Assembly: GCA_002633005.1 (NCBI GenBank)
Contig: NMRA01000007.1
Span: 1,780,838-1,844,837, forward strand
Direction: 5' to 3'
Origin: Phoronis australis
Taxonomy: Eukaryota; Animalia; Phoronida
DNA length: 64,000 nt
In this document: positions 1 through 64,000 of the stretch, piece by piece
Layout: each line of letters opens with the position of its first letter
Numbering within the stretch: position 1 is the stretch's first letter
Program-made: the position numbers and the translations under genes
The notes under the pieces: model-generated
The model's database searches: none
What the model was told of the DNA's origin: nothing
The model's input: the letters and a program-made list of their open reading frames with translations, nothing else

Positions 1-3000
1 GTAGGGACAAATGGCATTAATCAATAGTGTTATAATGTAAAGTAGTGCTTAGCAAGCCTGAAGTGTACAACTGCAAGGCAAGTGCCCTACCAAGGTGCAG
101 CATTGCAGGTAAATACTGCAGAAACTGAGAATGAAGTGGCTATTGGTTTCTACCATTTAAACAAATTAGGGACGCCACGTGCAATGGGAGGCTTTGGAGA
201 AGCAATGGGGCTGAACACCATGAGCCAGTGACTCTTAGCACTTTGTGGCTGTACCAGGAGGTACTTCTTCGCTGCCAGTGGCATTAAGAATATTTTTACT
301 TCGTCAAATGGTCCTTTTGTATTGTATGTGATTAGACTTGGTGCATTTTAAATAAACTAATATGAAATTACCTTCTCATCATGTGGAGGCCACTGGTGTC
401 CAGCACTATGTGATCAGTTGCCACATTGCTACTTGGAAAGTATCTGGTAGAAATAATAAATGATGGATTTGACCCGACTTCCACTCAACAGAATTTCAGC
501 AATTTCAGTAACATTATATATAAAGTGACTAATAACATTCTTTTGACGGTATTTATTTGGCAGAAAATCTATGGTGAAAATTTGAAATTGACTGGCGTCA
601 TTTTATGATTCGGTGTGTTATGCTACAAAGTTTCAAAGAAGTCTTCTAAAATCCATCTTTGTTTTGTCTACCACTTCATGGCCTACACAGTTGAGCCAGA
701 ATGTTTTCATTAGTTCCTTTGCCCATAACAATTGGCTCTCCAGCTCAAGTGGAGGACTTTCTGTGTGCAAACAGTCTCTAACCTGACCTTCAATACAAGA
801 CTGTGAAATCAGCACTTGGCCACCAAGATGGCCGATTCTGTGCTAGATTTCATGGAAGGTGTAGATTTGTCTTGATGTCTTTGTGGATGCGGGTCACCGC
901 CTCTTGTTTTGCTCCATTTGACAGTTAGTCATGGCTGAGCTGCCATCTGGGTAGCTAAGAGTACTATAGAGCTTGTGGTTATTGATATGACTTGGAGGTC
1001 TGTTGAAGTTCTACCTAATGTCAGTTTTTAGTAGTTTACCCAGTTGTATTGATGATAATTGCTTTAACTTAATGTCTTGGTTAACTGATAGCAGTATTGA
1101 TTTTACAATGAGTTTTTTTAATGGCTTTGGAAGTTGTTGTTTATGAGATAATTAGGAAGTGTTCATCTGTTTCTAGAAAACTTGTTTATCAAGTACTTAG
1201 AAGTTATGTTATTGGATTTGAAGTTGTCATTTAGTACTTACGTTGCCAATGTTCCTTGATTCTAGGCGCACGCCTATTCTTATCAACAATTTGGTATGTT
1301 CTTAAGTCTTGAACAATACACAGATTTACAACTGTCCTTTTCAATATTACCTATTTCATGTCTGATTCTGCAGAGCGTGATCTACAGCACTCTTAACTAA
1401 AATAAAAGCTCACTAATTGCGGAAAAATAATGGCCAAAAATTGACCTCTCGTCATTCTTCTTAGGCTTCAAACATTTTCTGGTATCAGCTGTGGTATCGA
1501 ACTTAAACTTGAGAAAGCATTTATTTGATACTACTTATGTAAAAAGTGGAGAAATAAAACTTGACTTGTCCATCATATTTTGTCATAAATTTGTGAGATT
1601 TTATGGTAGATTCTGTAAATGTTTCTTGGGTGGACCTGTCTGGCTTCTGCTGCAGCCGCGCAGTGCATCTTTCATTGAATCATGTTACTTGTACTGTTGT
1701 ACATCTATGTTACTTGTCCATGTATCTGTATCTGCTACTGGTTAACATCCAGCCAAGTTGTTGCACCATGTTGAGCCATGGTTATGTACACACACATTCT
1801 TTCATTAGGTAATTACCATAGATTTACCCATTAGATTCTCATTAAGCACACATGTAACTGGACTTTGGGCTCTTGTACTGTGGGCCAACCATAGCATCCT
1901 CCCAGGAGTTTTAGTTTTTAGGTGGCTCATCAGTTATTGTTATTGACTGTTCATTGGTTGTTGGTAAATTTTCTTTATATTCGAGCAGAATTGATTTCCG
2001 TAATTGTCATTGTTCATTTTCTCAAGTTCACTGGATAACTCAAAACGTTCCACCCTGCCTTGGTGAGGTTTTGCACTTGGCCATGTTATTTAGAGTATCG
2101 ATTTTAACCTTTTCGAGGAACATTGTTTTGACTGAATCGTTTTAAGAACGTGGGTTTTCCATAGGTTTGGATAATCATTTACCTTGTGAAGGCTATTACT
2201 TTACTGTTTATTAATTTTTTTAATGTAAAGTTATTTAAAACTCATGTCATGTTGGTTTGCGGATAAGCTTGGCATGGAAGTATAATGGTTGAATTAAGGA
2301 TAGTGTTCAAATTAATGACTTGCTACCTTAGCACAGTTTCAACTTGGAGACCTTGGTATTTAAACTTACTATACAACGCTAGTGTCAGTCGTCAGTCGGT
2401 CGTGATTCTAGTCGGTCATAAGTTGACAGTCAGTACATCCAAGCAGTTTTCCATGCACCTGTGTTTGCAGTGGACACCATGTCCCAAAAAGACCAGAACA
2501 ACTGGGTTTGCTTCCCAACTGATGCAGAGTCAGATGTACAGCCTTTCTATTGGAGCTGGGACGAAGGAACAATCAATGGTATCATATTTGAACTTTTGCT
2601 GCTATTAAGATAGCTCATTGCCTAGTTCCAGTCAAGTTGATCGTCTCTCAAATTGTGATTTTGAAATGTCTGCGTGCAAACAGGTGGATTTTACAGTAGT
2701 ATTTCAATACAGGTGAAGCAAATGTTTGTTCTGCATACATTCTGTCTTTGCACAACCTCAACTTTGGCTCTGTGTTGGCATTGATGTTTGTACTGAGGCC
2801 TGTCACCTAATCAGGCAACACTGTTCACCCCAGAAGAAAATAGAGACTAGACCACTATAAAGCTGAAAGCTATTTAGAGTTAATTAAAACTCTAGTTTTC
2901 GCTGGTTACTTGTGTGTATTCTGGTTAGGGACGCCATTTTCTCAGTTCATAGTATATTGCTGGTCTGGCCCGCCATCATGCTTTCTGTTTGCATGGTAAT

Positions 3001-5811
3001 TTGCCTGGGTTTTCCCGTTTGTTTTGGCCCTGCATTGAAATGGTGTCAGTTATTCTTGGTTGTGATCCAGTGTGGTATTTCGGTATCATCTGATGAGACA
3101 ATAGCCTGTACTATAATCTACCGACTGACCTGCTTTTGGAAAGGCTGTGTTCCAATGACGTATATTGCACGTCTGCCCCTCTCCCGTCTAATGGTGATCA
3201 CATGACAGGGCTTCGACACAGGCGAGTAAATCCTCGAATATACAAGTCGAAAAAGTAGAAAATACGAATAGAAAATTGACATCTGGCATTTTTCTTTTGG
3301 ACACCACATTTTATGAGCGACACTTTTGTTTTCAAGCGGATAATTTAGCCTGTGTAGAGCACTGCACATTATTAGTTGTGTCACCTTTAACAGAGGTGTG
3401 GCGAATTCGTTAACGTTTGGTATGAATACCTCTTCATTATAAGCCATTTGATTTCCAGGCTCATTCAAGTGTCCTGACTGATAGAAATCGTTAATAAATG
3501 CTGTGTTACTGTCATGAACAGGAAGTTTGTGGCTTTCAATTAGCGAGGGCAGTAGTTCTGGTCCAAGTTTCACTGTTGTGCTGTCTATTTTAATATGAAG
3601 TCTAAACAGTTGTGTTGTCAGGTTGTGTCTGGTATAATGTCCCTCAAGTAGTGTATGCATGACTTGGCATTATGCCATGTTTTATGGCAAAAAATGAATC
3701 ATGTTACGATGTATGAAGTGTTACCCAAACAAAATTCTTAGACTTCGTCTGAACTTCCAACTGCCAAAAGATATTGTGGTAGACTGACAGCAGTCTTTGA
3801 GGGGTGGAGGCACTTGTTGCTTAGCAACCTCAGTGGCTGTGAAATTACTGGATGTTGCTTAGATTGAGCCCAGTCTGGAAGTGGCTGTAAATCCCCAGAG
3901 AAGCAGCACACAGCGTCTTGGGAGCTGGGCCAGACGTGACTGTTGATGCTCTTTGATCTAGGCTAATGTGAGGCAGCTTTTAGTGGTATTTAAGAGGTGT
4001 TCCCAGTACATTATGCAAAAGAATCTTAGTTGTTACTTTGATCGTTTTAACAGCTTTCCAAGGTGAAACATGAATGATGGATATGTCTTGCTGAATGTTT
4101 ATGTGATGTGTATTGATCAAACAAAAGTCACCTGTCATCCAGTTATGTCTTTTTCTCCTGTTATGAATTTCATTGCAGTCATCTTATTAGATTTGTTAAA
4201 CCTTGAACTTTTATGCTAGCTGGACAGTATGCATTAGCACTTGAGTTACCAAAAACAGTGCATCCTAGTCCCTACAGAGAACAAGTTTTTAGCGCATGGT
4301 TAAACCATTTCAAAGTTCACCTGATCAGTGTATGATTGATTGATAATTGCATGCCCAGTTAAATCTTTTGTAATTAATGCTATCCTGTTGAGCAGTTAGT
4401 TGTCCAATCACTGTGCCAGGTTCCTATTGATTAAAGTAGGAAGGTCTATGTATTACCTATCTGTGTTGTATCTAGCCAGAAACAAACCTACCCGCACTAC
4501 AAGCATCGACAGCAGAGACCTGCTGATAAAAAGATGTAACGATAACCTAAGGCTATATAAGATCTAAAAAGTTTGTTCAAGCGACTACAAATTCACAAGT
4601 TTTTAAATCTACTGAGCTGAAGTACTGCACCTCACCACTAACATCACTCATAGTATAGGCATATCAGTGGACAGGTATGAATCAGATTTTATCAGTATTG
4701 AGTTGACCTATTTCGAACAAAGTTTTGCCTTGTGAAGATAAGATTGTTTTGGAAGGCGTGGTTGAAATTTGCATGTTGTCAGACGCTGCTGCAGACGCTG
4801 GTTTCCGTATCCTCACCTTTTTATCAAGTGAATTAACCATAGAAACTTGCCTTGTTTTTATCGATCTTTATTAATCATGTTCTCCAACCCTGATCTGCTT
4901 TTTTAATCCTCATCCGATTACGGTATTTGGTTTATTTTTAACGAGGTAAATCTTGTCGGGTTACCACGGAAAATATCGTGCAATGTAATTTGAGCACTTC
5001 TGTCGTGAAGCAGGTGCCTTCGATTAGAAAAAATAAATTAAAATGCTGTGTAGTCCTCAGAATTTGTTTTGAGTGTAAAGGATTGTCGGCATCAGTCATA
5101 TAGCCTTGCTGGTTTTGAGGCTCATCTTTAGTACCCAAAACAGTTAAAAGCAGTTTTTTTGTAGTCTTTGAAGAACAATTCTTTATTGGCCTTAAGGAAA
5201 GTTTCTTGTGTGACTGAAATTTTTTATCATTTTGTCACAACGGATTTGTACTCTGTAAAGATGTGAACATCTAGTGCTACCTGTTTTTTAGTGTGATGGG
5301 CCATCCCACTCTAATTTTGAGCCCCTAAGATCAAATATGACCACCATGTTCAAATGTTTAACCCCCATGCTCAATTTCTGATTGATTGTCGTATCAATTG
5401 AGCTTTTTAAGTGGTCTTGACCTATAAAATGTGTAGTCTCATTGTCACACTTTTCAGCTTAGTATTCACTGCAGTCAGAATATTAACAATTTTATTGAAA
5501 GTACAAGCTAAATTAGAATTCACAAAATCTTTAACCAAGAACGCTTAGCGAGGAGGGGGAGTCTGCCTTTCGGGACTTGATTGAACACTGTGCTTTAATC
5601 TTGGTGAGAACACCTACATTCATATTGTTTTACTACATGATGAAAGTTTGTCGATTTCAGACAATAACAATTGCAAAAATTGCACATTTTTCATTTTTAA
5701 GTGGTTCTATTTCTAGTGCATTGTTGTTAATGCTCACATTTTTCAAATGTTGTCTGATGCAATGATTACTCCGCTGTAGAGAATTTCAACTCGGCAGGAA
5801 TTGCAAATTTC

Positions 5812-6139
5812 ACACCCCCAGAATCTAAGGCCATGATGGCCCTACAGTCTCGGTAATTTCATTTTGGCATGGGTCAAGTGTTTGTTTTTTATTGTACTAT
5901 TTATTAGATATTTCACGCAGTTTTTTTTGTCAAACAACATTTTTAACCTTAGACATTATTTAACATTTTGATAATGACTGATTGGCAAAAACAAAAAATA
6001 ACTGACCTTATATATGAACTAAGGGTATTGGCTTATATGTGACTATAAGGCCATTGTCTTCTATTCTGAGTCATTTGCATTTTCAAGGGTTTTCAAAAAG
6101 TATTTGGCCTATAGGGCCATGGCCTTATGTTTTGGGTAC
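5812..6139. repeat. Degenerate inverted-repeat element
   Basis: CCCAGAATCTAAGGCCATGATGGCCCTACAG versus CTATAGGGCCATGGCCTTATGTTTTGGG. Confidence 0.5.
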
Positions 6140-6455
6140 AATACATGTTTGAAAGTTCATGTCCATACTATGGAGGGTTCACATATAGGCTACAGTCCTT
6201 AAGCCTGGACTAATTTTACATTAGCCATGTTCACAGTTTTTTCCTAGGAACACACATTTGCACATTCTATCCAAAAGTGTGAGCTGTTTATGTTACCCTG
6301 TTTACATTCACATATCAGCCTGTGTGGAGCCGCAATGTGTTTTTCTTACTCTCTATTTTTCTTGCCCTGATTACTACTTGTTACTTGTTTTAAATTGTTC
6401 GCCCATGAGTCATACAATTCCAAGCAACTCTTATTCAGTTTTCACTTTTTTGTAG

Positions 6456-9400
6456 TTCCCAACATTAACAGTGTACAGAGTGCCTATGTGATAGCCGTGG
6501 AAGATCAGGCAAGGCAGAGACTCGAGAAACTAGCGGCACTAAACCGGGTCCAGCCGGTGGACATGACAAAAATCTCTGGCCTGAATGAGCTGGATGAAAC
6601 CACAGACATCGTTAACAACCCGATCTATGTGACCACGAATTTTAACAACAGTGGTGCCGAGTCGTTACCGTCCAATGGTCAGTCTGACATCGAGGACGTC
6701 AACCGTGCTAATTCTGTGAACTCAGTCACACATAGTGCAATGAATGGACATAGTGAGACTGCTGTTGTTAATGGCTACATGACTGAGAATGGTGATGACT
6801 ATGTCATCAGTCCCAACAAGCCGCATCGTGAAATGGCTATCGATGTGCCAGAGACTTTCATTGCGTCCAAGAAGGAGCGTCCTAGCTACCCACCGCCCCA
6901 GCCGTCTCACCCCGCCCCAACCCCACCACAGAAGAATTCGCCAGCTGTGCCAAGGAAAACCACTCACGAGGATATGGGTAGTAATGGCTCGCTGTCACGT
7001 GACAAACAGGACCAGTTGGAGCGAATCCGTAAACACCAGGAGGAGTTGAAAAAGAGGCGAGAGGAAGAGAACAAGTTCATTCGTGAGCAGGAGTTTCTGC
7101 GCAATTCGATACGTGAGTCAAAGAAACTCGCCAACTTAGAACAGAACAGGAAACCACCGCCACTAGAGGGCGTGGTCAACCCTGTGTTTGATGAGGACGA
7201 GAATGGTGCAACGACGCCAGACATACATGAGGCATCCACATTGCCAGCCAGGGGGCGGCGAGACATCCCCGACGTGGGAGCAGTCAGACGGGAACCCGTC
7301 CCCCACGAGAGGCAACTCAAAACTACACCAGGTGAGTTACTTACGGTATGTAACAGAAATTTTAGCTGTAGGTTTTCCCTTATGTGTAAGAAGGCATACT
7401 ATGTACACCTTTTGGATAAACGGTATGTGCCTTTTTGTGCATGTAAAGTTGTGTCTATGTCAAACTTCAGGTGCATGGGATTGTCTGCAAAGCACAAGAA
7501 AAACCTAAGAGTTAGATGTTAAGTAAGAACATATAAGTGAACCTTCAATTTTAAATTAACGTGTAACTGAGAACTGAGTGGATAAAAAGAAAAGTAAGAC
7601 TCCTAGGTGAAATTACACGTATAGAGGAGATGAGAGAAACTCATGTGTTAGTGCCGTGAATACATTATTTCAGTATACATTGGCGCATGAGACTCAACGA
7701 GTGTTGGTACTATACAAACTGCCAGTGTAATCGGAACTATTAAAGTTCATCGCTTAACAAACCTAGCACTCTTTGACTTTTAGCCATGTAGCCACAAGGG
7801 AATAATAGTCTTTGACTTCCTCATATTGGAAAGTAGTTTATTTGCCTATTTCATATCATAATTTTTGCGTTCATTTCAAGTGCTGTTTTGTGCCAGATTT
7901 GGTAAGCACTTACTAGCCATTTGATCCTGACTTTTTCCAAGTAGATACACACCAGATTGGGGCAATCCCTTGAGCAGTGTGCAAATATTTGAACTATTTC
8001 ATGCAACAGTACTTAGGGGTGTAACTGTATAATATTGTTTATACTGTTGTTCAAAGGCACATTTCTGTTCAGAGTAATCAGCTCTATATTCCAGTGCAGA
8101 AGAGTCACTACACCGTTTTTCTGTTGGAAGTGGCTAAAAACCCGCTTTCCACTACATTTTTTATTTGGGCCACTGTTGTGAGATTCGTTTCAAATTGTTT
8201 CGATTTCTGTGCTTGGAGAGAATCAGCAGTTTGTTATTGCTCGAGTCGACGCTAAGGAATGACATGCCGTGACAAGTCATTGTAGAGCCTTGTGTCGAGC
8301 AGTAACATAATGTTGGTTTTTCGCAAGACCAGAAATTTCTTTTTTTTAATGTTTATTTACGAAATATACAAACATAATTAGTGTTAAGCCCAAAAGGCAC
8401 TGGAAAGCATGTCAAACTCTTCTCATTTGAGTAAGGAGCCAATTAAGACAAATTTTATAGCAGTTAAGGGTCTAAGTCAATATTTAGTTTCTTCAGTAGA
8501 ACCCAGGTTTATTGCTGCTTTAAATGAAGTCAACGATTATCAGTTTCTTGTAGAAGCACAAGTGCTAATGGTTGGCATTAGCACTTGCTGATTTCTTGAG
8601 AACTGAAGGCTTGTTGCAGAGGCAGACCTCTGATGCACTCAGCCAGCTGTCGGAGGTTCCTGAAAGTCGAGCACATAGTTTGTCGCAGGTTGTGGGACCT
8701 GCAAAAAAGGAAAGTCATGAGTGAAATATCTGTTTATTACTTGGCAAAAATTTTTTGGTATAATATATTGATTCTCGTTTGTTATAACTAGGACGTGTTG
8801 GGCACTTTTCAGCCACTTTCAAACCATAACTGTTTTTCTAAGAACACTTCTGTTTTGGGCACAATATGACAATTTTTTTTTCATTTTTTGTTATCTTTCT
8901 CCATCAGTGCAAGTATTGGAAAGCTTTACTTTGTTGTCACCTTGGCTTGTACAGTTCAGCTGTCATTAAGCAAGTTACATCAGTGTTCGTTCTACATTTC
9001 CGAACACAGGGTTCCAGTGGACCCACCTTCCAAAAATGTTGGGGTCCATTTCAGTGTCGTGGGGTCCATGAAAACACTCCTGAAATGGTTACAGTTGCAG
9101 AGAAAGACGCACAAAGTATAATTTGGAAATACGAGGCAAACCTAGTGATTCTTTATCAGTGGAAAATGTAGGCAGGCAACAAAAAATTGAACCTGGCAAT
9201 TTCTGTTTCCTTAGTTTTCATTCTCGTAACTTATTGAAATTGCATTAAAATTGCATCCGAGGTGCTGCATCTGGGTACTCAACATGTGTTTTTATTAGCT
9301 TGCATCAAATGATGCAAAACGCATCCTTGGGCAAACAATGATTAAGTCTTTGAATTATGGCAACTTAACAATTATTTATGTCCTAAATTAAGAAGTTTTT

Positions 9401-12400
9401 GATGTACGTTAAAATTAGGTCGTCTAATTGGAATACGTTACGCACTTGAAAACACAAATTAACTACCATTGTATTAGGACTGGTTGCCATCAAACTATCC
9501 ATAATGTGCTTCAAAAATTGCCCTTAAAGACATTGATGTTGCATTCATTGATATAACATTTTTGCCTTAGCTGTGTTTACAAGCTGCTTCTCTGCAGTGA
9601 CCTTTTCCATCTATCAAACTAGAAGGAGTCAGTTGAAACTTGATAGTTGGAAAGAAATGTTCTGTGTGGACTTCTAAAGAACACACTGTTTAGCTAGGCT
9701 TACTTGAGGAAATAACTGGAGAGGTAAGGCGTTAGAGGATGTTCAAGGACTCGTGGTAAAGTGACAAAATGAACTCATATTGTCAACACTCAAATCAAGT
9801 CTTAGAATCTGTCAGAAACAATCTTATGTCTCTTTGTATTTTGCTAATAGTAAATGTTTAACTGACAATTACTGTTGCAACTAGAGGTACTATTACCAGT
9901 AGTCTATAAATGGTCTGTATGTTTTATTTTTAACTAGTATAGGGATCTTCATAGGAAGTGGAGTTAAGACAAGTTCTGGAGGGTTTTTCGCGTACATCAC
10001 AATGTCGTTTCTTTTTACTTTCACTTTGGTTACTTTCCACTTTGGAGTTTGTAAGCTCGTCGTACTGGAAGTTGGGGCGTTCCTGCGAGTGCGTGCAGCG
10101 AGTATTGTACGACATAAGAAAAAATGGGAGGTGGTTCAAAAAGATAAAAAATGAATCCAACACTTGACTGACGTAGACTTGTGAACCTCGTTACAGTGGA
10201 TGTATAACCAAATCCTTAAAAAAAGGTATTCAAAACTGTTAAGTGACTATGTTTAGTAATTAGTATTCACTGAGGGCATTGTGTGTGTGAATGGGAGGAG
10301 TAATTCTCCACCTCCCAGTTGAAGAGCTACATGAGCATGTAAACAGGATGTCCTCAAAATTATGGGATGGATTCTAATAATAAAAGGTGTTCGTTTAAAC
10401 ACTTCTTGCTGTCGAGGTTGCCGAAGTGTTTAAGATTTTAATCACATATGACGGTTGAAAATTACATTCTTTTTGAATGGATGTTTGCCACATGAACACT
10501 CATTTGTTCTACTTACCATCACAGTACCATAACATGTACTGAGGCAGGCCAGGATGTATTGTGTTTATAATGTTTCAGTAGGTTGACATGCTTGTTAATT
10601 TTTTCATTCCTGAATTAACCCTGGTTGTTCTTAGGCAAATTTTGGTATAGAATGGTGGTGCAACTTCTCACATAGTTCAAATTTTAAAAAATTTAGCAGT
10701 ACCATGGAAATGAATCCACAATCTCTACAGTGGCAGCCAAAGGCTCTACCGCTGGCTGCTGGGCATTAAACAGTAGGTAGGATATAATATGCCCACATTT
10801 TGGGAACCAGTTTGGTTACTGCTATTCAGTGGAGAAAACTGGTTCTTAAGTGTGGGCTCATTATATCTGACTGTTACTTTGTTGCTGAGCCAAATCCCAC
10901 ACATTCAATAGTAAAACATGTATATTTTAGTGGCAATGCCACCCGCCTTGAGTTAACTAAATGTCTGGCAGACAACTGCGAGAATTGACGATTTGTAATA
11001 AAATCACAAAATACAATGGATTTTGTTGTTTTATAGCTCTGGGCAAAGTTGATAATTGCAAGAAGTCCAATCTGTTAAACAATAACTGCAAAATTGCATT
11101 TTATAATGCAAAAAACGATTATGTCGCTTAAACCACGAACATTTTCCCCGAAACCAGCCTAATTATAGACTAAACTTTTCGTAATCGTTATTTTTGCTGA
11201 GAATTTTGACAACATAAAGTTCAGTTGTTGGTCATACTGTGGGCTTAAGTGAGACAAGAATTACTCAAGGTGTCCAATATATGACAACCATAGTCTGTTG
11301 ACTGGTTTTACAATAGGCCACTGCTGGAAGTAAGTTCACAGATGGTTTTCTTGTTGAGTGCAGTTCCCCAGTCCAGACATTCCAGTCCAGTACTTGATGT
11401 TTGTGGCCGCCACATAAGTGTTGGCCACATCTGGAGATAATGTAAGAGGGTGGTTTTCACTGTTTTCCATTGTATATTGGCCAGTTGAGGTTGACCTAGC
11501 ATTTGTACACTGCTATCTGTGGACAATAAGCCCTAGGTTTGACTAGCTTTCCCACTTGGTCTGGGTACATTTTAGTGGGGAGTTTTGTGGTGTAGTGTCG
11601 TTCTCTAACTGTCCTGTTGAGACGGAGCTCTCGGGTTGATCTAGTGGGCCTGTAGGTATAACCTCGGTCATGTAAAGACATGACACCGTTTGTATGTTTG
11701 ACATGATCAGAATAAGTTGCTTTTTTAACTGGAATTGTTACTACTTGCCATTTTCATTACGTTATGTGCCAAGTTGAAATTTAGCCGTTTTGTTTGTTTT
11801 TTAAGAAATTGAATGTGACGCCAGCTGTGCACTACAGCCCTTGACCTGTGCTGAAATCAAACACCGAAAGTCTTGCAGAAAATCGAGCTTGCCCTAGACA
11901 GACTCTTGTTGTTTGTCTTCATCTTTAACTCAGAATTCTTCCTTGTGGCTTTTGATAGTGTTGTGGCCTCACATGCCACGTTTTCAGTTTCCAAATCAAC
12001 TGAGTTGATCTGACATGGAGATCCTCTATGTGACCATATTTGACAGAGATGTTCTACTGAAAATAAGTGTTGCCACCATTTTACACAAAATTTGGTCATG
12101 TTCTTGATACTGTTATTGTGCTTTCTGTTTGGCTAAATGTTAATTAAAAGACATGGCCTCTTGACCAAATTAATGTCAGACTGGCAAAAAGTAAATCAAA
12201 TTTTGCAAGCTTTTCTCATTCATAAAATATATACTAATAGGTTAAATTCTATAGTTTTTGTGGTTATTTGGCCAAATGCACCGACTTGTCAATAAGGTCT
12301 TGCATAACCTGATGTGTCTTCATGGAACAGGTCCCTGAGCAGTTTGTATTTGTTTACCTGCAGGTGAAGACCGTGTTCTTGCCTCCATACAGCAAATACA

Positions 12401-15400
12401 GAGAAAGCTGAAGTCAGCCGATAATCAAAAGGATGTTACTGCTCTGACAAGACTCCTTCAGAACCATCGGTTCCTCGCCGCCCTCGCTATATACCAGAAG
12501 GTACAAGCGTGTACCAACCGTTCACCACCCATCACAGCACTGTGCAATAACTCCCAGTTTGTTTCGTTTGACGTCGTCACGGGGCTCAAGTCACAACAAG
12601 GGGTCAACCCGAAGGTCAATGAACTGGTCCAGATTCTGAAGCAGCCAGAGTTTCAGGTGTGTTGGTTTGTTGGAACTGAATAGAACATGCATTTTTGTGT
12701 AAGAAATTAAACGTCTCCGTGGAACTCTCCTTTAGAGGTAAAAAAGATCACCATTTATTCAAGCACTAGTTTCTATTTTTACGAAATCTTATGCTTTGAT
12801 GTTTGGATCCTTTTTTCTTGTCTCTATAAAATTGATCAAAGGGAGATTTCTATCACACTGACTATGTTAAAAGCATGTGTTGCAAAAATTTGTTGTTCAT
12901 AACGTTACTTGTACGAATTCATCACAAAAATTGTTATTGGTTTTTGAAAATGGACAATATACGACAATGATTTTTGCACTTGAAAACATCGAACTACTGA
13001 AATACAGAACGTTGTTTTGTGGTATTCTGTTGTTGTTTTATTGGAGAGACACAGTATTTAGTGCAATTCTTTATATAGTTATCACACAACTGTCTGACAA
13101 GTGGAATTCTATTTTTTTAAATTTCTCCACAAAAGTAGAGACCAAAAAACTTGTAGTCTATTACTAGCATGCTTTGTTCTGTGTAGATTCATAAACATTT
13201 AACGCATTTTCCTTTATTTGCATTAAAATAATAAGCCTTTGAAAAATGGAAAAATGACAATCTTGGCAATTATGTTTGTGTGAAACAAGTGGAGAATTAC
13301 CGTACATTTTGAATTTTCAAGTGGTCCTCAGTTTTGTTTTTCATTGATTGAGTACTTAAAATTCACACTGTTGTAAAATGTAATCAGCTCATTCACGTGA
13401 ATGGATCTGTCATTGGCATGTTACCTTTCTCAGTGACGTCTTACCTCTCTCATTGACATCTTACATCTTTCAGTGGCATCTGTTCTATCCTTATGCTTCA
13501 GTTTTACTCAGGAGTTTGCGTTTGTGTTTATAGAGTTTGTTAAAGGCACACGACAAACTAGCCCAGGGTGAGCCCCCTCCCCCGCCACCCAACCCGGACG
13601 ACGAGATGTTATACAACAGGGCGTCACAGTATGACGAAGACAGTGTGAAGATTGTCAGACTACTCAAGACCGCCGACGCTCTTGTACGTACATTATCAAT
13701 GATGTTTATAGCATTCCTTTGTTGTTTTAATTTGAGTTTCTTTGCGAGTCCGGTTATTTTAAAATTTTTAACATAATGCTGTCAGTGTCGGCCTAACTTC
13801 GAAATCTTGCTCAAGTCATGAATTTGCTTCAAGTTGAACCATGCGGATGTTGGAATTTTTCTGAGAACTGAGTGCAAGTCTACTGGCGGAGGCTGCTCAA
13901 GCCTAAAATGATTGGGCATTTAGTATTTATTGAGTTAGTGACTAGTTTTGCTGTTCGGATTTGGCAGTTTTGATCTTTACCCAACCATTGTAATGGCGCT
14001 TTAAGACTATTACGTTGTATCTGTAGGGTGCTACAGTGAGAAATGAGGGCGATGCAGTGATTATAGGCAGGATTGTCAAGGGTGGAGCTGCAGAGAAAAG
14101 TGGTGAGTGACAGCATGCTGCTGAACAGTATAGGGCAGTGGGCCGTATTGTGGTCTGTCTCTTTGTCAGGTCTGAGCTCAAATCGTGCGTTGGCTGGCAG
14201 ATCACAACGGCACTTGATAAATGCAATCGGGGCAAAACACCATTTCTCCATCGTGACGACTAATTGTGCTTACAGCAAAAATGTCTGTTAATGACCATAC
14301 TAGATTTACTGTTAATTCTCTTCATTCCCGGTCATGATTGTAGGCTACGCTGAGAATGAATTCGGCTTCCGCCCTGCCGACATGACAGGCAATTCCCGAT
14401 TGTTTTGTCTGAACACTTTTTGGGTGTACTATATGAGCATATGAACCATTACACTAGTTACCTCCCTGTGTTGAGTCTGAAATGGGACAAAAGGGCGTGA
14501 ATGTTGTGAGAATGTGTTGAGGGTCGTGGAACAGAGTCAATGTGGTGCCAACGTGTTGAGGATGCATCACTGAAAGCACTGCTAGACACTAATGAGAGTA
14601 TTCCTTGCAAAAATACTTTAAAAATAATTTACGGCCTCTTGTTACATTTCAGTTTACAATAAAGGTTATTGAGCTTAGGATGTGGTCTCAACAAAAGTAT
14701 TCATGAAGAATTTAATGTTTTAATGTAGTCTTTCACTATGGCGGATTTAGGGGGGGGGGACAATGTGGTCATGCCCCCACCCCCCTAAAATTCTCCCAGA
14801 TTCCATTTGGCTGTTCGGGGGGTGCGAATGTCTGGCGGGCAAAATCCTGGCTATTACCCTGCCTTGGCCGCCCCTCTCCCCAACTCAAAATCCTGGATCC
14901 GCCCCTGGTTTACAATTGTCAGCGTTGATTATGTACACCAAACAAGTACTAAGCTGTTGAAGGATGAGAAATGATCATTGTTGCCATGTATCCTATTTAG
15001 GAGTTTGTCTGTTAGTTTATCATTTCCCTACTGTATTTTATCAGTGCACTGTTGCACGATACTATAAAAATGAGGCCATGTGAAAAAGACCCACTTGGTG
15101 ACATTCTGTGACAAAACGTGCTTGCCTGAAATTCTGTGACAAAATGTGTTAGTATTTTGTTAGGTTTAATGTTGTTATATGCTGCATCAAGTGCTAGTTC
15201 CTTTCGTCACAAATTGTAAAATTATGTAATTCATCGCTATCGCTGACAAATATTATGTCTTGCATGTGTGACAAATGTAAAGTTGATGTGACTGAGACAT
15301 GAAAAAAGCTCCAAAAGAGCAACAGGAGTTACTGGTGACATTTCGAAATTATTGAGATGTGACAAATTACGGCTTGCCATTAAACATGAATACATTCTCT

Positions 15401-18400
15401 GCACTTTCCCTCGTAACACAGTGCTATTGACATCATGCATCAATTAAAACTATCAATCTGGTAGCTGTGTTGCCCTCCACTTGGAACAGTTAGATGGATA
15501 TTCCATTACATCCTGTCTGGCTGTGCCTTTTGTGAAGGCTAAAATGACTCATTGTAGTCTTGTTTTAGTCAGTAAACCCCAACTCTGTAACCTGTCCAGG
15601 ATAGTTATTGTAGGATCTATAAATGATGGGAACTATTTCCCTGTTTTCCCTGGTTCAGTGACCTCTGTAGGCCACATAGTGCAAATATTCTACCCTGACT
15701 TGCTAACATTTCAAAACAAATGTTGAATAATTTGTAAACACTATCATCCTAAGTATTTTGCTTTCCAATTAGTTGTGTCTGGCCTATGACTCATGCACTG
15801 GCCACTTGAGATGGATGGCAGTCTGCACTTGTGGTCAGCTATTACAAACATATTGAAATTTATTTGGCATTGTTTCACCATGTTAAAAAGTTATTTCACT
15901 TTATTGAACATAATGTTTATTCGTAATTGAAATTTATTCTCTCTGTCTTCGCTTTTTAAGAAATTACATCAAATTGAAACAGTTGTGGTAATTTTATTAC
16001 GCACCATGTCTTTAAGTCAATATTGATCGTATATATTTCTTAAAGGTGCTATGTGGCCACTTCCTGTCTACCATTATGAAGTTGGTCTCAGCTTCTTCCT
16101 TATTAGGATGAGCAGTAATTTCTGGGATTGTGAACAACTGACAGTTTTTCTTCTTTAAAGCCAGGCTCGACAAGTTGAGTTGACAGCCTCATCAATATAA
16201 TTATACACTGAAAGAAATGTGGCTGGAAATAGGCTTGTTATATTGTCAAATGTTTCTAATTGGTACTCCAATAACAAATTTATCAAGGTTATTAGTTGTT
16301 ATGACTTCTGTCAAATTTACAGGTCTACTCCATGAAGGCGATGAGATTTTGGAAATCAATGGCCATGACATGCGTGGTAAAAACGTTAACGATGTCTGTG
16401 ACCTCATGGCCAGCCTACAGGGGACGCTGACGTTCTTGATTGTTCCGAACCCGGAGGCCTTTGCCAGGCCTTCTAGGTCAGACCACTTGGTGAGTGGAAA
16501 TTTTACCTTTTAGAGATTTTTTGATCCAGGTATTTGTTGGGGTTCTGGTTATTTTCTGTGGTGCAATTTCTCATTCATTTTTTTAAATTTTGCTATAACT
16601 CTTAAATTTATTTAGTCTCGAAAATTATCAGTTTGCCTGAAGAAAAATGACTCGTGAACGGTCATATCTTAGGCTTGTTCGTCTTTCCACAAGGTGCATA
16701 TTAAAGCCCATTTCGACTACGACCCAGAAGATGATCCGTACATCCCCTGCCGTGAACTTGGACTCTCCTTCGCGAAGGGCGACATACTGCATGTGATCAA
16801 CCAGGAAGATGCCAACTGGTGGCAGGCTTATCGTGAGGGGGAGGAAGACCAGGCTCTGGCCGGTCTCATTCCCAGCAGGACGTTCCAAGAACAGTAAGTT
16901 CTCTTTCGTGGCTACTTTGCAAATCCATGTGGATGTATTACATAAATGCTTTGTCTTGGTTCATCCAACTATGACTGGAGCAGCAGACCATGACATTTTA
17001 CTATGTCTTTCGTCTTCATATAATGTGTATCCCTGTCTTTTTGTAAATTAGAGAATCTGTTTTTTTTCTTGTCGTCTCCCCTCTCTATCTTGTATAAGAT
17101 GATTCTGTTTATAACGTTCTCTTTTGTAATAGACATCTCTGTATTGTTATCGTGTATTCTCTCCTTCTCTTGCAATAGAAAATATTTAATTTTCTTCATC
17201 TTTCATAATGTACCTTCTCTGTCTCATACGAGCAATGTTTTTTCTTCACAAGAGCACTAAACTGTGTATTCATTTAGTTGGTTTTATTTATTGTGGTATA
17301 GTATATTAATTTTAATCATTTCAACAAAAACATTCTGGCTTAGTTTTGTTTGGTGTCAGTTTCAACTTGTCGGTACTTTCTTGACATTCTCTTGGTTCTT
17401 TGTGTTCATCCGCACTGGTTTAGCTCCAGCCCATTTCGTTTGTGTTACAGTCTGACAGACACTCTTGAAAGAATGGGGTCGGGGTAAGACGGAATGCGCT
17501 CCTGACACCTAGTGTACAAACTGCTAATCATGTTGAAGTTTGCAACACCTCCCATGTTTCTCGCAGCTACACTTAACAGACGAGTGCATGGGGGGTCTAA
17601 GCATGTTCCGTGCAAAATTCAGCATGGCCAGCTGTTCAGTTCTCCATCTGTTGGCAGTTTTATTAACTTTATCACAGCTCATATCACTGACATTGCATTG
17701 AATAGTGCCATTAGATTTTGCCAATTTGTTTATCGCATTGCATTTTGTTTTTTATGTGGAGAAATGATTGGTGCAAAAAGATCACAATGAAGATTTCATC
17801 CATGTGAAAACTGAGAAAAAAATTACATTTGAAAATTATAATTGGTCACTTTGAGAAATTGCGATTTGCGGCTGGTTTTGAAAAAAAACAGCTGTACTTG
17901 AAGCTGCAAAACTACAGCTGTAAAGCATGTCTAGATGTGAGCTGCATTGAGCCGTTCATTTGTGTTAGACTTTGCTCAAGGTTTGTGCGATCACTTTAAA
18001 AGCATGCCCTGTGTTGCCTGCATGTTCAGTCACGATCAGAGTGGGTAAGACTTGATGGCTTTTGTTTCCTCGCAGACGAGAAGCGATCAAGCAGACGATC
18101 GTTGGTAGTGATAAGGATGGTAAGAAGAACAAGAAAATGCTGTGCGCTAAAAACAAGAAGCGTAAGAAGAAGAAAATGTACAATGCAGGCTCGACGGATG
18201 GTAGGTGTTGAGTGTGGTTGGAAAATTGTCTTATTACTTGATAAGTAAATATGAAACAAAATACTATTGTTTGTTTAAAAAAAATGGAATGGCCATAGTG
18301 AACTGACAGAATTTACTTAAACATGATTTTTGGAACTGCTTTCATAGTCTTGAAATTAAGTTTTTGAATTCTGCATAGGTAAAATGATTTAAGGCGTACA

Positions 18401-21400
18401 ATTATTCTCATCGCACCATAGGAGAACTACTTAAAAAGTTCCATCGTTTGTCCAAATTTAGTCTAAGTGTGAGGTCAAAGGTCAGGTGTTAAAGAAGAAT
18501 GCTAGGTAGCCTTCTTGGTTGGAATTTTCGAGTAATTTTCCCAAACTTGCTTGAGATTTTACTCAAGAATAATTGCTGCACACACTTTCCTGAGTTCTAC
18601 TCGGAAACTGAGAATTACTCAAGATTTCGAGTAATTATGGCTGAGTGCATTTTGGTATTCTCTAAAATATCAGAAGTTCCTCAGTCTGAGTACTTTGAAG
18701 TGTACTAAAAGGGACTGATTTAAGTTCCATGGTCGCAACCCTGGTATTGTGAGACCATCGCTGTCTATCATATTACTTTGTTGTGAAATTTCCGCTCCTT
18801 TGCACTACAGATTTAGATGCCGACGAAATCTTAACGTATGAGGAGGTGGGACTGTATTACCCACAGCCAAACAGGAAGCGGCCTATTGTCCTGATTGGCC
18901 CGCCTAACGTTGGTCGTCACCAGCTACGACAAAGACTGATGGAGAGCAATCTGGAGAGATTTGGTGATGCAGTGACTCGTACGTAGCTCTTCCTTGTTGG
19001 AGTTATTATTGTTTATTTTGAAGACTTTTTGTTTTCGTTATTTTTGCTCTGCCCGCCTGGGTTTGATCTCTCATTTACTGTAAAAATTAAGTTGAGTTGA
19101 GATTTTTCATATTTTTTAATTTATTGTTCATATATATTTGTATATCCGTTTTTGTTGAAACCATATTATTTTTGCAAGACAGTTTTTTCAAATAATAATT
19201 TTATTAGTGTAATGCGGTTGCAACAATGTATACGGACGTTTTACAGTCTTTTAAGATGTTACTGGTGTTTCTATTAACGCTGAATTTCAAGTTCAGTTAC
19301 TAATACGACGATACTAAGTAGATACTAAAACTAAGTAGTTGGGCCGTAACTCAGTCGACAGCATGACTTTAGTGTAGGAAAACTACCTAACAAACTGGCA
19401 TGTTTTGCATTGGCTTGGAAATCCTGTAGTTTATTTTTAGAATTAATGATGAATGAGTATAATCAACATTTTTTTGCAATCTGCCAAGGGCTCGTGTCTT
19501 GTGCTCAGGGAATAATTTTTTTAATACTTAGATAACATCTCATCCCTAACATTTGACAATGATATGCATAATGAACACCTGGCCATTTGGGCTCTAACCC
19601 TGCATTTTGGGGTAAAATATCTTGATGCCAGACACAGTTCGGTTGCGTGCATAACGTTCAATTTTTCTCATCAAAATTCTTTGACATCTAGCATAGCATG
19701 TAAATATCGCATGAGACTATGTTAATCACTTGTCACATAATTTGCCTTATTTTAACAGACTTGAAAACGCTTTGCATCACGCTCATTTCTATCTCTATTG
19801 TTTTCCATTTCATGTTTTCATCTTCTGAGTTTCTACTCTGACGTTTATTATTTTCTTATTATGGCCCGTTGTCATCATTTGCATTGTCAGTGGTATCACT
19901 GTTATATTTCATAACAGACAGTTCCTTCAGTCCCTAAAGCTCGAACTTGGTTAAAGCAACTGTCTCATCGCTTGTACTAGTATTGGACTATGTATTTTCT
20001 TCATACACAATCCCTGTCTCCTTTGACTGTTGGACTACTCCATCTCACACATGTTTATCTTGACCGTTCAGCTTACTCAAACACTGTGAGAAAAGATGGT
20101 TGATCCATGCCAAACTCGTTATTCTGGTTCATTTTTCTCTTTCTGTATATTAAAGTTGTTTGCAGTTCGAAACTTGGTTACGCTTTTGACACTGTAATCC
20201 CTGTGACAAATAATTAAGACAATATAAACAACAGCTGTGCTATAAAAAATGAAATTGTACTAATAGGCTAAAGTAGATTTTTTCATAAGTGGAGGAACAC
20301 CTTGACTATTTTGTCATGCCACAAATCTCTGTGCCATCAGCCAATTCGTCTCATTTCCACGCTCACTCCACTTCTCTGTGCATGTGTCACGCGTGCATGC
20401 GATAACTGCATGAGTGGTTTTTCTTCTAGACACCAGCTGTCCTCGCAAGGAGTACGAGGTGGATGGTAGGGATTACCACTTTGTACAGCGTCACGTGATC
20501 GAGGCTGATATTCTGCAGAATAAATTTGTAGAGCACTACACTCTCGATAAGAATCTGTACGGGATGAGTTTGGAAGCTATACGTCAGGTCGCCAACTCTG
20601 GGAAGGTGTGCGTCCTCAACTTGAAACCGCCGGTGAGTTGACGACGTGTTACATAATAACGATAACTGCCTGTGCAGGATGTGCCTGGAAACGATGTGGC
20701 AGGTTGCCAGTTATGGGAAGCTGTGTGTTTTCAAAATTAAATTGTGTTCACATGATCATCTTCAGGTTGGAACTCATGTTGCAAAACATGCAAACATTTT
20801 GAAAATTGTGAGGCTGAACCTGTAGTTTCTTTCCAAGACAAAAAGTGCTTATAAGCAATTACTGGATTTTTGTTTCATGATTTATTGCAGGCGTTGAAAA
20901 TACTAAAGGCATCTGACCTGAAGCCTTATGTTGTGTTTGTGGCGCCACCTAACCTGGAGAAGCTTCGAGCAAACAGAATGAAGGCTGGAATAAAGATGAC
21001 GGTACATTGTTTAGAGTTGGACTGAATGTCCGTCTGGCTTGACCAATCAGACCACAGTTGCTGTTAGTCCAGATATTGTGACCTATCATGAACATATCTG
21101 TTTACGCTGCGAGTTTTAGGGTTACAAGTTTCAACCAAGATGGCATTGTCGATCTTTGTTCATTGATTTGTTATTTGTTGATCACAGTAGCATGAAAGTC
21201 ATTGAAACACACTGAGGTTACCTTGTGCGTGTGACAACTGAATAATGAATTCAGAAATGATAAAAAAAATGATGGACAATTCAGTAGCTTGAAGCTTTTT
21301 TCTCTGGAGAAGTGGTGGTTTAGTCTTGATCAACGTAAAACAGTTATACTAAGTACTGTTTGTAGACATTAACACTGGTCTCATTGGTCAAGTGTTGGAT

Positions 21401-22673
21401 TGAAGTTGATATGAATTGATAAACCAGTAGTATGCCATGTGCAGAAAAGTAGTGCGCATGTCAGGATGACATTGAAGCATGTTTTGGGATTGACCCGAGT
21501 GGACCATGAAAATGTCCAGTTTGTGAACTTTATTAACAAAGATGAAAGAGAAAATTTGGCAGAAGTAGGCGTAGCGGGGGCTGTCATAAACTAGCTGTTT
21601 GAAGGATGCGTCATTGCGGAGTTCAAACGTTGGCTGCGGTGGGGAAATGTAAGCACAAATTGCATCAAACTTAACTTTTTGCAAGGTAAATACAGCTGTG
21701 CGAAGAGTGCCTTATCCGGATAGAGCTTCATTTTGTTTGTGTTCGATGTTGGTGCCCAGTTTGGAAATTAAATAAATATTGAAAACCCAAAATTAGCACA
21801 AAATTAGAGTTGTTCAATTTACTGTAAAACATGAATGAAAACTGACATTTTCATTTTTAACTCTTTTTATTATTTTTTGATAAATTCGATGATGTTTACC
21901 AAATCCAACAAAAGGCATTACATGAACTATTTGCATTCAAAATGGTGGAGTGTCTGGTTCAAGACGTGCACCTGTCTCAGATTCTTGGAAAAAAAACTTG
22001 TTTTTTGATAAATACGGAGGGTCGAGATTCCAATTTTCAAATGCTATACAAGGCATGCGTGTGTCAATGAAGATAAAAACAACATCACATTTTCTTTTTT
22101 TCTAATAATTTAGTCAAAATAATCCCAGAACTGTCCCGATAAGGGTACTTGGCTTTTAATCGCTGTAATATCAATTATGGAAGTGTGATACGGAATCACT
22201 TCTGTTCGATTATCAATGCTATTTTTTCCTTAAGATGCTGTTGTTTCATGTTGTTATTCAAACATCCAAGGACACGACAGATAAATACGGCGGTGCCTTC
22301 CATCACTACGTTATCAAGTCACCATTATTTTCCGATCAGTGCAAGGTGGTTACGCGGGTCTATCCCATGAGGCACCACGGCACGAGAGGGCGCACCTTTT
22401 AAAATTTCAGATCTGCACTTTGTATATTGACTTTTGCTGCTGGTCTTCACACTGTCAGTTTTTGAAGTGGTTTTAATGTGAACATTATTTCAGGAGGAGG
22501 GTCTGCGGGAAGTTATAGAGAATGCACGGATGATGGAGGAAAACTATGGGCATTATTTCGACATGATTCTGGTGAATGGTGATGTGGACAGAGCTTTTGA
22601 TGAACTCTTGGCAGAGATCAATCGGCTTGAGGTAGAACCACAATGGGTGCCAGCTCAGTGGATCAACAATTGA
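6456..22673 (+). CDS. MPP5: MAGUK p55 subfamily member 5 / PALS1 / stardust-type polarity protein (5' start uncertain)
   Basis: Phase-consistent GT-AG exons: 6456-7331, 12364-12656, 13534-13683, 14027-14102, 16323-16489, 16694-16893, 18076-18200, 18811-18978, 20430-20632, 20891-21001, 22494-22673(TGA). Encodes Par6-binding ECR1 motif [10 protein letters not shown]27 region, PDZ ([39 protein letters not shown]), SH3 ([26 protein letters not shown]), basic HOOK and GK ending EPQWVPAQW. First in-exon ATG is 6563; an upstream exon is likely. Confidence 0.93.
14736..14907. mobile_element. Short GC-rich MITE (CAGGGGCGGATCC-type ends)
   Basis: 5' CTATGGCGGATTTAGGGGGG and 3' AATCCTGGATCCGCCCCTG are imperfect inverted ends; GC-rich island in an AT-rich intron. 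Confidence 0.6.
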
Positions 22674-23530
22674 GCCTTGGGTACGAGGCGGCATAGTGAA
22701 TTTTGAGGCTGAGCCAGTTTTGTTCCTGATAAAGAAGAGCACTGGAAAAAGACCAAGCATGTACTCTGCTGATNATACGGAGGGTCGAGATTCCAATTTT
22801 CAAATGCTATACAAGGCATGCATGTGTCAATGAAGATAAAAACAACATCACATTTTCTTTTTTTTCTAATAATTTAGTCAAAATAATCCCAGAACTGTCC
22901 CGATAAGGGTACTTGGCTTATAATCGCTGTAATATCAATTATGGAAGTGTGATACGGAATCACTTCTGTTGGATTATCAATGCTATTTTTTCCTTAAGAT
23001 GCTGTTGTTTCATGTTGTTATTCAAACATCCAAGGACACGACAGATAAATACGGCGGTGCCTTCCATCACTACGTTATCAAGTCACCATTATTATCCCGA
23101 TCAGTGCAAGGTGGTTACGCGGGTCTATCCCATGATGCACCACGGCACCAGAGGGCGCACCTTTTAAAATTTCAGATCTGCACTTTGTATATTGACTTTT
23201 GCTGCTGGTCTTCAGTTTTTGAAGTGGTTTTAATGTGAACATTATTTCAGGAGGAGGGTCTGCGGGAAGTTATAGAGAATGCACGGATGATGGAGGAAAA
23301 CTATGGGCATTATTTCGACATGATTCTGGTGAATGGTGATGTGGACAGAGCTTTTGATGAACTCTTGGCAGAGATCAATCGGCTAGAGGTAGAACCACAA
23401 TGGGTGCCAGCTCAGTGGATCAACAATTGAGCCTTGGGTACGAGGCGGCATAGTGAATTTTGAGGCTGAGCCAGTTTTGTTCCTGATAAAGAAGAGCACT
23501 GGAAAAAGACCAAGCATGTACTCTGCTGAT
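22012..23530. repeat. Near-identical tandem duplication, 22012-22773 and 22775-23530, joined by a single N
   Basis: Both copies begin ATACGGAGGGTCGAGATTCC and end CTCTGCTGAT; only scattered substitutions and a small indel differ. Confidence 0.95.
23251..23430 (+). CDS. MPP5: Second copy of the MPP5 terminal exon (likely allelic duplicate from assembly)
   Basis: Same peptide as 22494-22673 ([35 protein letters not shown]), with a synonymous CTT/CTA change; lies in the second half of the duplication joined by N22774 and is contiguous with the downstream 3' UTR. Confidence 0.8.
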   Translation, partial: EEGLREVIENARMMEENYGHYFDMILVNGDVDRAFDELLAEINRLEVEPQWVPAQWINN

Positions 23531-24831
23531 AAATGTGCCAAGAGTAGTAAACTATGACAAGAATGTTTGATCTGTACAGATGTATTTTCATACACTAGAC
23601 TGCTGTTAAATTTGTCCTGCCAAAATGTGTTTTTGAGTATATGTTAAACAGAAAGGCGTTAGCTGGTCTCATGTTATGAAACGAAATTACTAGTAGATGT
23701 TTGATGATGTGGAGAAACAAATACCCAGGGGCACCTTGGGAAGTTTTGATGAGTGAGGTCTACTTCCTATAGTAAACAATAGCTGTATCTGACGACCATT
23801 TATATATACCCTGCTGTAAGTTTTCTCCCCGACTATCTACCCTATGACTGGGTCCTTTTGCTCACCACGTACCTTGACGTTTTTTTAAGCATATTTGGTT
23901 GAATGATGGCATTTTGTAGTATTCAATAGTTCAATACAGAAAGGACCTATGATATAGTTTTCCCTCAAAAGGTGGCGCTGTTAGCAGTATCCAAGTAACT
24001 AGGAGCAAGCTCCCTGGCTTAGTAACACACCCACTCGAAACTTTACACCTGGTGCCTCTGGAGACAATGTTCTTCAAGTGTTTATTTAAGCTGAGACACA
24101 AGTAGAAGTTGGAAACATATCATTCACAGAGTTGTTAATGAGTTACTTCTTGTTATGTAGATGTAGCAATAACGGTATGAGGTGGTTATTTCCCGTGTAA
24201 ATAAAGCAATACAGAGGGCCTGACGGTGGGGCATATCAAACTACAGTGTTTTCTGCAAAAGAATTAACAGCATTTACGTACCTTAATTATTATTATTATT
24301 AAACTGCAATGCTACAACCGACCCTGTTTTTGTAAATCACATATCACAGCACTGTCCAAATTTTGTTGTTTTTTATTTACTAACAAATTACAGAGTATAT
24401 TTTTGAGTGTGTAAGGTATACAGTTATTTTTTCAGTTCACACAAATAGTACCTTGAACTAAGCTGATCGGACATTATATAAATGTGTAAAGTTCAAGGGT
24501 AAATGTATATGGACGTATTCCCATATGCTTCTTGACCACGTCAAGTTGTGTATGTCTAAACGCTGGTCTTACACTGGCAACATTTAATTGAACTTACATA
24601 TATTCCATTCCTGTCTGAACTTATTATTATTACTATCACTGATGCTTGTCATAATTACAATCTTTGATTCAATTAAATAAGGTTTGCCGTTTGCCTAAGT
24701 CTTTTCCATCAGTGATCAAGTATATAAGCTATCCTGATGTCATTAATGAACTCCGTTGCACCTGCCATTGTTATTATGAACAGGCAGGAACCAAGGATGT
24801 GTTAGGTAGTCCTCATTACTGGAGGGAGAAA

Positions 24832-25068
24832 CATGCGCGCACCCACGGTGGACTCCCCCATTTGGCAAAGTGGGCAAAAAGGTTCGCCTCAGAGAAACAA
24901 AAAGTCCAAAAAGTAGAAAAACGAGATAAAAGTCCACTAAAAAGGCAGGAACTACCAAAATTCGGCGAATCCACAATTCATAGCTCTGAACGTAGCCCCC
25001 CTTTTTTAGTAAAAGGTCCACATTCTCAAAAATTCGAGCCCCCATTTTTTAGGCTGGGTGCGCGCATG
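24832..25068. mobile_element. MITE with 14-bp perfect TIR in the presumed MPP5 3' UTR
   Basis: CATGCGCGCACCCA ... TGGGTGCGCGCATG, with GAGAAA directly repeated on both sides. Confidence 0.8.
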
Positions 25069-25180
25069 GAGAAAGTTGGTGGTCGTGTACATTGCTGCTT
25101 ATGCATGCTTGTGTTTGGCAGATTTGTGTGATCTCACCAAACCGAATTAACTTTGGTAAACACACCCTGGACTGAGTCTG

Positions 25181-25469
25181 GAGTCTGTTTCATAAAAAGT
25201 CGCTCAAGACTAAGACTGAAATTTGGTCTCCCGCTCCACATAACTATTTCTGAAAAAATGACCGAAAAAATTAATTAAATCTAACTTTAGCGTATGTGCT
25301 AAGTCTGTGAGAACATACACACAACTGCTGCTTTCTGAGATATTTTTTTACAAATTATTTCTAGATGGTGATGCACTCATTACTTGACTAACCTTTTTTC
25401 ACCAATTGTATAGTGGGAGCTCGAAACCAAATTCCTGTCTTAGGTCTTAAGTTACATGATGCAGACCTC
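25181..25469. mobile_element. Degenerate inverted-repeat element (MITE-like)
   Basis: AAGACTAAGACTGAAATTTGGTCTC..GCTCC at left is the inverted counterpart of GGAGCTCGAAACCAAATTCCTGTCTTAGGTCTT at right. Confidence 0.55.
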
Positions 25470-26444
25470 TGATGTGATATCATGTCAACTTTGTTGGTGC
25501 TTTATAAAGTTAACCATTTGTGTGCAGAAATCCAGCCATAATTTTGTGTATTTGTTGGGTGTAGCCTTATGTTACAGTATTGTTTTGTCGTATAATTTAT
25601 TTATCATCATTTATACATATCATTAGTCCAGCAATACTTTGTGTGGTGACATATTAACATGCTCAGGTTGTTATTTGTTAGATAAGATAACATAGAGATT
25701 AAAATTATTTCGTTATGCTTTCAGTAGTCATGGTTAATAACACCTAGGCCAGGGGTCTGATCTTCGTATTCCAAATTGGACTCAAAATTATTTGTTACAT
25801 TTTCCGTTCTTCTCAAATACGAATTCAGAATAAGTGTCAATTATTCTGCGGTAGAGTTCTCTATGATGACTGTGTAACCCCAGTTTGCACTTAACTCCAC
25901 ATTGAAGCTATAAGGTTATTTTTTTACTCGAGTTCGTAACTTGAATTTAGGGGTCTTCAAGTGCTAACCGTGAATAAACGCTAATTTACGCAAACTATAA
26001 TGTACTAGAGCACTTGAGTTTGTATTTAAGCAGGTCGAAAAGACATAACATAGCTTTTTGAGTGCGATTTTGAGTTTGGACAAGGTAAAACTGGCACCTG
26101 GTAATAGCACAACAAATTGTCAGGTGAGGTGGGCAGATTTCTTTTGATTCCCGGTTCCTTTGGTGGTCTCATTCAGGTGTTTGAGAATGTTCTTGTGTCA
26201 TGTTGATGACCTCGTTGTTCCGTTGTGGTATTATGTTGCCATAGGTACAGTTTGGAATTCTCGCAATGATTTGAAAGAACAGATTATAAATTTACACCAC
26301 ATCCAATATGCACTTTATGCAACACAATTTCACATGCAACTCCCAAATGTTGAGGTTTTTTATTAAGGTTGACTCGTGTTAATTATTAGCGTAGGTTTTA
26401 ATTAACCACATAATCTGTACAGAACATTTCATAAGAGAAATTGT

Positions 26445-26450
26445 AATAAA
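26445..26450 (+). terminator. Candidate polyadenylation signal of a long MPP5 3' UTR
   Basis: AATAAA followed by a T/GT-rich tract (GTATTTTTGTTGTCT); no transcript evidence available. Confidence 0.4.
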
Positions 26451-26521
26451 AGCTTTGAAAGATTTCGAGATGTATTTTTGTTGTCTGAACTTAACAAACA
26501 TTCATAGTTGACTTGCTTGTA

Positions 26522-27149
26522 CAGTCAAATCGCGTTACAATGAAACCTGTTTGTATCGTTCGCTTGCTTATAACGTTCTTTTCCATTTTTTCAAATTGCT
26601 AAATAAACGGTTTACTCTTCACTTTTTTAACTAACACGTAGTGTACAATGTTCACTCAGTTAACCAATAGTGAACCACGTGCGAGTCGAAAAATTGATCA
26701 CATGCAGACTCCATATATTAATTTTGTATTCGTAAACAACGCGCGATATGCAGGCACACAGCTAGACATGCGGTTGGACAGCCTTTCATTCAAAAAAATG
26801 GCTATGAAATGGTATTAATAACTATTACACAGAACTTTGTTCAATGTCAGCAAAAATTCAACATACGTTTGCCTTCACCTTCCTCCGAGTTTTACTGTGC
26901 ATGTACAGTGGACCATGTTAATTTCTACCACTTAAAAGACAACACTACTAGTATTCTAGGGCTTTACTTTCTCTCAAATATAGATTTGGTTACAGCAAAT
27001 CTAAGTTACAACAAAGTCTCCGATAGGTCCCAGGAGGTTCAGGCAATAGTCGTATACAATGTGCCTGTATATTGAGAACCAGTTCTCAAAAATATGGACA
27101 CGTTATATCCAACCATTACGGGAGGTTCATTGTAACAAGGTTTGACTAT
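26522..27149. mobile_element. Tc1/mariner-pogo-like non-autonomous element
   Basis: TA|CAGTCAAATCGCGTTACAATGAA at left and TTCATTGTAACAAGGGTTTGACTA at right are inverted; a related end TACAGTCAAACC occurs at ~39712. Confidence 0.6.
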
Positions 27150-28064
27150 CCCACATAATGCAGTGGTGACGTCATGTTTGAAGGACGGTTCAAAACATAC
27201 CGTACCAAGGTTAAGGTACAACTGAACTTCAAAACTGGAATAAAACAAGTTCGCTGCTGATATAAGTAACACATCAATCACTGAACCTCACTTCATCTGT
27301 AGTTAACATTGACAACAAGGAAAGCAGAACTCACCTTGTTGGAAAATAATTGATATCCCAGTAGAATGAATGTTCATAACAGGCTCTATTAATAATATAT
27401 ATCAGCAATAAGATACTAAAGGAGAATCAAAGCACTTGAAAAATCAAAAGCTTACAAACCAACCATATTTTCTTCTTCAATGATGACTGGACAACTTCAT
27501 AGAAATCAGACAGAAACTTGTGAGATTTTTCAAATATTTTTTTACTCATCTTGGTATGTTATTGAATATATATGGTAAAATTTTTTCAATTTGGGGCAAA
27601 AATAATTGCTAAAATTGTCATTTCTATTTCTCAGATCCTTGCATTCTTTCAAATGCTCGAAAATTCTCCAAATGTTTAGTAATAGCCACGCCATACTAAG
27701 CATGACAGAAGCAAAGTAAATTTTCATAAAAAGTTAGTTACTTTTGTTGAGAAACTTGTGTCCCAAACAGATGTCTTGTTAACATAAGAAATTTTCATGT
27801 TAAAAAAATTCCAGAAAGTCTGTATCATTTTATAGGCATAAAACACACGATGCAGAAACAAATAATCTTAACTAGCGATACAAACAGCAAAGCCCTTCAC
27901 AGCACGGTTATTTGAAGCCTTTAACTGTTAAGGGCTGCAACTTTCAGCTCAACTAGTGAAACAATATTGGCATCAGCTTGAGTAAAAGTAATGCAACAGA
28001 ATGAATACTGAGCTCCACAACAAACCACATGTCTGTCATTACTGATGGATGGCAAACAATCAAC

Positions 28065-31000
28065 CTAAGAACCATCCACACTCTTATTTGTCCTCAGTTT
28101 CTTTTTAAATTTATCGTTTGATTCACTAACAAGACGATCAACATGCGTCAGAAGTTCTTCTTTAGATGCAGAATAGTGCGTCGACTTCCACACCTCCCTC
28201 AAACCTTGAAACACGTACTGAAATCCAGGACCTTTGGGTATTCCTATGTCCAACAAGTCGAACCCTCGGATAGGAAATATAGGTTCTTCCCAGAGTGTTA
28301 AATCCTCTAACAACTTTTTGTTTCCCCAGTACTTGAACAGTTCATACATCCGGCCCCTTAACTTGGCCTTACCCTCTCTACAGTCTAGCAACATGTCTTG
28401 GAAATATTTGAGTCGGTTCTCCTGGCTAGTTTCCCTTTCACTCAGAATCAAAAATCCTGTTTTAAGTTCTTCATTTGACACTTTCAGCCGTTGGTTTAAC
28501 GACACCAACTGGAAAAGAAAATCCACAGTTGCATTGCGTGGCCAACCTTGTCGTCATGTAAGTTCAAATTTACATATTAATTCAAGTCTCACCCCTGAAG
28601 GTGGGCCAGTCATCAGCACTCGTATCATCAATGGGATGGACAAACACTTGAAATATGTAGTTCTTTGACAAGACAAGGTGTAGTTCCAACTTAACTCTGT
28701 TCACATTCATTTCTTAGTACTTCTATTATTTGCTAACAAGGGTTGCATTCCGTAGACCAAAGACTTGCACTTGTGGCGAAAATTCTTCGCTTATGGAACG
28801 TTAACAGTGTCTGAATTCTATCGTATAATTTATGAATTCTATCCCATAATTCAACATTACAAACTCACTGACCAATCACAACAGTGGCCGCCATTTTACT
28901 AGGTTAGGCTAGTAAGGTCTGGAACATAGTCGTGAAACGCCTTTTACTCGTGTGATTTTGTGTAGTGATGCATGCTTCTTGTTAAAACTAGGTCTACCGA
29001 ACACATTCCAGACTCCCTTCCAGTACATAACCATCAAAACTTCCATGTGAAAGCACTGAACAGCAATAGCATGATTGTGTTGTGAACAACACAAGGCGTT
29101 ATGATCATTTACCCAGAGTGTCCAAAAGGTCTTGTTCAGACATGGTAAACCTACTGTCTCTCCAAATATTTCTCAAAGTCCGTAGCATTCTGGCAAAGTG
29201 CACTCCAGGCTCGTAGCCCAGTCAAACAAGTTTCTCACCAATGTCGGGAAACTTTGGAACGTTAACTTGTGAAAACTCGCCGAGAATATCCGGTAGACCT
29301 TTGTACATTAACAATTGACAAATGTTGTTTCTCTTGACGTCATCCTGACCGTGAGTATCACAGAATATGTTCAGGCAAATTCTGATTGGTTCAACTGTGA
29401 AATCAGTTGTTCGGTGTTTAACAATAAATAGTCCATGCTTCAATTCAATGTTGGATAATTTCAGCCGCTTGTAAAAAGTGTACATCTGTGAAAAATGTTA
29501 GAGTCTATTAGGCGACAAGAGCTGTGTTACTCCACTAAGCTATATAATACCCGCATTTTGTGTATAAAACAATGAATTCACCAAGATCTTTTCATTTACG
29601 GGATGTCAATATTCAAGCTGAAATTAAATTTTTCTTGATTCTCAAGATTGCAACATGAGCAATATTGGCAGTCATCACATTTCCCAATTCTTGCATCAGC
29701 AATCACAAAAAATAAATTTGACAGTTCATAAATTGACGAAAGTTTTTCATTTTGTGTCCCCATAATGTGTGACACAAAGGTGAACAATTCTTTGCAGTTG
29801 ATCGTAACTCTTGAATTAGGGACAGTTACTATAGCCTATTTCTGAAATTTGGTACGAGCTCTTACCTCGAGCAAAGTAATTAATTTTTCACTATACCAAA
29901 CTAGAGAATTTTTACCGTAACAAACTTTGAGTATATCACATCGATGCAATTCTTATCACTAGTGTTCTTCTGATAAAAAACTTGTGAGGGGACAGTTTAT
30001 TTTTTATTCACTGTCTGTACTTTCAGTCCAGCACCAACAACTTACAACAACTTGGGTCTTAGGGGGAAAGTTCTCCCTAAAATATCTTTCAACTTTGCAG
30101 ACTGTTATAAATCCATTGGCTGTTATCACAGTCAACTGTCTTTTTGAATTTGACTGGTTTTCATTGCTGGGGAATACCAAGATCATTGTCTATTGAGCTG
30201 ACCGCTGTTTAAGTAGACACAGCTTTACAAAGGCTTCATGATGGTGGCTGTGAAGAAAATTTTATTACCACCAACCTACAAGTTAACACCTCAAACTACT
30301 AGAACAGCCATTAAACGTAAACAATTGTTTTCTATTCTTGAGTAAACAATAATGACATCTTTGTAAATCTAGCCTACTTACATCCTCTTCATTTTTCAAC
30401 AAAGTACTCATCAAAGTCATCGGTAGTGGTTCCAGAGCTGACGCTAGCTTCCACACCGTATCAAACTCATCAACATCTGGATGTGTGGGTAAACCTGAAA
30501 ACAAATAACTCAGTTGGAAAATAGATGTTCCAGTGGTTCTTTTCCCAGTCAGGCTTCGGGATTCTTTTTAAAGTATGTAGTTATGTAAACAAGCCTGCAG
30601 GCAGCCAACCCTTGGTGCTAAAAAGTTAAAAGTCATTGAGGTTCATCTTAAATCATGGACCAAAGCTATATCTCTTAAAGCTATGTATGAATTTATCAAC
30701 TGTCTGTTCATTCAGCCAAATATCTACAAAAGCGTTGATTTGACAGAAAAAGTACTGGTATTTTCTGAAAGTATTAAGTCTGTAGAATTTGAATTTTGAA
30801 AAAAAACTGCCAGTAATTGGATCGCGAGACCATGTCTTTGTAGTAAAACTTAGCAAAAAGAAAAATACATTCACAGCAAAATAACAGAATCAAAATGGCC
30901 AAAAAACATTTGATACAAACTTTCAAGATAAAGTCTCAAAAACGCTGTTAGAGTTTTCTAAATTATCATGTCATTTCCATTTTATGCAATTTTGAATTTT

Positions 31001-34000
31001 GTTCATAAAAATTGCAAAAGCGGAACATTTTAAAACAGTTCCCAACAGCGTTTTGGAGAGCAGTGTAAGGAGCACAATATCTGAAAGTTTCATCAAAATC
31101 TAAGGTATCATGATCCAAAGTAAACCAAAATTGGACATTTTTGTAGAATCTTACATAACCTTAAAATATATTTTGTGAAAACCATATTTGATTTAGGGCT
31201 CTTCCAGCAAAATCTGTATGGGAGGGGGGGAAGGCACTTTTATTTCGTACCCACCGCCCATATTTTTCATTTATTTCTCCAACCAATGACCCATAAATTT
31301 TTAATTATTTTTAATAGGTTAAAATATAAAATCCAACACTTGCAAACAAATTGCCTTCAGGAGGACCTGTTAAGAACTTAGATGATTGACAGACAAGAAC
31401 TAGTTGTCTTGTCCAATATTGTCAAAAACTAAAGTAGCCTGTGAGCAATACTTTTGGCAGCCACCAGGTGTCTCTGTTCACCATGTGTCTATAATTTCAA
31501 TGAACATTTTTTNTAATTTTCATTCTAATACAATTGTACAACATGTGCCTGCAATCAAGTTGCCCATGACTTAAGTAATGGCATAGAGTACATGATGCAC
31601 TTTGTACACTAGCGACATGGGTTTTTTGTCTTGTTTTTTTTGGATATTTTTGGGTATCTGCCAAGTGAATTTTTGGTGAGTTAAGTTTTTTCAGAGGGTA
31701 TTGAGGTTGATTTTTGGCTGAAAATACACACCTGACACATTTAGGGGAAAAATAGCATTCATTTCTTTCAAGAAAGACCACCCATAATTAAAGTTTTCTT
31801 CAGAAGACAACCACCCATATATTTTTATTTCAACTACCACCCCCCCTCCCATATGCATTTTGCTGGCACAGCCCTAACAGCACATGATCAGAAGAATGAG
31901 AAATTAAAGTCCTAAGCCACCTGGCTATAATGTAAGAATAAAAATAAATGAGTGTATCTCCAGGGACTGGCAAAACAAGTGGTAGTGACAGCCTGAGATA
32001 CAGTTTCAAAGCTCAGAAGAGTTACCCAAGCCTACCTATGTATTGTGACAATCCAACTTCAGACATGGTGCGCACCAGACTGTTGGCATGGTTACCCACA
32101 ACAATTTTCTTAAGTTCCATCCATATCCTCTCCCCCGATATCCTTTTTAAGCCAGCAGCATTCTGTTGTATTGCACTCAGTGTGCTAGCCTCATGTGCAT
32201 TGGGTTTGTCAGATATGCGACCATAGAACCTTATAAGGAGACACAAAGAATACAGTATTTGAAATGTCAGTTGATTCATTGAAATCATAAGGCAAGTCAC
32301 TAAACATATCGAGGTGTTTAATGTCCTGAGCATTTCAGTACAGAAATACACTATCCACATTCAAAACTTAATGATGAAAGAGTTTCCATTTACATATTTC
32401 TTTATACTTTATTTTATAGTATTCATAAGCAAAAAACCCAATCTCACTGCAATTGCCAACACCATTAGAAAGACTGGCTACACAAATATTTGAATCAGTT
32501 ACCAAGTAGAAGTAGAAAACCAAATTTTAAACAAAGGAGATAGATTTCGCTATTTATTTCACATTAACAATTATTGAAAACTTTTAAAAAGCAGCAGGAA
32601 ATGACAGACCTAAAGTAACGTAAAATTCTCAAGTAGTCCTCTTGGATTCTGGAGGCAGCATCACCAACAAATCGCACCCTCTTCATTTCCAAATCTTCCT
32701 TTCCATTGAAATAATCGTAAAGGGTTCCGTCAAGTCCTACGTAACATGATAATCAAACAGCTACGAATAATACCTGCATGCAATGGTGTTCTATTCAGAC
32801 CCCAGTTCAATACAACTGTTATTGGCCTTTTGTTGTTTGTGCTGGAATCTCACGGTGATGCAACATGGCATGAAAAGGCAGCTTCACCTATCATTTGACA
32901 GGCTTACATTTGCATGATTGAACTCGCATTTTCTTATTTAACTAAAGCTTTACTAGGACTATCTGGTTAGCCCAATACATTTAAAATAACAAAATTCCAT
33001 TGAAGTTAGACTTTAAAAAGCATGTAAACAAAGGACCCGCATTGCTCAGATGAAACATGCAAACGCTGGAACATCATCAGAACATCTACACTGCTAAATA
33101 TTACATTACAAAAAGCAAATCAATAATGATACTTTTAAATCCCAAAACAGATTTACAGTCTTTGGTGGCAGGATAACTTAAAACATACAGTAAAGTACGT
33201 GTACCAGATACTATTAGAACAGGTTCACTCACCTAAAAACATCGAGTTCACCGTCAGATCTCTCCTGTTGGCGTCCAGCTGCCAGTCTCGTGTGAACTCA
33301 ACTTCTGCGTGTCGACCATCCGTCACCACATCTATACGAAGCGTTGTCACTTCAAAGTTTTCCTACATGTAAAAATGTGTATCAGTACAAAAAGTGTTAT
33401 CTTATTTTAAAAAGAGAACTTCTATCGAAGTGGCAATCAATCTGTTTCCTCCATCAAAAACAATTTTTGTTTTAGGCTATTTGCAGTAATAAAATTGGCT
33501 TCATGTTATTCGTTAAGACTGGTTAGAAATGATTTCTATGTTAGAGAATTGACAAATTGCAATAGGGCCGTCCTGGATTACACAGGGATAGAACTCTCCT
33601 TTGTCTGGGGATAAGAAAGCATGTGACTTAGTTTTGGAAATCAGGCACATTTTCATGTCTCTCATTGATGTCGGGAAGACAAAGAATTTCAGACTACCAT
33701 CCACCAGCATTTGTCCACTTTATCAAACTTTTTCAAGTCGGAGTTGCAGCCTTTAACACAGTAATAATACTCTGTTGGCATTGGAGGGACGAATAGAGTA
33801 ATGCAACCAAGAAAGAATGTTGATATTCTAACACTAGAATATGGCTTACAGTGGCTTAAATGTGGGCAATGGGCAATAACAGAGGTGATGCATTTTGAGA
33901 ACCAGTATGATGCTTGTTATTCAGTGGACTGAGAAAACTGGTTTTAAAAATGTGGGATCCCTGCAAGTGACTATTGCCTAAAAGTAATCGTTTATACACA

Positions 34001-35916
34001 GATAAATACTGCAATATTATACTAACCAATTCATTTCATAGATCACATTCCACTAAATATCATTAACGATATCCAATAACAAATGTATTGGTTAGGGTCA
34101 TTGTTCTTAAAACTCATGAACCCATGAAACTGTAAACCTTTCACATTCTTGATGATCACAGAAAATAGTGCTTACCTATTTGAAATCACATGACCCTATT
34201 AATTCTTTAAAAAATTACAATTCTTCAATGAGATCATTCCCAGATTTCAAAATTTGCATAAAAAGCTACAAATTCCATTTCTGGATGAGTTAGCTAAAGA
34301 AGTTGTCTGGCATAAACAATCAAGAGCTTATACTCTAAGAGCTAAGCTGTCAAAAACGAGAACTCAGTGTAATTCTCAGTAAATTTCCATTTTTCAAAAT
34401 CGTTACCAAACATGTTTTTGTGAATGTTTTACATTTTTTACCAAAATCCAAGAAGAGAATTTAAATATAGTACTGATATCATTGCTCATAAATCATCATA
34501 TGAATAGACTTTACCTTAGACAAACATTTGGATTTGAATGAAGCTTCATGCAGAGCTTTGGGCACTTAAATTGACATTTTCCGTGAAAATAAAAATCGAG
34601 GATTTAAAACTCTTGTTAGTTAGTTTAGCTTTGCTTATCTACTATTTTACATTATTCTTCTGGTGTTTGGAGAAGCAAAAGAATCTCAGTGAAAACAACT
34701 GTCCAAAATAGAGTAATGTTTTTTTTTGGAAGTGAATAGATTTAGTAAAAATCATGCCTCACACGGCAACATGGGATGTAAACTGCAAAGAACAGAAGAC
34801 AGTTTATCCATAAATGTCTGGAATAGTGTATTAAAACTCCAGCTTTACGGAGCAAGTTTTTATGTGGGATTACTCTGTTAACAAAAATGATTGCACAACT
34901 GATATCAAAAGAGTTTTTAATGAAACTGATGACAAAATGTGCCTCGATACAGATGAGTATTTTGTAATTTAAATCGCTCCAAGGGGTGATTATTAGCCCA
35001 ATTACATGCAAGGATATTACCGTTGCATGTGAAAACCGGATTACATGTAAACAAACCACTTGAAAGGAAGATCTGCCTCCCCATATCAACATTGAACATC
35101 TTAATTCTTAGGAAATACTGTCTAATAAGTAACCAACAAGTCCAGGTGGGTTGGGTACACCGATATTTTGTATTTATGGAACTGTAATTGTAAAATGTAT
35201 TAGTCATTATAATAATAAACGGATATCATATATACATACGAATACGGAAACAGAGTTTACAACCCTTGAACACAAATTAAGATTTTCATGAAACACCCCA
35301 TTTTTAAAATAAAACATGACAAAAAATGTCTGAGCATAATTTTTCAAAATGAGTTTCTGAAGTTACGAAAGGTTTTAAAAAATCATGCTTTCATGGGTTG
35401 ACAGCTATATTTAAAATCACAATTCAACATTATGAACATTGTTCATTAGGTACACTAGTACATAAAGCCTAAACTTTTTGTTACCTTATCATTTAGCCGA
35501 CATGTGATTGTTCCATGCTTTTCACCATTCATGTTCAACATGCGTATTTCCTCTTTCTCAAACATTTCTTTCATCTGTTCCGGTGTAGCAGTTGTGGCAA
35601 AGTCAATATCATGAGGAACCTTACCCGACAGAAGGTCACGCACTGCCCCACCTGCGATTCTAATCTCATAACCAAACTTAGTAAACAACTCATTGAGCTG
35701 GTTCAATTCAGGAGTAAACAACTGAAAAAATTCGGGTGTATTCAGCTTCATCGTTCGAAGGTGACCACTACGACGCAAGATAACAGGTCTTTTCACAGGC
35801 TTCGAAAGGTCTGTAGAATAACGTGGCAACTGTGAAATGTGCGGTTTTACCAATTTCGGCGTGAATATTTGTCGACAGGTCGAGTGAAATGTTCTTGAAA
35901 AATACTTAAGTATCAT
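28065..35916 (-). CDS. TRNT1: CCA tRNA nucleotidyltransferase 1 (class II CCA-adding enzyme)
   Basis: Exons (-): 35916-35485, 33362-33233, 32736-32610, 32229-32036, 30494-30382, then 28508-28065 (or alternative 29485-29105). Motifs [52 protein letters not shown] and SGERIW are intact. N-terminal 55 aa are R/K/S-rich, resembling a mitochondrial presequence. Confidence 0.95.
28741..28968 (-). repeat. Dispersed repeat, copy 1 (homologous to 40451-40656)
   Basis: Shared blocks in the same order: CAAAATCACACGAG, CTTACTAGC, AAAATGGC.GCCACTG, TGTTGAATTATGGGATA, TCGCCACA, GGTCTACGGAA. Confidence 0.8.
29105..29485 (-). CDS. TRNT1: TRNT1 proximal alternative terminal exon (paralogous body/tail segment) with in-frame TGA at 29224-29222; functional or pseudo-exon
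   Basis: Acceptor TTTTTCACAG|ATG, phase 0 as required by the preceding exon. Translation [74 protein letters not shown] is colinear with the TRNT1 C-terminus on both sides of the stop. Confidence 0.75.
31196..31874. mobile_element. MITE, PIF/Harbinger-like ends
   Basis: TIRs GGGCTCTTCCAGCAAAAT..ATGGGAGGGGGG / CCCCCCTCCCATAT..ATTTTGCTGGCACAGCCC, flanked by TTA and TAA; same ends as 45350-45915. Confidence 0.75.
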
Positions 35917-36553
35917 CAGGTCATCTGCAAATAAAAAGACAAGAGTTGATGAATACAAGGATAAAACTCTCCAAAACTCAATCTTAACAACATGCTTCAC
36001 CAATGTACCTAGTTATCGATGAAACGATTCTTGTTTTCAACACACAATGTAACAGTACTTGTTAATGTCACTGGTAGTACTAGTAATTGTATGAATATTT
36101 TAGGAATTGTTTTCTTTTACAAAAATGAGCGTGATACCTCGATTGATGTTAGCAAGTGTTCATTAGTCTCTGATACCTTAATAAAGAGGCATTTCTGAGA
36201 ATTTATTGCCATTGTAGTTATGCGCACAGCTTTCGATTGAGGTAATAGTAGTAGACTGGAGAGTGGAGTGGAGACCAGACCCAGGGCTGAGTTCAGTAAC
36301 ACTAGAGTCTTGCTAGAAAAGCAAGGATTCACGAGATTCCACAGGATATCGCCGTAGAAAGGGCATAATTTTCATAAGATTTTTGTTGTCGCAACACGAT
36401 TATCGCCAGACGGTCATTGACAGCTATCGTCAAGGTAAGTATCCATTGTGGAGTTGCTTGAACAGTGACAGTGTCAGTGATAGTGCGCGTACCAGTTGGT
36501 CCACCATGTATTTTCGGTGGTTAAGACGAGTCACAAAAGACCACCGTGCTTAC

Positions 36554-36996
36554 TTCTCACTCCAGCTTGTCGCTAAACTATCAGCTAGTATATATATTTT
36601 AGCTATACAACTACAACCTCTGGAATCTTCATTTCACTGCCCACCATGATAACAAAAACAAAACTAATGGGTTATTTACATAAATTGGTTTTAACGCTGC
36701 TGTTAAATAAACACGTTTTTCGTCAATATTCCTTGATGTTAATTCAAAGCAACATTACGAAGTTTCTTTTTAGTAATGAAAACATGTTCGAATGCATTGC
36801 AACGATCTTTTGCAAACACTATCCCTTTATTGAAATTCTCTGGTGATGTATCAAAACTTATGCTATGTATCTTCTTTTTCGTTATCTACTTCCGGTGATT
36901 GATTGGGGTTTGGTCGTTTGTGTTTTTTGATGGTGTCTTTCTTGTTCAATTGAAATCTGTGCGCATTACTAAATTGGCCACAGTAAATTCCCAGAA
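36554..36996. promoter_or_regulatory. Putative bidirectional promoter region TRNT1/ACTR10
   Basis: Head-to-head genes about 1.1 kb apart; ETS-type ACTTCCGGT (~36888), ATTGG boxes and TGCGCA (~36960); candidate TRNT1 non-coding exon-1 donor (GTAAGC on -, 36553-36548). Confidence 0.55.
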
Positions 36997-39900
36997 ATGC
37001 CACTTTATGAAGGTATTGGTTATGGGAGAGAAAAAGATTCTGTAATCCTTGACATTGGAGCGGCGTACACAAAATGCGGATTTGGTGGAGAGAATGGCCC
37101 TCGCTGCATCATCCCATCTGAGGTCAGGCGACCATCAACGGGGCGTGTTGTTAGACTAAGAGAAACATCTACAGAAGACCTTCATGATGTTTTAGTGGAC
37201 TTTCTTTATATTGTTTACTTCAGGTAATTTCTCAGTTTTTAGTGCATACATTATTTTGAAAAGCAGAAAGCTCAGCAAGTTCAGACCACACTGCACAGCC
37301 AAAGGCCGCTCTCATCAGCGGCTCGTGGTTATGTACTATAATGTTATAGCGTTATATAAGCGGCTGATTAGAAGTGCCTGTGTTCCGACTTACCGGTCAA
37401 TATTTTGTCCTTGTTGATGATTTTTGGTCCATTACTTTTGCAGATAAGTTCAAGTCAACCCTACTGATTCAATTTACTTGGCCACATGTTAAAAATTATC
37501 TGTTGACAAATACATTTTGTTGCGACTAAGGTATTTTTTTGTCAGGTGACCTATAATTTTCACATTTAGGACAAAAATAAAAGAGAGATAATTGCAATTT
37601 GTCTATGTATTTAAATCCAATCTATAAATAGCAGGTAACTATTTCCATACATATTGTATAGTATACTTCTTAATAATAAATTGTAAATTAGTTGAGCAGT
37701 TACATTACGCGTATATCACCTGTCTGCCTATGGCATCCGCAGGCAATGTATTGTCTACATATCATCATGATAATGAAAATTAGCTGGCTAGCTAGTTGTA
37801 GATGACATTATATCAAGATACTGGTAGGAATTGATGTTGAAACTCTATAGTGATGTATCCCACAATGACATTATAGCAAAATGTAAAGCGCCCGGCCATC
37901 CTTGTTTTTTTATAACCTCAGGATTCGAATGACTCCTGCCTTGTTTGTTACGGGCGTTTTAAAGAAACAGCCTGATAAATTCCTCTTACTTGTTTCTCAA
38001 TCCTTCTTTAGTAACCAGAAAAAATCAGGTACTTCTAAAACTTTTGAAAATTGATTGCCCTTGCCTGTGTTTTTGTTTTTCATGGAGTATTACAAATTAA
38101 GTTTTGGTTAATGTTATGCAATAAATATTATATTTTCATATCTTTTTTCATAATGTGTATTTCATGTTAAACTTATCAGATTTGAATTATATACCTAGAA
38201 CACAGGCATTTCATTAACTATTTAAAAATTCTGCAAAATCTCACAAGAATTATGATGATGTGTTTTTGTCGTATATAAAATTATGTTCAAGACACTTGAT
38301 TCACTAGGAATTTGTACTTAAAAACTGCTTGTCAGTCCTTCAATCTCTAATTGTAAAGTCATTGAATTCCCACCACTTGAGAATTTTTTCTTGCAAGTCT
38401 TCACCACTGTGATATAGTGTTATGTGCTTTTTGTTCTTTCTCAGACACTTGTTGGTGACTCCGACAGAGAGACGTGTAGTTATTTGCGAGTCTGTACTCA
38501 ACCCATCCGCCAATAGACAGACTCTTGCCAAGGTGCTCTTCAAGCATTACCAAGTTCCTTCAGTGGTATTCTGCCCCACTCACCTGTTAACGCTGTTTAC
38601 CTTGGGTGCCTCGTCGGCCCTCGTTATGGATTCTGGTTACACAGAGACATTTGTTCTGCCTGTGTATGAAGGTATGCCAATACTGAAAGCATGGCAAGCG
38701 TTGCCCTTAGCTGGAAAAGCACTTCATGATAACTTAAAAATCATGCTGTTGGAAGCTGCGACCATATCGACACAAAGGGAAGAGCAGCAGCCACTGTCGT
38801 CAGTAGGGGCATTTGTGGATGAAAAGGTGTTAGAGGACATTAAAGTCCGATGTTGTTTTGTAACAAAAATGGACAGAGCTAAACAAATACAACAAGCTAA
38901 GTTGGAAGAATCTGGCCTGATGCCAACTGAAGGAGGAGCTGAACGTCTGACGCCTCCACCAGATGTCGCCTATCCACTAGATGGCGGTAGGATCGTGCAT
39001 GTCAGTGGGAAGATTAGAGAGGAGACTTGCGAAGTGCTGTTCGAGCAAGACATGGAGGAGAAATCTTTAGCCACCCTCTTACTTGATGCTATACTGAAGG
39101 TTAGAGCTCAGGCTACTTATGAGTTTAGACAAAATTTGGTCTCACTTCACAGTTACTGAACAACAGTTTAGTCGTGTAATTATTATAACACCATAACCTA
39201 GAAATAATATATACTAATTACTTCCTATGTATGTATGCATGCATGCATGCGTGTATGTATGCATGTATGTATAACTAGAAGTTATCGGTATGTTCTCAGA
39301 GACTATGTATTTGATTATTTTTCAGAAATAGTTGTTTGAAGTGTAATACCAAATTTCTGACTCGCACTTTTCATGAAACAGGGCGTAGGTGTTTTTGTCT
39401 AAGGAATGTCATTAGAACTCTTCAAAGGGTTCCAGAGATTACATTGTACACTTCAAGGCAGTTACTCAGGTTGAGTGACAATTAGTGAAGATGACGCTAA
39501 TTGCACGATTCACGTACAGTAATAGACAATTTTTTCTGGGCACTTGTTTCTGAAGTTGGCAAGTATTAAACGCTTTAATTTATTAAAGCCAAAATCTGAA
39601 GTTTCCATATCACAATTATTAAAAGTGTTCAGTATACACCACAATGAAGCTTATGAACTGCTTTGTTCATAAATTCTAGTCTTGGTTTTAGTTCTCCGAT
39701 CATGTGTTAAATACAGTCAAACCACGAGTGTATTGCAAAGTGCTCATTGTTAATCTCTATTGGTGTGATTGCATCGGGCTCCAGTTACAACGAACGTTTT
39801 TGAAAAGTTCTGGGAGGGTTTGTTTTTACCAGGTCCAATTTTGTGTCAAAATATATAACATGTGCAGTTTATTCTGATTACTGGTGAGGATTGATTTGTG

Positions 39901-40279
39901 TTCTAACACGTCTGTTTGAACTGTTTTACAGTGCCCCATAGACATCAGGAAAACGCTCGCTGAGAACTTGGTCATTGTAGGAGGGACATCCATGCTTCCG
40001 GGATTCAAAGCCCGTCTCAAAGCTGAGATTTATGACCTGCTGGATAAACCGCAGTACAAAGACTGTCTGAAGTTGAAAGAAGTCAAATTTCACCAGCCTC
40101 CAGCCAAGGACAACTACACTGCTTGGCTTGGTGGAGCAATATTTGGTGCGCTGGAAGTATTGCCTAGTCGATCTGTCTCGCGAGAGAAGTACCTTCAGAC
40201 TGGAGTGATACCTGATTGGTCGTCGCTGTCTGGTGATGAAGCTGAGGAGGGTGAAAGTTCACCACTGAAATCAAGATAG
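36997..40279 (+). CDS. ACTR10: Actin-related protein 10 (dynactin Arp11 subunit)
   Basis: Exons 36997-37223, 38445-39099, 39932-40279 join in frame. Begins [41 protein letters not shown]; contains [42 protein letters not shown] and IPDW. Confidence 0.96.
39226..39272. repeat. (ATGT/ATGC)n microsatellite in ACTR10 intron 2
   Basis: TATGTATGTATGCATGCATGCATGCGTGTATGTATGCATGTATGTAT. Confidence 0.85.
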
Positions 40280-40450
40280 ACCAGGGGACATAACTTACGT
40301 GTGAATGTTTCGTGCTGCGATGGAGCTAATCAGTGAACATTGTCTGCTGAAATCTGGATAGTTTGGAGGCAGAGCTACAGTAAATGTTACCACAGAAGTG
40401 GAGCTGCGTTTTTAGATGCAAAAATTTAGCAAGTAAGCGAGATCATGCAT

Positions 40451-40656
40451 AGCCATGCAAAATCACACGAGAGAAAGGCGATTGTTTCGCGGATATACTT
40501 GGGAGCTTACTAGCGACCCTCACAAAATGGCCGCCACTGAAGTGGGTGAGGTTGAAGTGTTGAATTATGGGATACCAGTCACTGTTTCCATTTCATAAAC
40601 GAAGATTTCTCGCCACAGCTGAAGTGCAAGGATCTTGGGTCTACGGAACATAGCCC
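40451..40656 (+). repeat. Dispersed repeat, copy 2, just downstream of the ACTR10 stop
   Basis: Aligns with the reverse complement of 28741-28968. Confidence 0.8.
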
Positions 40657-42859
40657 AGGTTTGAGTTCCTTAGGGCTTCCGAGTTGGGAGAGAACACGCA
40701 AGTACTCCCAAGATATCACTATGCATGAGATTTCACTAGTCAGTATCTTGCGTTAAAAAAAGAGTCCCCAAGAATTACCCAATCTGTGACCCCCGTGTGG
40801 TCTATGTTGATACGTTGGTGTTATTTTTAGCCTAGGTCCCCAAGTATGTTTGTTTAAATGTACTGTGCACGCTGAAAATAGACAAAATAATGTGGCTTTT
40901 CCTGTCAGGACAGTTGAGTGCGAGTGGAAGTCGCCATCAGAGTAACTGTAATGATGGGGAAACAGTATTTAGTCCTATTGTCTTGGGTGTGTAATGCATG
41001 ACATTAAAATGTTGTGAAAGTGCTAAATTATGCACTACATTGGTTGGCTTCGCATCTCGATGTTACTAGAAAGTGTTCGCTGATTGTTACAAATAGTTAA
41101 TGACAGGAGATTCGTTTTTCATGAGTAATCGTGGCAAGGATAGTGACAATGATTTCCAAGTGAGCTTGGTTGCATGATTTATAAAATCACCTATAAACAG
41201 GGCTTGGAATGACCCATGACAAAAAAGAGGATAATTTTTTCTGCCCCAAATACACATTGCAATCTAAACAACCATACCTCAACAGATCGAAAGTAAACAT
41301 TATCACAAGACGCCCTGTAACTGTGTCGTGTTGGCAAAACGCACTCATCTTAAGCAGTATCTGACATCTATTTCAGCAAAAAAATGAAGGCAATAATGTT
41401 CAGTCATCAAAAACTACTTTCTTCTAAAACTTTGTCAACTTGTTCTTATCCTTTGCATTAATTGAAATCTGTGGCAGCAAAGCATCTAGTATTCCAGACA
41501 GCAATACTTCTTTGTTGACTGAAACTAATCCGCTGTGACAAACTTCATGAGCCTGAGCTAAATTATTAACTGTTAATTCTGATGCTTAGAAGTCATTTCT
41601 TGTCTGAATGAAGAACAAGACAAAGCCAATATGGCGAGTGGCCAAATTTTGAAAAAAAGGTGGGCATGTTGCATCGTATTAGTGTCTGACGTGAATTTTG
41701 AGGTGGCTAAAGCTTACGTGTCAAGCGGGTGGTTACTATATGTGCTTCCACTCACCTGCAATTCTTGAAGACTGACCACAACCTGAATACAAAATTGATG
41801 TGTAGAGACAATTGCATTATTGTGTGTTGTACATTGCATTAAGTAGCTCATAGTACAGTTTGAACTTCTTTTTTTGTGGTAAAATTGATATTGTTAAGTA
41901 TATTAGTGTGTCATAAATTATGCTTGTAATTTAAGGCATAGATTTATTATTTGGCATTAAATGACAATAACTTTAAACAACTGTTACTATGTTTTATTAA
42001 GCATACGTCAGACAGTTAACAAGCAGCACAAGTAACAACTTATCTAAGAAAATAATAAATTATTGAATGATGGCACACGATTTTAGTTCCTAACATAATG
42101 GCAAAGGATGCTTTTAATACTCTTAGTATATACCATAAATAGTTGAATGTTTAAATACGATAATGTTATTCAAGTAAATCACAAGATCAAAAACGATATC
42201 CTAATGGAATGTCAGTCATAAACACTGGAACAATGCACTGTTCCAAAATATCCCCGTGTGATATTCTAAAACTGAACGTCATCCATTTGTCAAGTTTACG
42301 TCAACAGAGATTTTTTCAGAGCCAGTGAAGCTCTGAATGTCAAAAAATACAATTAAGTCCTGCTCGTAAATACCTTTTTCATCACAGGGTGAAGTCTTTA
42401 TGAACAAGTCTGGCACAGCTATAAAATCCATGTGTTAAGTGGTTTTTGTAATTTTATTGGTAAATGTAACCTATAGTTGAACTTGGCATCTGTGACACGG
42501 TGACCGAATTGGCCCCCACCATCTATGGCTATAATTTTATGTGCAATGATAAACCAGGTGAAAAGTGCATTATTTTATTTCCAACATAAGGCCAAACGCA
42601 TACCTGGTAGTGATCTCTACCTAACTCATTTTGAGACCTGTGCTCATCAACTAAAAAAATGCCTGCCCACATCAACTTCAACCAAAGTTTTGGGAAAGGG
42701 TTTGAAAAACTGCTAACAGCATTTCTCAAAGTTTGAAATCCCAAGACTTGCCAAGTGATTTATAAAAAATCAACTCAACTCTGGTGGATTTTTTTGAAAA
42801 GTAAGCAAAAAATGTACCACCAACTCCATCTTAAAAAAACTAGGGCTCAGGGGAATGCT

Positions 42860-43032
42860 ATCATACTCTAAATTATTTTTCACATTTTCTGTTCTACTTT
42901 TGCACAAACTCAAGATAACCATCTTGAGTTATGAACTCAAGATTACCATCTTGAGTTACGAACTCAAGATAACCATCTTGAGTTCATATTCAAAGAGAGT
43001 GGAAAATGTCAAAAAATATTTTTGAGTCTGAT
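42860..43032. repeat. Inverted-repeat element enclosing three tandem 27-bp palindromic units
   Basis: AACTCAAGAT-aacc/tacc-ATCTTGAGTT at 42907, 42934 and 42961; flanks 42860-42900 and 42992-43032 are mutually inverted. Confidence 0.85.
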
Positions 43033-43189
43033 ATCGAAGAAAAAGAGAAGCTGGGCCCAGCACCAACTATTCCTTTTTCAGCCTAATCTTGAAATTAAAA
43101 TTCCCAAAAATTTCATAATACAAAATTGTGCTTTAAAAATAATTGTTAATACAGTGTATGATGATGTGATATAGCTTTAGCATTCCTCA

Positions 43190-43452
43190 CTATGACCTTG
43201 AAAACCATGTCTAGGTCACCAAGTTCGACTCGCCTGAAGATGTTGCGGCTACACCTCAGCCAAAAACATGAACCAAATTTAAAGCTTCATTCTTGAGATA
43301 CGCCATCAACATTTTCCCAAATAAAACTTTTTTTTTGCCAGAGGAGACCATAAAATTGAGGCCACGGTCACCAAAATCAATATGCGACCACCTACGGCAC
43401 AAAACATGAACAAAAATCAAAGCTTCATTCTTGACATATGCTGTCGACAAAA
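43190..43452. repeat. Degenerate ~138-bp tandem repeat (about 2 units)
   Basis: GGTCACCAA..AAAACATGAAC.AAA.T.AAAGCTTCATTCTTGA.ATA.GC recurs at ~43263 and ~43401. Confidence 0.7.
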
Positions 43453-45349
43453 TTGTGTGTCATGAATACTAGGTCCGCCATTTTATGCTAAAGGTGGGGA
43501 GGACAATGAAAAAATCTAAAAACAATAACAAAAGTGGTTTTACACTTTTCATCAAAGATCTCATAACAAATATCTTCAGCAAGTCTTAACTTAAAATACC
43601 CACATCTGCAAGTGAAATGGCTTCATGTGATAACAGGTAGCAGAACTAAACAAGACAACACTAAGTGCAAATGTTCAAAGAAATTTCAACTTGAAAAACA
43701 AGTGTTTAAAAGACACTTTTTCTGAAAACATGTAACACTATACCCAGTGAATATATCTTAACTCACTTAACTTGTTCTTCCCACTGACATTATATACGTG
43801 CACGCACTCACATGTAAGTTGTAACTGGACTACAGTTAAGCGACCAAAATATCGGACATTCTGGTCTATAATTCCTAATTGTACTTCATTGAAAATGTAA
43901 ACAGAAATACAGAATATAACGATGAGTTCTTCTGTTGTTGAACCTGCTTACCACAAGATATAATGCAATTTGACTACAAAGCACTGTATTTTTGATGAAC
44001 CAGCACAGAAGACAAAGCAAGTGCAATGTCACTGCAATGTAATACATCTATTTAACATGACACACACACTATGCTGCTGGGATGAGAGTTGTTGCAAACA
44101 CCAAATGAAACAAAGGAGGGTAAACCGTGAAAAAATTTTAGTTTCAATTTTTTGAACCGTTCTATGTGATTGTCGACTATGGGCCATCATAGGTGCCTAA
44201 ACTGCACTTTATCTCAGCAAAATCAACAGCAAGCACCACATGTGAATGCCATGCACCAGAATGCAACTTGATGAGACTTATTCATAAATTTTTGCTCCAA
44301 ACGCATACAATTTTTAGGTCAGTCCGATATTTAGGTACACTATCTAAATGTCGTGGCTTTTACCATGGACGAGTTAAGCAAGATAGCACGATTGCTTGTG
44401 ATATCTAAAAATGTGTCAATACCATAGCGACAACAAATAACACCAACCCTTGATCACAAATATGTCTACAGCAGTCGCTCTGTAACCAACAGCACCTAGA
44501 CAAATCACGCAACAAAAACAGATACATTTTGAAAACAGCAACCTTTCTGACATCAGAAGTAGTAACAAATCGATAAACTTGTAAAAAACAACTTCACTTA
44601 CGCAACTAGCAGTTCACAGTTAGGACTTTTTCTTTCCAACGTTGAATCATGATTATAACAGGAGAAAACAGTTCACTTTCAAACAATAAATAATCAATTA
44701 TAATCATCAACAGTACAAAGTCAATCACACAACTCGTAGAGGCACCAAATGTAAATAACAAAACCTATAACACATCTCGATGTCATAGTGCTCACCAATC
44801 GAACAAAAGAGGGCATGTTAACTGTAGAGCAAGAACGACTGTCATTCCTGATGTTACACTGAGTAAAAATGTAGATTTCTGGTCATCTTGGAGAAACCCT
44901 TTTTTGGATTAATTGCCATTCCCTTTGAGAATATCAACTATCCATTGAACAATGAAAAAGGTTGTTAATAAACCAAAAAAACGCCCGCATCTTGGTTCTG
45001 CTGTCACTTGCATTGAGCAAACACAATCATGTGATGGACTGTGCTCAATTGTGAGTAATTAAGCTTGCTTTCTGGAAGTGAAAGCAAAACAAAGAAAGGG
45101 GCCATTTGTTAGTGCTGTCACATTCTATTGTTCATTAAGCAGCAAATACACGCCAGGGACCAGGTGCATACAGTTATACACAGAATAGCAATTACACAGT
45201 ACTATCATGCATTGTGTTGCCATTGTTGGACAACAGTTGCAAATATCAAACTTTAATAGTCAGCTTATAAGTTTTGGAGTTTTATACGGCTCAGAACAGG
45301 GGAACCATAATAACACAGAAAAAAATGCAAAAATCTGCAATTATACTAA

Positions 45350-45915
45350 GGACTGTTCCAGTAAAATCTGTATGGGAGGGGGGAAGGCACCTTTTTTTCG
45401 CACCCACCACCCATATTTTTCATTTATTTCTTCAGCCTACCACCCGTAATTTTTTATAAGTTTGAAATGCAACCACCCGTAATTTTTTTTTATTCTTGTG
45501 GTTGACTGCACAGGCGCTTGAGTTTATCTGTTCCTCCATCACCACTAACGTCATTCATTACTAAGAAAACATATGTTTCTTATGTATGGTTATTAGCCAT
45601 CGAGAAATTCGAGCACTTGTGGTTAAATGGTGTTATGGGCATGCCGATGAGATCGGAGGGAGTGAAAAAGTCGGAGCTTTTTGCAAGTTGCATTTTTGTT
45701 TCAGTTTTTGATTCTGTGCGAATTGTTTATAAAATTTACTAAAATTACCCACCATCAAACATTTATGGCCCAATGAAACAACAACGACCTGTAAATTTTT
45801 ATTTTTTTGAAGTACGACCACCAGCCATTTTGAATTTAAATCAAACGCAACCACCCATAAATTTTTATTTCAGTTGCCTTCCCCCCCTCCCACACATATT
45901 TTGCTGGAACAGCCC
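45350..45915. mobile_element. MITE, same terminal family as 31196-31874
   Basis: GGACTGTTCCAGTAAAATCTGTATGGGAGGGGG ... CCCCCCTCCCACACATATTTTGCTGGAACAGCCC, flanked by TAA and TGA. Confidence 0.75.
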
Positions 45916-46055
45916 TGAGAAATGACAGTGTTCCCTTGTAAATATGCCTTTCAAACACATTGCAGCATCACTGTGCTTAAAGTTTGCATTCCTCAGACAT
46001 GACGTTTTATTGCAATCACACTTTTATCATGACATGTTTCCTGGACCACACAGGC

Positions 46056-49000
46056 TCAGATCAGATCTTGCTGGGAACAGGCATCAGCCACCTGTTGAGC
46101 CAATTGACCGAGAGGTGGCTCCTTGTCAGGCAACCTGGTCACGTCTGGATCTGGGCAGACTGGGCAAGTACTGCGGTCATAACACTTACAGCATGTCTGG
46201 AATGAATAAATAATTGGGGGTGACTAGGAGATTCACTTCAGTAACACAACACATTTAAGTTGGGTATTCAGGCATAGTTCCTCTATTAAACACGTTTCCT
46301 TAAACATCACGATGCTGGAAAGGTACACTGGGGAAAGTTGTTACAGTAAAACATATAGACGAAAGGAGTGCACTGCTAAGAACAACAATCAAGGTGAAGT
46401 CCCAGCCACATAGGTTGTAACCAGAGATTTCTTGGTGGGTGCTTACATCACACAATAAACAAAACCAGCTAAGTATTGGACTTTAGTCAATAGTTCCACC
46501 GCGGCGATAAGATTTTTGCCTGCCTTTATCATACACAATCTACTGCAATCATGGACCAATGTGTTACTTTTATGAAGTGATCAATCCAATTTGTGGGAGG
46601 AACTACAATGTTTTGGTGAAGGTCTCCACTCTGTGAATGCTTCCCAGTTTAAATAATTTAATAATACTCCGCAATACATGCCTACTCTCCCCAAAATATC
46701 CAACACTGATTGCACAAATTACCTGGCAATAGATGTGAGCACCCAGCTCCACACATTTCCCACACCTACAGCAGTGTTCCAGAGGAAATCCATCTACATC
46801 ACTCAGCATGCCTGAAACCAGGATAACTAAAGATAATGACAGAGGTAATAGTCTGATATAACGTGCTTACATTTTGAGAACCAGTTTTCTCCTCTCAAAA
46901 TGTGGGCACCTTATATGAGACTTGCCAATGACAGTTCATTAAACATTCAATCAAGTCATGCACTAAATTTACAACGAAACTCAAAAATAAAAGCAGCTGC
47001 TACACTAAGTTTTGCCACAAATTAATTGTTGCTTAGCAAACATAGAAGTGTGGTTAGTGGTACGATCACTTTTAAGAGTGGAAAAAATGCTGAAATCCTA
47101 TTCGCAACAAAGGTTTTATTTTCAGACATCTAAATGCGGTGCAAGGGTCATAATTTCCAGAGGACAAACACTACAGGAGGTTAAATGTTTTTAAGGTAAT
47201 AACCAGGATGACTGCAATTGAAGATGACAGGTTATTTCTGTGTGAAGAGGTTAGATTTGGTAGTAATAAGACATACCTCCGCACCAAGAGAATCGGTACC
47301 GCTTGTTACATGAGTCTTTATTAGGGCATGCCACGATACCAGGGACGCAATTCTTTCTGACCGTGCTCACTTTGCAGCATGGGAACTCGACCACTTTGTC
47401 AAGGTAGGGCAGGACGGAATAACCCTGTTAATAAAGACATCGGAAGATGATTACGAGTACACAGTGTCATTGAAAAAGCCCCACTGAAACAATGCACTCC
47501 ATACTTAGAATTTAGCATACGAAGCCGCAGGTGTCTCTTCAACATATCGGTTCACATTCAAGCGAATAGTTCACATTCAAGCGAAAAATAATCCTTAGAC
47601 TGACATTTCAATGTTACGCAGATATTCAAGACAAGTAAAGAAAATGCAGGTGCCCATCCGAATGCGATTTGCGAGATCCGGAGCACCCTTGCTCGCCCAC
47701 GTGTATACTGCTGTTGTGGAGACATATAAAGCCTCTTAGCTGTGATCCTGTATCCACCCCTGAAATGCTACTTCCAGTGATAAATTTTAGGCAAAAATCT
47801 GAACAAATTATTTTAGTACAAATTCAAACACGTTAACTACTCTTTTGAAAAGACAAATTTTAGTATACATACAAAATAACAAGTATAACAAGTATCACAG
47901 ACCTTCGATGCACTCTTGAACACGTTGAAGAGTAGACATTTGTCTGCAGTCATGTCACTCAGTTTCATTCCTTTCTTGAGAAGAATGTTCAATGGGTTCT
48001 CACAGTTCTTACACTTGCAGCTGGGGCCACACAACTGATGGCGCTGGGCACAGTGACACCTGGTGGTCCGACACCCAAAGTTGCAACGACACCTCATGTT
48101 CGTAAGGCATTTTTTCTTTAGTGGTTTGTGCACTGTGGAACAAAGCATAATTATACACCAGTTTATCTATTGTCATTAATTTCACTTAACACAAGTTAAG
48201 AAATCCACAGATATTGCTTTCCTTGTATGTATCTTAACTAAATTTTGCACCCTGTACATCTTCATAAGGTATTTAAATAATGGAATCAACTCAAAAAGAG
48301 GTTTCTTAGGAAACTCATGAAGCATTTTCCATTCCCATAGTTATATAGCTTTGTATACTTTGTGGTATTTAGATTATTAAGACAAAGGGTCTACTTGAGC
48401 GGTCATGTACACAAGTCAAGTTAACCAATTGCTAATAACTAAGGACCAGTGCTATCACTGGCTGTCATGTAAGTTCCTTCGATCCCAAATAAAACGCGTC
48501 ACAAAAGTAAATACGTTTTGCTATTCAAATCCCAACTATTATGAACACATTTCTGAGCTAGAAGTTGTGAAATGGGCTGTAGCGTGACATGTAGAATATC
48601 AAAGGTCAAAGCCAACCTTCATCTTCACATTCTTCTGATTCAGTAAGAGCTCGCTTCTCTGCAATAGGCATTCCAAGGCAGGCCGGTATCCCGTCATTAA
48701 GCTGGCTATTGGCAACACGATAAAGTCTGGGTGAGAACCTCTTTAGCAAGTCTATGATTTTGGACGCAGGAGTATTCTTCAAAGTAATCTACAATCCAAA
48801 GTTTTAGTAAGCGAATGTCATTATCACTTGCACAACTTTCAAAATGTATGACATTGTGTATTTTATTCTGAAAAACTGCCTTGTAAAACCTCATCTGGTT
48901 TCAACTCCTGTTCCTGAGTACAAAATAGAGACAGCAGATGTAATTGACAGACAGTGCTTCAACACAGCAGAAATGCCAAGGACATGTATATCACATTATT

Positions 49001-52000
49001 GTAGCTCCCCTTGCACTGATTTGTTGTAGAAATAAAACTGGAGTTCACTGAAGTAATGTAATAGTAAGTTGGCGAGTTTATTACAAGATCAATACAACTC
49101 TCAACATGAACGCAGTATTATTCACTAGAGCATCTCCAACGCAATAATCTGGGACAAAACAATAGAGCTGCTATACACTACCAATAGATGGCGGTCTTAT
49201 CACGTTACATCAAACAAGGTAACAAATGCAAGATTTATGATTAAGTGGTTAGAAAAGTTATCAAAATCAGTACAGAATGAATCCTAATACAGTCTGATAA
49301 ATCTTCAATCAAATAAATACCTCAAAGTGAATGAGACAAAGTAAAAATAACTCAAGTCACTGAGCTCAATTAAAGTCGCAGAACACAATTTCGTGAGGTC
49401 AAGACCCACCCAGAAATTATGGTTGGCAAAACGACAAATTATAATTATTGTCTTAGTAACTGCAAATGACTATACCCTGAACCCATCACTAACCATACAA
49501 TCGAGATTGACATAATGAAAGTGGCCCCTCATGAAATCTACCCAGACCCCCCATTACCTAATTGTATTAGAAGGCCCACATTCTGGGCTGAGCTATTAGA
49601 GGGTAATAATTAAACAATTATCTTCTCAGCCAGGAACATAAAACTTTTGTTAGAATGTGTTCACTTACAAAGTCCAACTGGTTCAGTTGTATACTAAGAG
49701 TAGGGATAACAAAGAAGCTGCTTTCACTGACCTTGCATGTCAATTTGGTAAGGCCTTAATTGCGTGTGAACTATACCTCCTCCTGTGATTTACAGTCAAC
49801 AGCAAAATTCTAAACCATTATGTACTCTAGTTACACCCTTCAAGTCCAAAATGTATGAAAGTGGCTCCTCAGCGAGGTCTACTCTGACCACCATTCCCAA
49901 CCATTACCATAAGATGTGATATGCATGATTTCACCACTCCCAAATGGAGGTCTAAATTGAACCCATGACCATATGACATGGTGTGGGTACAAAGAGATGT
50001 AAGCTAACCCCCACCACGAACCACATGATGATACCCACACAAGGCTCCCAAATGAGGTCTACCTTGACAGTAAGTACTAACCAGGTGATGGGGCACGTGC
50101 AGCTGGCCTTCAGTGAGGTCCACACACGTATCCCGACTATATGAAGTCAGCTGGGGTAAGGTGAGGGAGTCGTCAGCAGTCTTGCTCCCCACGTACATGC
50201 AGGGGATCTTGTTCACCTGCACCTTCAAGCAGGTGCAGGCACTACTGAGAGCTGAAAGTATCACAAACATACATTGATAAGGACGCCAGAACATAGCATG
50301 ATGAGAACTCCTACATCGTGTTCAAATTCAGATTATTTTGGAACTTATTTTTTAAACCTTAAGCTAGGGCATGTTACAAAAACATTCAAGCCCACTGTAC
50401 ATCACTATTCAAAATAACAATCTAACACTAATCACTGCATTTTTAGGACAGTCATCCCTGTTTCCTACTCCCCCAACAAAAGAAGATAGTAGAAGAGTAA
50501 AGATTAGTTTGTGCTCTTGTGATCCCAAGAGTCAGGGATAATTCAGCACCACCTATTGGAAAATGAATTGCACAGACATGAATTTGTGGATTAATCTGAA
50601 CTGTTCAGGAATCTTATTATCAGTGCAGAAACAAACGAGTTCGTCTCAATGTTTCTGGTTTAAACCTGGTGATAAAAAGTGCAAGTTTAAACACTGTTTA
50701 TGGACTTGTTTATATATACACCAAATCAGATTGCCACAATTCTGTTGCCAACCAATAATACTCTGAATTCTACATTAGATCAATAAAATCTGAAATAACA
50801 CAAGATGAGCAATGCATGATTTGAAACTGGTTACTTACCCACAATGCTGTCAAAAGGTACTTCTATGATGGCCATGAGACGCTTCCTTGTTGCCATGGTG
50901 TCATCCATGCTGTTTGTTTGGAACTCGTACATCAAGCAACTACATCGACCAAAAGTGAAACGAGGTTGACTAGAGTGGACATACAGACTGAACACCTTTT
51001 CTTTGTAAAGCAACTAGCATTACATAAAAAACTGAATTATAAAATATACAAAAGAAAAGCTACTATCACAACATACCAAAGACAAAAAAACAATTCTTCA
51101 AAGCTTTCTGTGATCAACATAACGAAGAGTGCTTTCACAATAGCACGAAGAAAACTGCAATAATCTTCATGACTAGATTTATGTTTGAGTATATGTACAG
51201 TACAACATACAACATTCTGACATCTCACTAAAACTCAACGCATCACAAGTCATTGCATCGTAAGACAACCAATAGATGCTTTGACAAAATTACAAAATCA
51301 ACACCAAATAAACATTGTAGCCTGAAAGAAAAAATTATTATTGAAACTTGTGAAACATAAAATTTGAATACGGTAATAAAAGTTAATGTGTTACATTGCA
51401 CTAAGCTAACAAGTAGAGAAAGCAAGCACGACTGGAAAATGCAGAATAGTAGCATACCTCTTGGAAAATATTAGCTTAAGCCTGGATATGCGTGCGTCAG
51501 GAGGGGAGTTTTCATACTGCAAACAGAGCACCAATTAAGAGATCTAAGCTACTGGCAAAGCACACAACACACAGGATTGATGAAGCGCATGGCACAGGTT
51601 TACTGTTGGAAGCACTTGGCAGCTCGCAAAGACAAAAGAGGCTTCATACAATTTAATACAATGTAAGAAATGTCAGTTTGCAATTATTAATCCGAGCCTG
51701 CAAAAAGAGGTGTATGGAAAAACACTATCTATGTCTTTAGCCTTAAATATATAAAGAAATAGATGCTAGAATTCTTGTGTTAGTCGATTCGAAGCCAGCC
51801 ACCAGATTGTATGGACTTGAGCATCAAGTAAAAGATTCTAAGCAGTGTCTGATTTAGCAAATACCAGCTCGCTAAACGCGATCTCATATGTAGCTGGTAG
51901 CTCAACTTGTCACATGTAACATAAAGTTCCAAAATGTTTTCTACCATTTCCAAGGTTTTCCAAAGTCTGTGTACAATTAAATACCAACATTATGCAATCG

Positions 52001-55000
52001 ATCCAATCATTGGAAAATCTCATCTATCATTACTAGCCAATCATGGCGTGAGTTATTATTCATGTCACCAATAAAAACTGAATGAGAGTGCTCAACTGTA
52101 TACGTGACCTTTCATGACAACCCCACAACATTTAAAGCAACATGAAAACCAAGTAGTGCAAGCTCTGGTTCAAAGTGAACATGTGAATTTCCATAGCCAC
52201 ATCCCAAATTCAGCTCCCCTCCTTTGAAAAGGAAGAAACCATACTGTGCCACCAATAGATGCGCTGCAAACGTCTGTGAGAAGAGACGGACGAAAAAGGA
52301 CAATCCGTCATGCCCAAAAGAGCCTGTTGATTTTTCACAGCGCAACAATAAAACTTCAGAGGCATTAGAATGACAAACGTCTAAACAATTTTGCAGTACA
52401 ATACTCAAGAATACAGCAACAGTCTGTGAGACAATATCCTAATGATACACAACATTGTGGGCAAATATTCCAGAATCAGAGATGGTGCGGTGGTATTTTG
52501 GGACGTGGCTATTGTCTACAGCGTTGGTAATACACGCCAACAGTTTCAGTACTACACTGCATCCACTCAATGAAGAACTCCTAACACCGACACAACACAA
52601 ACTCAAAATAGACCAGACTTACCATGTAAGAGCCTATGGACAAGGATGAGAAATCAAAGTGCTTGGGTTTCCACTTGGGAGCAACCAGTGTTGTGTCACA
52701 AGCTGTAAAACATAATTAACACCACCCATGTGATACATTAAGATAATACCACCCAGGTGATACATTAAGACAGCGCATACAAAAATGATTTCAAACTTCA
52801 TCCATGCAACTATAACGGATAGGGTAATTCTCCACTTATTTTGCACAAAAAACTCAGCAAAATTTGAATTTTTTCCATTTTTCAAAGGCTGTAAATAATG
52901 GAAATAATGGAAAATTTACCAAACACTGTTTTATTTTCTTAATCTTTATTTTTCGGACAAACATTATAAACCAGAATTTCACTTGTCGGCCAAAATGTAT
53001 AGTAACTACGGTAAGTAATGAATTATCATAAGAAACACTTAGACATATGTATACCAAATGTTAATCACACAAAACTGGGAACTTGACCTTCCCTAACAGC
53101 ATACATTGAAAACTTCACAAAATGTAGAAGGCAAAATGTTCTCCGAGCTAATTAGACACGCACAAACATCATGTCAATCATTAGAGTTGACTCAATTTCA
53201 CAAATAGGACCAATCACAGCGATAGGCGCACAAGTATAGTACATATTTTAATATAGCAACTTAGGTGTACAGCAACAGGAAGCATTGAATAAAAAAAACA
53301 GAGTAATGAAAATTGACACCTCCAGTCACAAGCAATTAGTCATCTTGGAAAAGAACAACAAAACTGATTATACAGCATTGAGGGAGTTCCTTCTGCCATG
53401 GAATAAAAGACCGACATTGGGGAATTTAGTAATATGATATATTGTGAAAAGATTCAAAACAGTGCCATGATATATTTAGAGGAACACCACTATAGATTAC
53501 TCCAATAGACAGGTTCTAATGTAGCGTTCTGTTGGCTCAAGTAAAGGATTTAGGGGATACAGAGTAACTGGTTTCCATGGTTAAAACCTGAAGTCGTAAA
53601 CCAAGAACAATTTCGAGAAAAAACAAGTCGACTAGTACTATAAACCAACCTGCCACAGCATTGGCTTCCGTACTTTGAGGCGAAATCTTTTTCGAGCTAG
53701 AGCTGGAGGCAGTGACTCTGGATGTTTCACACTTTATCATGTCCTTCACACCTAGTGAAGTCTTGACAGTAGAGTTTGAAGGCACTATCTTACTGAGATT
53801 CAAAGGCGGCGCCACCTGGAGCACTGAATTTTTAATACAAATCAGGTCAACATGGATGCCAAAGGTTATTCTACAGCAGGTCGCCAAACTAAAAACGATA
53901 CTGCACTATTTAATCAATTTATCTAACTTTGACTGCAGTAAACTCAAGCATTCCGCAGTCTTGTGGCAAGAACAAAACATGCCTATCACAAAAAGCAGTC
54001 CTGAAAAATTATACTGTGAGGCAAAGTGAATATTAGCTCTGTGTGTTAAACAAACTGGTGATATCAGTTGCATTTCCATGGCAACACATGAAAACCATGC
54101 ACAACCATCCAAATTTTATAACATTAATTTTGTCAGTAGGCGTTCAGTTTAATTACCTGAATATCTGTGAGACAGGAAAGAGGATCAAACAGAACACTAA
54201 GTGCTTACAACCACCCTGTACCTTGCTTTGAATAGTGACTACATTGTCAGCATCATTACACCTTCCTTTATAGCACAGCATATCACAATCTTTATTTCAA
54301 TAGCCCAAAAATAAGAAAATAGAAGAAAAGCGACTTCAAATGAAAGTTTCTTAGCTCCACGGACATGAATATGATGGTGTCAGTGTGTCACGTCCACCAA
54401 CACCCAAGTTTCTTGCACAAACATGTCCCACAACTGTGCTTCTCTGATGTCATGAAGGAAATAAAAAGGTGACAGTGTGCTCAAGTACAGAGTTGGCACA
54501 ACCACCACAAATCCAACAACATTCTTTACTTTACCATAATCCACGGGAGATATACGACAACTCTACACACTAAACACAATGGAGGAGGACTAAAATGTTG
54601 CAAATGGTTGTCCTAATTCTAATAAATATGTACAATAAATTCCCGTAACTCAAAATTAGATAACTGACATACCAACAGAGTGTTTGCGGATGTTCTAATT
54701 TGACAGCTGATTGACTGGTGGGGTTGTTTTTTTGGTGTTTTTGATATGAAGTTGGTAGTTTTAAGCTTTTTAAATTGATCCTAAAAGCTTATTTAAGAAA
54801 TTATCTAATTTCAAATTCTTGGTTGCATTTTACTACAAAGACAAGTAAAAAAAAACATACTAAATGGCAAAAAAATAAAATGTTTTGTGATATAAATTGC
54901 CACAGCAAACGATAATACGGCACCTTGATTCCCATTAGCCTCCTGAACTGCAACAGATGGTCTGCTACCGCTTGCAGTGGACCACGTTGGCACGGTAACA

Positions 55001-58000
55001 AACTCTGACCTCTGACCCATTGGTGACCTCTGGTCAGAGTTCACCAGTGGGGCTGGTGAAATACGCTGTGACCTTGACTTCACGGCAACAAATGGTAAAC
55101 TAGCAGTGGTGATTGCTACAAGAACCCAAAACAGGCAATGTACTCTTTGTACAGCGTTTATGAACAAAAGCATGTTGTGTAGTCAACAATCAAAGAGTGA
55201 ATCGTCGCAAGTTGAGTGATGTTGAAAAATTTGTTTCTGAATTGGGTTAATGCTTTACTTCCCTTGAGAAGAAGCCATTACTTGTCCAGACAAAGATCAT
55301 TGAAAGTGTCACAATGATACACTGATAACCACATCAAGCAACATACGGTATTCAGAGTACAGTATTGTGGAAATGACGCAAATGTCTCATTTCAAAATTA
55401 AATTGGAATATCTGAATAAATCAACACTTTCTTAACCGACATTGATCAGTTTTTGTGCCCAGTCATATCAGTTACGTATGTCCAAAACAGCCTCAAAACA
55501 GTGCCGTTGATCAGCGAAATTCACCCTCAATGCTTAACATCTACTGCAACACTTTTTTGTGATAGACTAAATAATGCTTTAATTGACCAGTTGTTCCTTT
55601 TGTGTTCTAAATCACTCCTCAAACAAGTAAGTAACTTAAGGCAACAAATTATCTCAGTCAGTATAATCTTTGATGCCTTTAATTTTCTTCTAGCTGTACC
55701 ATTGAAAGCACGCCCTTAACACTGCCAAATGCAACATCATGACACTTCTGCGAGCAGACTATTGCTGGACTGCGTCACCAACATACATGCATACAAATGA
55801 CTGTTACCTTACCCGTGTCGGCTAGTTTGGAGAAGTACAACGGCTTGGCCACGGACACTCTGATGAAGCTGTGATCCCCAACAGGTGGAGTCTGTGTCAA
55901 CAGGGTTGGTGGGCGGGGCATCAGTGGAACCAGCGGCACTGGCTGCCAGTGGAAGGGTACACCAGCTGGCATGAACCTGGCGTGCAGCTGAGGGAGGAAG
56001 GGTCCTCGCACCAACACTGGTATGTGTTGCAGAGGCATGTGGGCAACGGGACGGAGTTGGTACATAGGCAATGAGCTCGCAGATGGGGTGCGAACAGCTG
56101 ATGGAAGTGTCTGGCAAGAGGTGAAACTTGTTGGTACTCCTCTGCCTGACCTGTAGTTCAAGCCAGTAGGTGGTTGTGCCACACTGTGGTATGACGTGGG
56201 GGAAATGAAGGACGATGTTGTATATAAGGGAGGTTCTCCATACAAAGGAGGAGAGGACACTGTACGATCCAGTGGTGCCAAATTATTGATGTTAGGTCTT
56301 GGGTTGGAAACAAAGCGAACCTCCTCAAGCAACTCTCGGACAGTTTTGCTACATCCAGCTGGCATATGAGGTTTCACCTGAATTGCTGACTTCTTCTTAG
56401 CAAGACTGGTTACAACTGACAGATCGAGCACCACGTCACCTTGAGAACTTCCTATAATTTGTATGTCGTCGTCGTCATCATCATCATCATCCGCCCCAGA
56501 GGATTTTGTAGCTGGGGTATCCACAATTTCTTTTTCTCTTGGAGTAACCATTGGCAACGTCTTATCCGCTGTGGGTTTGGCTCTGGACTCTGAGCTTGGG
56601 CTGGACGTGAGAAGTGGCGATTCTGGTGGTGACGAACTCAAAGCTATAGTGTTGTTTAAAGACTTCAATTGACACGGGCTTGACTTCGAAATAACCGGTG
56701 CTAGAGGAGAAAATTCTGATTGCCTATTTGATGACATCCCTGGAGAGTAAACATCAAGTGTCGGCCAATTAGAATGTTTCATTGTCTCAAGGCCAAAAGT
56801 TGTGCATGGTGGAGGGTACAGATACGAATCTAAGTTTTGGTCATCCACCGGAGGCTCTCGAGGGTAATGGACTCCGACATCGGCCAGTCGCTCAGGTTCA
56901 AACGGATTCATGCTAAATGGAGATCGTGATCGGCAGTCCATGAAACTGGGGACTTCTTGACCAGATAGATGGGGATATTGCAAGTATGTTGGCACATAGT
57001 GCGGGTATGGCTCATGATACCGATGATAAGTAGAACTGTACTTGTACCGAGTGTCTACTGGGAGCAAAGGATCTGAAAACACATTACGTATAAGAAAGGA
57101 AATCTACTACTAAGTAACAATAGAACCCAACCACCTCCTAACATAAACTGTCACCAAAATCTGAATGAGAGAAGGCACTTGTTTCATCCCCACCCATAAT
57201 TTGCTTTAGTTTTCTAACCCACCACCCACAATTTTTAATTATTTTGGAATACAATCAATCATCACTTTTTTACTCGTTACTGAATTTGCCTAAGTTCAAT
57301 AGGTCCTGTCAACCAAATCCTGACCTAGCTTTCAGATTAATCAGTTCAATGATGTAGGTATAACCATATGCTGTATAAACTACAGATTAAAATTATGTCC
57401 ATTACAGCCAACTTCTAAGTGTTCAGACAAAATGACCCAGAATTCCTTGTTACAACAGCTGGGCAGAAGCCGAATTTATTATCAGAGTTGAAAAAAGATT
57501 TCAGTCTCTGGCGGAGATACCGGATAGGTAAAGTAATTCATTTACTAATAAAAGAAGACACGGCATGCTTGTTGTTATGGAGATATCCATGAATCGTTAT
57601 CAAAGGACTGTAGAGTGCAGTTCAAATTATCCAAAACAGCAAACACGTAGTCTCTAAGTGATTGAGTTACAATAGTTTTTCCTCGTAATCGAGAATGAAG
57701 GGAAAGTTAGTAAAGTGGCCGAGCCATTCTGTAATTAGAATTTTGGTGCCATAATAGTTATTACAAGTGATATTTACATTAGCCGTCATGATGGGTAAAT
57801 AGTATTTAGTCTGATTACTGCAGTCCAATACTATATACCAGTTAGGGTCTAGAGGAAACCCGTTGTTACCAGGATTTTCCGTAGATAAGCCTGATCGATG
57901 AAATGTCCATGAATGTTTATTCGGAAAATTATGCCAAATAAACGCCCATGGGCATTTATTTGGTTTTACAACTTCTGGTGTCAAGTGTCCAAATAGAGGG

Positions 58001-61000
58001 ACGATTATTTGGAAAATTTCCCCTTAAAAGCCCACTCAGCATCAAATTTTTGTCACAAATTCAGTTTTGTGGAGCATTCATTATTTATAAAAAGAAAAAA
58101 GGTGTTGGTGAACTATATATTTATTAAAATAAAATTTAAAACACAGTTTTAAGTAAAAAAATGTCAAAGTCAAGAAAACTATGACTTTCCGTTTAAAAGC
58201 CTCACTTTTCCGAATAGATGCCCGGGCATTTATTTGGCGTTGCTAAAACACCTGAAAATTTTCATTCTCCAAATACATGCCCAATGGGCTCATCTAGTAG
58301 TTTCATGAAAAGTTGCTTTGGTATACGTGTACTTTCAGTTACAAAGTCATAATTCCCATAGCGACAAATTTGAAGATTAAAAAGACCAGCAACCAAGCAT
58401 ACTGTGAACCACATCTGGCAACTTTTTATTTGCTCTGAACGCACTGTGAACCACCTCTGGTAACTTTTTATTTGCTCAGAATGCACTATGAACCACTCAC
58501 AACCTTTTTCAATTGCCTCGCCTCTCACATACAGATTTTCCCTGTAACACCCTGAGCCCCCTGAACTCACATTTATTTTGAAAACAATAAGGGTTTAACT
58601 TAACCGTTTTCAATTTTTACACGAAACCTCATACTCAGAACTTTAGACCTGCTATAAACTTGCTTTGTGTCAAAAATTTATCTCTAAAGACCACTTACAA
58701 TAATGAAATTGAAAATATTACGCGAAGACCCCTTTTGGTTACCAAAGAACCGTACCTTGATGTAAAGCAGGGACACGAGATATGGACGAAGTGGCAGAGT
58801 GTACACTTACCACACCAAGGTACGGCTCTTTGGATCCAAAAGGGATCTTCACTAAGTATTTTCATTATTTAAATGGAGCCTGCCCAGTAACATACATAAT
58901 TGTGAAATAAATCTCGCCTTCATCATTATTTAAATTTGAGGTGAACTCTGGGCTTGGAAATAACTTATAGTTTTTTACCATTCGAGACCAGACTCAACAA
59001 GCTGGCTTGTCATGATGAGTCATTTTATATGACAAGCGCTGTCTGAAGAGTGAAAAAACTGCTAGTTCTGTCCTAGGCTAAAAAACCCATCACATCTGAG
59101 CAACAACTTGGGACCAGTTTTATCGCAAAAAGCGATGTAAATTCAGAGTGTTTTTCTTTGATGGATCGTGCTGTTAAAGTATCTTTAAAAAGAATCTCTC
59201 CTGATTAGTAAGATTTAGTGCAAGATAGCAAGAGGCTGAATACTAGTATTCCAACCCATTCAAGAAAAACTAAAAACTACGTGACCAGCACTTGCGACTG
59301 TAAATGACATTTTTCAATCTATCTACAAGATACTTGCCCGAAACTTTTGGAAATGTGTATCCACTTGGATTGTGATTCAGGGGAGCAACAGCGGCCACCT
59401 GAGGAGCTGGTGTTGGTGCCAACGGGTACTCCAGGGGTGATGAAACGCCTCTAACTGGCGGAATGGAGAATGAACTCGATCTGGTACTCATACAGTTGTC
59501 TTCACACCCATAGTAATATTGAGTAGCAGAACTACAGCTAGTTACAGGTGTGTTATTAATACTTCTGAACCCAGGTGTACACTGAGAAAAAACGGAGAAA
59601 TTTGGCAAAGATTGCGACGAAGAGGCACAGTCATTAGTCTGCAGCTCATGGACAGAGTTTGACTGATACCCGTTGGAACGGTCAATAGTTGGTGGCACTG
59701 TCGGTGGTTCATTTTTCAGAGGATCTGAGGGAACATATGTTGACCTGTCCAACATAGACATTGTTTCTCCACATGTTTCTGTATCCATGGAACATTCAGT
59801 GGACGACTCCACAACACTAGGAAGAGGAGAATCGGGATCAATGCATCTTGATGATGGAAAACAGTTATACCAATGACTATGACAACTCCAGTCCACTACT
59901 CTGTTAGATAACGCATCATCGGTCATCCAGCTAGCACCCTGTACTCCGGATTTGTTCACGTCCTTAGAATGGATCCGTAAATCGTTACTATCATTTATAG
60001 ACACGTCATCACGCATGCAAAAAACATCTCCACTCAACACCTCACCAAAATAAGATTTTTCCCAGTCCAAATCCTGGTTGTCATGGCTACAAGTCTCCGT
60101 TGGCAACGAGTCGCTTTGGTGATATGCGTTCCAGACTGTTCCAGACTGAGTCTCCTCTGGCTTCTCATTACACTCCAGGATACTCTTCACAGCTAAAGCG
60201 GTGTCACTGCTGCTGACAGACAACTCATCCAAGTCTGTGGTTTTGACATAGGGACTGTCACAGTCTGCACCTTCAGATGAAGCCTGAGAGGAAACAGATC
60301 TGTCACTCCACCGATTAACTACCGAGTTACCATCAGTGACAAGTTCGTAGTGGTTTACAGTGTCTTCGTTTCCTTCACATGGTTTGCTAAATGTACTTGA
60401 TTGGCAATGACTGAAGTCCAGACCATGTGAGAGTATTTGAGCATTTTGCTTACAGGTAACATTGCCTTGCTCATAGGTATCACAACTTGGTACTGGTAAA
60501 GACATCTTCCGAGAGGGAATAGCAGTATATGGCGTCTCTGTAAATGTGTCTGGAGCTTCAGTATTGCTCAGTGCATAATGGTCTTCCATACTATGTTTAT
60601 TTTGCCTACAATGACTGAAATGAGAAAAGAATCAGACAAAATAAGAGCAAAAAATGCTCAAAGGTGACACCGACAAAGATTTTAAATATATATAATGGCA
60701 CACAATGGTGGTAACATTCATAGCCCATGTCAAAACTAGATAGTTTACGCAAAATAGGAAACCTCAAAATTTGTCAGCGCCAGTGATTAGCAACCTGAGA
60801 ATTTTGCCAAGTGACCAATGCGACTTGGCATTTCAGCTAAGTGTTGAGAGAGCTCTAGCCATGTCGTGAACACATACTCTACCACAAGAAACTGTAGGAA
60901 CACCTCATTTATCCACCTTCAGTCTTAGCAGGCTTCTATTGTGAGTCAGCATGCGTGAATAATTGGCTGATAAGTCACCTCTGAACTACTTTTGGCTGAA

Positions 61001-61692
61001 TGGATGACCAGGCCATAAAATGATAATTAGCCAAGACCTTGCTGCATTGAATACTGTTAATACCTTCATGGCAATTTTGAAAGAGTGGGCATCTTTTGCT
61101 AGTCTTTCGCCGACAGTGTTTTAAAAAAACTTGATTTACCGACCTCTGATTTTCTGGATTATGCAAACATTAAAATTCAAATTTGCAACGTTTTCAGTTC
61201 TGCCATCATTATGCTATGGAAACAAGCAAAAATTGGCAACAATTCGTACAAGCAACAAAGAATATCTCATAGCATCACCTAGCCTTGGTGGAAAGCTGTA
61301 TATGTACTGTATTGACCCTAATAAATGCCGCGGGCGCTTAGAAAAATTCATTTCACGGAGAAGACGCTTATTGTAGCCTAAGGCAGTTGAAACCCGGTTT
61401 CCGAAACGGGTAAAATCGGAAGCTAGGATTCATCAAATTTACGCTCTGTGACGTATTTGTAGACTATGACAGTCTTTCTACAAAACTGTAGTGCATTGCT
61501 ATCAAACTCCATTGTTAAATTATGATCATTTTTCAAAAAAAAGTGCTGAAATCCCAGGGCAAAAACTTGCAGACTGATACGTTGCTGAATCGCGATCGTC
61601 AATAGGAAAACTTTAATTCTTGAATAAAAATACAGTTTCGACTCAACAAATTACCTGAAATCTTCCTTATGTTTTACAATTTTTAAGTTCAT
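46056..61692 (-). CDS. Uncharacterised ~1376-aa protein: long low-complexity N-terminus, TRF2/HOY1-like PH domain, CXC (CRC/tesmin-like) domain and Cys-rich Zn-binding module
   Basis: Fourteen exons chain in compatible phases with no stops: 61692-61655, 60614-59338, 57072-55813, 55115-54924, 53823-53650, 52702-52623, 51516-51458, 50939-50839, 50251-50082, 48788-48617, 48132-47903, 47424-47277, 46811-46723, 46196-46056(TGA); total 4131 nt. CXC: CRCNFGCRTTRCHCAQRHQLCGPSCKCKNCENP. First exon, 53.7-kb exon and last exon are the least certain; ATG 60589 is an alternative start. Confidence 0.75.
58401..58496. repeat. 42-bp tandem repeat (about 2.3 units)
   Basis: ACTGTGAACCAC.TCTGG.AACTTTTTATTTGCTC.GAA.GC repeated. 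Confidence 0.85.
58712..58862. repeat. Short inverted repeat (hairpin)
   Basis: GAAGACCCCTTTTGGTTACCAAAGAACCGTACCTTGATGT versus ACACCAAGGTACGGCTCTTTGGATCCAAAAGGGATCTTC. Confidence 0.75.
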
Positions 61693-61699
61693 GTGGAGT

Positions 61700-61944
61700 C
61701 CAGATTAACTGCGATTAAGTCCAAATGTGCGCTACATCATACCCCACAACACGAGAAAAATCTCTGGATGAACACACATGTTGTTGTCACGTGACGTTTG
61801 TTTTGAAGTTCGTCTGCGTATGAGAGTGAGTGAGTGAGCGCGTGCGGGTCATCGACAACAGACTTTGTTACAAAAGGCGGAGGATTATGCAAGAAAATGG
61901 CGTTTACTAGATTGTTTTTTGCTTAAACGGCTGCAACGTGCAAG
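61700..61944. promoter_or_regulatory. Putative bidirectional promoter and non-coding first exon of an unidentified + strand gene
   Basis: CpG-richer segment with palindromic GTCACGTGAC (61786-61795), YY1-type AAAATGGCG (~61894), + strand donor AAG|GTGAGT after 61944 and - strand donor CAG|GTAAT at 61655. Confidence 0.55.
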
Positions 61945-62192
61945 GTGAGTGCCGGTTAACTCGCACATTTTGTGTGCACAGGCCGATGGTTGTTAGTTCA
62001 ACTGCTGAGTATAACATTAATAATCCTAGGCTCGATTTAGGCCCTACATGGGTGACGAGCATAACTATCCGGGCTGTGTGAAATTTCTGGGTCTAATGGA
62101 GACACTGACGCAGTGGTACCTATAGTTAGCTAACTCGCTGTATCAAGATTTATCATCAAAATCCGAATTCCTTTTTTCGTGTCTGTCAATAA

Positions 62193-62882
62193 TGTAACAG
62201 GAATGATCTCATCTCTGTCCCTGTATTAGCATGACACCTGTTGGTCATCGTCGGTACTAGTACATTCGTATAATTTGATCATACCTTATTTGGTCAAGAA
62301 CCATCAAGTCCAAGAACTTTAACTTGGTGACTTGTCATTGGCTCGGTTTATCATGTGACACCCTCTATAAATAGCGGGCACCTCGTGGTTTCGGGAGTTC
62401 GGTCACTCTTTCTACCATCGTACAGATGCGACATTTTGGCTCTACCAAATTCAACAGAAGCGGAGCTCGCAGTTATGAATGCGTAAGCCCACTTAGGTTT
62501 AGCCCCTTAAACATTTCAACTATATATCTAAATTCACCCCTACTTACTCCCAAAGCAAGTGATCGTTCTCGTATAAGTTATCCCTGCAGAACGCTGGGGT
62601 TTCATCGTCTAACAACTAAGACGCAATCAGTCACAATGCACGCCCACCGCACTAAAACTAGAATAAAGACCGACTATGTCCGACAACGCTATTCAAGATT
62701 GCCTGTGAGTAAACGTACTAGCGACTGTATTGATTTGTTTAGTTAATAAATGCTGCATACTATATACTACAACTTGGCGATTGTTTCTTTTGACTTAAAA
62801 GTACGTTCGTTTTTAACACTAAAATAGTTCACAAGTCCTGCCCCGGGCTCGATAAAGAGACGCCCCGAGCGTCACGATTACA
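62193..62882 (+). mobile_element. Solo LTR (690 bp), Ty3/gypsy-like
   Basis: Ends TGTAA...TTACA, flanked by a 4-bp direct repeat ATAA (62189-62192 and 62883-62886); internal TATAAATA (~62366) and AATAAA (~62745); no internal retroelement ORF adjacent. Confidence 0.7.
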
Positions 62883-63082
62883 ATAATAATGGCATGCTAA
62901 AGTTTCTTAATGTTCATACTTCAGGAACATAACAATCACGTGTTTTGTATACATAAGCGCACGCCGCAGATCACATCTCGGAAATTTCCGATTTGACGGA
63001 TGACAATGGAATGAGCACAATGAAATTAAACAACGTCGTTTTACAGCTTGTAAGAGCTATAATAAACGTATTTTGAATATTG

Positions 63083-64000
63083 CAATGCATGTGTTCCAAA
63101 ATCTAAATAACATACAGAGTAGTTCTATATTATCCTAACTTGGGTCCTATATTTTGTATTCGTGCGCGCCGAATGAAAGTAATCGTGAGTGTTGCTAAAT
63201 CTCTTATTCTGGGCCAATTTGAAAAATTGTACCAACATTTTTTTTGTCTCCTCTTTTCAAATATTACACTCAAAACTACGTAAAACGCTCTCCATAAAAA
63301 GTACGGTCATCTAGGCTAGATTGTAATCAGCTGATCGTATCCGCATGAGCGAAGCCAGTTATCCTCGCTCCTGACTCGATGAATAGAGCAGCTAGGCGGG
63401 ATCCCTTTGACCGTGAGCTGAGCGTGACACAGCCAAGGTGGATAAATACAGTCAGGTTCAATCGGCCAAACCCCACCGTTTTCCCTGATCGGCAGGGTTT
63501 GGGACAGTCTTATTTAGTGGGAATGTTTATGGCATGGCTGTGTGTAATATTTACACCTTCATGATATGAACATTCCCACTAAATAAGATTGGTTCTAACC
63601 CCAGTGGTTAAGGTAAACGGTGGGGTATGGAAAATTGAACTAGACCGTATTTATCCACCTTGGCTGAGTCGCGCTCGGCTCACGATCAAAGGGATGCCGC
63701 CAAGCTGCTCTAGTCATCGAGTCACGAGCGAGGATAATTGGCTTCGCTCATGCGGATATGATCAGCTGATTACAATCTAGCTAGCAGGCTGTACTTTTTA
63801 TGGAGAGAGTTTTACGTAGTTTTTACTGTAATATTTGAAAAGAGGAGCGAAAACAAATATGAGTACAACTTTGAATTTTTCAAATCGGCCCAGGATAAGA
63901 GATTTTGCAACACAGCAACACTCACGATTACTTTCATTCGGCGCGCACTAATACAAAAATATAGGACCCAAGTTATTTAGATTTTGGAACACATGCATTG
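63083..64000. repeat. Long imperfect palindrome (foldback element), probably extending beyond the window
   Basis: 63083 CAATGCATGTGTTCCAAAATCTAAATAA pairs with the window end; axis at ~63549 (GTGTAA-TAT-TTACAC); 13 mismatches in a ~146-nt core aligned by eye. Confidence 0.92.

What the first reader, a model, noticed from the sequence alone, without database searches (positions are those of the whole stretch)
28065..29485. CCA-adding enzyme gene with two paralogous, alternative C-terminal (body/tail) exons
Seen: after the exon ending ..KNEED (phase 0, 30382) there are two tandem terminal exons, each with a good phase-0 acceptor: 29485-29105 ([42 protein letters not shown]) and 28508-28065 ([42 protein letters not shown]). 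They are colinear but strongly diverged, and neither has a frameshift, so the duplication is old and both were long constrained. Only the distal one has a basic extension ([13 protein letters not shown]-like). Known: in class II CCA enzymes the body/tail contacts the tRNA top half and elbow and influences substrate range and nucleotide counting; some eukaryotes split this activity between paralogous genes. Inference: one catalytic head may be fitted with either of two tRNA-binding tails by alternative last-exon splicing, for example for mitochondrial versus nuclear/cytosolic tRNAs. I know of no description of this arrangement.
Basis: partly seen in the sequence, partly recalled or inferred. 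Interest (0 to 1): 0.85.

Follow-up and report, generated by a model that had tools for sequence, protein, structure and literature searches.

The report
CCA enzyme with spare, broken tail
This animal gene for the enzyme that finishes every tRNA carries two old, very different copies of its last exon; RNA shows splicing to the far copy, while the near copy has a premature stop in this genome and is likely a recently disabled second tRNA-gripping tail.

Summary
The duplication is real. A six-exon TRNT1-type CCA-enzyme gene carries two colinear last exons, A (29485-29105) and B (28508-28065), 26% identical and both matching human TRNT1. RNA shows 17 exon5-to-B junction reads in three runs and lists no junction into A; one run has about 6 reads' worth of sense coverage on A. 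Yet A keeps 19 of 21 conserved columns and has no frameshift, so it was under protein selection until very recently (best estimate 0.02-0.06 substitutions per site). Best reading: a once two-tailed enzyme whose short tail was recently disabled; intact alleles may survive. Whether the TGA is fixed was not examined. Mitochondrial versus nuclear sorting more likely comes from two start codons. By analogy with Ascaris, B's basic extension more likely binds tRNA than acts as an NLS. Duplicated last exons are known (oyster AOX); none was found for a CCA enzyme in five literature searches.

The parts
35485..35916 (-). Exon 1 coding part: Met1 with a basic, acid-poor 55-residue leader (predicted mitochondrial presequence), then the head domain with the catalytic DxD
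   Evidence: Pfam PolyA_pol E 5.7e-15; human TRNT1 E 2.7e-32; leader has 12 K/R and 1 D/E; sense RNA depth 3-6.5
35749..35751 (-). Second in-frame ATG (Met56), predicted start of the nuclear/cytosolic form
   Evidence: Aligns with human Met30 (offset checked against D77/D79/E121); human use of Met30 from passages
33233..33362 (-). Exon 2: third catalytic carboxylate, flexible loop, RRD motif
   Evidence: Ungapped match to human TRNT1, E 4e-20; joint 33232-32735 in 7/3/3 reads
32610..32736 (-). Exon 3: EDxxR templating motif
   Evidence: Human TRNT1 E 1e-15; joint 32608-32227 in 5/1/4 reads
32036..32229 (-). Exon 4
   Evidence: Homologue profile 87 bits; joint 32034-30492 in 2/1/5 reads and an X5 contig
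30382..30494 (-). Exon 5, ends in phase 0; shared donor for either last exon
   Evidence: joint 30382-28508
29105..29485 (-). Exon A: proximal duplicated last exon (body/tail), 126 codons, ends without a basic extension, broken by an in-frame stop
   Evidence: 114 bits; 19 of 21 conserved columns; depth 0/0/2.35 in X7/X8/X9 in bin 29106-29406
29222..29224 (-). Premature TGA, codon 88 of exon A, at the position of human residue 395 in the tail domain (354-434)
   Evidence: mapping; domain limits; variable column (E 25, A 17, Q 12, K 10 of 94; no Cys)
28748..28974 (.). Dispersed repeat between the two last exons; no canonical AATAAA or ATTAAA between A and B
   Evidence: 66% copy at 40444-40648; both-strand, divergent RNA reads; poly(A) signal scan
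28065..28508 (-). Exon B: distal last exon, open, 147 codons, the spliced form
   Evidence: 17 junction reads; depth 5.5-9.4; human TRNT1 E 1.7e-18; model pLDDT 90.6; fold match to 8cbm_E TM 0.72
28068..28130 (-). 21-residue C-terminal extension of B with a lysine-rich patch, absent from A
   Evidence: predicted to continue the last helix
27300..28064 (-). 3' UTR of the B transcript (at least this long)
   Evidence: Sense depth 3.7-10.5 down to the edge of the stretch laid

Best explanation
The gene carries two old copies of its last exon and splices exon 5 to the far copy B, while the near copy A holds a premature stop and is likely a recently disabled alternative last exon of a once two-tailed CCA enzyme. 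Shown: the duplication, the stop, the exon5-to-B splice and the strong protein-level conservation of A. Inferred: the last exon was duplicated in tandem long ago. [quoted passage not shown] B, whose extension would tighten tRNA binding, came to serve all tRNAs. A lost its use, perhaps when a repeat landed behind it and no strong poly(A) signal was left, and then took a nonsense change. The 479-residue head+B protein is the working enzyme, sent to mitochondria or nucleus by its two start codons. Head+A would stop at 419 residues, without the last three helices of the tail.
For: TGA at 29224-29222, at the position of human residue 395; the tail is 354-434 and cradles the T-loop (PMC11144196 passages). 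Human frameshifts further downstream (S418fs) are listed as SIFD alleles (PMC10017860 table passages). Exon5-to-B has 17 reads; none is listed into A; A has zero depth in X7, X8 and X5. Long constraint on A: 114 bits against a profile of 94 homologues, B 138; 19 of 21 conserved columns, B 18, homologue median 18.5; codon-position identity 0.44/0.56/0.32. Simulated neutral decay to 26% identity scores at most 21 bits. One stop with no frameshift fits 0.02-0.06 substitutions per site without selection, 95% upper bound 0.08-0.28 depending on the assumed indel rate. Ancestral state is a single last exon: L004 has the same six exons and last intron with one tail; 0 of 11 tail-bearing loci among 17 hold two. 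Both copies are accelerated: 33% and 35% mean identity to 19 homologues, which share 41% among themselves.
Against: Whether the TGA is in the DNA reads, fixed or polymorphic was not examined. The estimated time since loss is of the same size as allele differences in this species (6 other letters in 416 of exon B in X5), so the stop may be a segregating null. X9, which differs in genotype from X7/X8 (27911: 11 of 11 against 0 of 3 and 0 of 10), has sense depth 2.35 on A. Its 190 letters in the next bin equal depth 2.4 over exactly the 79 exonic bases, and the intron bin 30009-30309 is empty, as if A were still spliced. The joint table also omits the expected exon1-exon2 joint, so a missing row is weak evidence. 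A's acceptor is as pyrimidine-rich as those of exons 2, 3 and 5. Past use of A as an alternative exon is inferred, not seen.
Confidence: 0.5

Rival explanations
1. The two-tailed enzyme still works in this species. The TGA is a segregating null allele (or an assembly error) of this haplotype, and intact alleles make a minor or condition-specific head+A isoform, as the proximal copy does in oyster AOX.
For: A is as conserved as B at key columns, including after the stop, and ends with a stop where extension-less homologues end. X9 has sense coverage on A that fits an end at the acceptor, while its five repeat-free intron bins (30009-30309 and 34223-35426) are empty. X9 differs in genotype from the runs with no A signal. 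Time since loss is about allele divergence. Precedent: PMC5589949 abstract.
Against: No junction into 29485 is listed; 0 depth in X7, X8 and X5. X9's signal is about 900 letters (about 6 reads) and may be copies of 1-3 molecules; X7 shows depth 1.4-2.5 in purely intronic bins. A stop in a last exon may escape decay (own knowledge), so transcription would not show function. No canonical poly(A) signal behind A.
Confidence: 0.33
2. A and B were constrained as the ends of two separate tandem genes. A deletion removed the second gene's head, leaving its last exon spliced to the first gene's exon 5 and orphaning A; alternative splicing never took place.
For: Explains long constraint on both copies without a regulated switch. 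A and B are less alike (26%) than any pair among 19 homologues (minimum 30%) and were sisters in 0% of 200 bootstrap trees. Tandem gene arrays are a known mimic of such exons (PMC3228551 passages).
Against: No remnant of head exons between A and B or anywhere in the window. The AU test does not reject A+B as sisters (p 0.40). The hybrid would have had to abandon its own co-evolved tail. Animals usually have one gene (PMC4538823 abstract and introduction).
Confidence: 0.1
3. The TGA is functional: read-through or recoding restores the full A tail at low level, or the 419-residue product is a regulatory, partly active form.
For: The stop is followed by C (a leaky context, recalled) and a 7-pair hairpin. 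The 38 codons behind it remain conserved.
Against: The 101 bases behind the stop fold no better than shuffles (z 0.54). The column is variable and never Cys in 94 homologues, so selenocysteine is unlikely. Conservation behind the stop is also what a recent nonsense change leaves.
Confidence: 0.07

Closest known systems
Human TRNT1, animal class II CCA-adding enzyme (PDB 4x4w, 8cbm, 1ou5)
   Same: Head motifs, flexible loop and second Met align without gaps. Both last exons match its body/tail; the B model matches 8cbm_E at TM 0.72.
   Different: Human has one C-terminus and no basic extension (Fig. 2 legend). Here the last exon is duplicated and one copy has a premature stop.
Oyster alternative oxidase CvAOX, tandem duplicated last exon 10 (PMC5589949, abstract seen)
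   Same: Tandem copy of the last coding exon, alternative 3' splicing, distal copy dominant under normal conditions.
   Different: Other enzyme; both copies are open and expressed there. Here the proximal copy is stopped and its splicing is not shown; here it is the proximal copy that scores higher against the closest homologues.
Homologous 3'-terminal exons / multiple poly(A) sites, e.g. human capping protein beta (PMC3228551, passages seen)
   Same: Similar length, frame, splice phase and sequence homology of neighbouring terminal exons.
   Different: A poly(A) site for the proximal exon and its use are not shown here.
Ascaris suum CCA enzyme with basic C-terminal extension (PMC12013499, abstract, introduction and first results read)
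   Same: Basic extension beyond the human end, like exon B. A versus B resembles the deletion variant versus wild type of that paper.
   Different: Single form in Ascaris, 40 residues against 21 here. Nothing is known here about this organism's mitochondrial tRNAs, and such extensions are common among homologues (52 of 148).
Split or paired CCA systems: CC-/A-adding pairs in S. pombe and a choanoflagellate (PMC7014341, listing only), two genes in choanoflagellates, two paralogues in Dictyostelium, human splice variant of Lizano 2007 (title in a reference list only)
   Same: More than one form of the enzyme in one eukaryote.
   Different: Those are separate genes or, as recalled, an internal exon skip. 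None is one head with two homologous tails.

Membership tests
Animal class II CCA-adding enzyme (TRNT1) | Catalytic carboxylates (DxD plus Glu) in the head | tested here: met
   Aligned to human D77/D79 and E121; numbering
Animal class II CCA-adding enzyme (TRNT1) | Flexible loop intact (not a CC-adding deletion) and EDxxR template | tested here: met
   Ungapped alignments of exons 2 and 3 to human
Animal class II CCA-adding enzyme (TRNT1) | Complete helical body/tail domain (head+B form) | tested here: met
   spliced
Animal class II CCA-adding enzyme (TRNT1) | Complete body/tail domain (head+A form) | tested here: not met
   TGA at codon 88 removes the part matching human 395-434 in this assembly
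Animal class II CCA-adding enzyme (TRNT1) | Leader plus second in-frame Met for dual targeting | tested here: met
   Sequence level only; localisation not tested
Animal class II CCA-adding enzyme (TRNT1) | CCA addition in vitro | not testable with these tools
   Needs an enzyme assay
Tandem duplicated alternative last exons | Neighbouring homologous exons, same phase, similar length, each with acceptor and terminal stop | tested here: met
Tandem duplicated alternative last exons | Both copies open | tested here: not met
   A stopped in this assembly; other alleles not examined
Tandem duplicated alternative last exons | Both copies spliced to the shared upstream exon | tested here: inconclusive
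   B 17 reads; A none listed, about 6 reads' worth of coverage in X9 only
Tandem duplicated alternative last exons | Own poly(A) site for the proximal exon | tested here: inconclusive
   Only variant hexamers behind A; B also lacks a canonical one within 1.6 kb
Freely decayed pseudoexon | Neutral decay: several stops, frameshifts, loss of conserved residues | tested here: not met
   One stop, no frameshift, 19 of 21 conserved columns, 114 bits
Selenocysteine or programmed read-through | Cys-aligned UGA with SECIS, or stimulatory structure | tested here: not met
   No Cys in the column among 94 homologues; only loose pattern hits at 28868 and 28592; z 0.54

The most novel reading that the evidence does not exclude
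In this animal lineage one CCA-adding head is still fitted with either of two deeply diverged tRNA-binding tails by last-exon choice: a short tail for canonical tRNAs and a tail with a basic extension for deviant mitochondrial tRNAs or stress. The stop seen here is only a null allele of one haplotype or a loss in one species, and intact A survives in other individuals or close relatives.
Probability: 0.35. Interest if true: 0.75.

Novelty: new variant of a known kind. Interest (0 to 1): 0.5.

Why it matters
The CCA enzyme is essential and usually one gene that must handle both canonical cytosolic and odd mitochondrial tRNAs. Known answers are a changed beta-turn, a basic extension, or separate genes. 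A gene that kept two tails 26% alike under selection for a long time would be another answer, and a natural chimera pair for testing how the tail sets substrate range. Even if A is now dead, it would be an alternative isoform caught just after its loss. The value drops if A is fixed-dead here and absent in relatives.

Tried and rejected
No whole genome is held, so a second TRNT1 gene elsewhere could not be sought. No RNA holder was listed by index; raw-read runs came by species label. Word-based protein searches found no scoring relative of B or A, so there was no close relative for dN/dS. Pfam has no model for either tail. The tail alignment had no stretch conserved enough for a locus scan; the head exon gave 17 loci, 11 with a tail, none with two. 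Only 4 intron-bearing or split loci (L004, L008, L012, L015) have 0.6-8.5 kb behind the tail; the others are mostly short or intronless. Looking up 20 of the 150 listed homologues showed no two sharing a contig length, a weak test. The 4 two-stretch hits are insertions, not double tails. The tree is unresolved (47 of the 94 long homologues used). The Atlas gave no result. Earlier scan findings: none. Rejected: selenocysteine and read-through as main reading; an NLS as the main role of B's extension (untested; favour tRNA binding); free decay of A.

Full report
Gene model. The minus strand carries an animal TRNT1-type CCA-adding enzyme: exon 1 35916-35485, exon 2 33362-33233, exon 3 32736-32610, exon 4 32229-32036 and exon 5 30494-30382, all with GT-AG ends, 996 bases, ending in phase 0. 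Exons 1-3 match human TRNT1 without gaps and keep the catalytic carboxylates, the flexible loop and the EDxxR motif (motif names recalled, residue numbers). RNA confirms the joints exon 2-3, 3-4 and 4-5. The exon 1-2 joint is not among the rows shown.

The observation. Two candidate last exons follow: A (29485-29105) and B (28508-28065), each behind an AG acceptor in phase 0. They are homologous far beyond chance (score 120 against 27 +/- 4, max 48, in 1000 shuffles), and each matches the last ~125 residues of human TRNT1. A profile search of all six frames of the window finds each head exon once and the tail twice. By the alignment it sits at human residue 395. The tail is residues 354-434 and cradles the tRNA T-loop (PMC11144196, passages), so head+A would lose about half the tail, the last three helices in the model of B. 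Human frameshifts further on (S418fs) are listed among SIFD alleles (PMC10017860, table passages), so such a protein is probably impaired (inference).

Splicing. About 18-19% of three raw RNA runs with the same species label (one study) and one contig set were laid on 27300-36300. The joint 30382-28508 has 7, 3 and 7 reads. No joint into 29485 is listed; listing needs 3 reads in a run, and 3 joints were hidden. Depth in the bin 29106-29406 is 0 in X7, X8 and X5 and 2.35 (sense) in X9, against 8.5, 5.5 and 9.4 on exon B. In X9 the next bin holds 190 letters, which equals depth 2.4 over just the 79 exonic bases, and X9's five repeat-free intron bins are empty. X9 also differs in genotype from X7 and X8. 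This hints that A is still spliced in that sample. It is only about 6 reads, however, and X7 shows similar depth in plain intron bins. Whether these reads are spliced, what they read at the stop, and whether the TGA stands in the DNA runs remain open.

Constraint. A search of 1.84 billion representatives with B gave 294 homologues, 150 listed, at most 44% identical. A profile of the 94 that cover most of the exon scores B 138 bits and A 114 bits, A without a gap. Of the 150, 14 score higher with A although they were picked with B. A keeps 19 of 21 conserved columns, B 18, homologues a median of 18.5. A and B share 32 of 121 residues, with 44%, 56% and 32% base identity at codon positions 1-3. 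Simulated neutral decay of B to 26% identity scores at most 21 bits in 100 runs, and the chance of at most one stop and no frameshift is 0.20 at 0.05 and 0.03 at 0.1 substitutions per site (mutation and indel rates are my assumptions). The best estimate of time without selection is 0.016-0.06 substitutions per site, 95% upper bound 0.08-0.28, against tree branches of 1.68 and 1.75 changes per residue. A was therefore a selected coding sequence for nearly all its history. The estimate is of the size of allele differences in this species, so a fixed recent loss and a segregating null cannot be told apart here.

Origin. L004 has the same six exons and the same phase-0 last intron with one last exon and 1186 bases behind it; that exon scores 91 bits with A and 76 with B. 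None of the 11 tail-bearing loci among 17 holds two tails. One last exon is thus the likely ancestral state. A and B are each further from 19 nearby homologues (33%, 35%) than these are from each other (41%), and less alike (26%) than any pair among them. They were never sisters in 200 bootstrap trees, but the AU test does not reject it (p 0.40). This fits an old in-lineage duplication with acceleration of both copies; a two-gene origin is not excluded. No close relative was found for dN/dS.

Mechanism. A's acceptor is ordinary (11 of 17 pyrimidines, like exon 5; B has 13), so something must favour skipping. Terminal exons are often chosen through their poly(A) site (PMC3228551, passages). Between A and B there is no AATAAA or ATTAAA, and a dispersed repeat lies at 28748-28974. 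That loss of a 3' end led to disuse and then to the stop is my inference; B's own nearest canonical signals are also far (26402, 26364). For targeting, the 55-residue leader is basic (12 K/R, 1 D/E) and Met56 aligns with human Met30, the start that makes the nuclear form (bioRxiv 10.1101/2025.03.27.645657, passages). Compartment choice therefore does not need the tail. In Ascaris a basic C-terminal extension is needed to bind armless tRNA and confers this on the human enzyme (PMC12013499, parts 1-2 of 6 read; the text has no mention of NLS or splicing). If tails were specialised, B would be the broad-range or mitochondrial one. A basic cluster in the last 30 residues is common, though (52 of 148 homologues by a crude pattern).

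Comparison and novelty. The architecture is known: oyster AOX has a tandem last exon with a stress-induced proximal form (PMC5589949, abstract), and human capping protein beta has homologous terminal exons. For CCA enzymes the papers seen describe one gene (PMC4538823, part 1 of 5 and passages; PMC7730189, passages), separate paralogues, or a human splice variant (title only). Five searches on the enzyme or with its name among the terms listed no duplicated last exon; only the top listings were seen, the library lacks most subscription papers, and no supplements were read. PMC5740500 was seen in passages only. The earlier-findings index returned nothing.

Verdict. Recently disabled alternative tail 0.50; still working through intact alleles 0.33; relic of a two-gene fusion 0.10; functional stop 0.07. 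New variant of a known kind; interest 0.5.

Noticed in passing
window 32885-32922: A 36-base skip with CT..AC ends (3, 4 and 15 reads in X7-X9) inside a repeat in intron 2; probably reads from a spliced copy of the repeat elsewhere.
   Followed up: no
window 31193-31512, 32718-33018, 33621-33928, 29708-30008: Intronic dispersed repeats with deep, divergent RNA coverage on both strands; an inverted pair at 31193-31230 and 31840-31877.
   Followed up: partly
window 38413-40279 (+): Two long open frames of an actin-related gene, by eye Arp11/ACTR10-like (name recalled), divergent from the CCA gene and with few introns.
   Followed up: no
window 6371-7522 and 12339-12683 (+): Exons that by eye resemble a Stardust/MPP5-like MAGUK (name recalled).
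   Followed up: no
window 22200-23760: Near-identical translated stretches recur about 0.7-0.8 kb apart, pointing to a local tandem duplication or assembly repeat, with an N inside.
   Followed up: no
P0114, P0122, P0097: Animal-like CCA enzyme domains embedded in long proteins (397-1043 aa) with unrelated flanks that look phage-like by eye.
   Followed up: no
window 28148, 28159, 28246 (exon B); 30446; 35823: Amino-acid-changing differences between RNA reads and the assembly (5 of the 9 coding differences shown), pointing to a polymorphic species.
   Followed up: partly
window 34583-35039: Five molecules in X7 begin and end at the same places inside intron 1; probably copies of one pre-mRNA fragment.
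   Followed up: no

Follow-up and report, generated by a model that had tools for sequence, protein, structure and literature searches.

A spliced Phoronis australis gene joining a PH-like domain to a CXC-zinc module that may read DNA

Described relatives of the CXC and PH-like domains

The CXC domain of MSL2 has R543 as its only base-reading residue, and the loss of this residue abolishes DNA binding (PMC4248295, in excerpt). LIN54 inserts a Tyr into the DNA minor groove (PMC4974476, in excerpt). For Pho2/Grf10, an interaction region has been described that serves partner binding and the adenine response, with HOY1 among its carriers (passages of PMC6200990), and Bas1-Pho2 and Pho4-Pho2 are stimulated by AICAR (passages of PMC3901205). 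We compared these systems with a protein encoded at 46056..61692 on the minus strand of a 64,000-nucleotide stretch of DNA from Phoronis australis, hereafter the window.

The Phoronis protein resembles MSL2 (PDB 2lua/4rkg/4rkh) in its single CXC, nine Cys, terminal Asn, and an Arg at the R543 position. Unlike in MSL2, the CXC is preceded by a PH-like domain, and a conserved stretch of about 125 residues that holds more zinc sites comes after it; the family also has prokaryotic homologues. An N-terminal RING was found neither in Phoronis exons 2 and 3 nor in the full-length animal homologues, and we do not regard the protein as an MSL2 orthologue. With LIN54/tesmin (Pfam TCR, PDB 5fd3), the protein shares the CXC superfamily and a helix after the CXC, whereas it carries one CXC instead of a tandem pair and scores below the cut-off of Pfam TCR. 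Although UniRef names several homologues 'Tesmin/TSO1-like CXC', we rejected LIN54 orthology because the single CXC has Arg, not Tyr, at the minor-groove site. The layout of Pho2/Grf10/HOY1, namely a DNA-binding part (here putative), an interaction domain and an unconserved activation tail, is also recognizable, and the PH domain of some homologues reaches the cut-off of the Pfam family PF24818. In contrast to Pho2/Grf10/HOY1, homeobox families were absent from 11 exon translations and from 49 homologues, and we do not read the protein as a Pho2 orthologue. A sequence-only reading of the window had named no matching gene, and we likewise obtained no whole match to LIN54, MSL2, KIF4 or EZH2. 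No paper on a PH-CXC-zinc family was found in the open-access literature.

Exon chain and transcript evidence

The gene in 46056..61692 is real, spliced and weakly expressed. Its minus-strand chain of 14 phase-compatible exons runs from 61692 to 46056 and amounts to 4131 nt or 1376 aa, the same exon number and length that the sequence-only reading had proposed. RNA evidence came from three stranded runs of one study, with about 18-19% of each read. Across these runs, exon depth was about 2-6 and comparable along the whole chain, and in purely exonic bins the first mates lay only on the plus strand. Listed RNA joints matched nine of the 12 testable introns, each joint carried by 4-9 reads when the three runs are summed; no joint was among those listed for 54924>53823, 51458>50939 and 48617>48132. 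In the case of 59338>57072, the RNA joint gave the exact intron length (2265) but was placed 2 bases off, and we read this intron as GC-AG type. Among the 40 of 82 read variants with the best support, 13 of the 24 exonic ones were synonymous against 8.1 expected (P 0.028), as were 11/20 in the low-complexity exons (P 0.037). An alternative chain of 1324 aa, with an 8-nt micro-exon (54164-54157), an exon at 52273-52240 and an acceptor at 51000, was excluded by read joints and profile scores.

Exon 1 (61655..61692, 12 codons) is doubtful. It is in phase with exon 2, and lies within a multi-copy repeat patch with high depth on both strands; of the 15 joints listed out of 74, none leads to it. Without it, the protein would start from the likely ATG at 60589-60587 in exon 2, with A at -3 and G at +4, and would be 1355 aa long. 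Exon 2 (59338..60614) is acidic, Ser-rich and of low complexity, and is recognized by stranded depth, composition and the 2265-nt skip from its GC donor to exon 3. Exon 3 (55813..57072), Pro/Ser-rich with a poly-Asp run, has joints on both sides and the synonymous excess. For exon 4 (54924..55115), the acceptor follows from the joint 55813>55115 and the donor was chosen by phase; for exon 5 (53650..53823), the donor follows from the joint 53650>52702 and the acceptor from phase.

The PH-like domain begins in exon 6 (52623..52702, joints on both sides) and continues through exon 7 (51458..51516, acceptor from a joint, donor from phase and profile score), exon 8 (50839..50939, donor from a joint) and exon 9 (50082..50251, joints on both sides) to exon 10 (48617..48788, acceptor from a joint, donor by phase), which holds its closing helix and a linker. 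The exon 8 acceptor at 50939 was taken from the best-scoring of four chains (132 bits on the profile vs 120, 117 and 101). Exon 11 (47903..48132, donor from a joint) encodes the CXC domain and a helical linker, and matches Pfam TCR at a sub-cut-off E of 0.008. Exon 12 (47277..47424), with the middle zinc site (CC, CxxxxxC, SWC), is defined by conservation and joints on both sides, as exon 13 (46723..46811) with an HCxxCxxC knuckle is by its joints. Exon 14 (46056..46196, joint 46723>46196) contains the end of the zinc knuckle, a tail without a CaaX end and the stop codon.

Residues 1-985 consist of 15% Ser, 10% Pro and 11% Asp+Glu, in agreement with the earlier description of some 980 aa of Ser/Pro/acidic low complexity. 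This tail showed no cross-phylum similarity (best E 0.044 for the Phoronis protein). It contains VLDLS (aa 653-657, 56417..56431), a CtBP-like candidate short motif of the class [PV]xDL[ST]. The motif occurs in 5/15 pre-PH regions vs 0.9 in shuffles, with a pattern that was widened after seeing the motif, and weakly suggests the corepressor part of the adaptor role proposed before.

The PH-like domain and the CXC-zinc module

Against a profile made from 13 homologues, with the Phoronis sequence left out, the PH-like domain (aa 991-1147, exons 6-10, 48699..52673) reached 125.8 bits. To place it among known families, homologue proteins were scanned with Pfam PF24818 (PH_TRF2_HOY1), whose cut-off is 24 bits. 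Scores at or above it were obtained for Ancoracysta (71.4), Mactra (24.3) and two amphioxus proteins (24.1 and 24.5); Potamilus (20.3) and Sinanodonta (15.7) fell below, and the remaining homologues scanned gave no match. Three of the five Phoronis PH exons, each scanned singly, had no match, the domain being split over exons. By sequence, the animal domains appear to be edge members of PF24818, which would put a TRF2/HOY1-type PH domain in animals; to our knowledge, it is otherwise described only from fungi and plants. Going by the family name, we presume that PF24818 corresponds to the Pho2 interaction region. A D-x-x-E/G-Q motif at 1105-1110, noticed by eye, is like the D302/E305/Q308 spacing of the Pho2/Grf10 interaction region. 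That the animal domains score at the Pfam cut-off, with Potamilus and Sinanodonta below it, counts against the reading of the protein proposed below.

On the evidence of a predicted structure, the PH-like part of the family has a PH fold. The model of the Owenia homologue, with pLDDT mostly 74-95 in the core, matched PH-fold chains at Z 7-10.8. The top match was RDR2 (PDB 7w84, 7w82; Z 10.8, rmsd 3.6, 125 aligned, 20% identity), and nuclear chromatin adaptors were among the other top matches (SYCP2-type 5iwz Z 9.7, SSRP1-N 9.3, REC114 8.8). A conserved basic patch lies at positions 1019, 1021, 1026 and 1027.

Together, the CXC and the Cys-rich region make up a single module of about 160 aa (aa about 1185-1344, 46155..48091) that is homologous along its whole length to a small prokaryotic protein described below. 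Of the three compact domains described earlier, the order of PH-like, CXC and Cys-rich parts stands, and they are better counted as two, the PH-like domain and the CXC-zinc module. The Phoronis module scored 118.6 bits on the eukaryotic profile. Using the CXC consensus and the MSL2 arginine as given in excerpts of PMC3447885 and PMC4248295, we found that aa 1189-1220 fit the published spacing of nine ligands, as do 37/40 eukaryotic and 54/56 prokaryotic copies. Consensus match, conservation and the alignment to 2lua define a single MSL2-type CXC at aa 1189-1221 (47993..48091), with nine Cys and the signature Asn1220 after the last Cys, an Asn present in all 40 homologues. In the same alignment, Arg1199 (codon 48061-48059) is at the R543 position, where 33 of 40 eukaryotic homologues have Arg and 2 have Lys; the MSL2 R526 position is variable in the family. 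The Phoronis CXC part is basic (+5).

Comparing the homologue CXC model with solved structures, the SETD2 pre-SET gave Z 3.9 (rmsd 1.9, 40 aligned) and EZH2, LIN54 and MSL2 gave Z 2.5-3.4, low values for a small domain. The family profile against PDB sequences had the MSL2 CXC as its best match at E 0.0075; nothing was under E 0.007, and ovotransferrin matches were taken as chance. No solved chain matched the whole zinc module at Z of at least 5, from which fold novelty does not follow. Its best fold match, a weak one over the distal part, was ZCCHC4 (E 0.08, Z 3.6, rmsd 4.1, 63 aligned), with further weak matches to the IBR/RING2 and Pirh2 zinc domains. ZCCHC4 (PDB 6uca) and the Pirh2 CHY/CTCHY region share the HCxxCxxC-x6-HCxxCxxC knuckle with the module, whereas the match covers only its last third and Phoronis has YC for the second HC. 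The N6-adenine methyltransferase domain of ZCCHC4 was absent from the Phoronis exons and the homologues. NCBIfam models did not match the module in 3 eukaryotic and 4 prokaryotic copies.

Distribution and proposed function

Bivalves, an annelid, chelicerates and amphioxus all have proteins with the layout of long tail, PH-like domain, CXC and zinc sites. A cnidarian and the protist Ancoracysta have the PH domain plus the zinc module, and oomycetes have the zinc module; amphioxus has free-standing copies of it as well. When exon 11 was used as query, 15/68 matches also matched the PH segment and 39/68 the part after the CXC. No vertebrate, insect or nematode was named in the 30 of the 68 clusters looked up, nor in the word-based searches with 1 and 6 matches; as the query had 76 aa, we give this little weight. 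The word-based searches, with 0, 1 and 6 matches, were crowded out and uninformative on absence; an Atlas search had no usable match, and no viral copy was found. A tree grouping of the Phoronis protein with Owenia was set aside as a long-branch join. The earlier notion of a lineage-restricted protein is contradicted by this spread and by the module's presence in bacteria and archaea. We describe an unnamed family that may have been overlooked because of the choice of model organisms, and whose origin probably goes back at least to the cnidarian-bilaterian split.

We give about an even chance to the Phoronis protein being a DNA-binding transcription regulator. The nucleic-acid binding suggested by the sequence-only reading is probably correct. 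By analogy, the CXC would bind three zinc ions and Arg1199 would enter the DNA minor groove like MSL2 R543. From bacteria to animals, the CXC is accompanied by the helices and the other zinc sites, and these may extend or clamp the DNA contact, so that one CXC would suffice. The zinc module sits where Pho2/Grf10/HOY1 carry the homeodomain; the PH-like domain would bind partner factors and, as in those proteins, may be under the control of a small phosphorylated ligand, while the unconserved tail of about 980 aa could provide activation or corepressor contacts. The best fold matches of the PH domain (RDR2) and distal zinc part (ZCCHC4) are RNA enzymes, which counts against DNA as the ligand.

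These matches are the core of an unlikely alternative, an RNA-binding adaptor in small-RNA pathways or RNA processing, with a PH domain used as in RNA-dependent RNA polymerases (RdRPs) and distal zinc knuckles that bind RNA as ZCCHC4 does. ZCCHC4 heads the fold list for the zinc module, and ZmRDR2 residues 106-307 are the top Foldseek match of the PH model (E 1.1e-4), yet RDR2 is only 1.1 Z above the next match. Most nematodes have RdRPs, but no nematode is among the named homologues; RDR2-like RRM or polymerase domains are lacking, and fold likeness does not show function. This RDR2 region is named a PH domain within the RNA-guiding N-terminal region (PMC13650160, in excerpt), whereas the RNA-binding part tested is the RRM (PMC8713982, in excerpt). 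Animal RdRPs, patchily retained from the cnidarian-bilaterian ancestor (PMC6396948, in excerpt), have a pattern loosely like that of the family. The invariant Arg, however, is the known DNA-reading residue of the CXC fold.

We assign a similarly low probability to a protein-binding scaffold, maybe at membranes or in ubiquitin pathways, with the zinc module as an interaction unit and the PH domain, which has the conserved basic patch, binding phosphoinositides or phosphopeptides. RING-H2 is combined with the module in Globisporangium and 6 more of 49 proteins scanned, and CaaX-like ends occur in 19/21 oomycete-type copies and 0/38 others, which points to membranes or ubiquitin in oomycetes; the weak IBR/RING2 and Pirh2 matches also count for a scaffold. 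However, the Phoronis protein showed neither a RING nor a CaaX end nor a transmembrane segment, MSL2 also combines a RING with a DNA-binding CXC, and the Arg is invariant in prokaryotes, which are without the pathways in question. At least two separate genes, or a mis-joined model, are very improbable. Although the tail-PH (54924>53823) and PH-CXC (48617>48132) joints are among the unlisted ones and amphioxus has free-standing modules, each of these two joins keeps the phase and has AG and GT ends, and read depth changes little from one end of the chain to the other. Homologues of 1090-1668 aa from three phyla also share the domain order, with PH and CXC a similar distance apart. Together with the nine matched introns, this upholds the single gene assumed at the outset.

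Scattered bacteria and archaea have the module as a free-standing protein of about 155 aa, small enough for structure and binding work, so that function is directly testable. The Phoronis module aligned to a prokaryote-only profile from position 4 to 141 of the 155, with a score of 34.6 bits. All 56 complete prokaryotic copies have Arg at the R543 position, which was outside the search pattern; an MSL2-type CXC with the DNA-reading Arg in bacteria and archaea bears on the origin of a chromatin fold. PADLOC models did not match 6 prokaryotic copies, and no open-access paper on a prokaryotic CXC was found. The loci had no conserved operon, the largest neighbour clusters covering 4/56; in some cases the gene is embedded in a BREX or Wadjet operon, in others it stands behind IS66. 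It is conceivable, if quite unlikely, that the module is an unrecognised mobile prokaryotic DNA-reading domain of anti-phage operons and insertion elements, a counterpart and possibly the source of the MSL2/LIN54/pre-SET CXC fold. Its fusion with a Pho2-type PH domain in early eukaryotes would then have produced a class of metabolite-switched transcription factors, retained by cnidarians, molluscs, annelids, chelicerates and amphioxus but lost from vertebrates and insects. By net charge, the prokaryotic copies of the module are acidic (mean -4.6), which counts against our main reading of a DNA-binding regulator, as do the variable R526 position and the oomycete-type CaaX and RING features.

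Gene model and transcription

The gene at 46056..61692 is real. On the minus strand of the window, with GT-AG introns, the exon chain fitted to RNA joints comprises 14 exons (4131 nt) encoding 1376 aa, which reproduces the exon number and protein length proposed in the sequence-only reading; an alternative chain of 1324 aa was ruled out by the RNA joints. In three raw RNA runs of one study, labelled as the same species, depth was about 2-6 in exonic bins, with first mates on the plus strand, as most stranded libraries give for minus-strand RNA. Among the joints listed, 9 of the 12 introns inside 45930-60750 were represented by 4-9 reads each, and introns 54924>53823, 51458>50939 and 48617>48132 had none. 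The skip between exons 2 and 3 is 2265 nt in the RNA, as in the model; this intron (57073-59337) is probably GC-AG, and its reads fit best with another letter at 59339. Synonymous changes accounted for 13 of the 24 read variants listed, against 8.1 expected, and this excess modestly supports coding constraint, low-complexity exons included. Exon 1 (61655-61692) is a putative, unverified exon, located in a patch that was assigned to a repeat because of its high depth (40-80) on both strands and its many other letters. A start at ATG 60589 instead gives 1355 aa.

A repeat patchwork at 60860-63111 covers the presumed promoter and exon 1, and some read copies lack its internal parts. A high-copy repeat at 45347-45916, 140 nt beyond the stop codon, shows RNA depth >200 on both strands, and a long palindromic, MITE-like element at 63083-64000, whose inverted arms lie within one another (84% over 229 nt, 93-100% over 29-45 nt), is also read on both strands. 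Domain matches identified, as neighbours of the gene in the window, an L27 + PDZ protein (6371-20000, plus strand), presumably PALS1/MPP5-like, a poly(A) polymerase head family protein (28068-36012, minus strand), which we take to be CCA-adding TRNT1-like, and an actin family protein (38413-40276, plus strand), assumed to be ACTR10-like.

The zinc module and the PH-like domain

When 11 exons were scanned singly, TCR and SWIM were the sole Pfam matches, both sub-threshold. Residues 1189-1220 match the CXC consensus, signature Asn included (PMC3447885). The best PDB match of the family profile was the MSL2 CXC (E 0.0075), and Arg1199 falls on MSL2 R543 (counted from T537), which reads the minor groove and is indispensable for binding (PMC4248295). 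In contrast with this arginine, LIN54 has a Tyr and two domains (PMC4974476). Beyond the CXC, helices are followed by a CC...CxxC...SWC site and an HCxxCxxC knuckle, and all of these parts are kept across 40 homologues. The module model of the Exaiptasia homologue (pLDDT 76) matched no solved fold over its whole length, and its parts weakly resembled pre-SET/CXC and the ZCCHC4 tail. The constituent domains are of known kinds; no paper on the family, the composite module or its prokaryotic form was found in the open-access literature searched, and the scans gave no match to the module as a unit in Pfam, in NCBIfam (3 eukaryotic and 4 prokaryotic copies) or in PADLOC (6 prokaryotic copies).

Scored on a profile from 13 homologues that excluded the window protein, the PH-like domain (aa 991-1147) reached 125.8 bits and Ancoracysta 60.4 bits. 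In Ancoracysta, Mactra and two amphioxus proteins, the PF24818 (PH_TRF2_HOY1) score exceeded the Pfam cut-off; two mussels scored below it. Going by its family name, PF24818 is presumably the Pho2/Grf10/HOY1 interaction region. When the Owenia homologue was modelled with AlphaFold on 17 sequences, the PH core was confident and the N-terminus was of low confidence; the pTM of 0.41 suggests that the domains are independent of each other. The best matches of this PH fold were ZmRDR2 (Z 10.8), 5iwz (9.7) and SSRP1-N (9.3), together with SPT16 and REC114 (8.8). Fungal Pho2, Grf10 and HOY1 share a common interaction region, on which both the binding of partners and the response to adenine depend (PMC6200990), and Pho2 pairing is promoted by AICAR (PMC3901205).

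Distribution of the family and possible function

Queried with exon 11, a full HMMER search matched 68 proteins, of which 15 also align to the PH segment of the gene model and 39 to the segment after the CXC. Organism names, obtained from 30 of the 68 clusters and from further homologue searches, include Potamilus, Sinanodonta, Mactra, Owenia and Branchiostoma; three spiders, two ticks, a pseudoscorpion, Tachypleus and two decapods; and Exaiptasia, Actinostola, four oomycete genera and Ancoracysta. In a module tree built on 52 of 65 rows, the animal copies group together (94/91), as do the oomycete-type copies (98/92), and the window protein sits on a long branch among protostomes (96/88), a topology that fits vertical descent. 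This spread across molluscs, Owenia, amphioxus, chelicerates, cnidarians, oomycetes and Ancoracysta, and the tree grouping, overturn the earlier description of the gene as lineage-restricted, and the organisms named suggest that the family may be absent from vertebrates, insects and nematodes. Full-length animal homologues (1090-1668 aa) have the same domain order as the window protein, and no similarity of their tails was found across phyla; the Palaemon homologue lacks the PH, and that of Eriocheir is weak. Besides its PH-bearing gene, amphioxus has several free-standing 230-aa modules (proteins P0013, P0082, P0083, P0084, P0004). The proteins P0001 and P0002 (1169 and 1899 aa) carry 18 and 24 CXC-like repeats without the distal zinc part. 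Oomycete-type copies (P0005, P0023, P0056, P0089 and related) fall into two groups, with and without RING-H2.

The preferred reading, at about even odds, is that the window protein regulates transcription by binding DNA. The CXC would read the DNA minor groove, led by its arginine, and the attached zinc sites may extend this contact; the Pho2-like PH domain could provide partner or ligand control, and the long unconserved tail, which has acidic stretches (net charge -25 over aa 101-300) and a CtBP-like motif, may supply activation or corepressor contacts. Against such a regulator, the closest solved folds belong to RNA enzymes, and a CaaX-like tail ends 19 of 21 oomycete-type copies versus 0 of 38 others; oomycete-type copies often have a RING too. 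An RNA adaptor is a less likely alternative, and a protein or membrane scaffold is one to the same degree.

Prokaryotic copies and their neighbourhoods

In the Atlas, a 155-aa cluster, 86% bacterial, reached a feature score of 0.92 and a TM of 0.61 across the whole module; feature scores were 0.90 for a cluster from rotifers and 0.79 for a lead from ascomycetes. A search for the distal-knuckle pattern gave at least 120 loci; the module is encoded at 73 of the 120 listed, 68 of them distinct. Hosts among the listed loci are Chloroflexota, Desulfobacterota, Planctomycetota, Bacteroidota, Gammaproteobacteria, Chlamydiae and Clostridia, and the archaeal Methanosarcinales. The R543-type arginine is present in 56 of 56 complete prokaryotic copies among these loci, and adjacent residues vary. 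A prokaryote-only profile matched eukaryotic modules from one end to the other (65-91 bits in six homologues; 34.6 bits for the window protein). In the tree, prokaryotic copies form one clade (100/100) with intermixed phyla, as would be expected from horizontal spread. At locus L081, two divergent module genes overlap on opposite strands by ORF calls (3851-5056).

Neighbourhoods were tallied as plain counts at 56 of the listed loci with flanks. Four loci, all archaeal (L036, L055, L057, L064), place the gene inside BREX directly before pglZ and brxL, with pglX upstream at L055; an unknown ORF of 115-123 aa lies just upstream of BREX-embedded module genes. One locus has it between jetB and jetC of Wadjet (L006) and one before hsdR in a type I restriction locus (L002). 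At six loci, four of them in one genome, the gene directly follows an IS66 transposase. The remaining neighbours are mostly unrelated. On one uncultured Chlamydiae contig, near-identical copies at L007 (3674-4147), L008, L012 and L026 each lie 94 nt behind an IS66 transposase, and this module is likely a passenger gene of the insertion element.
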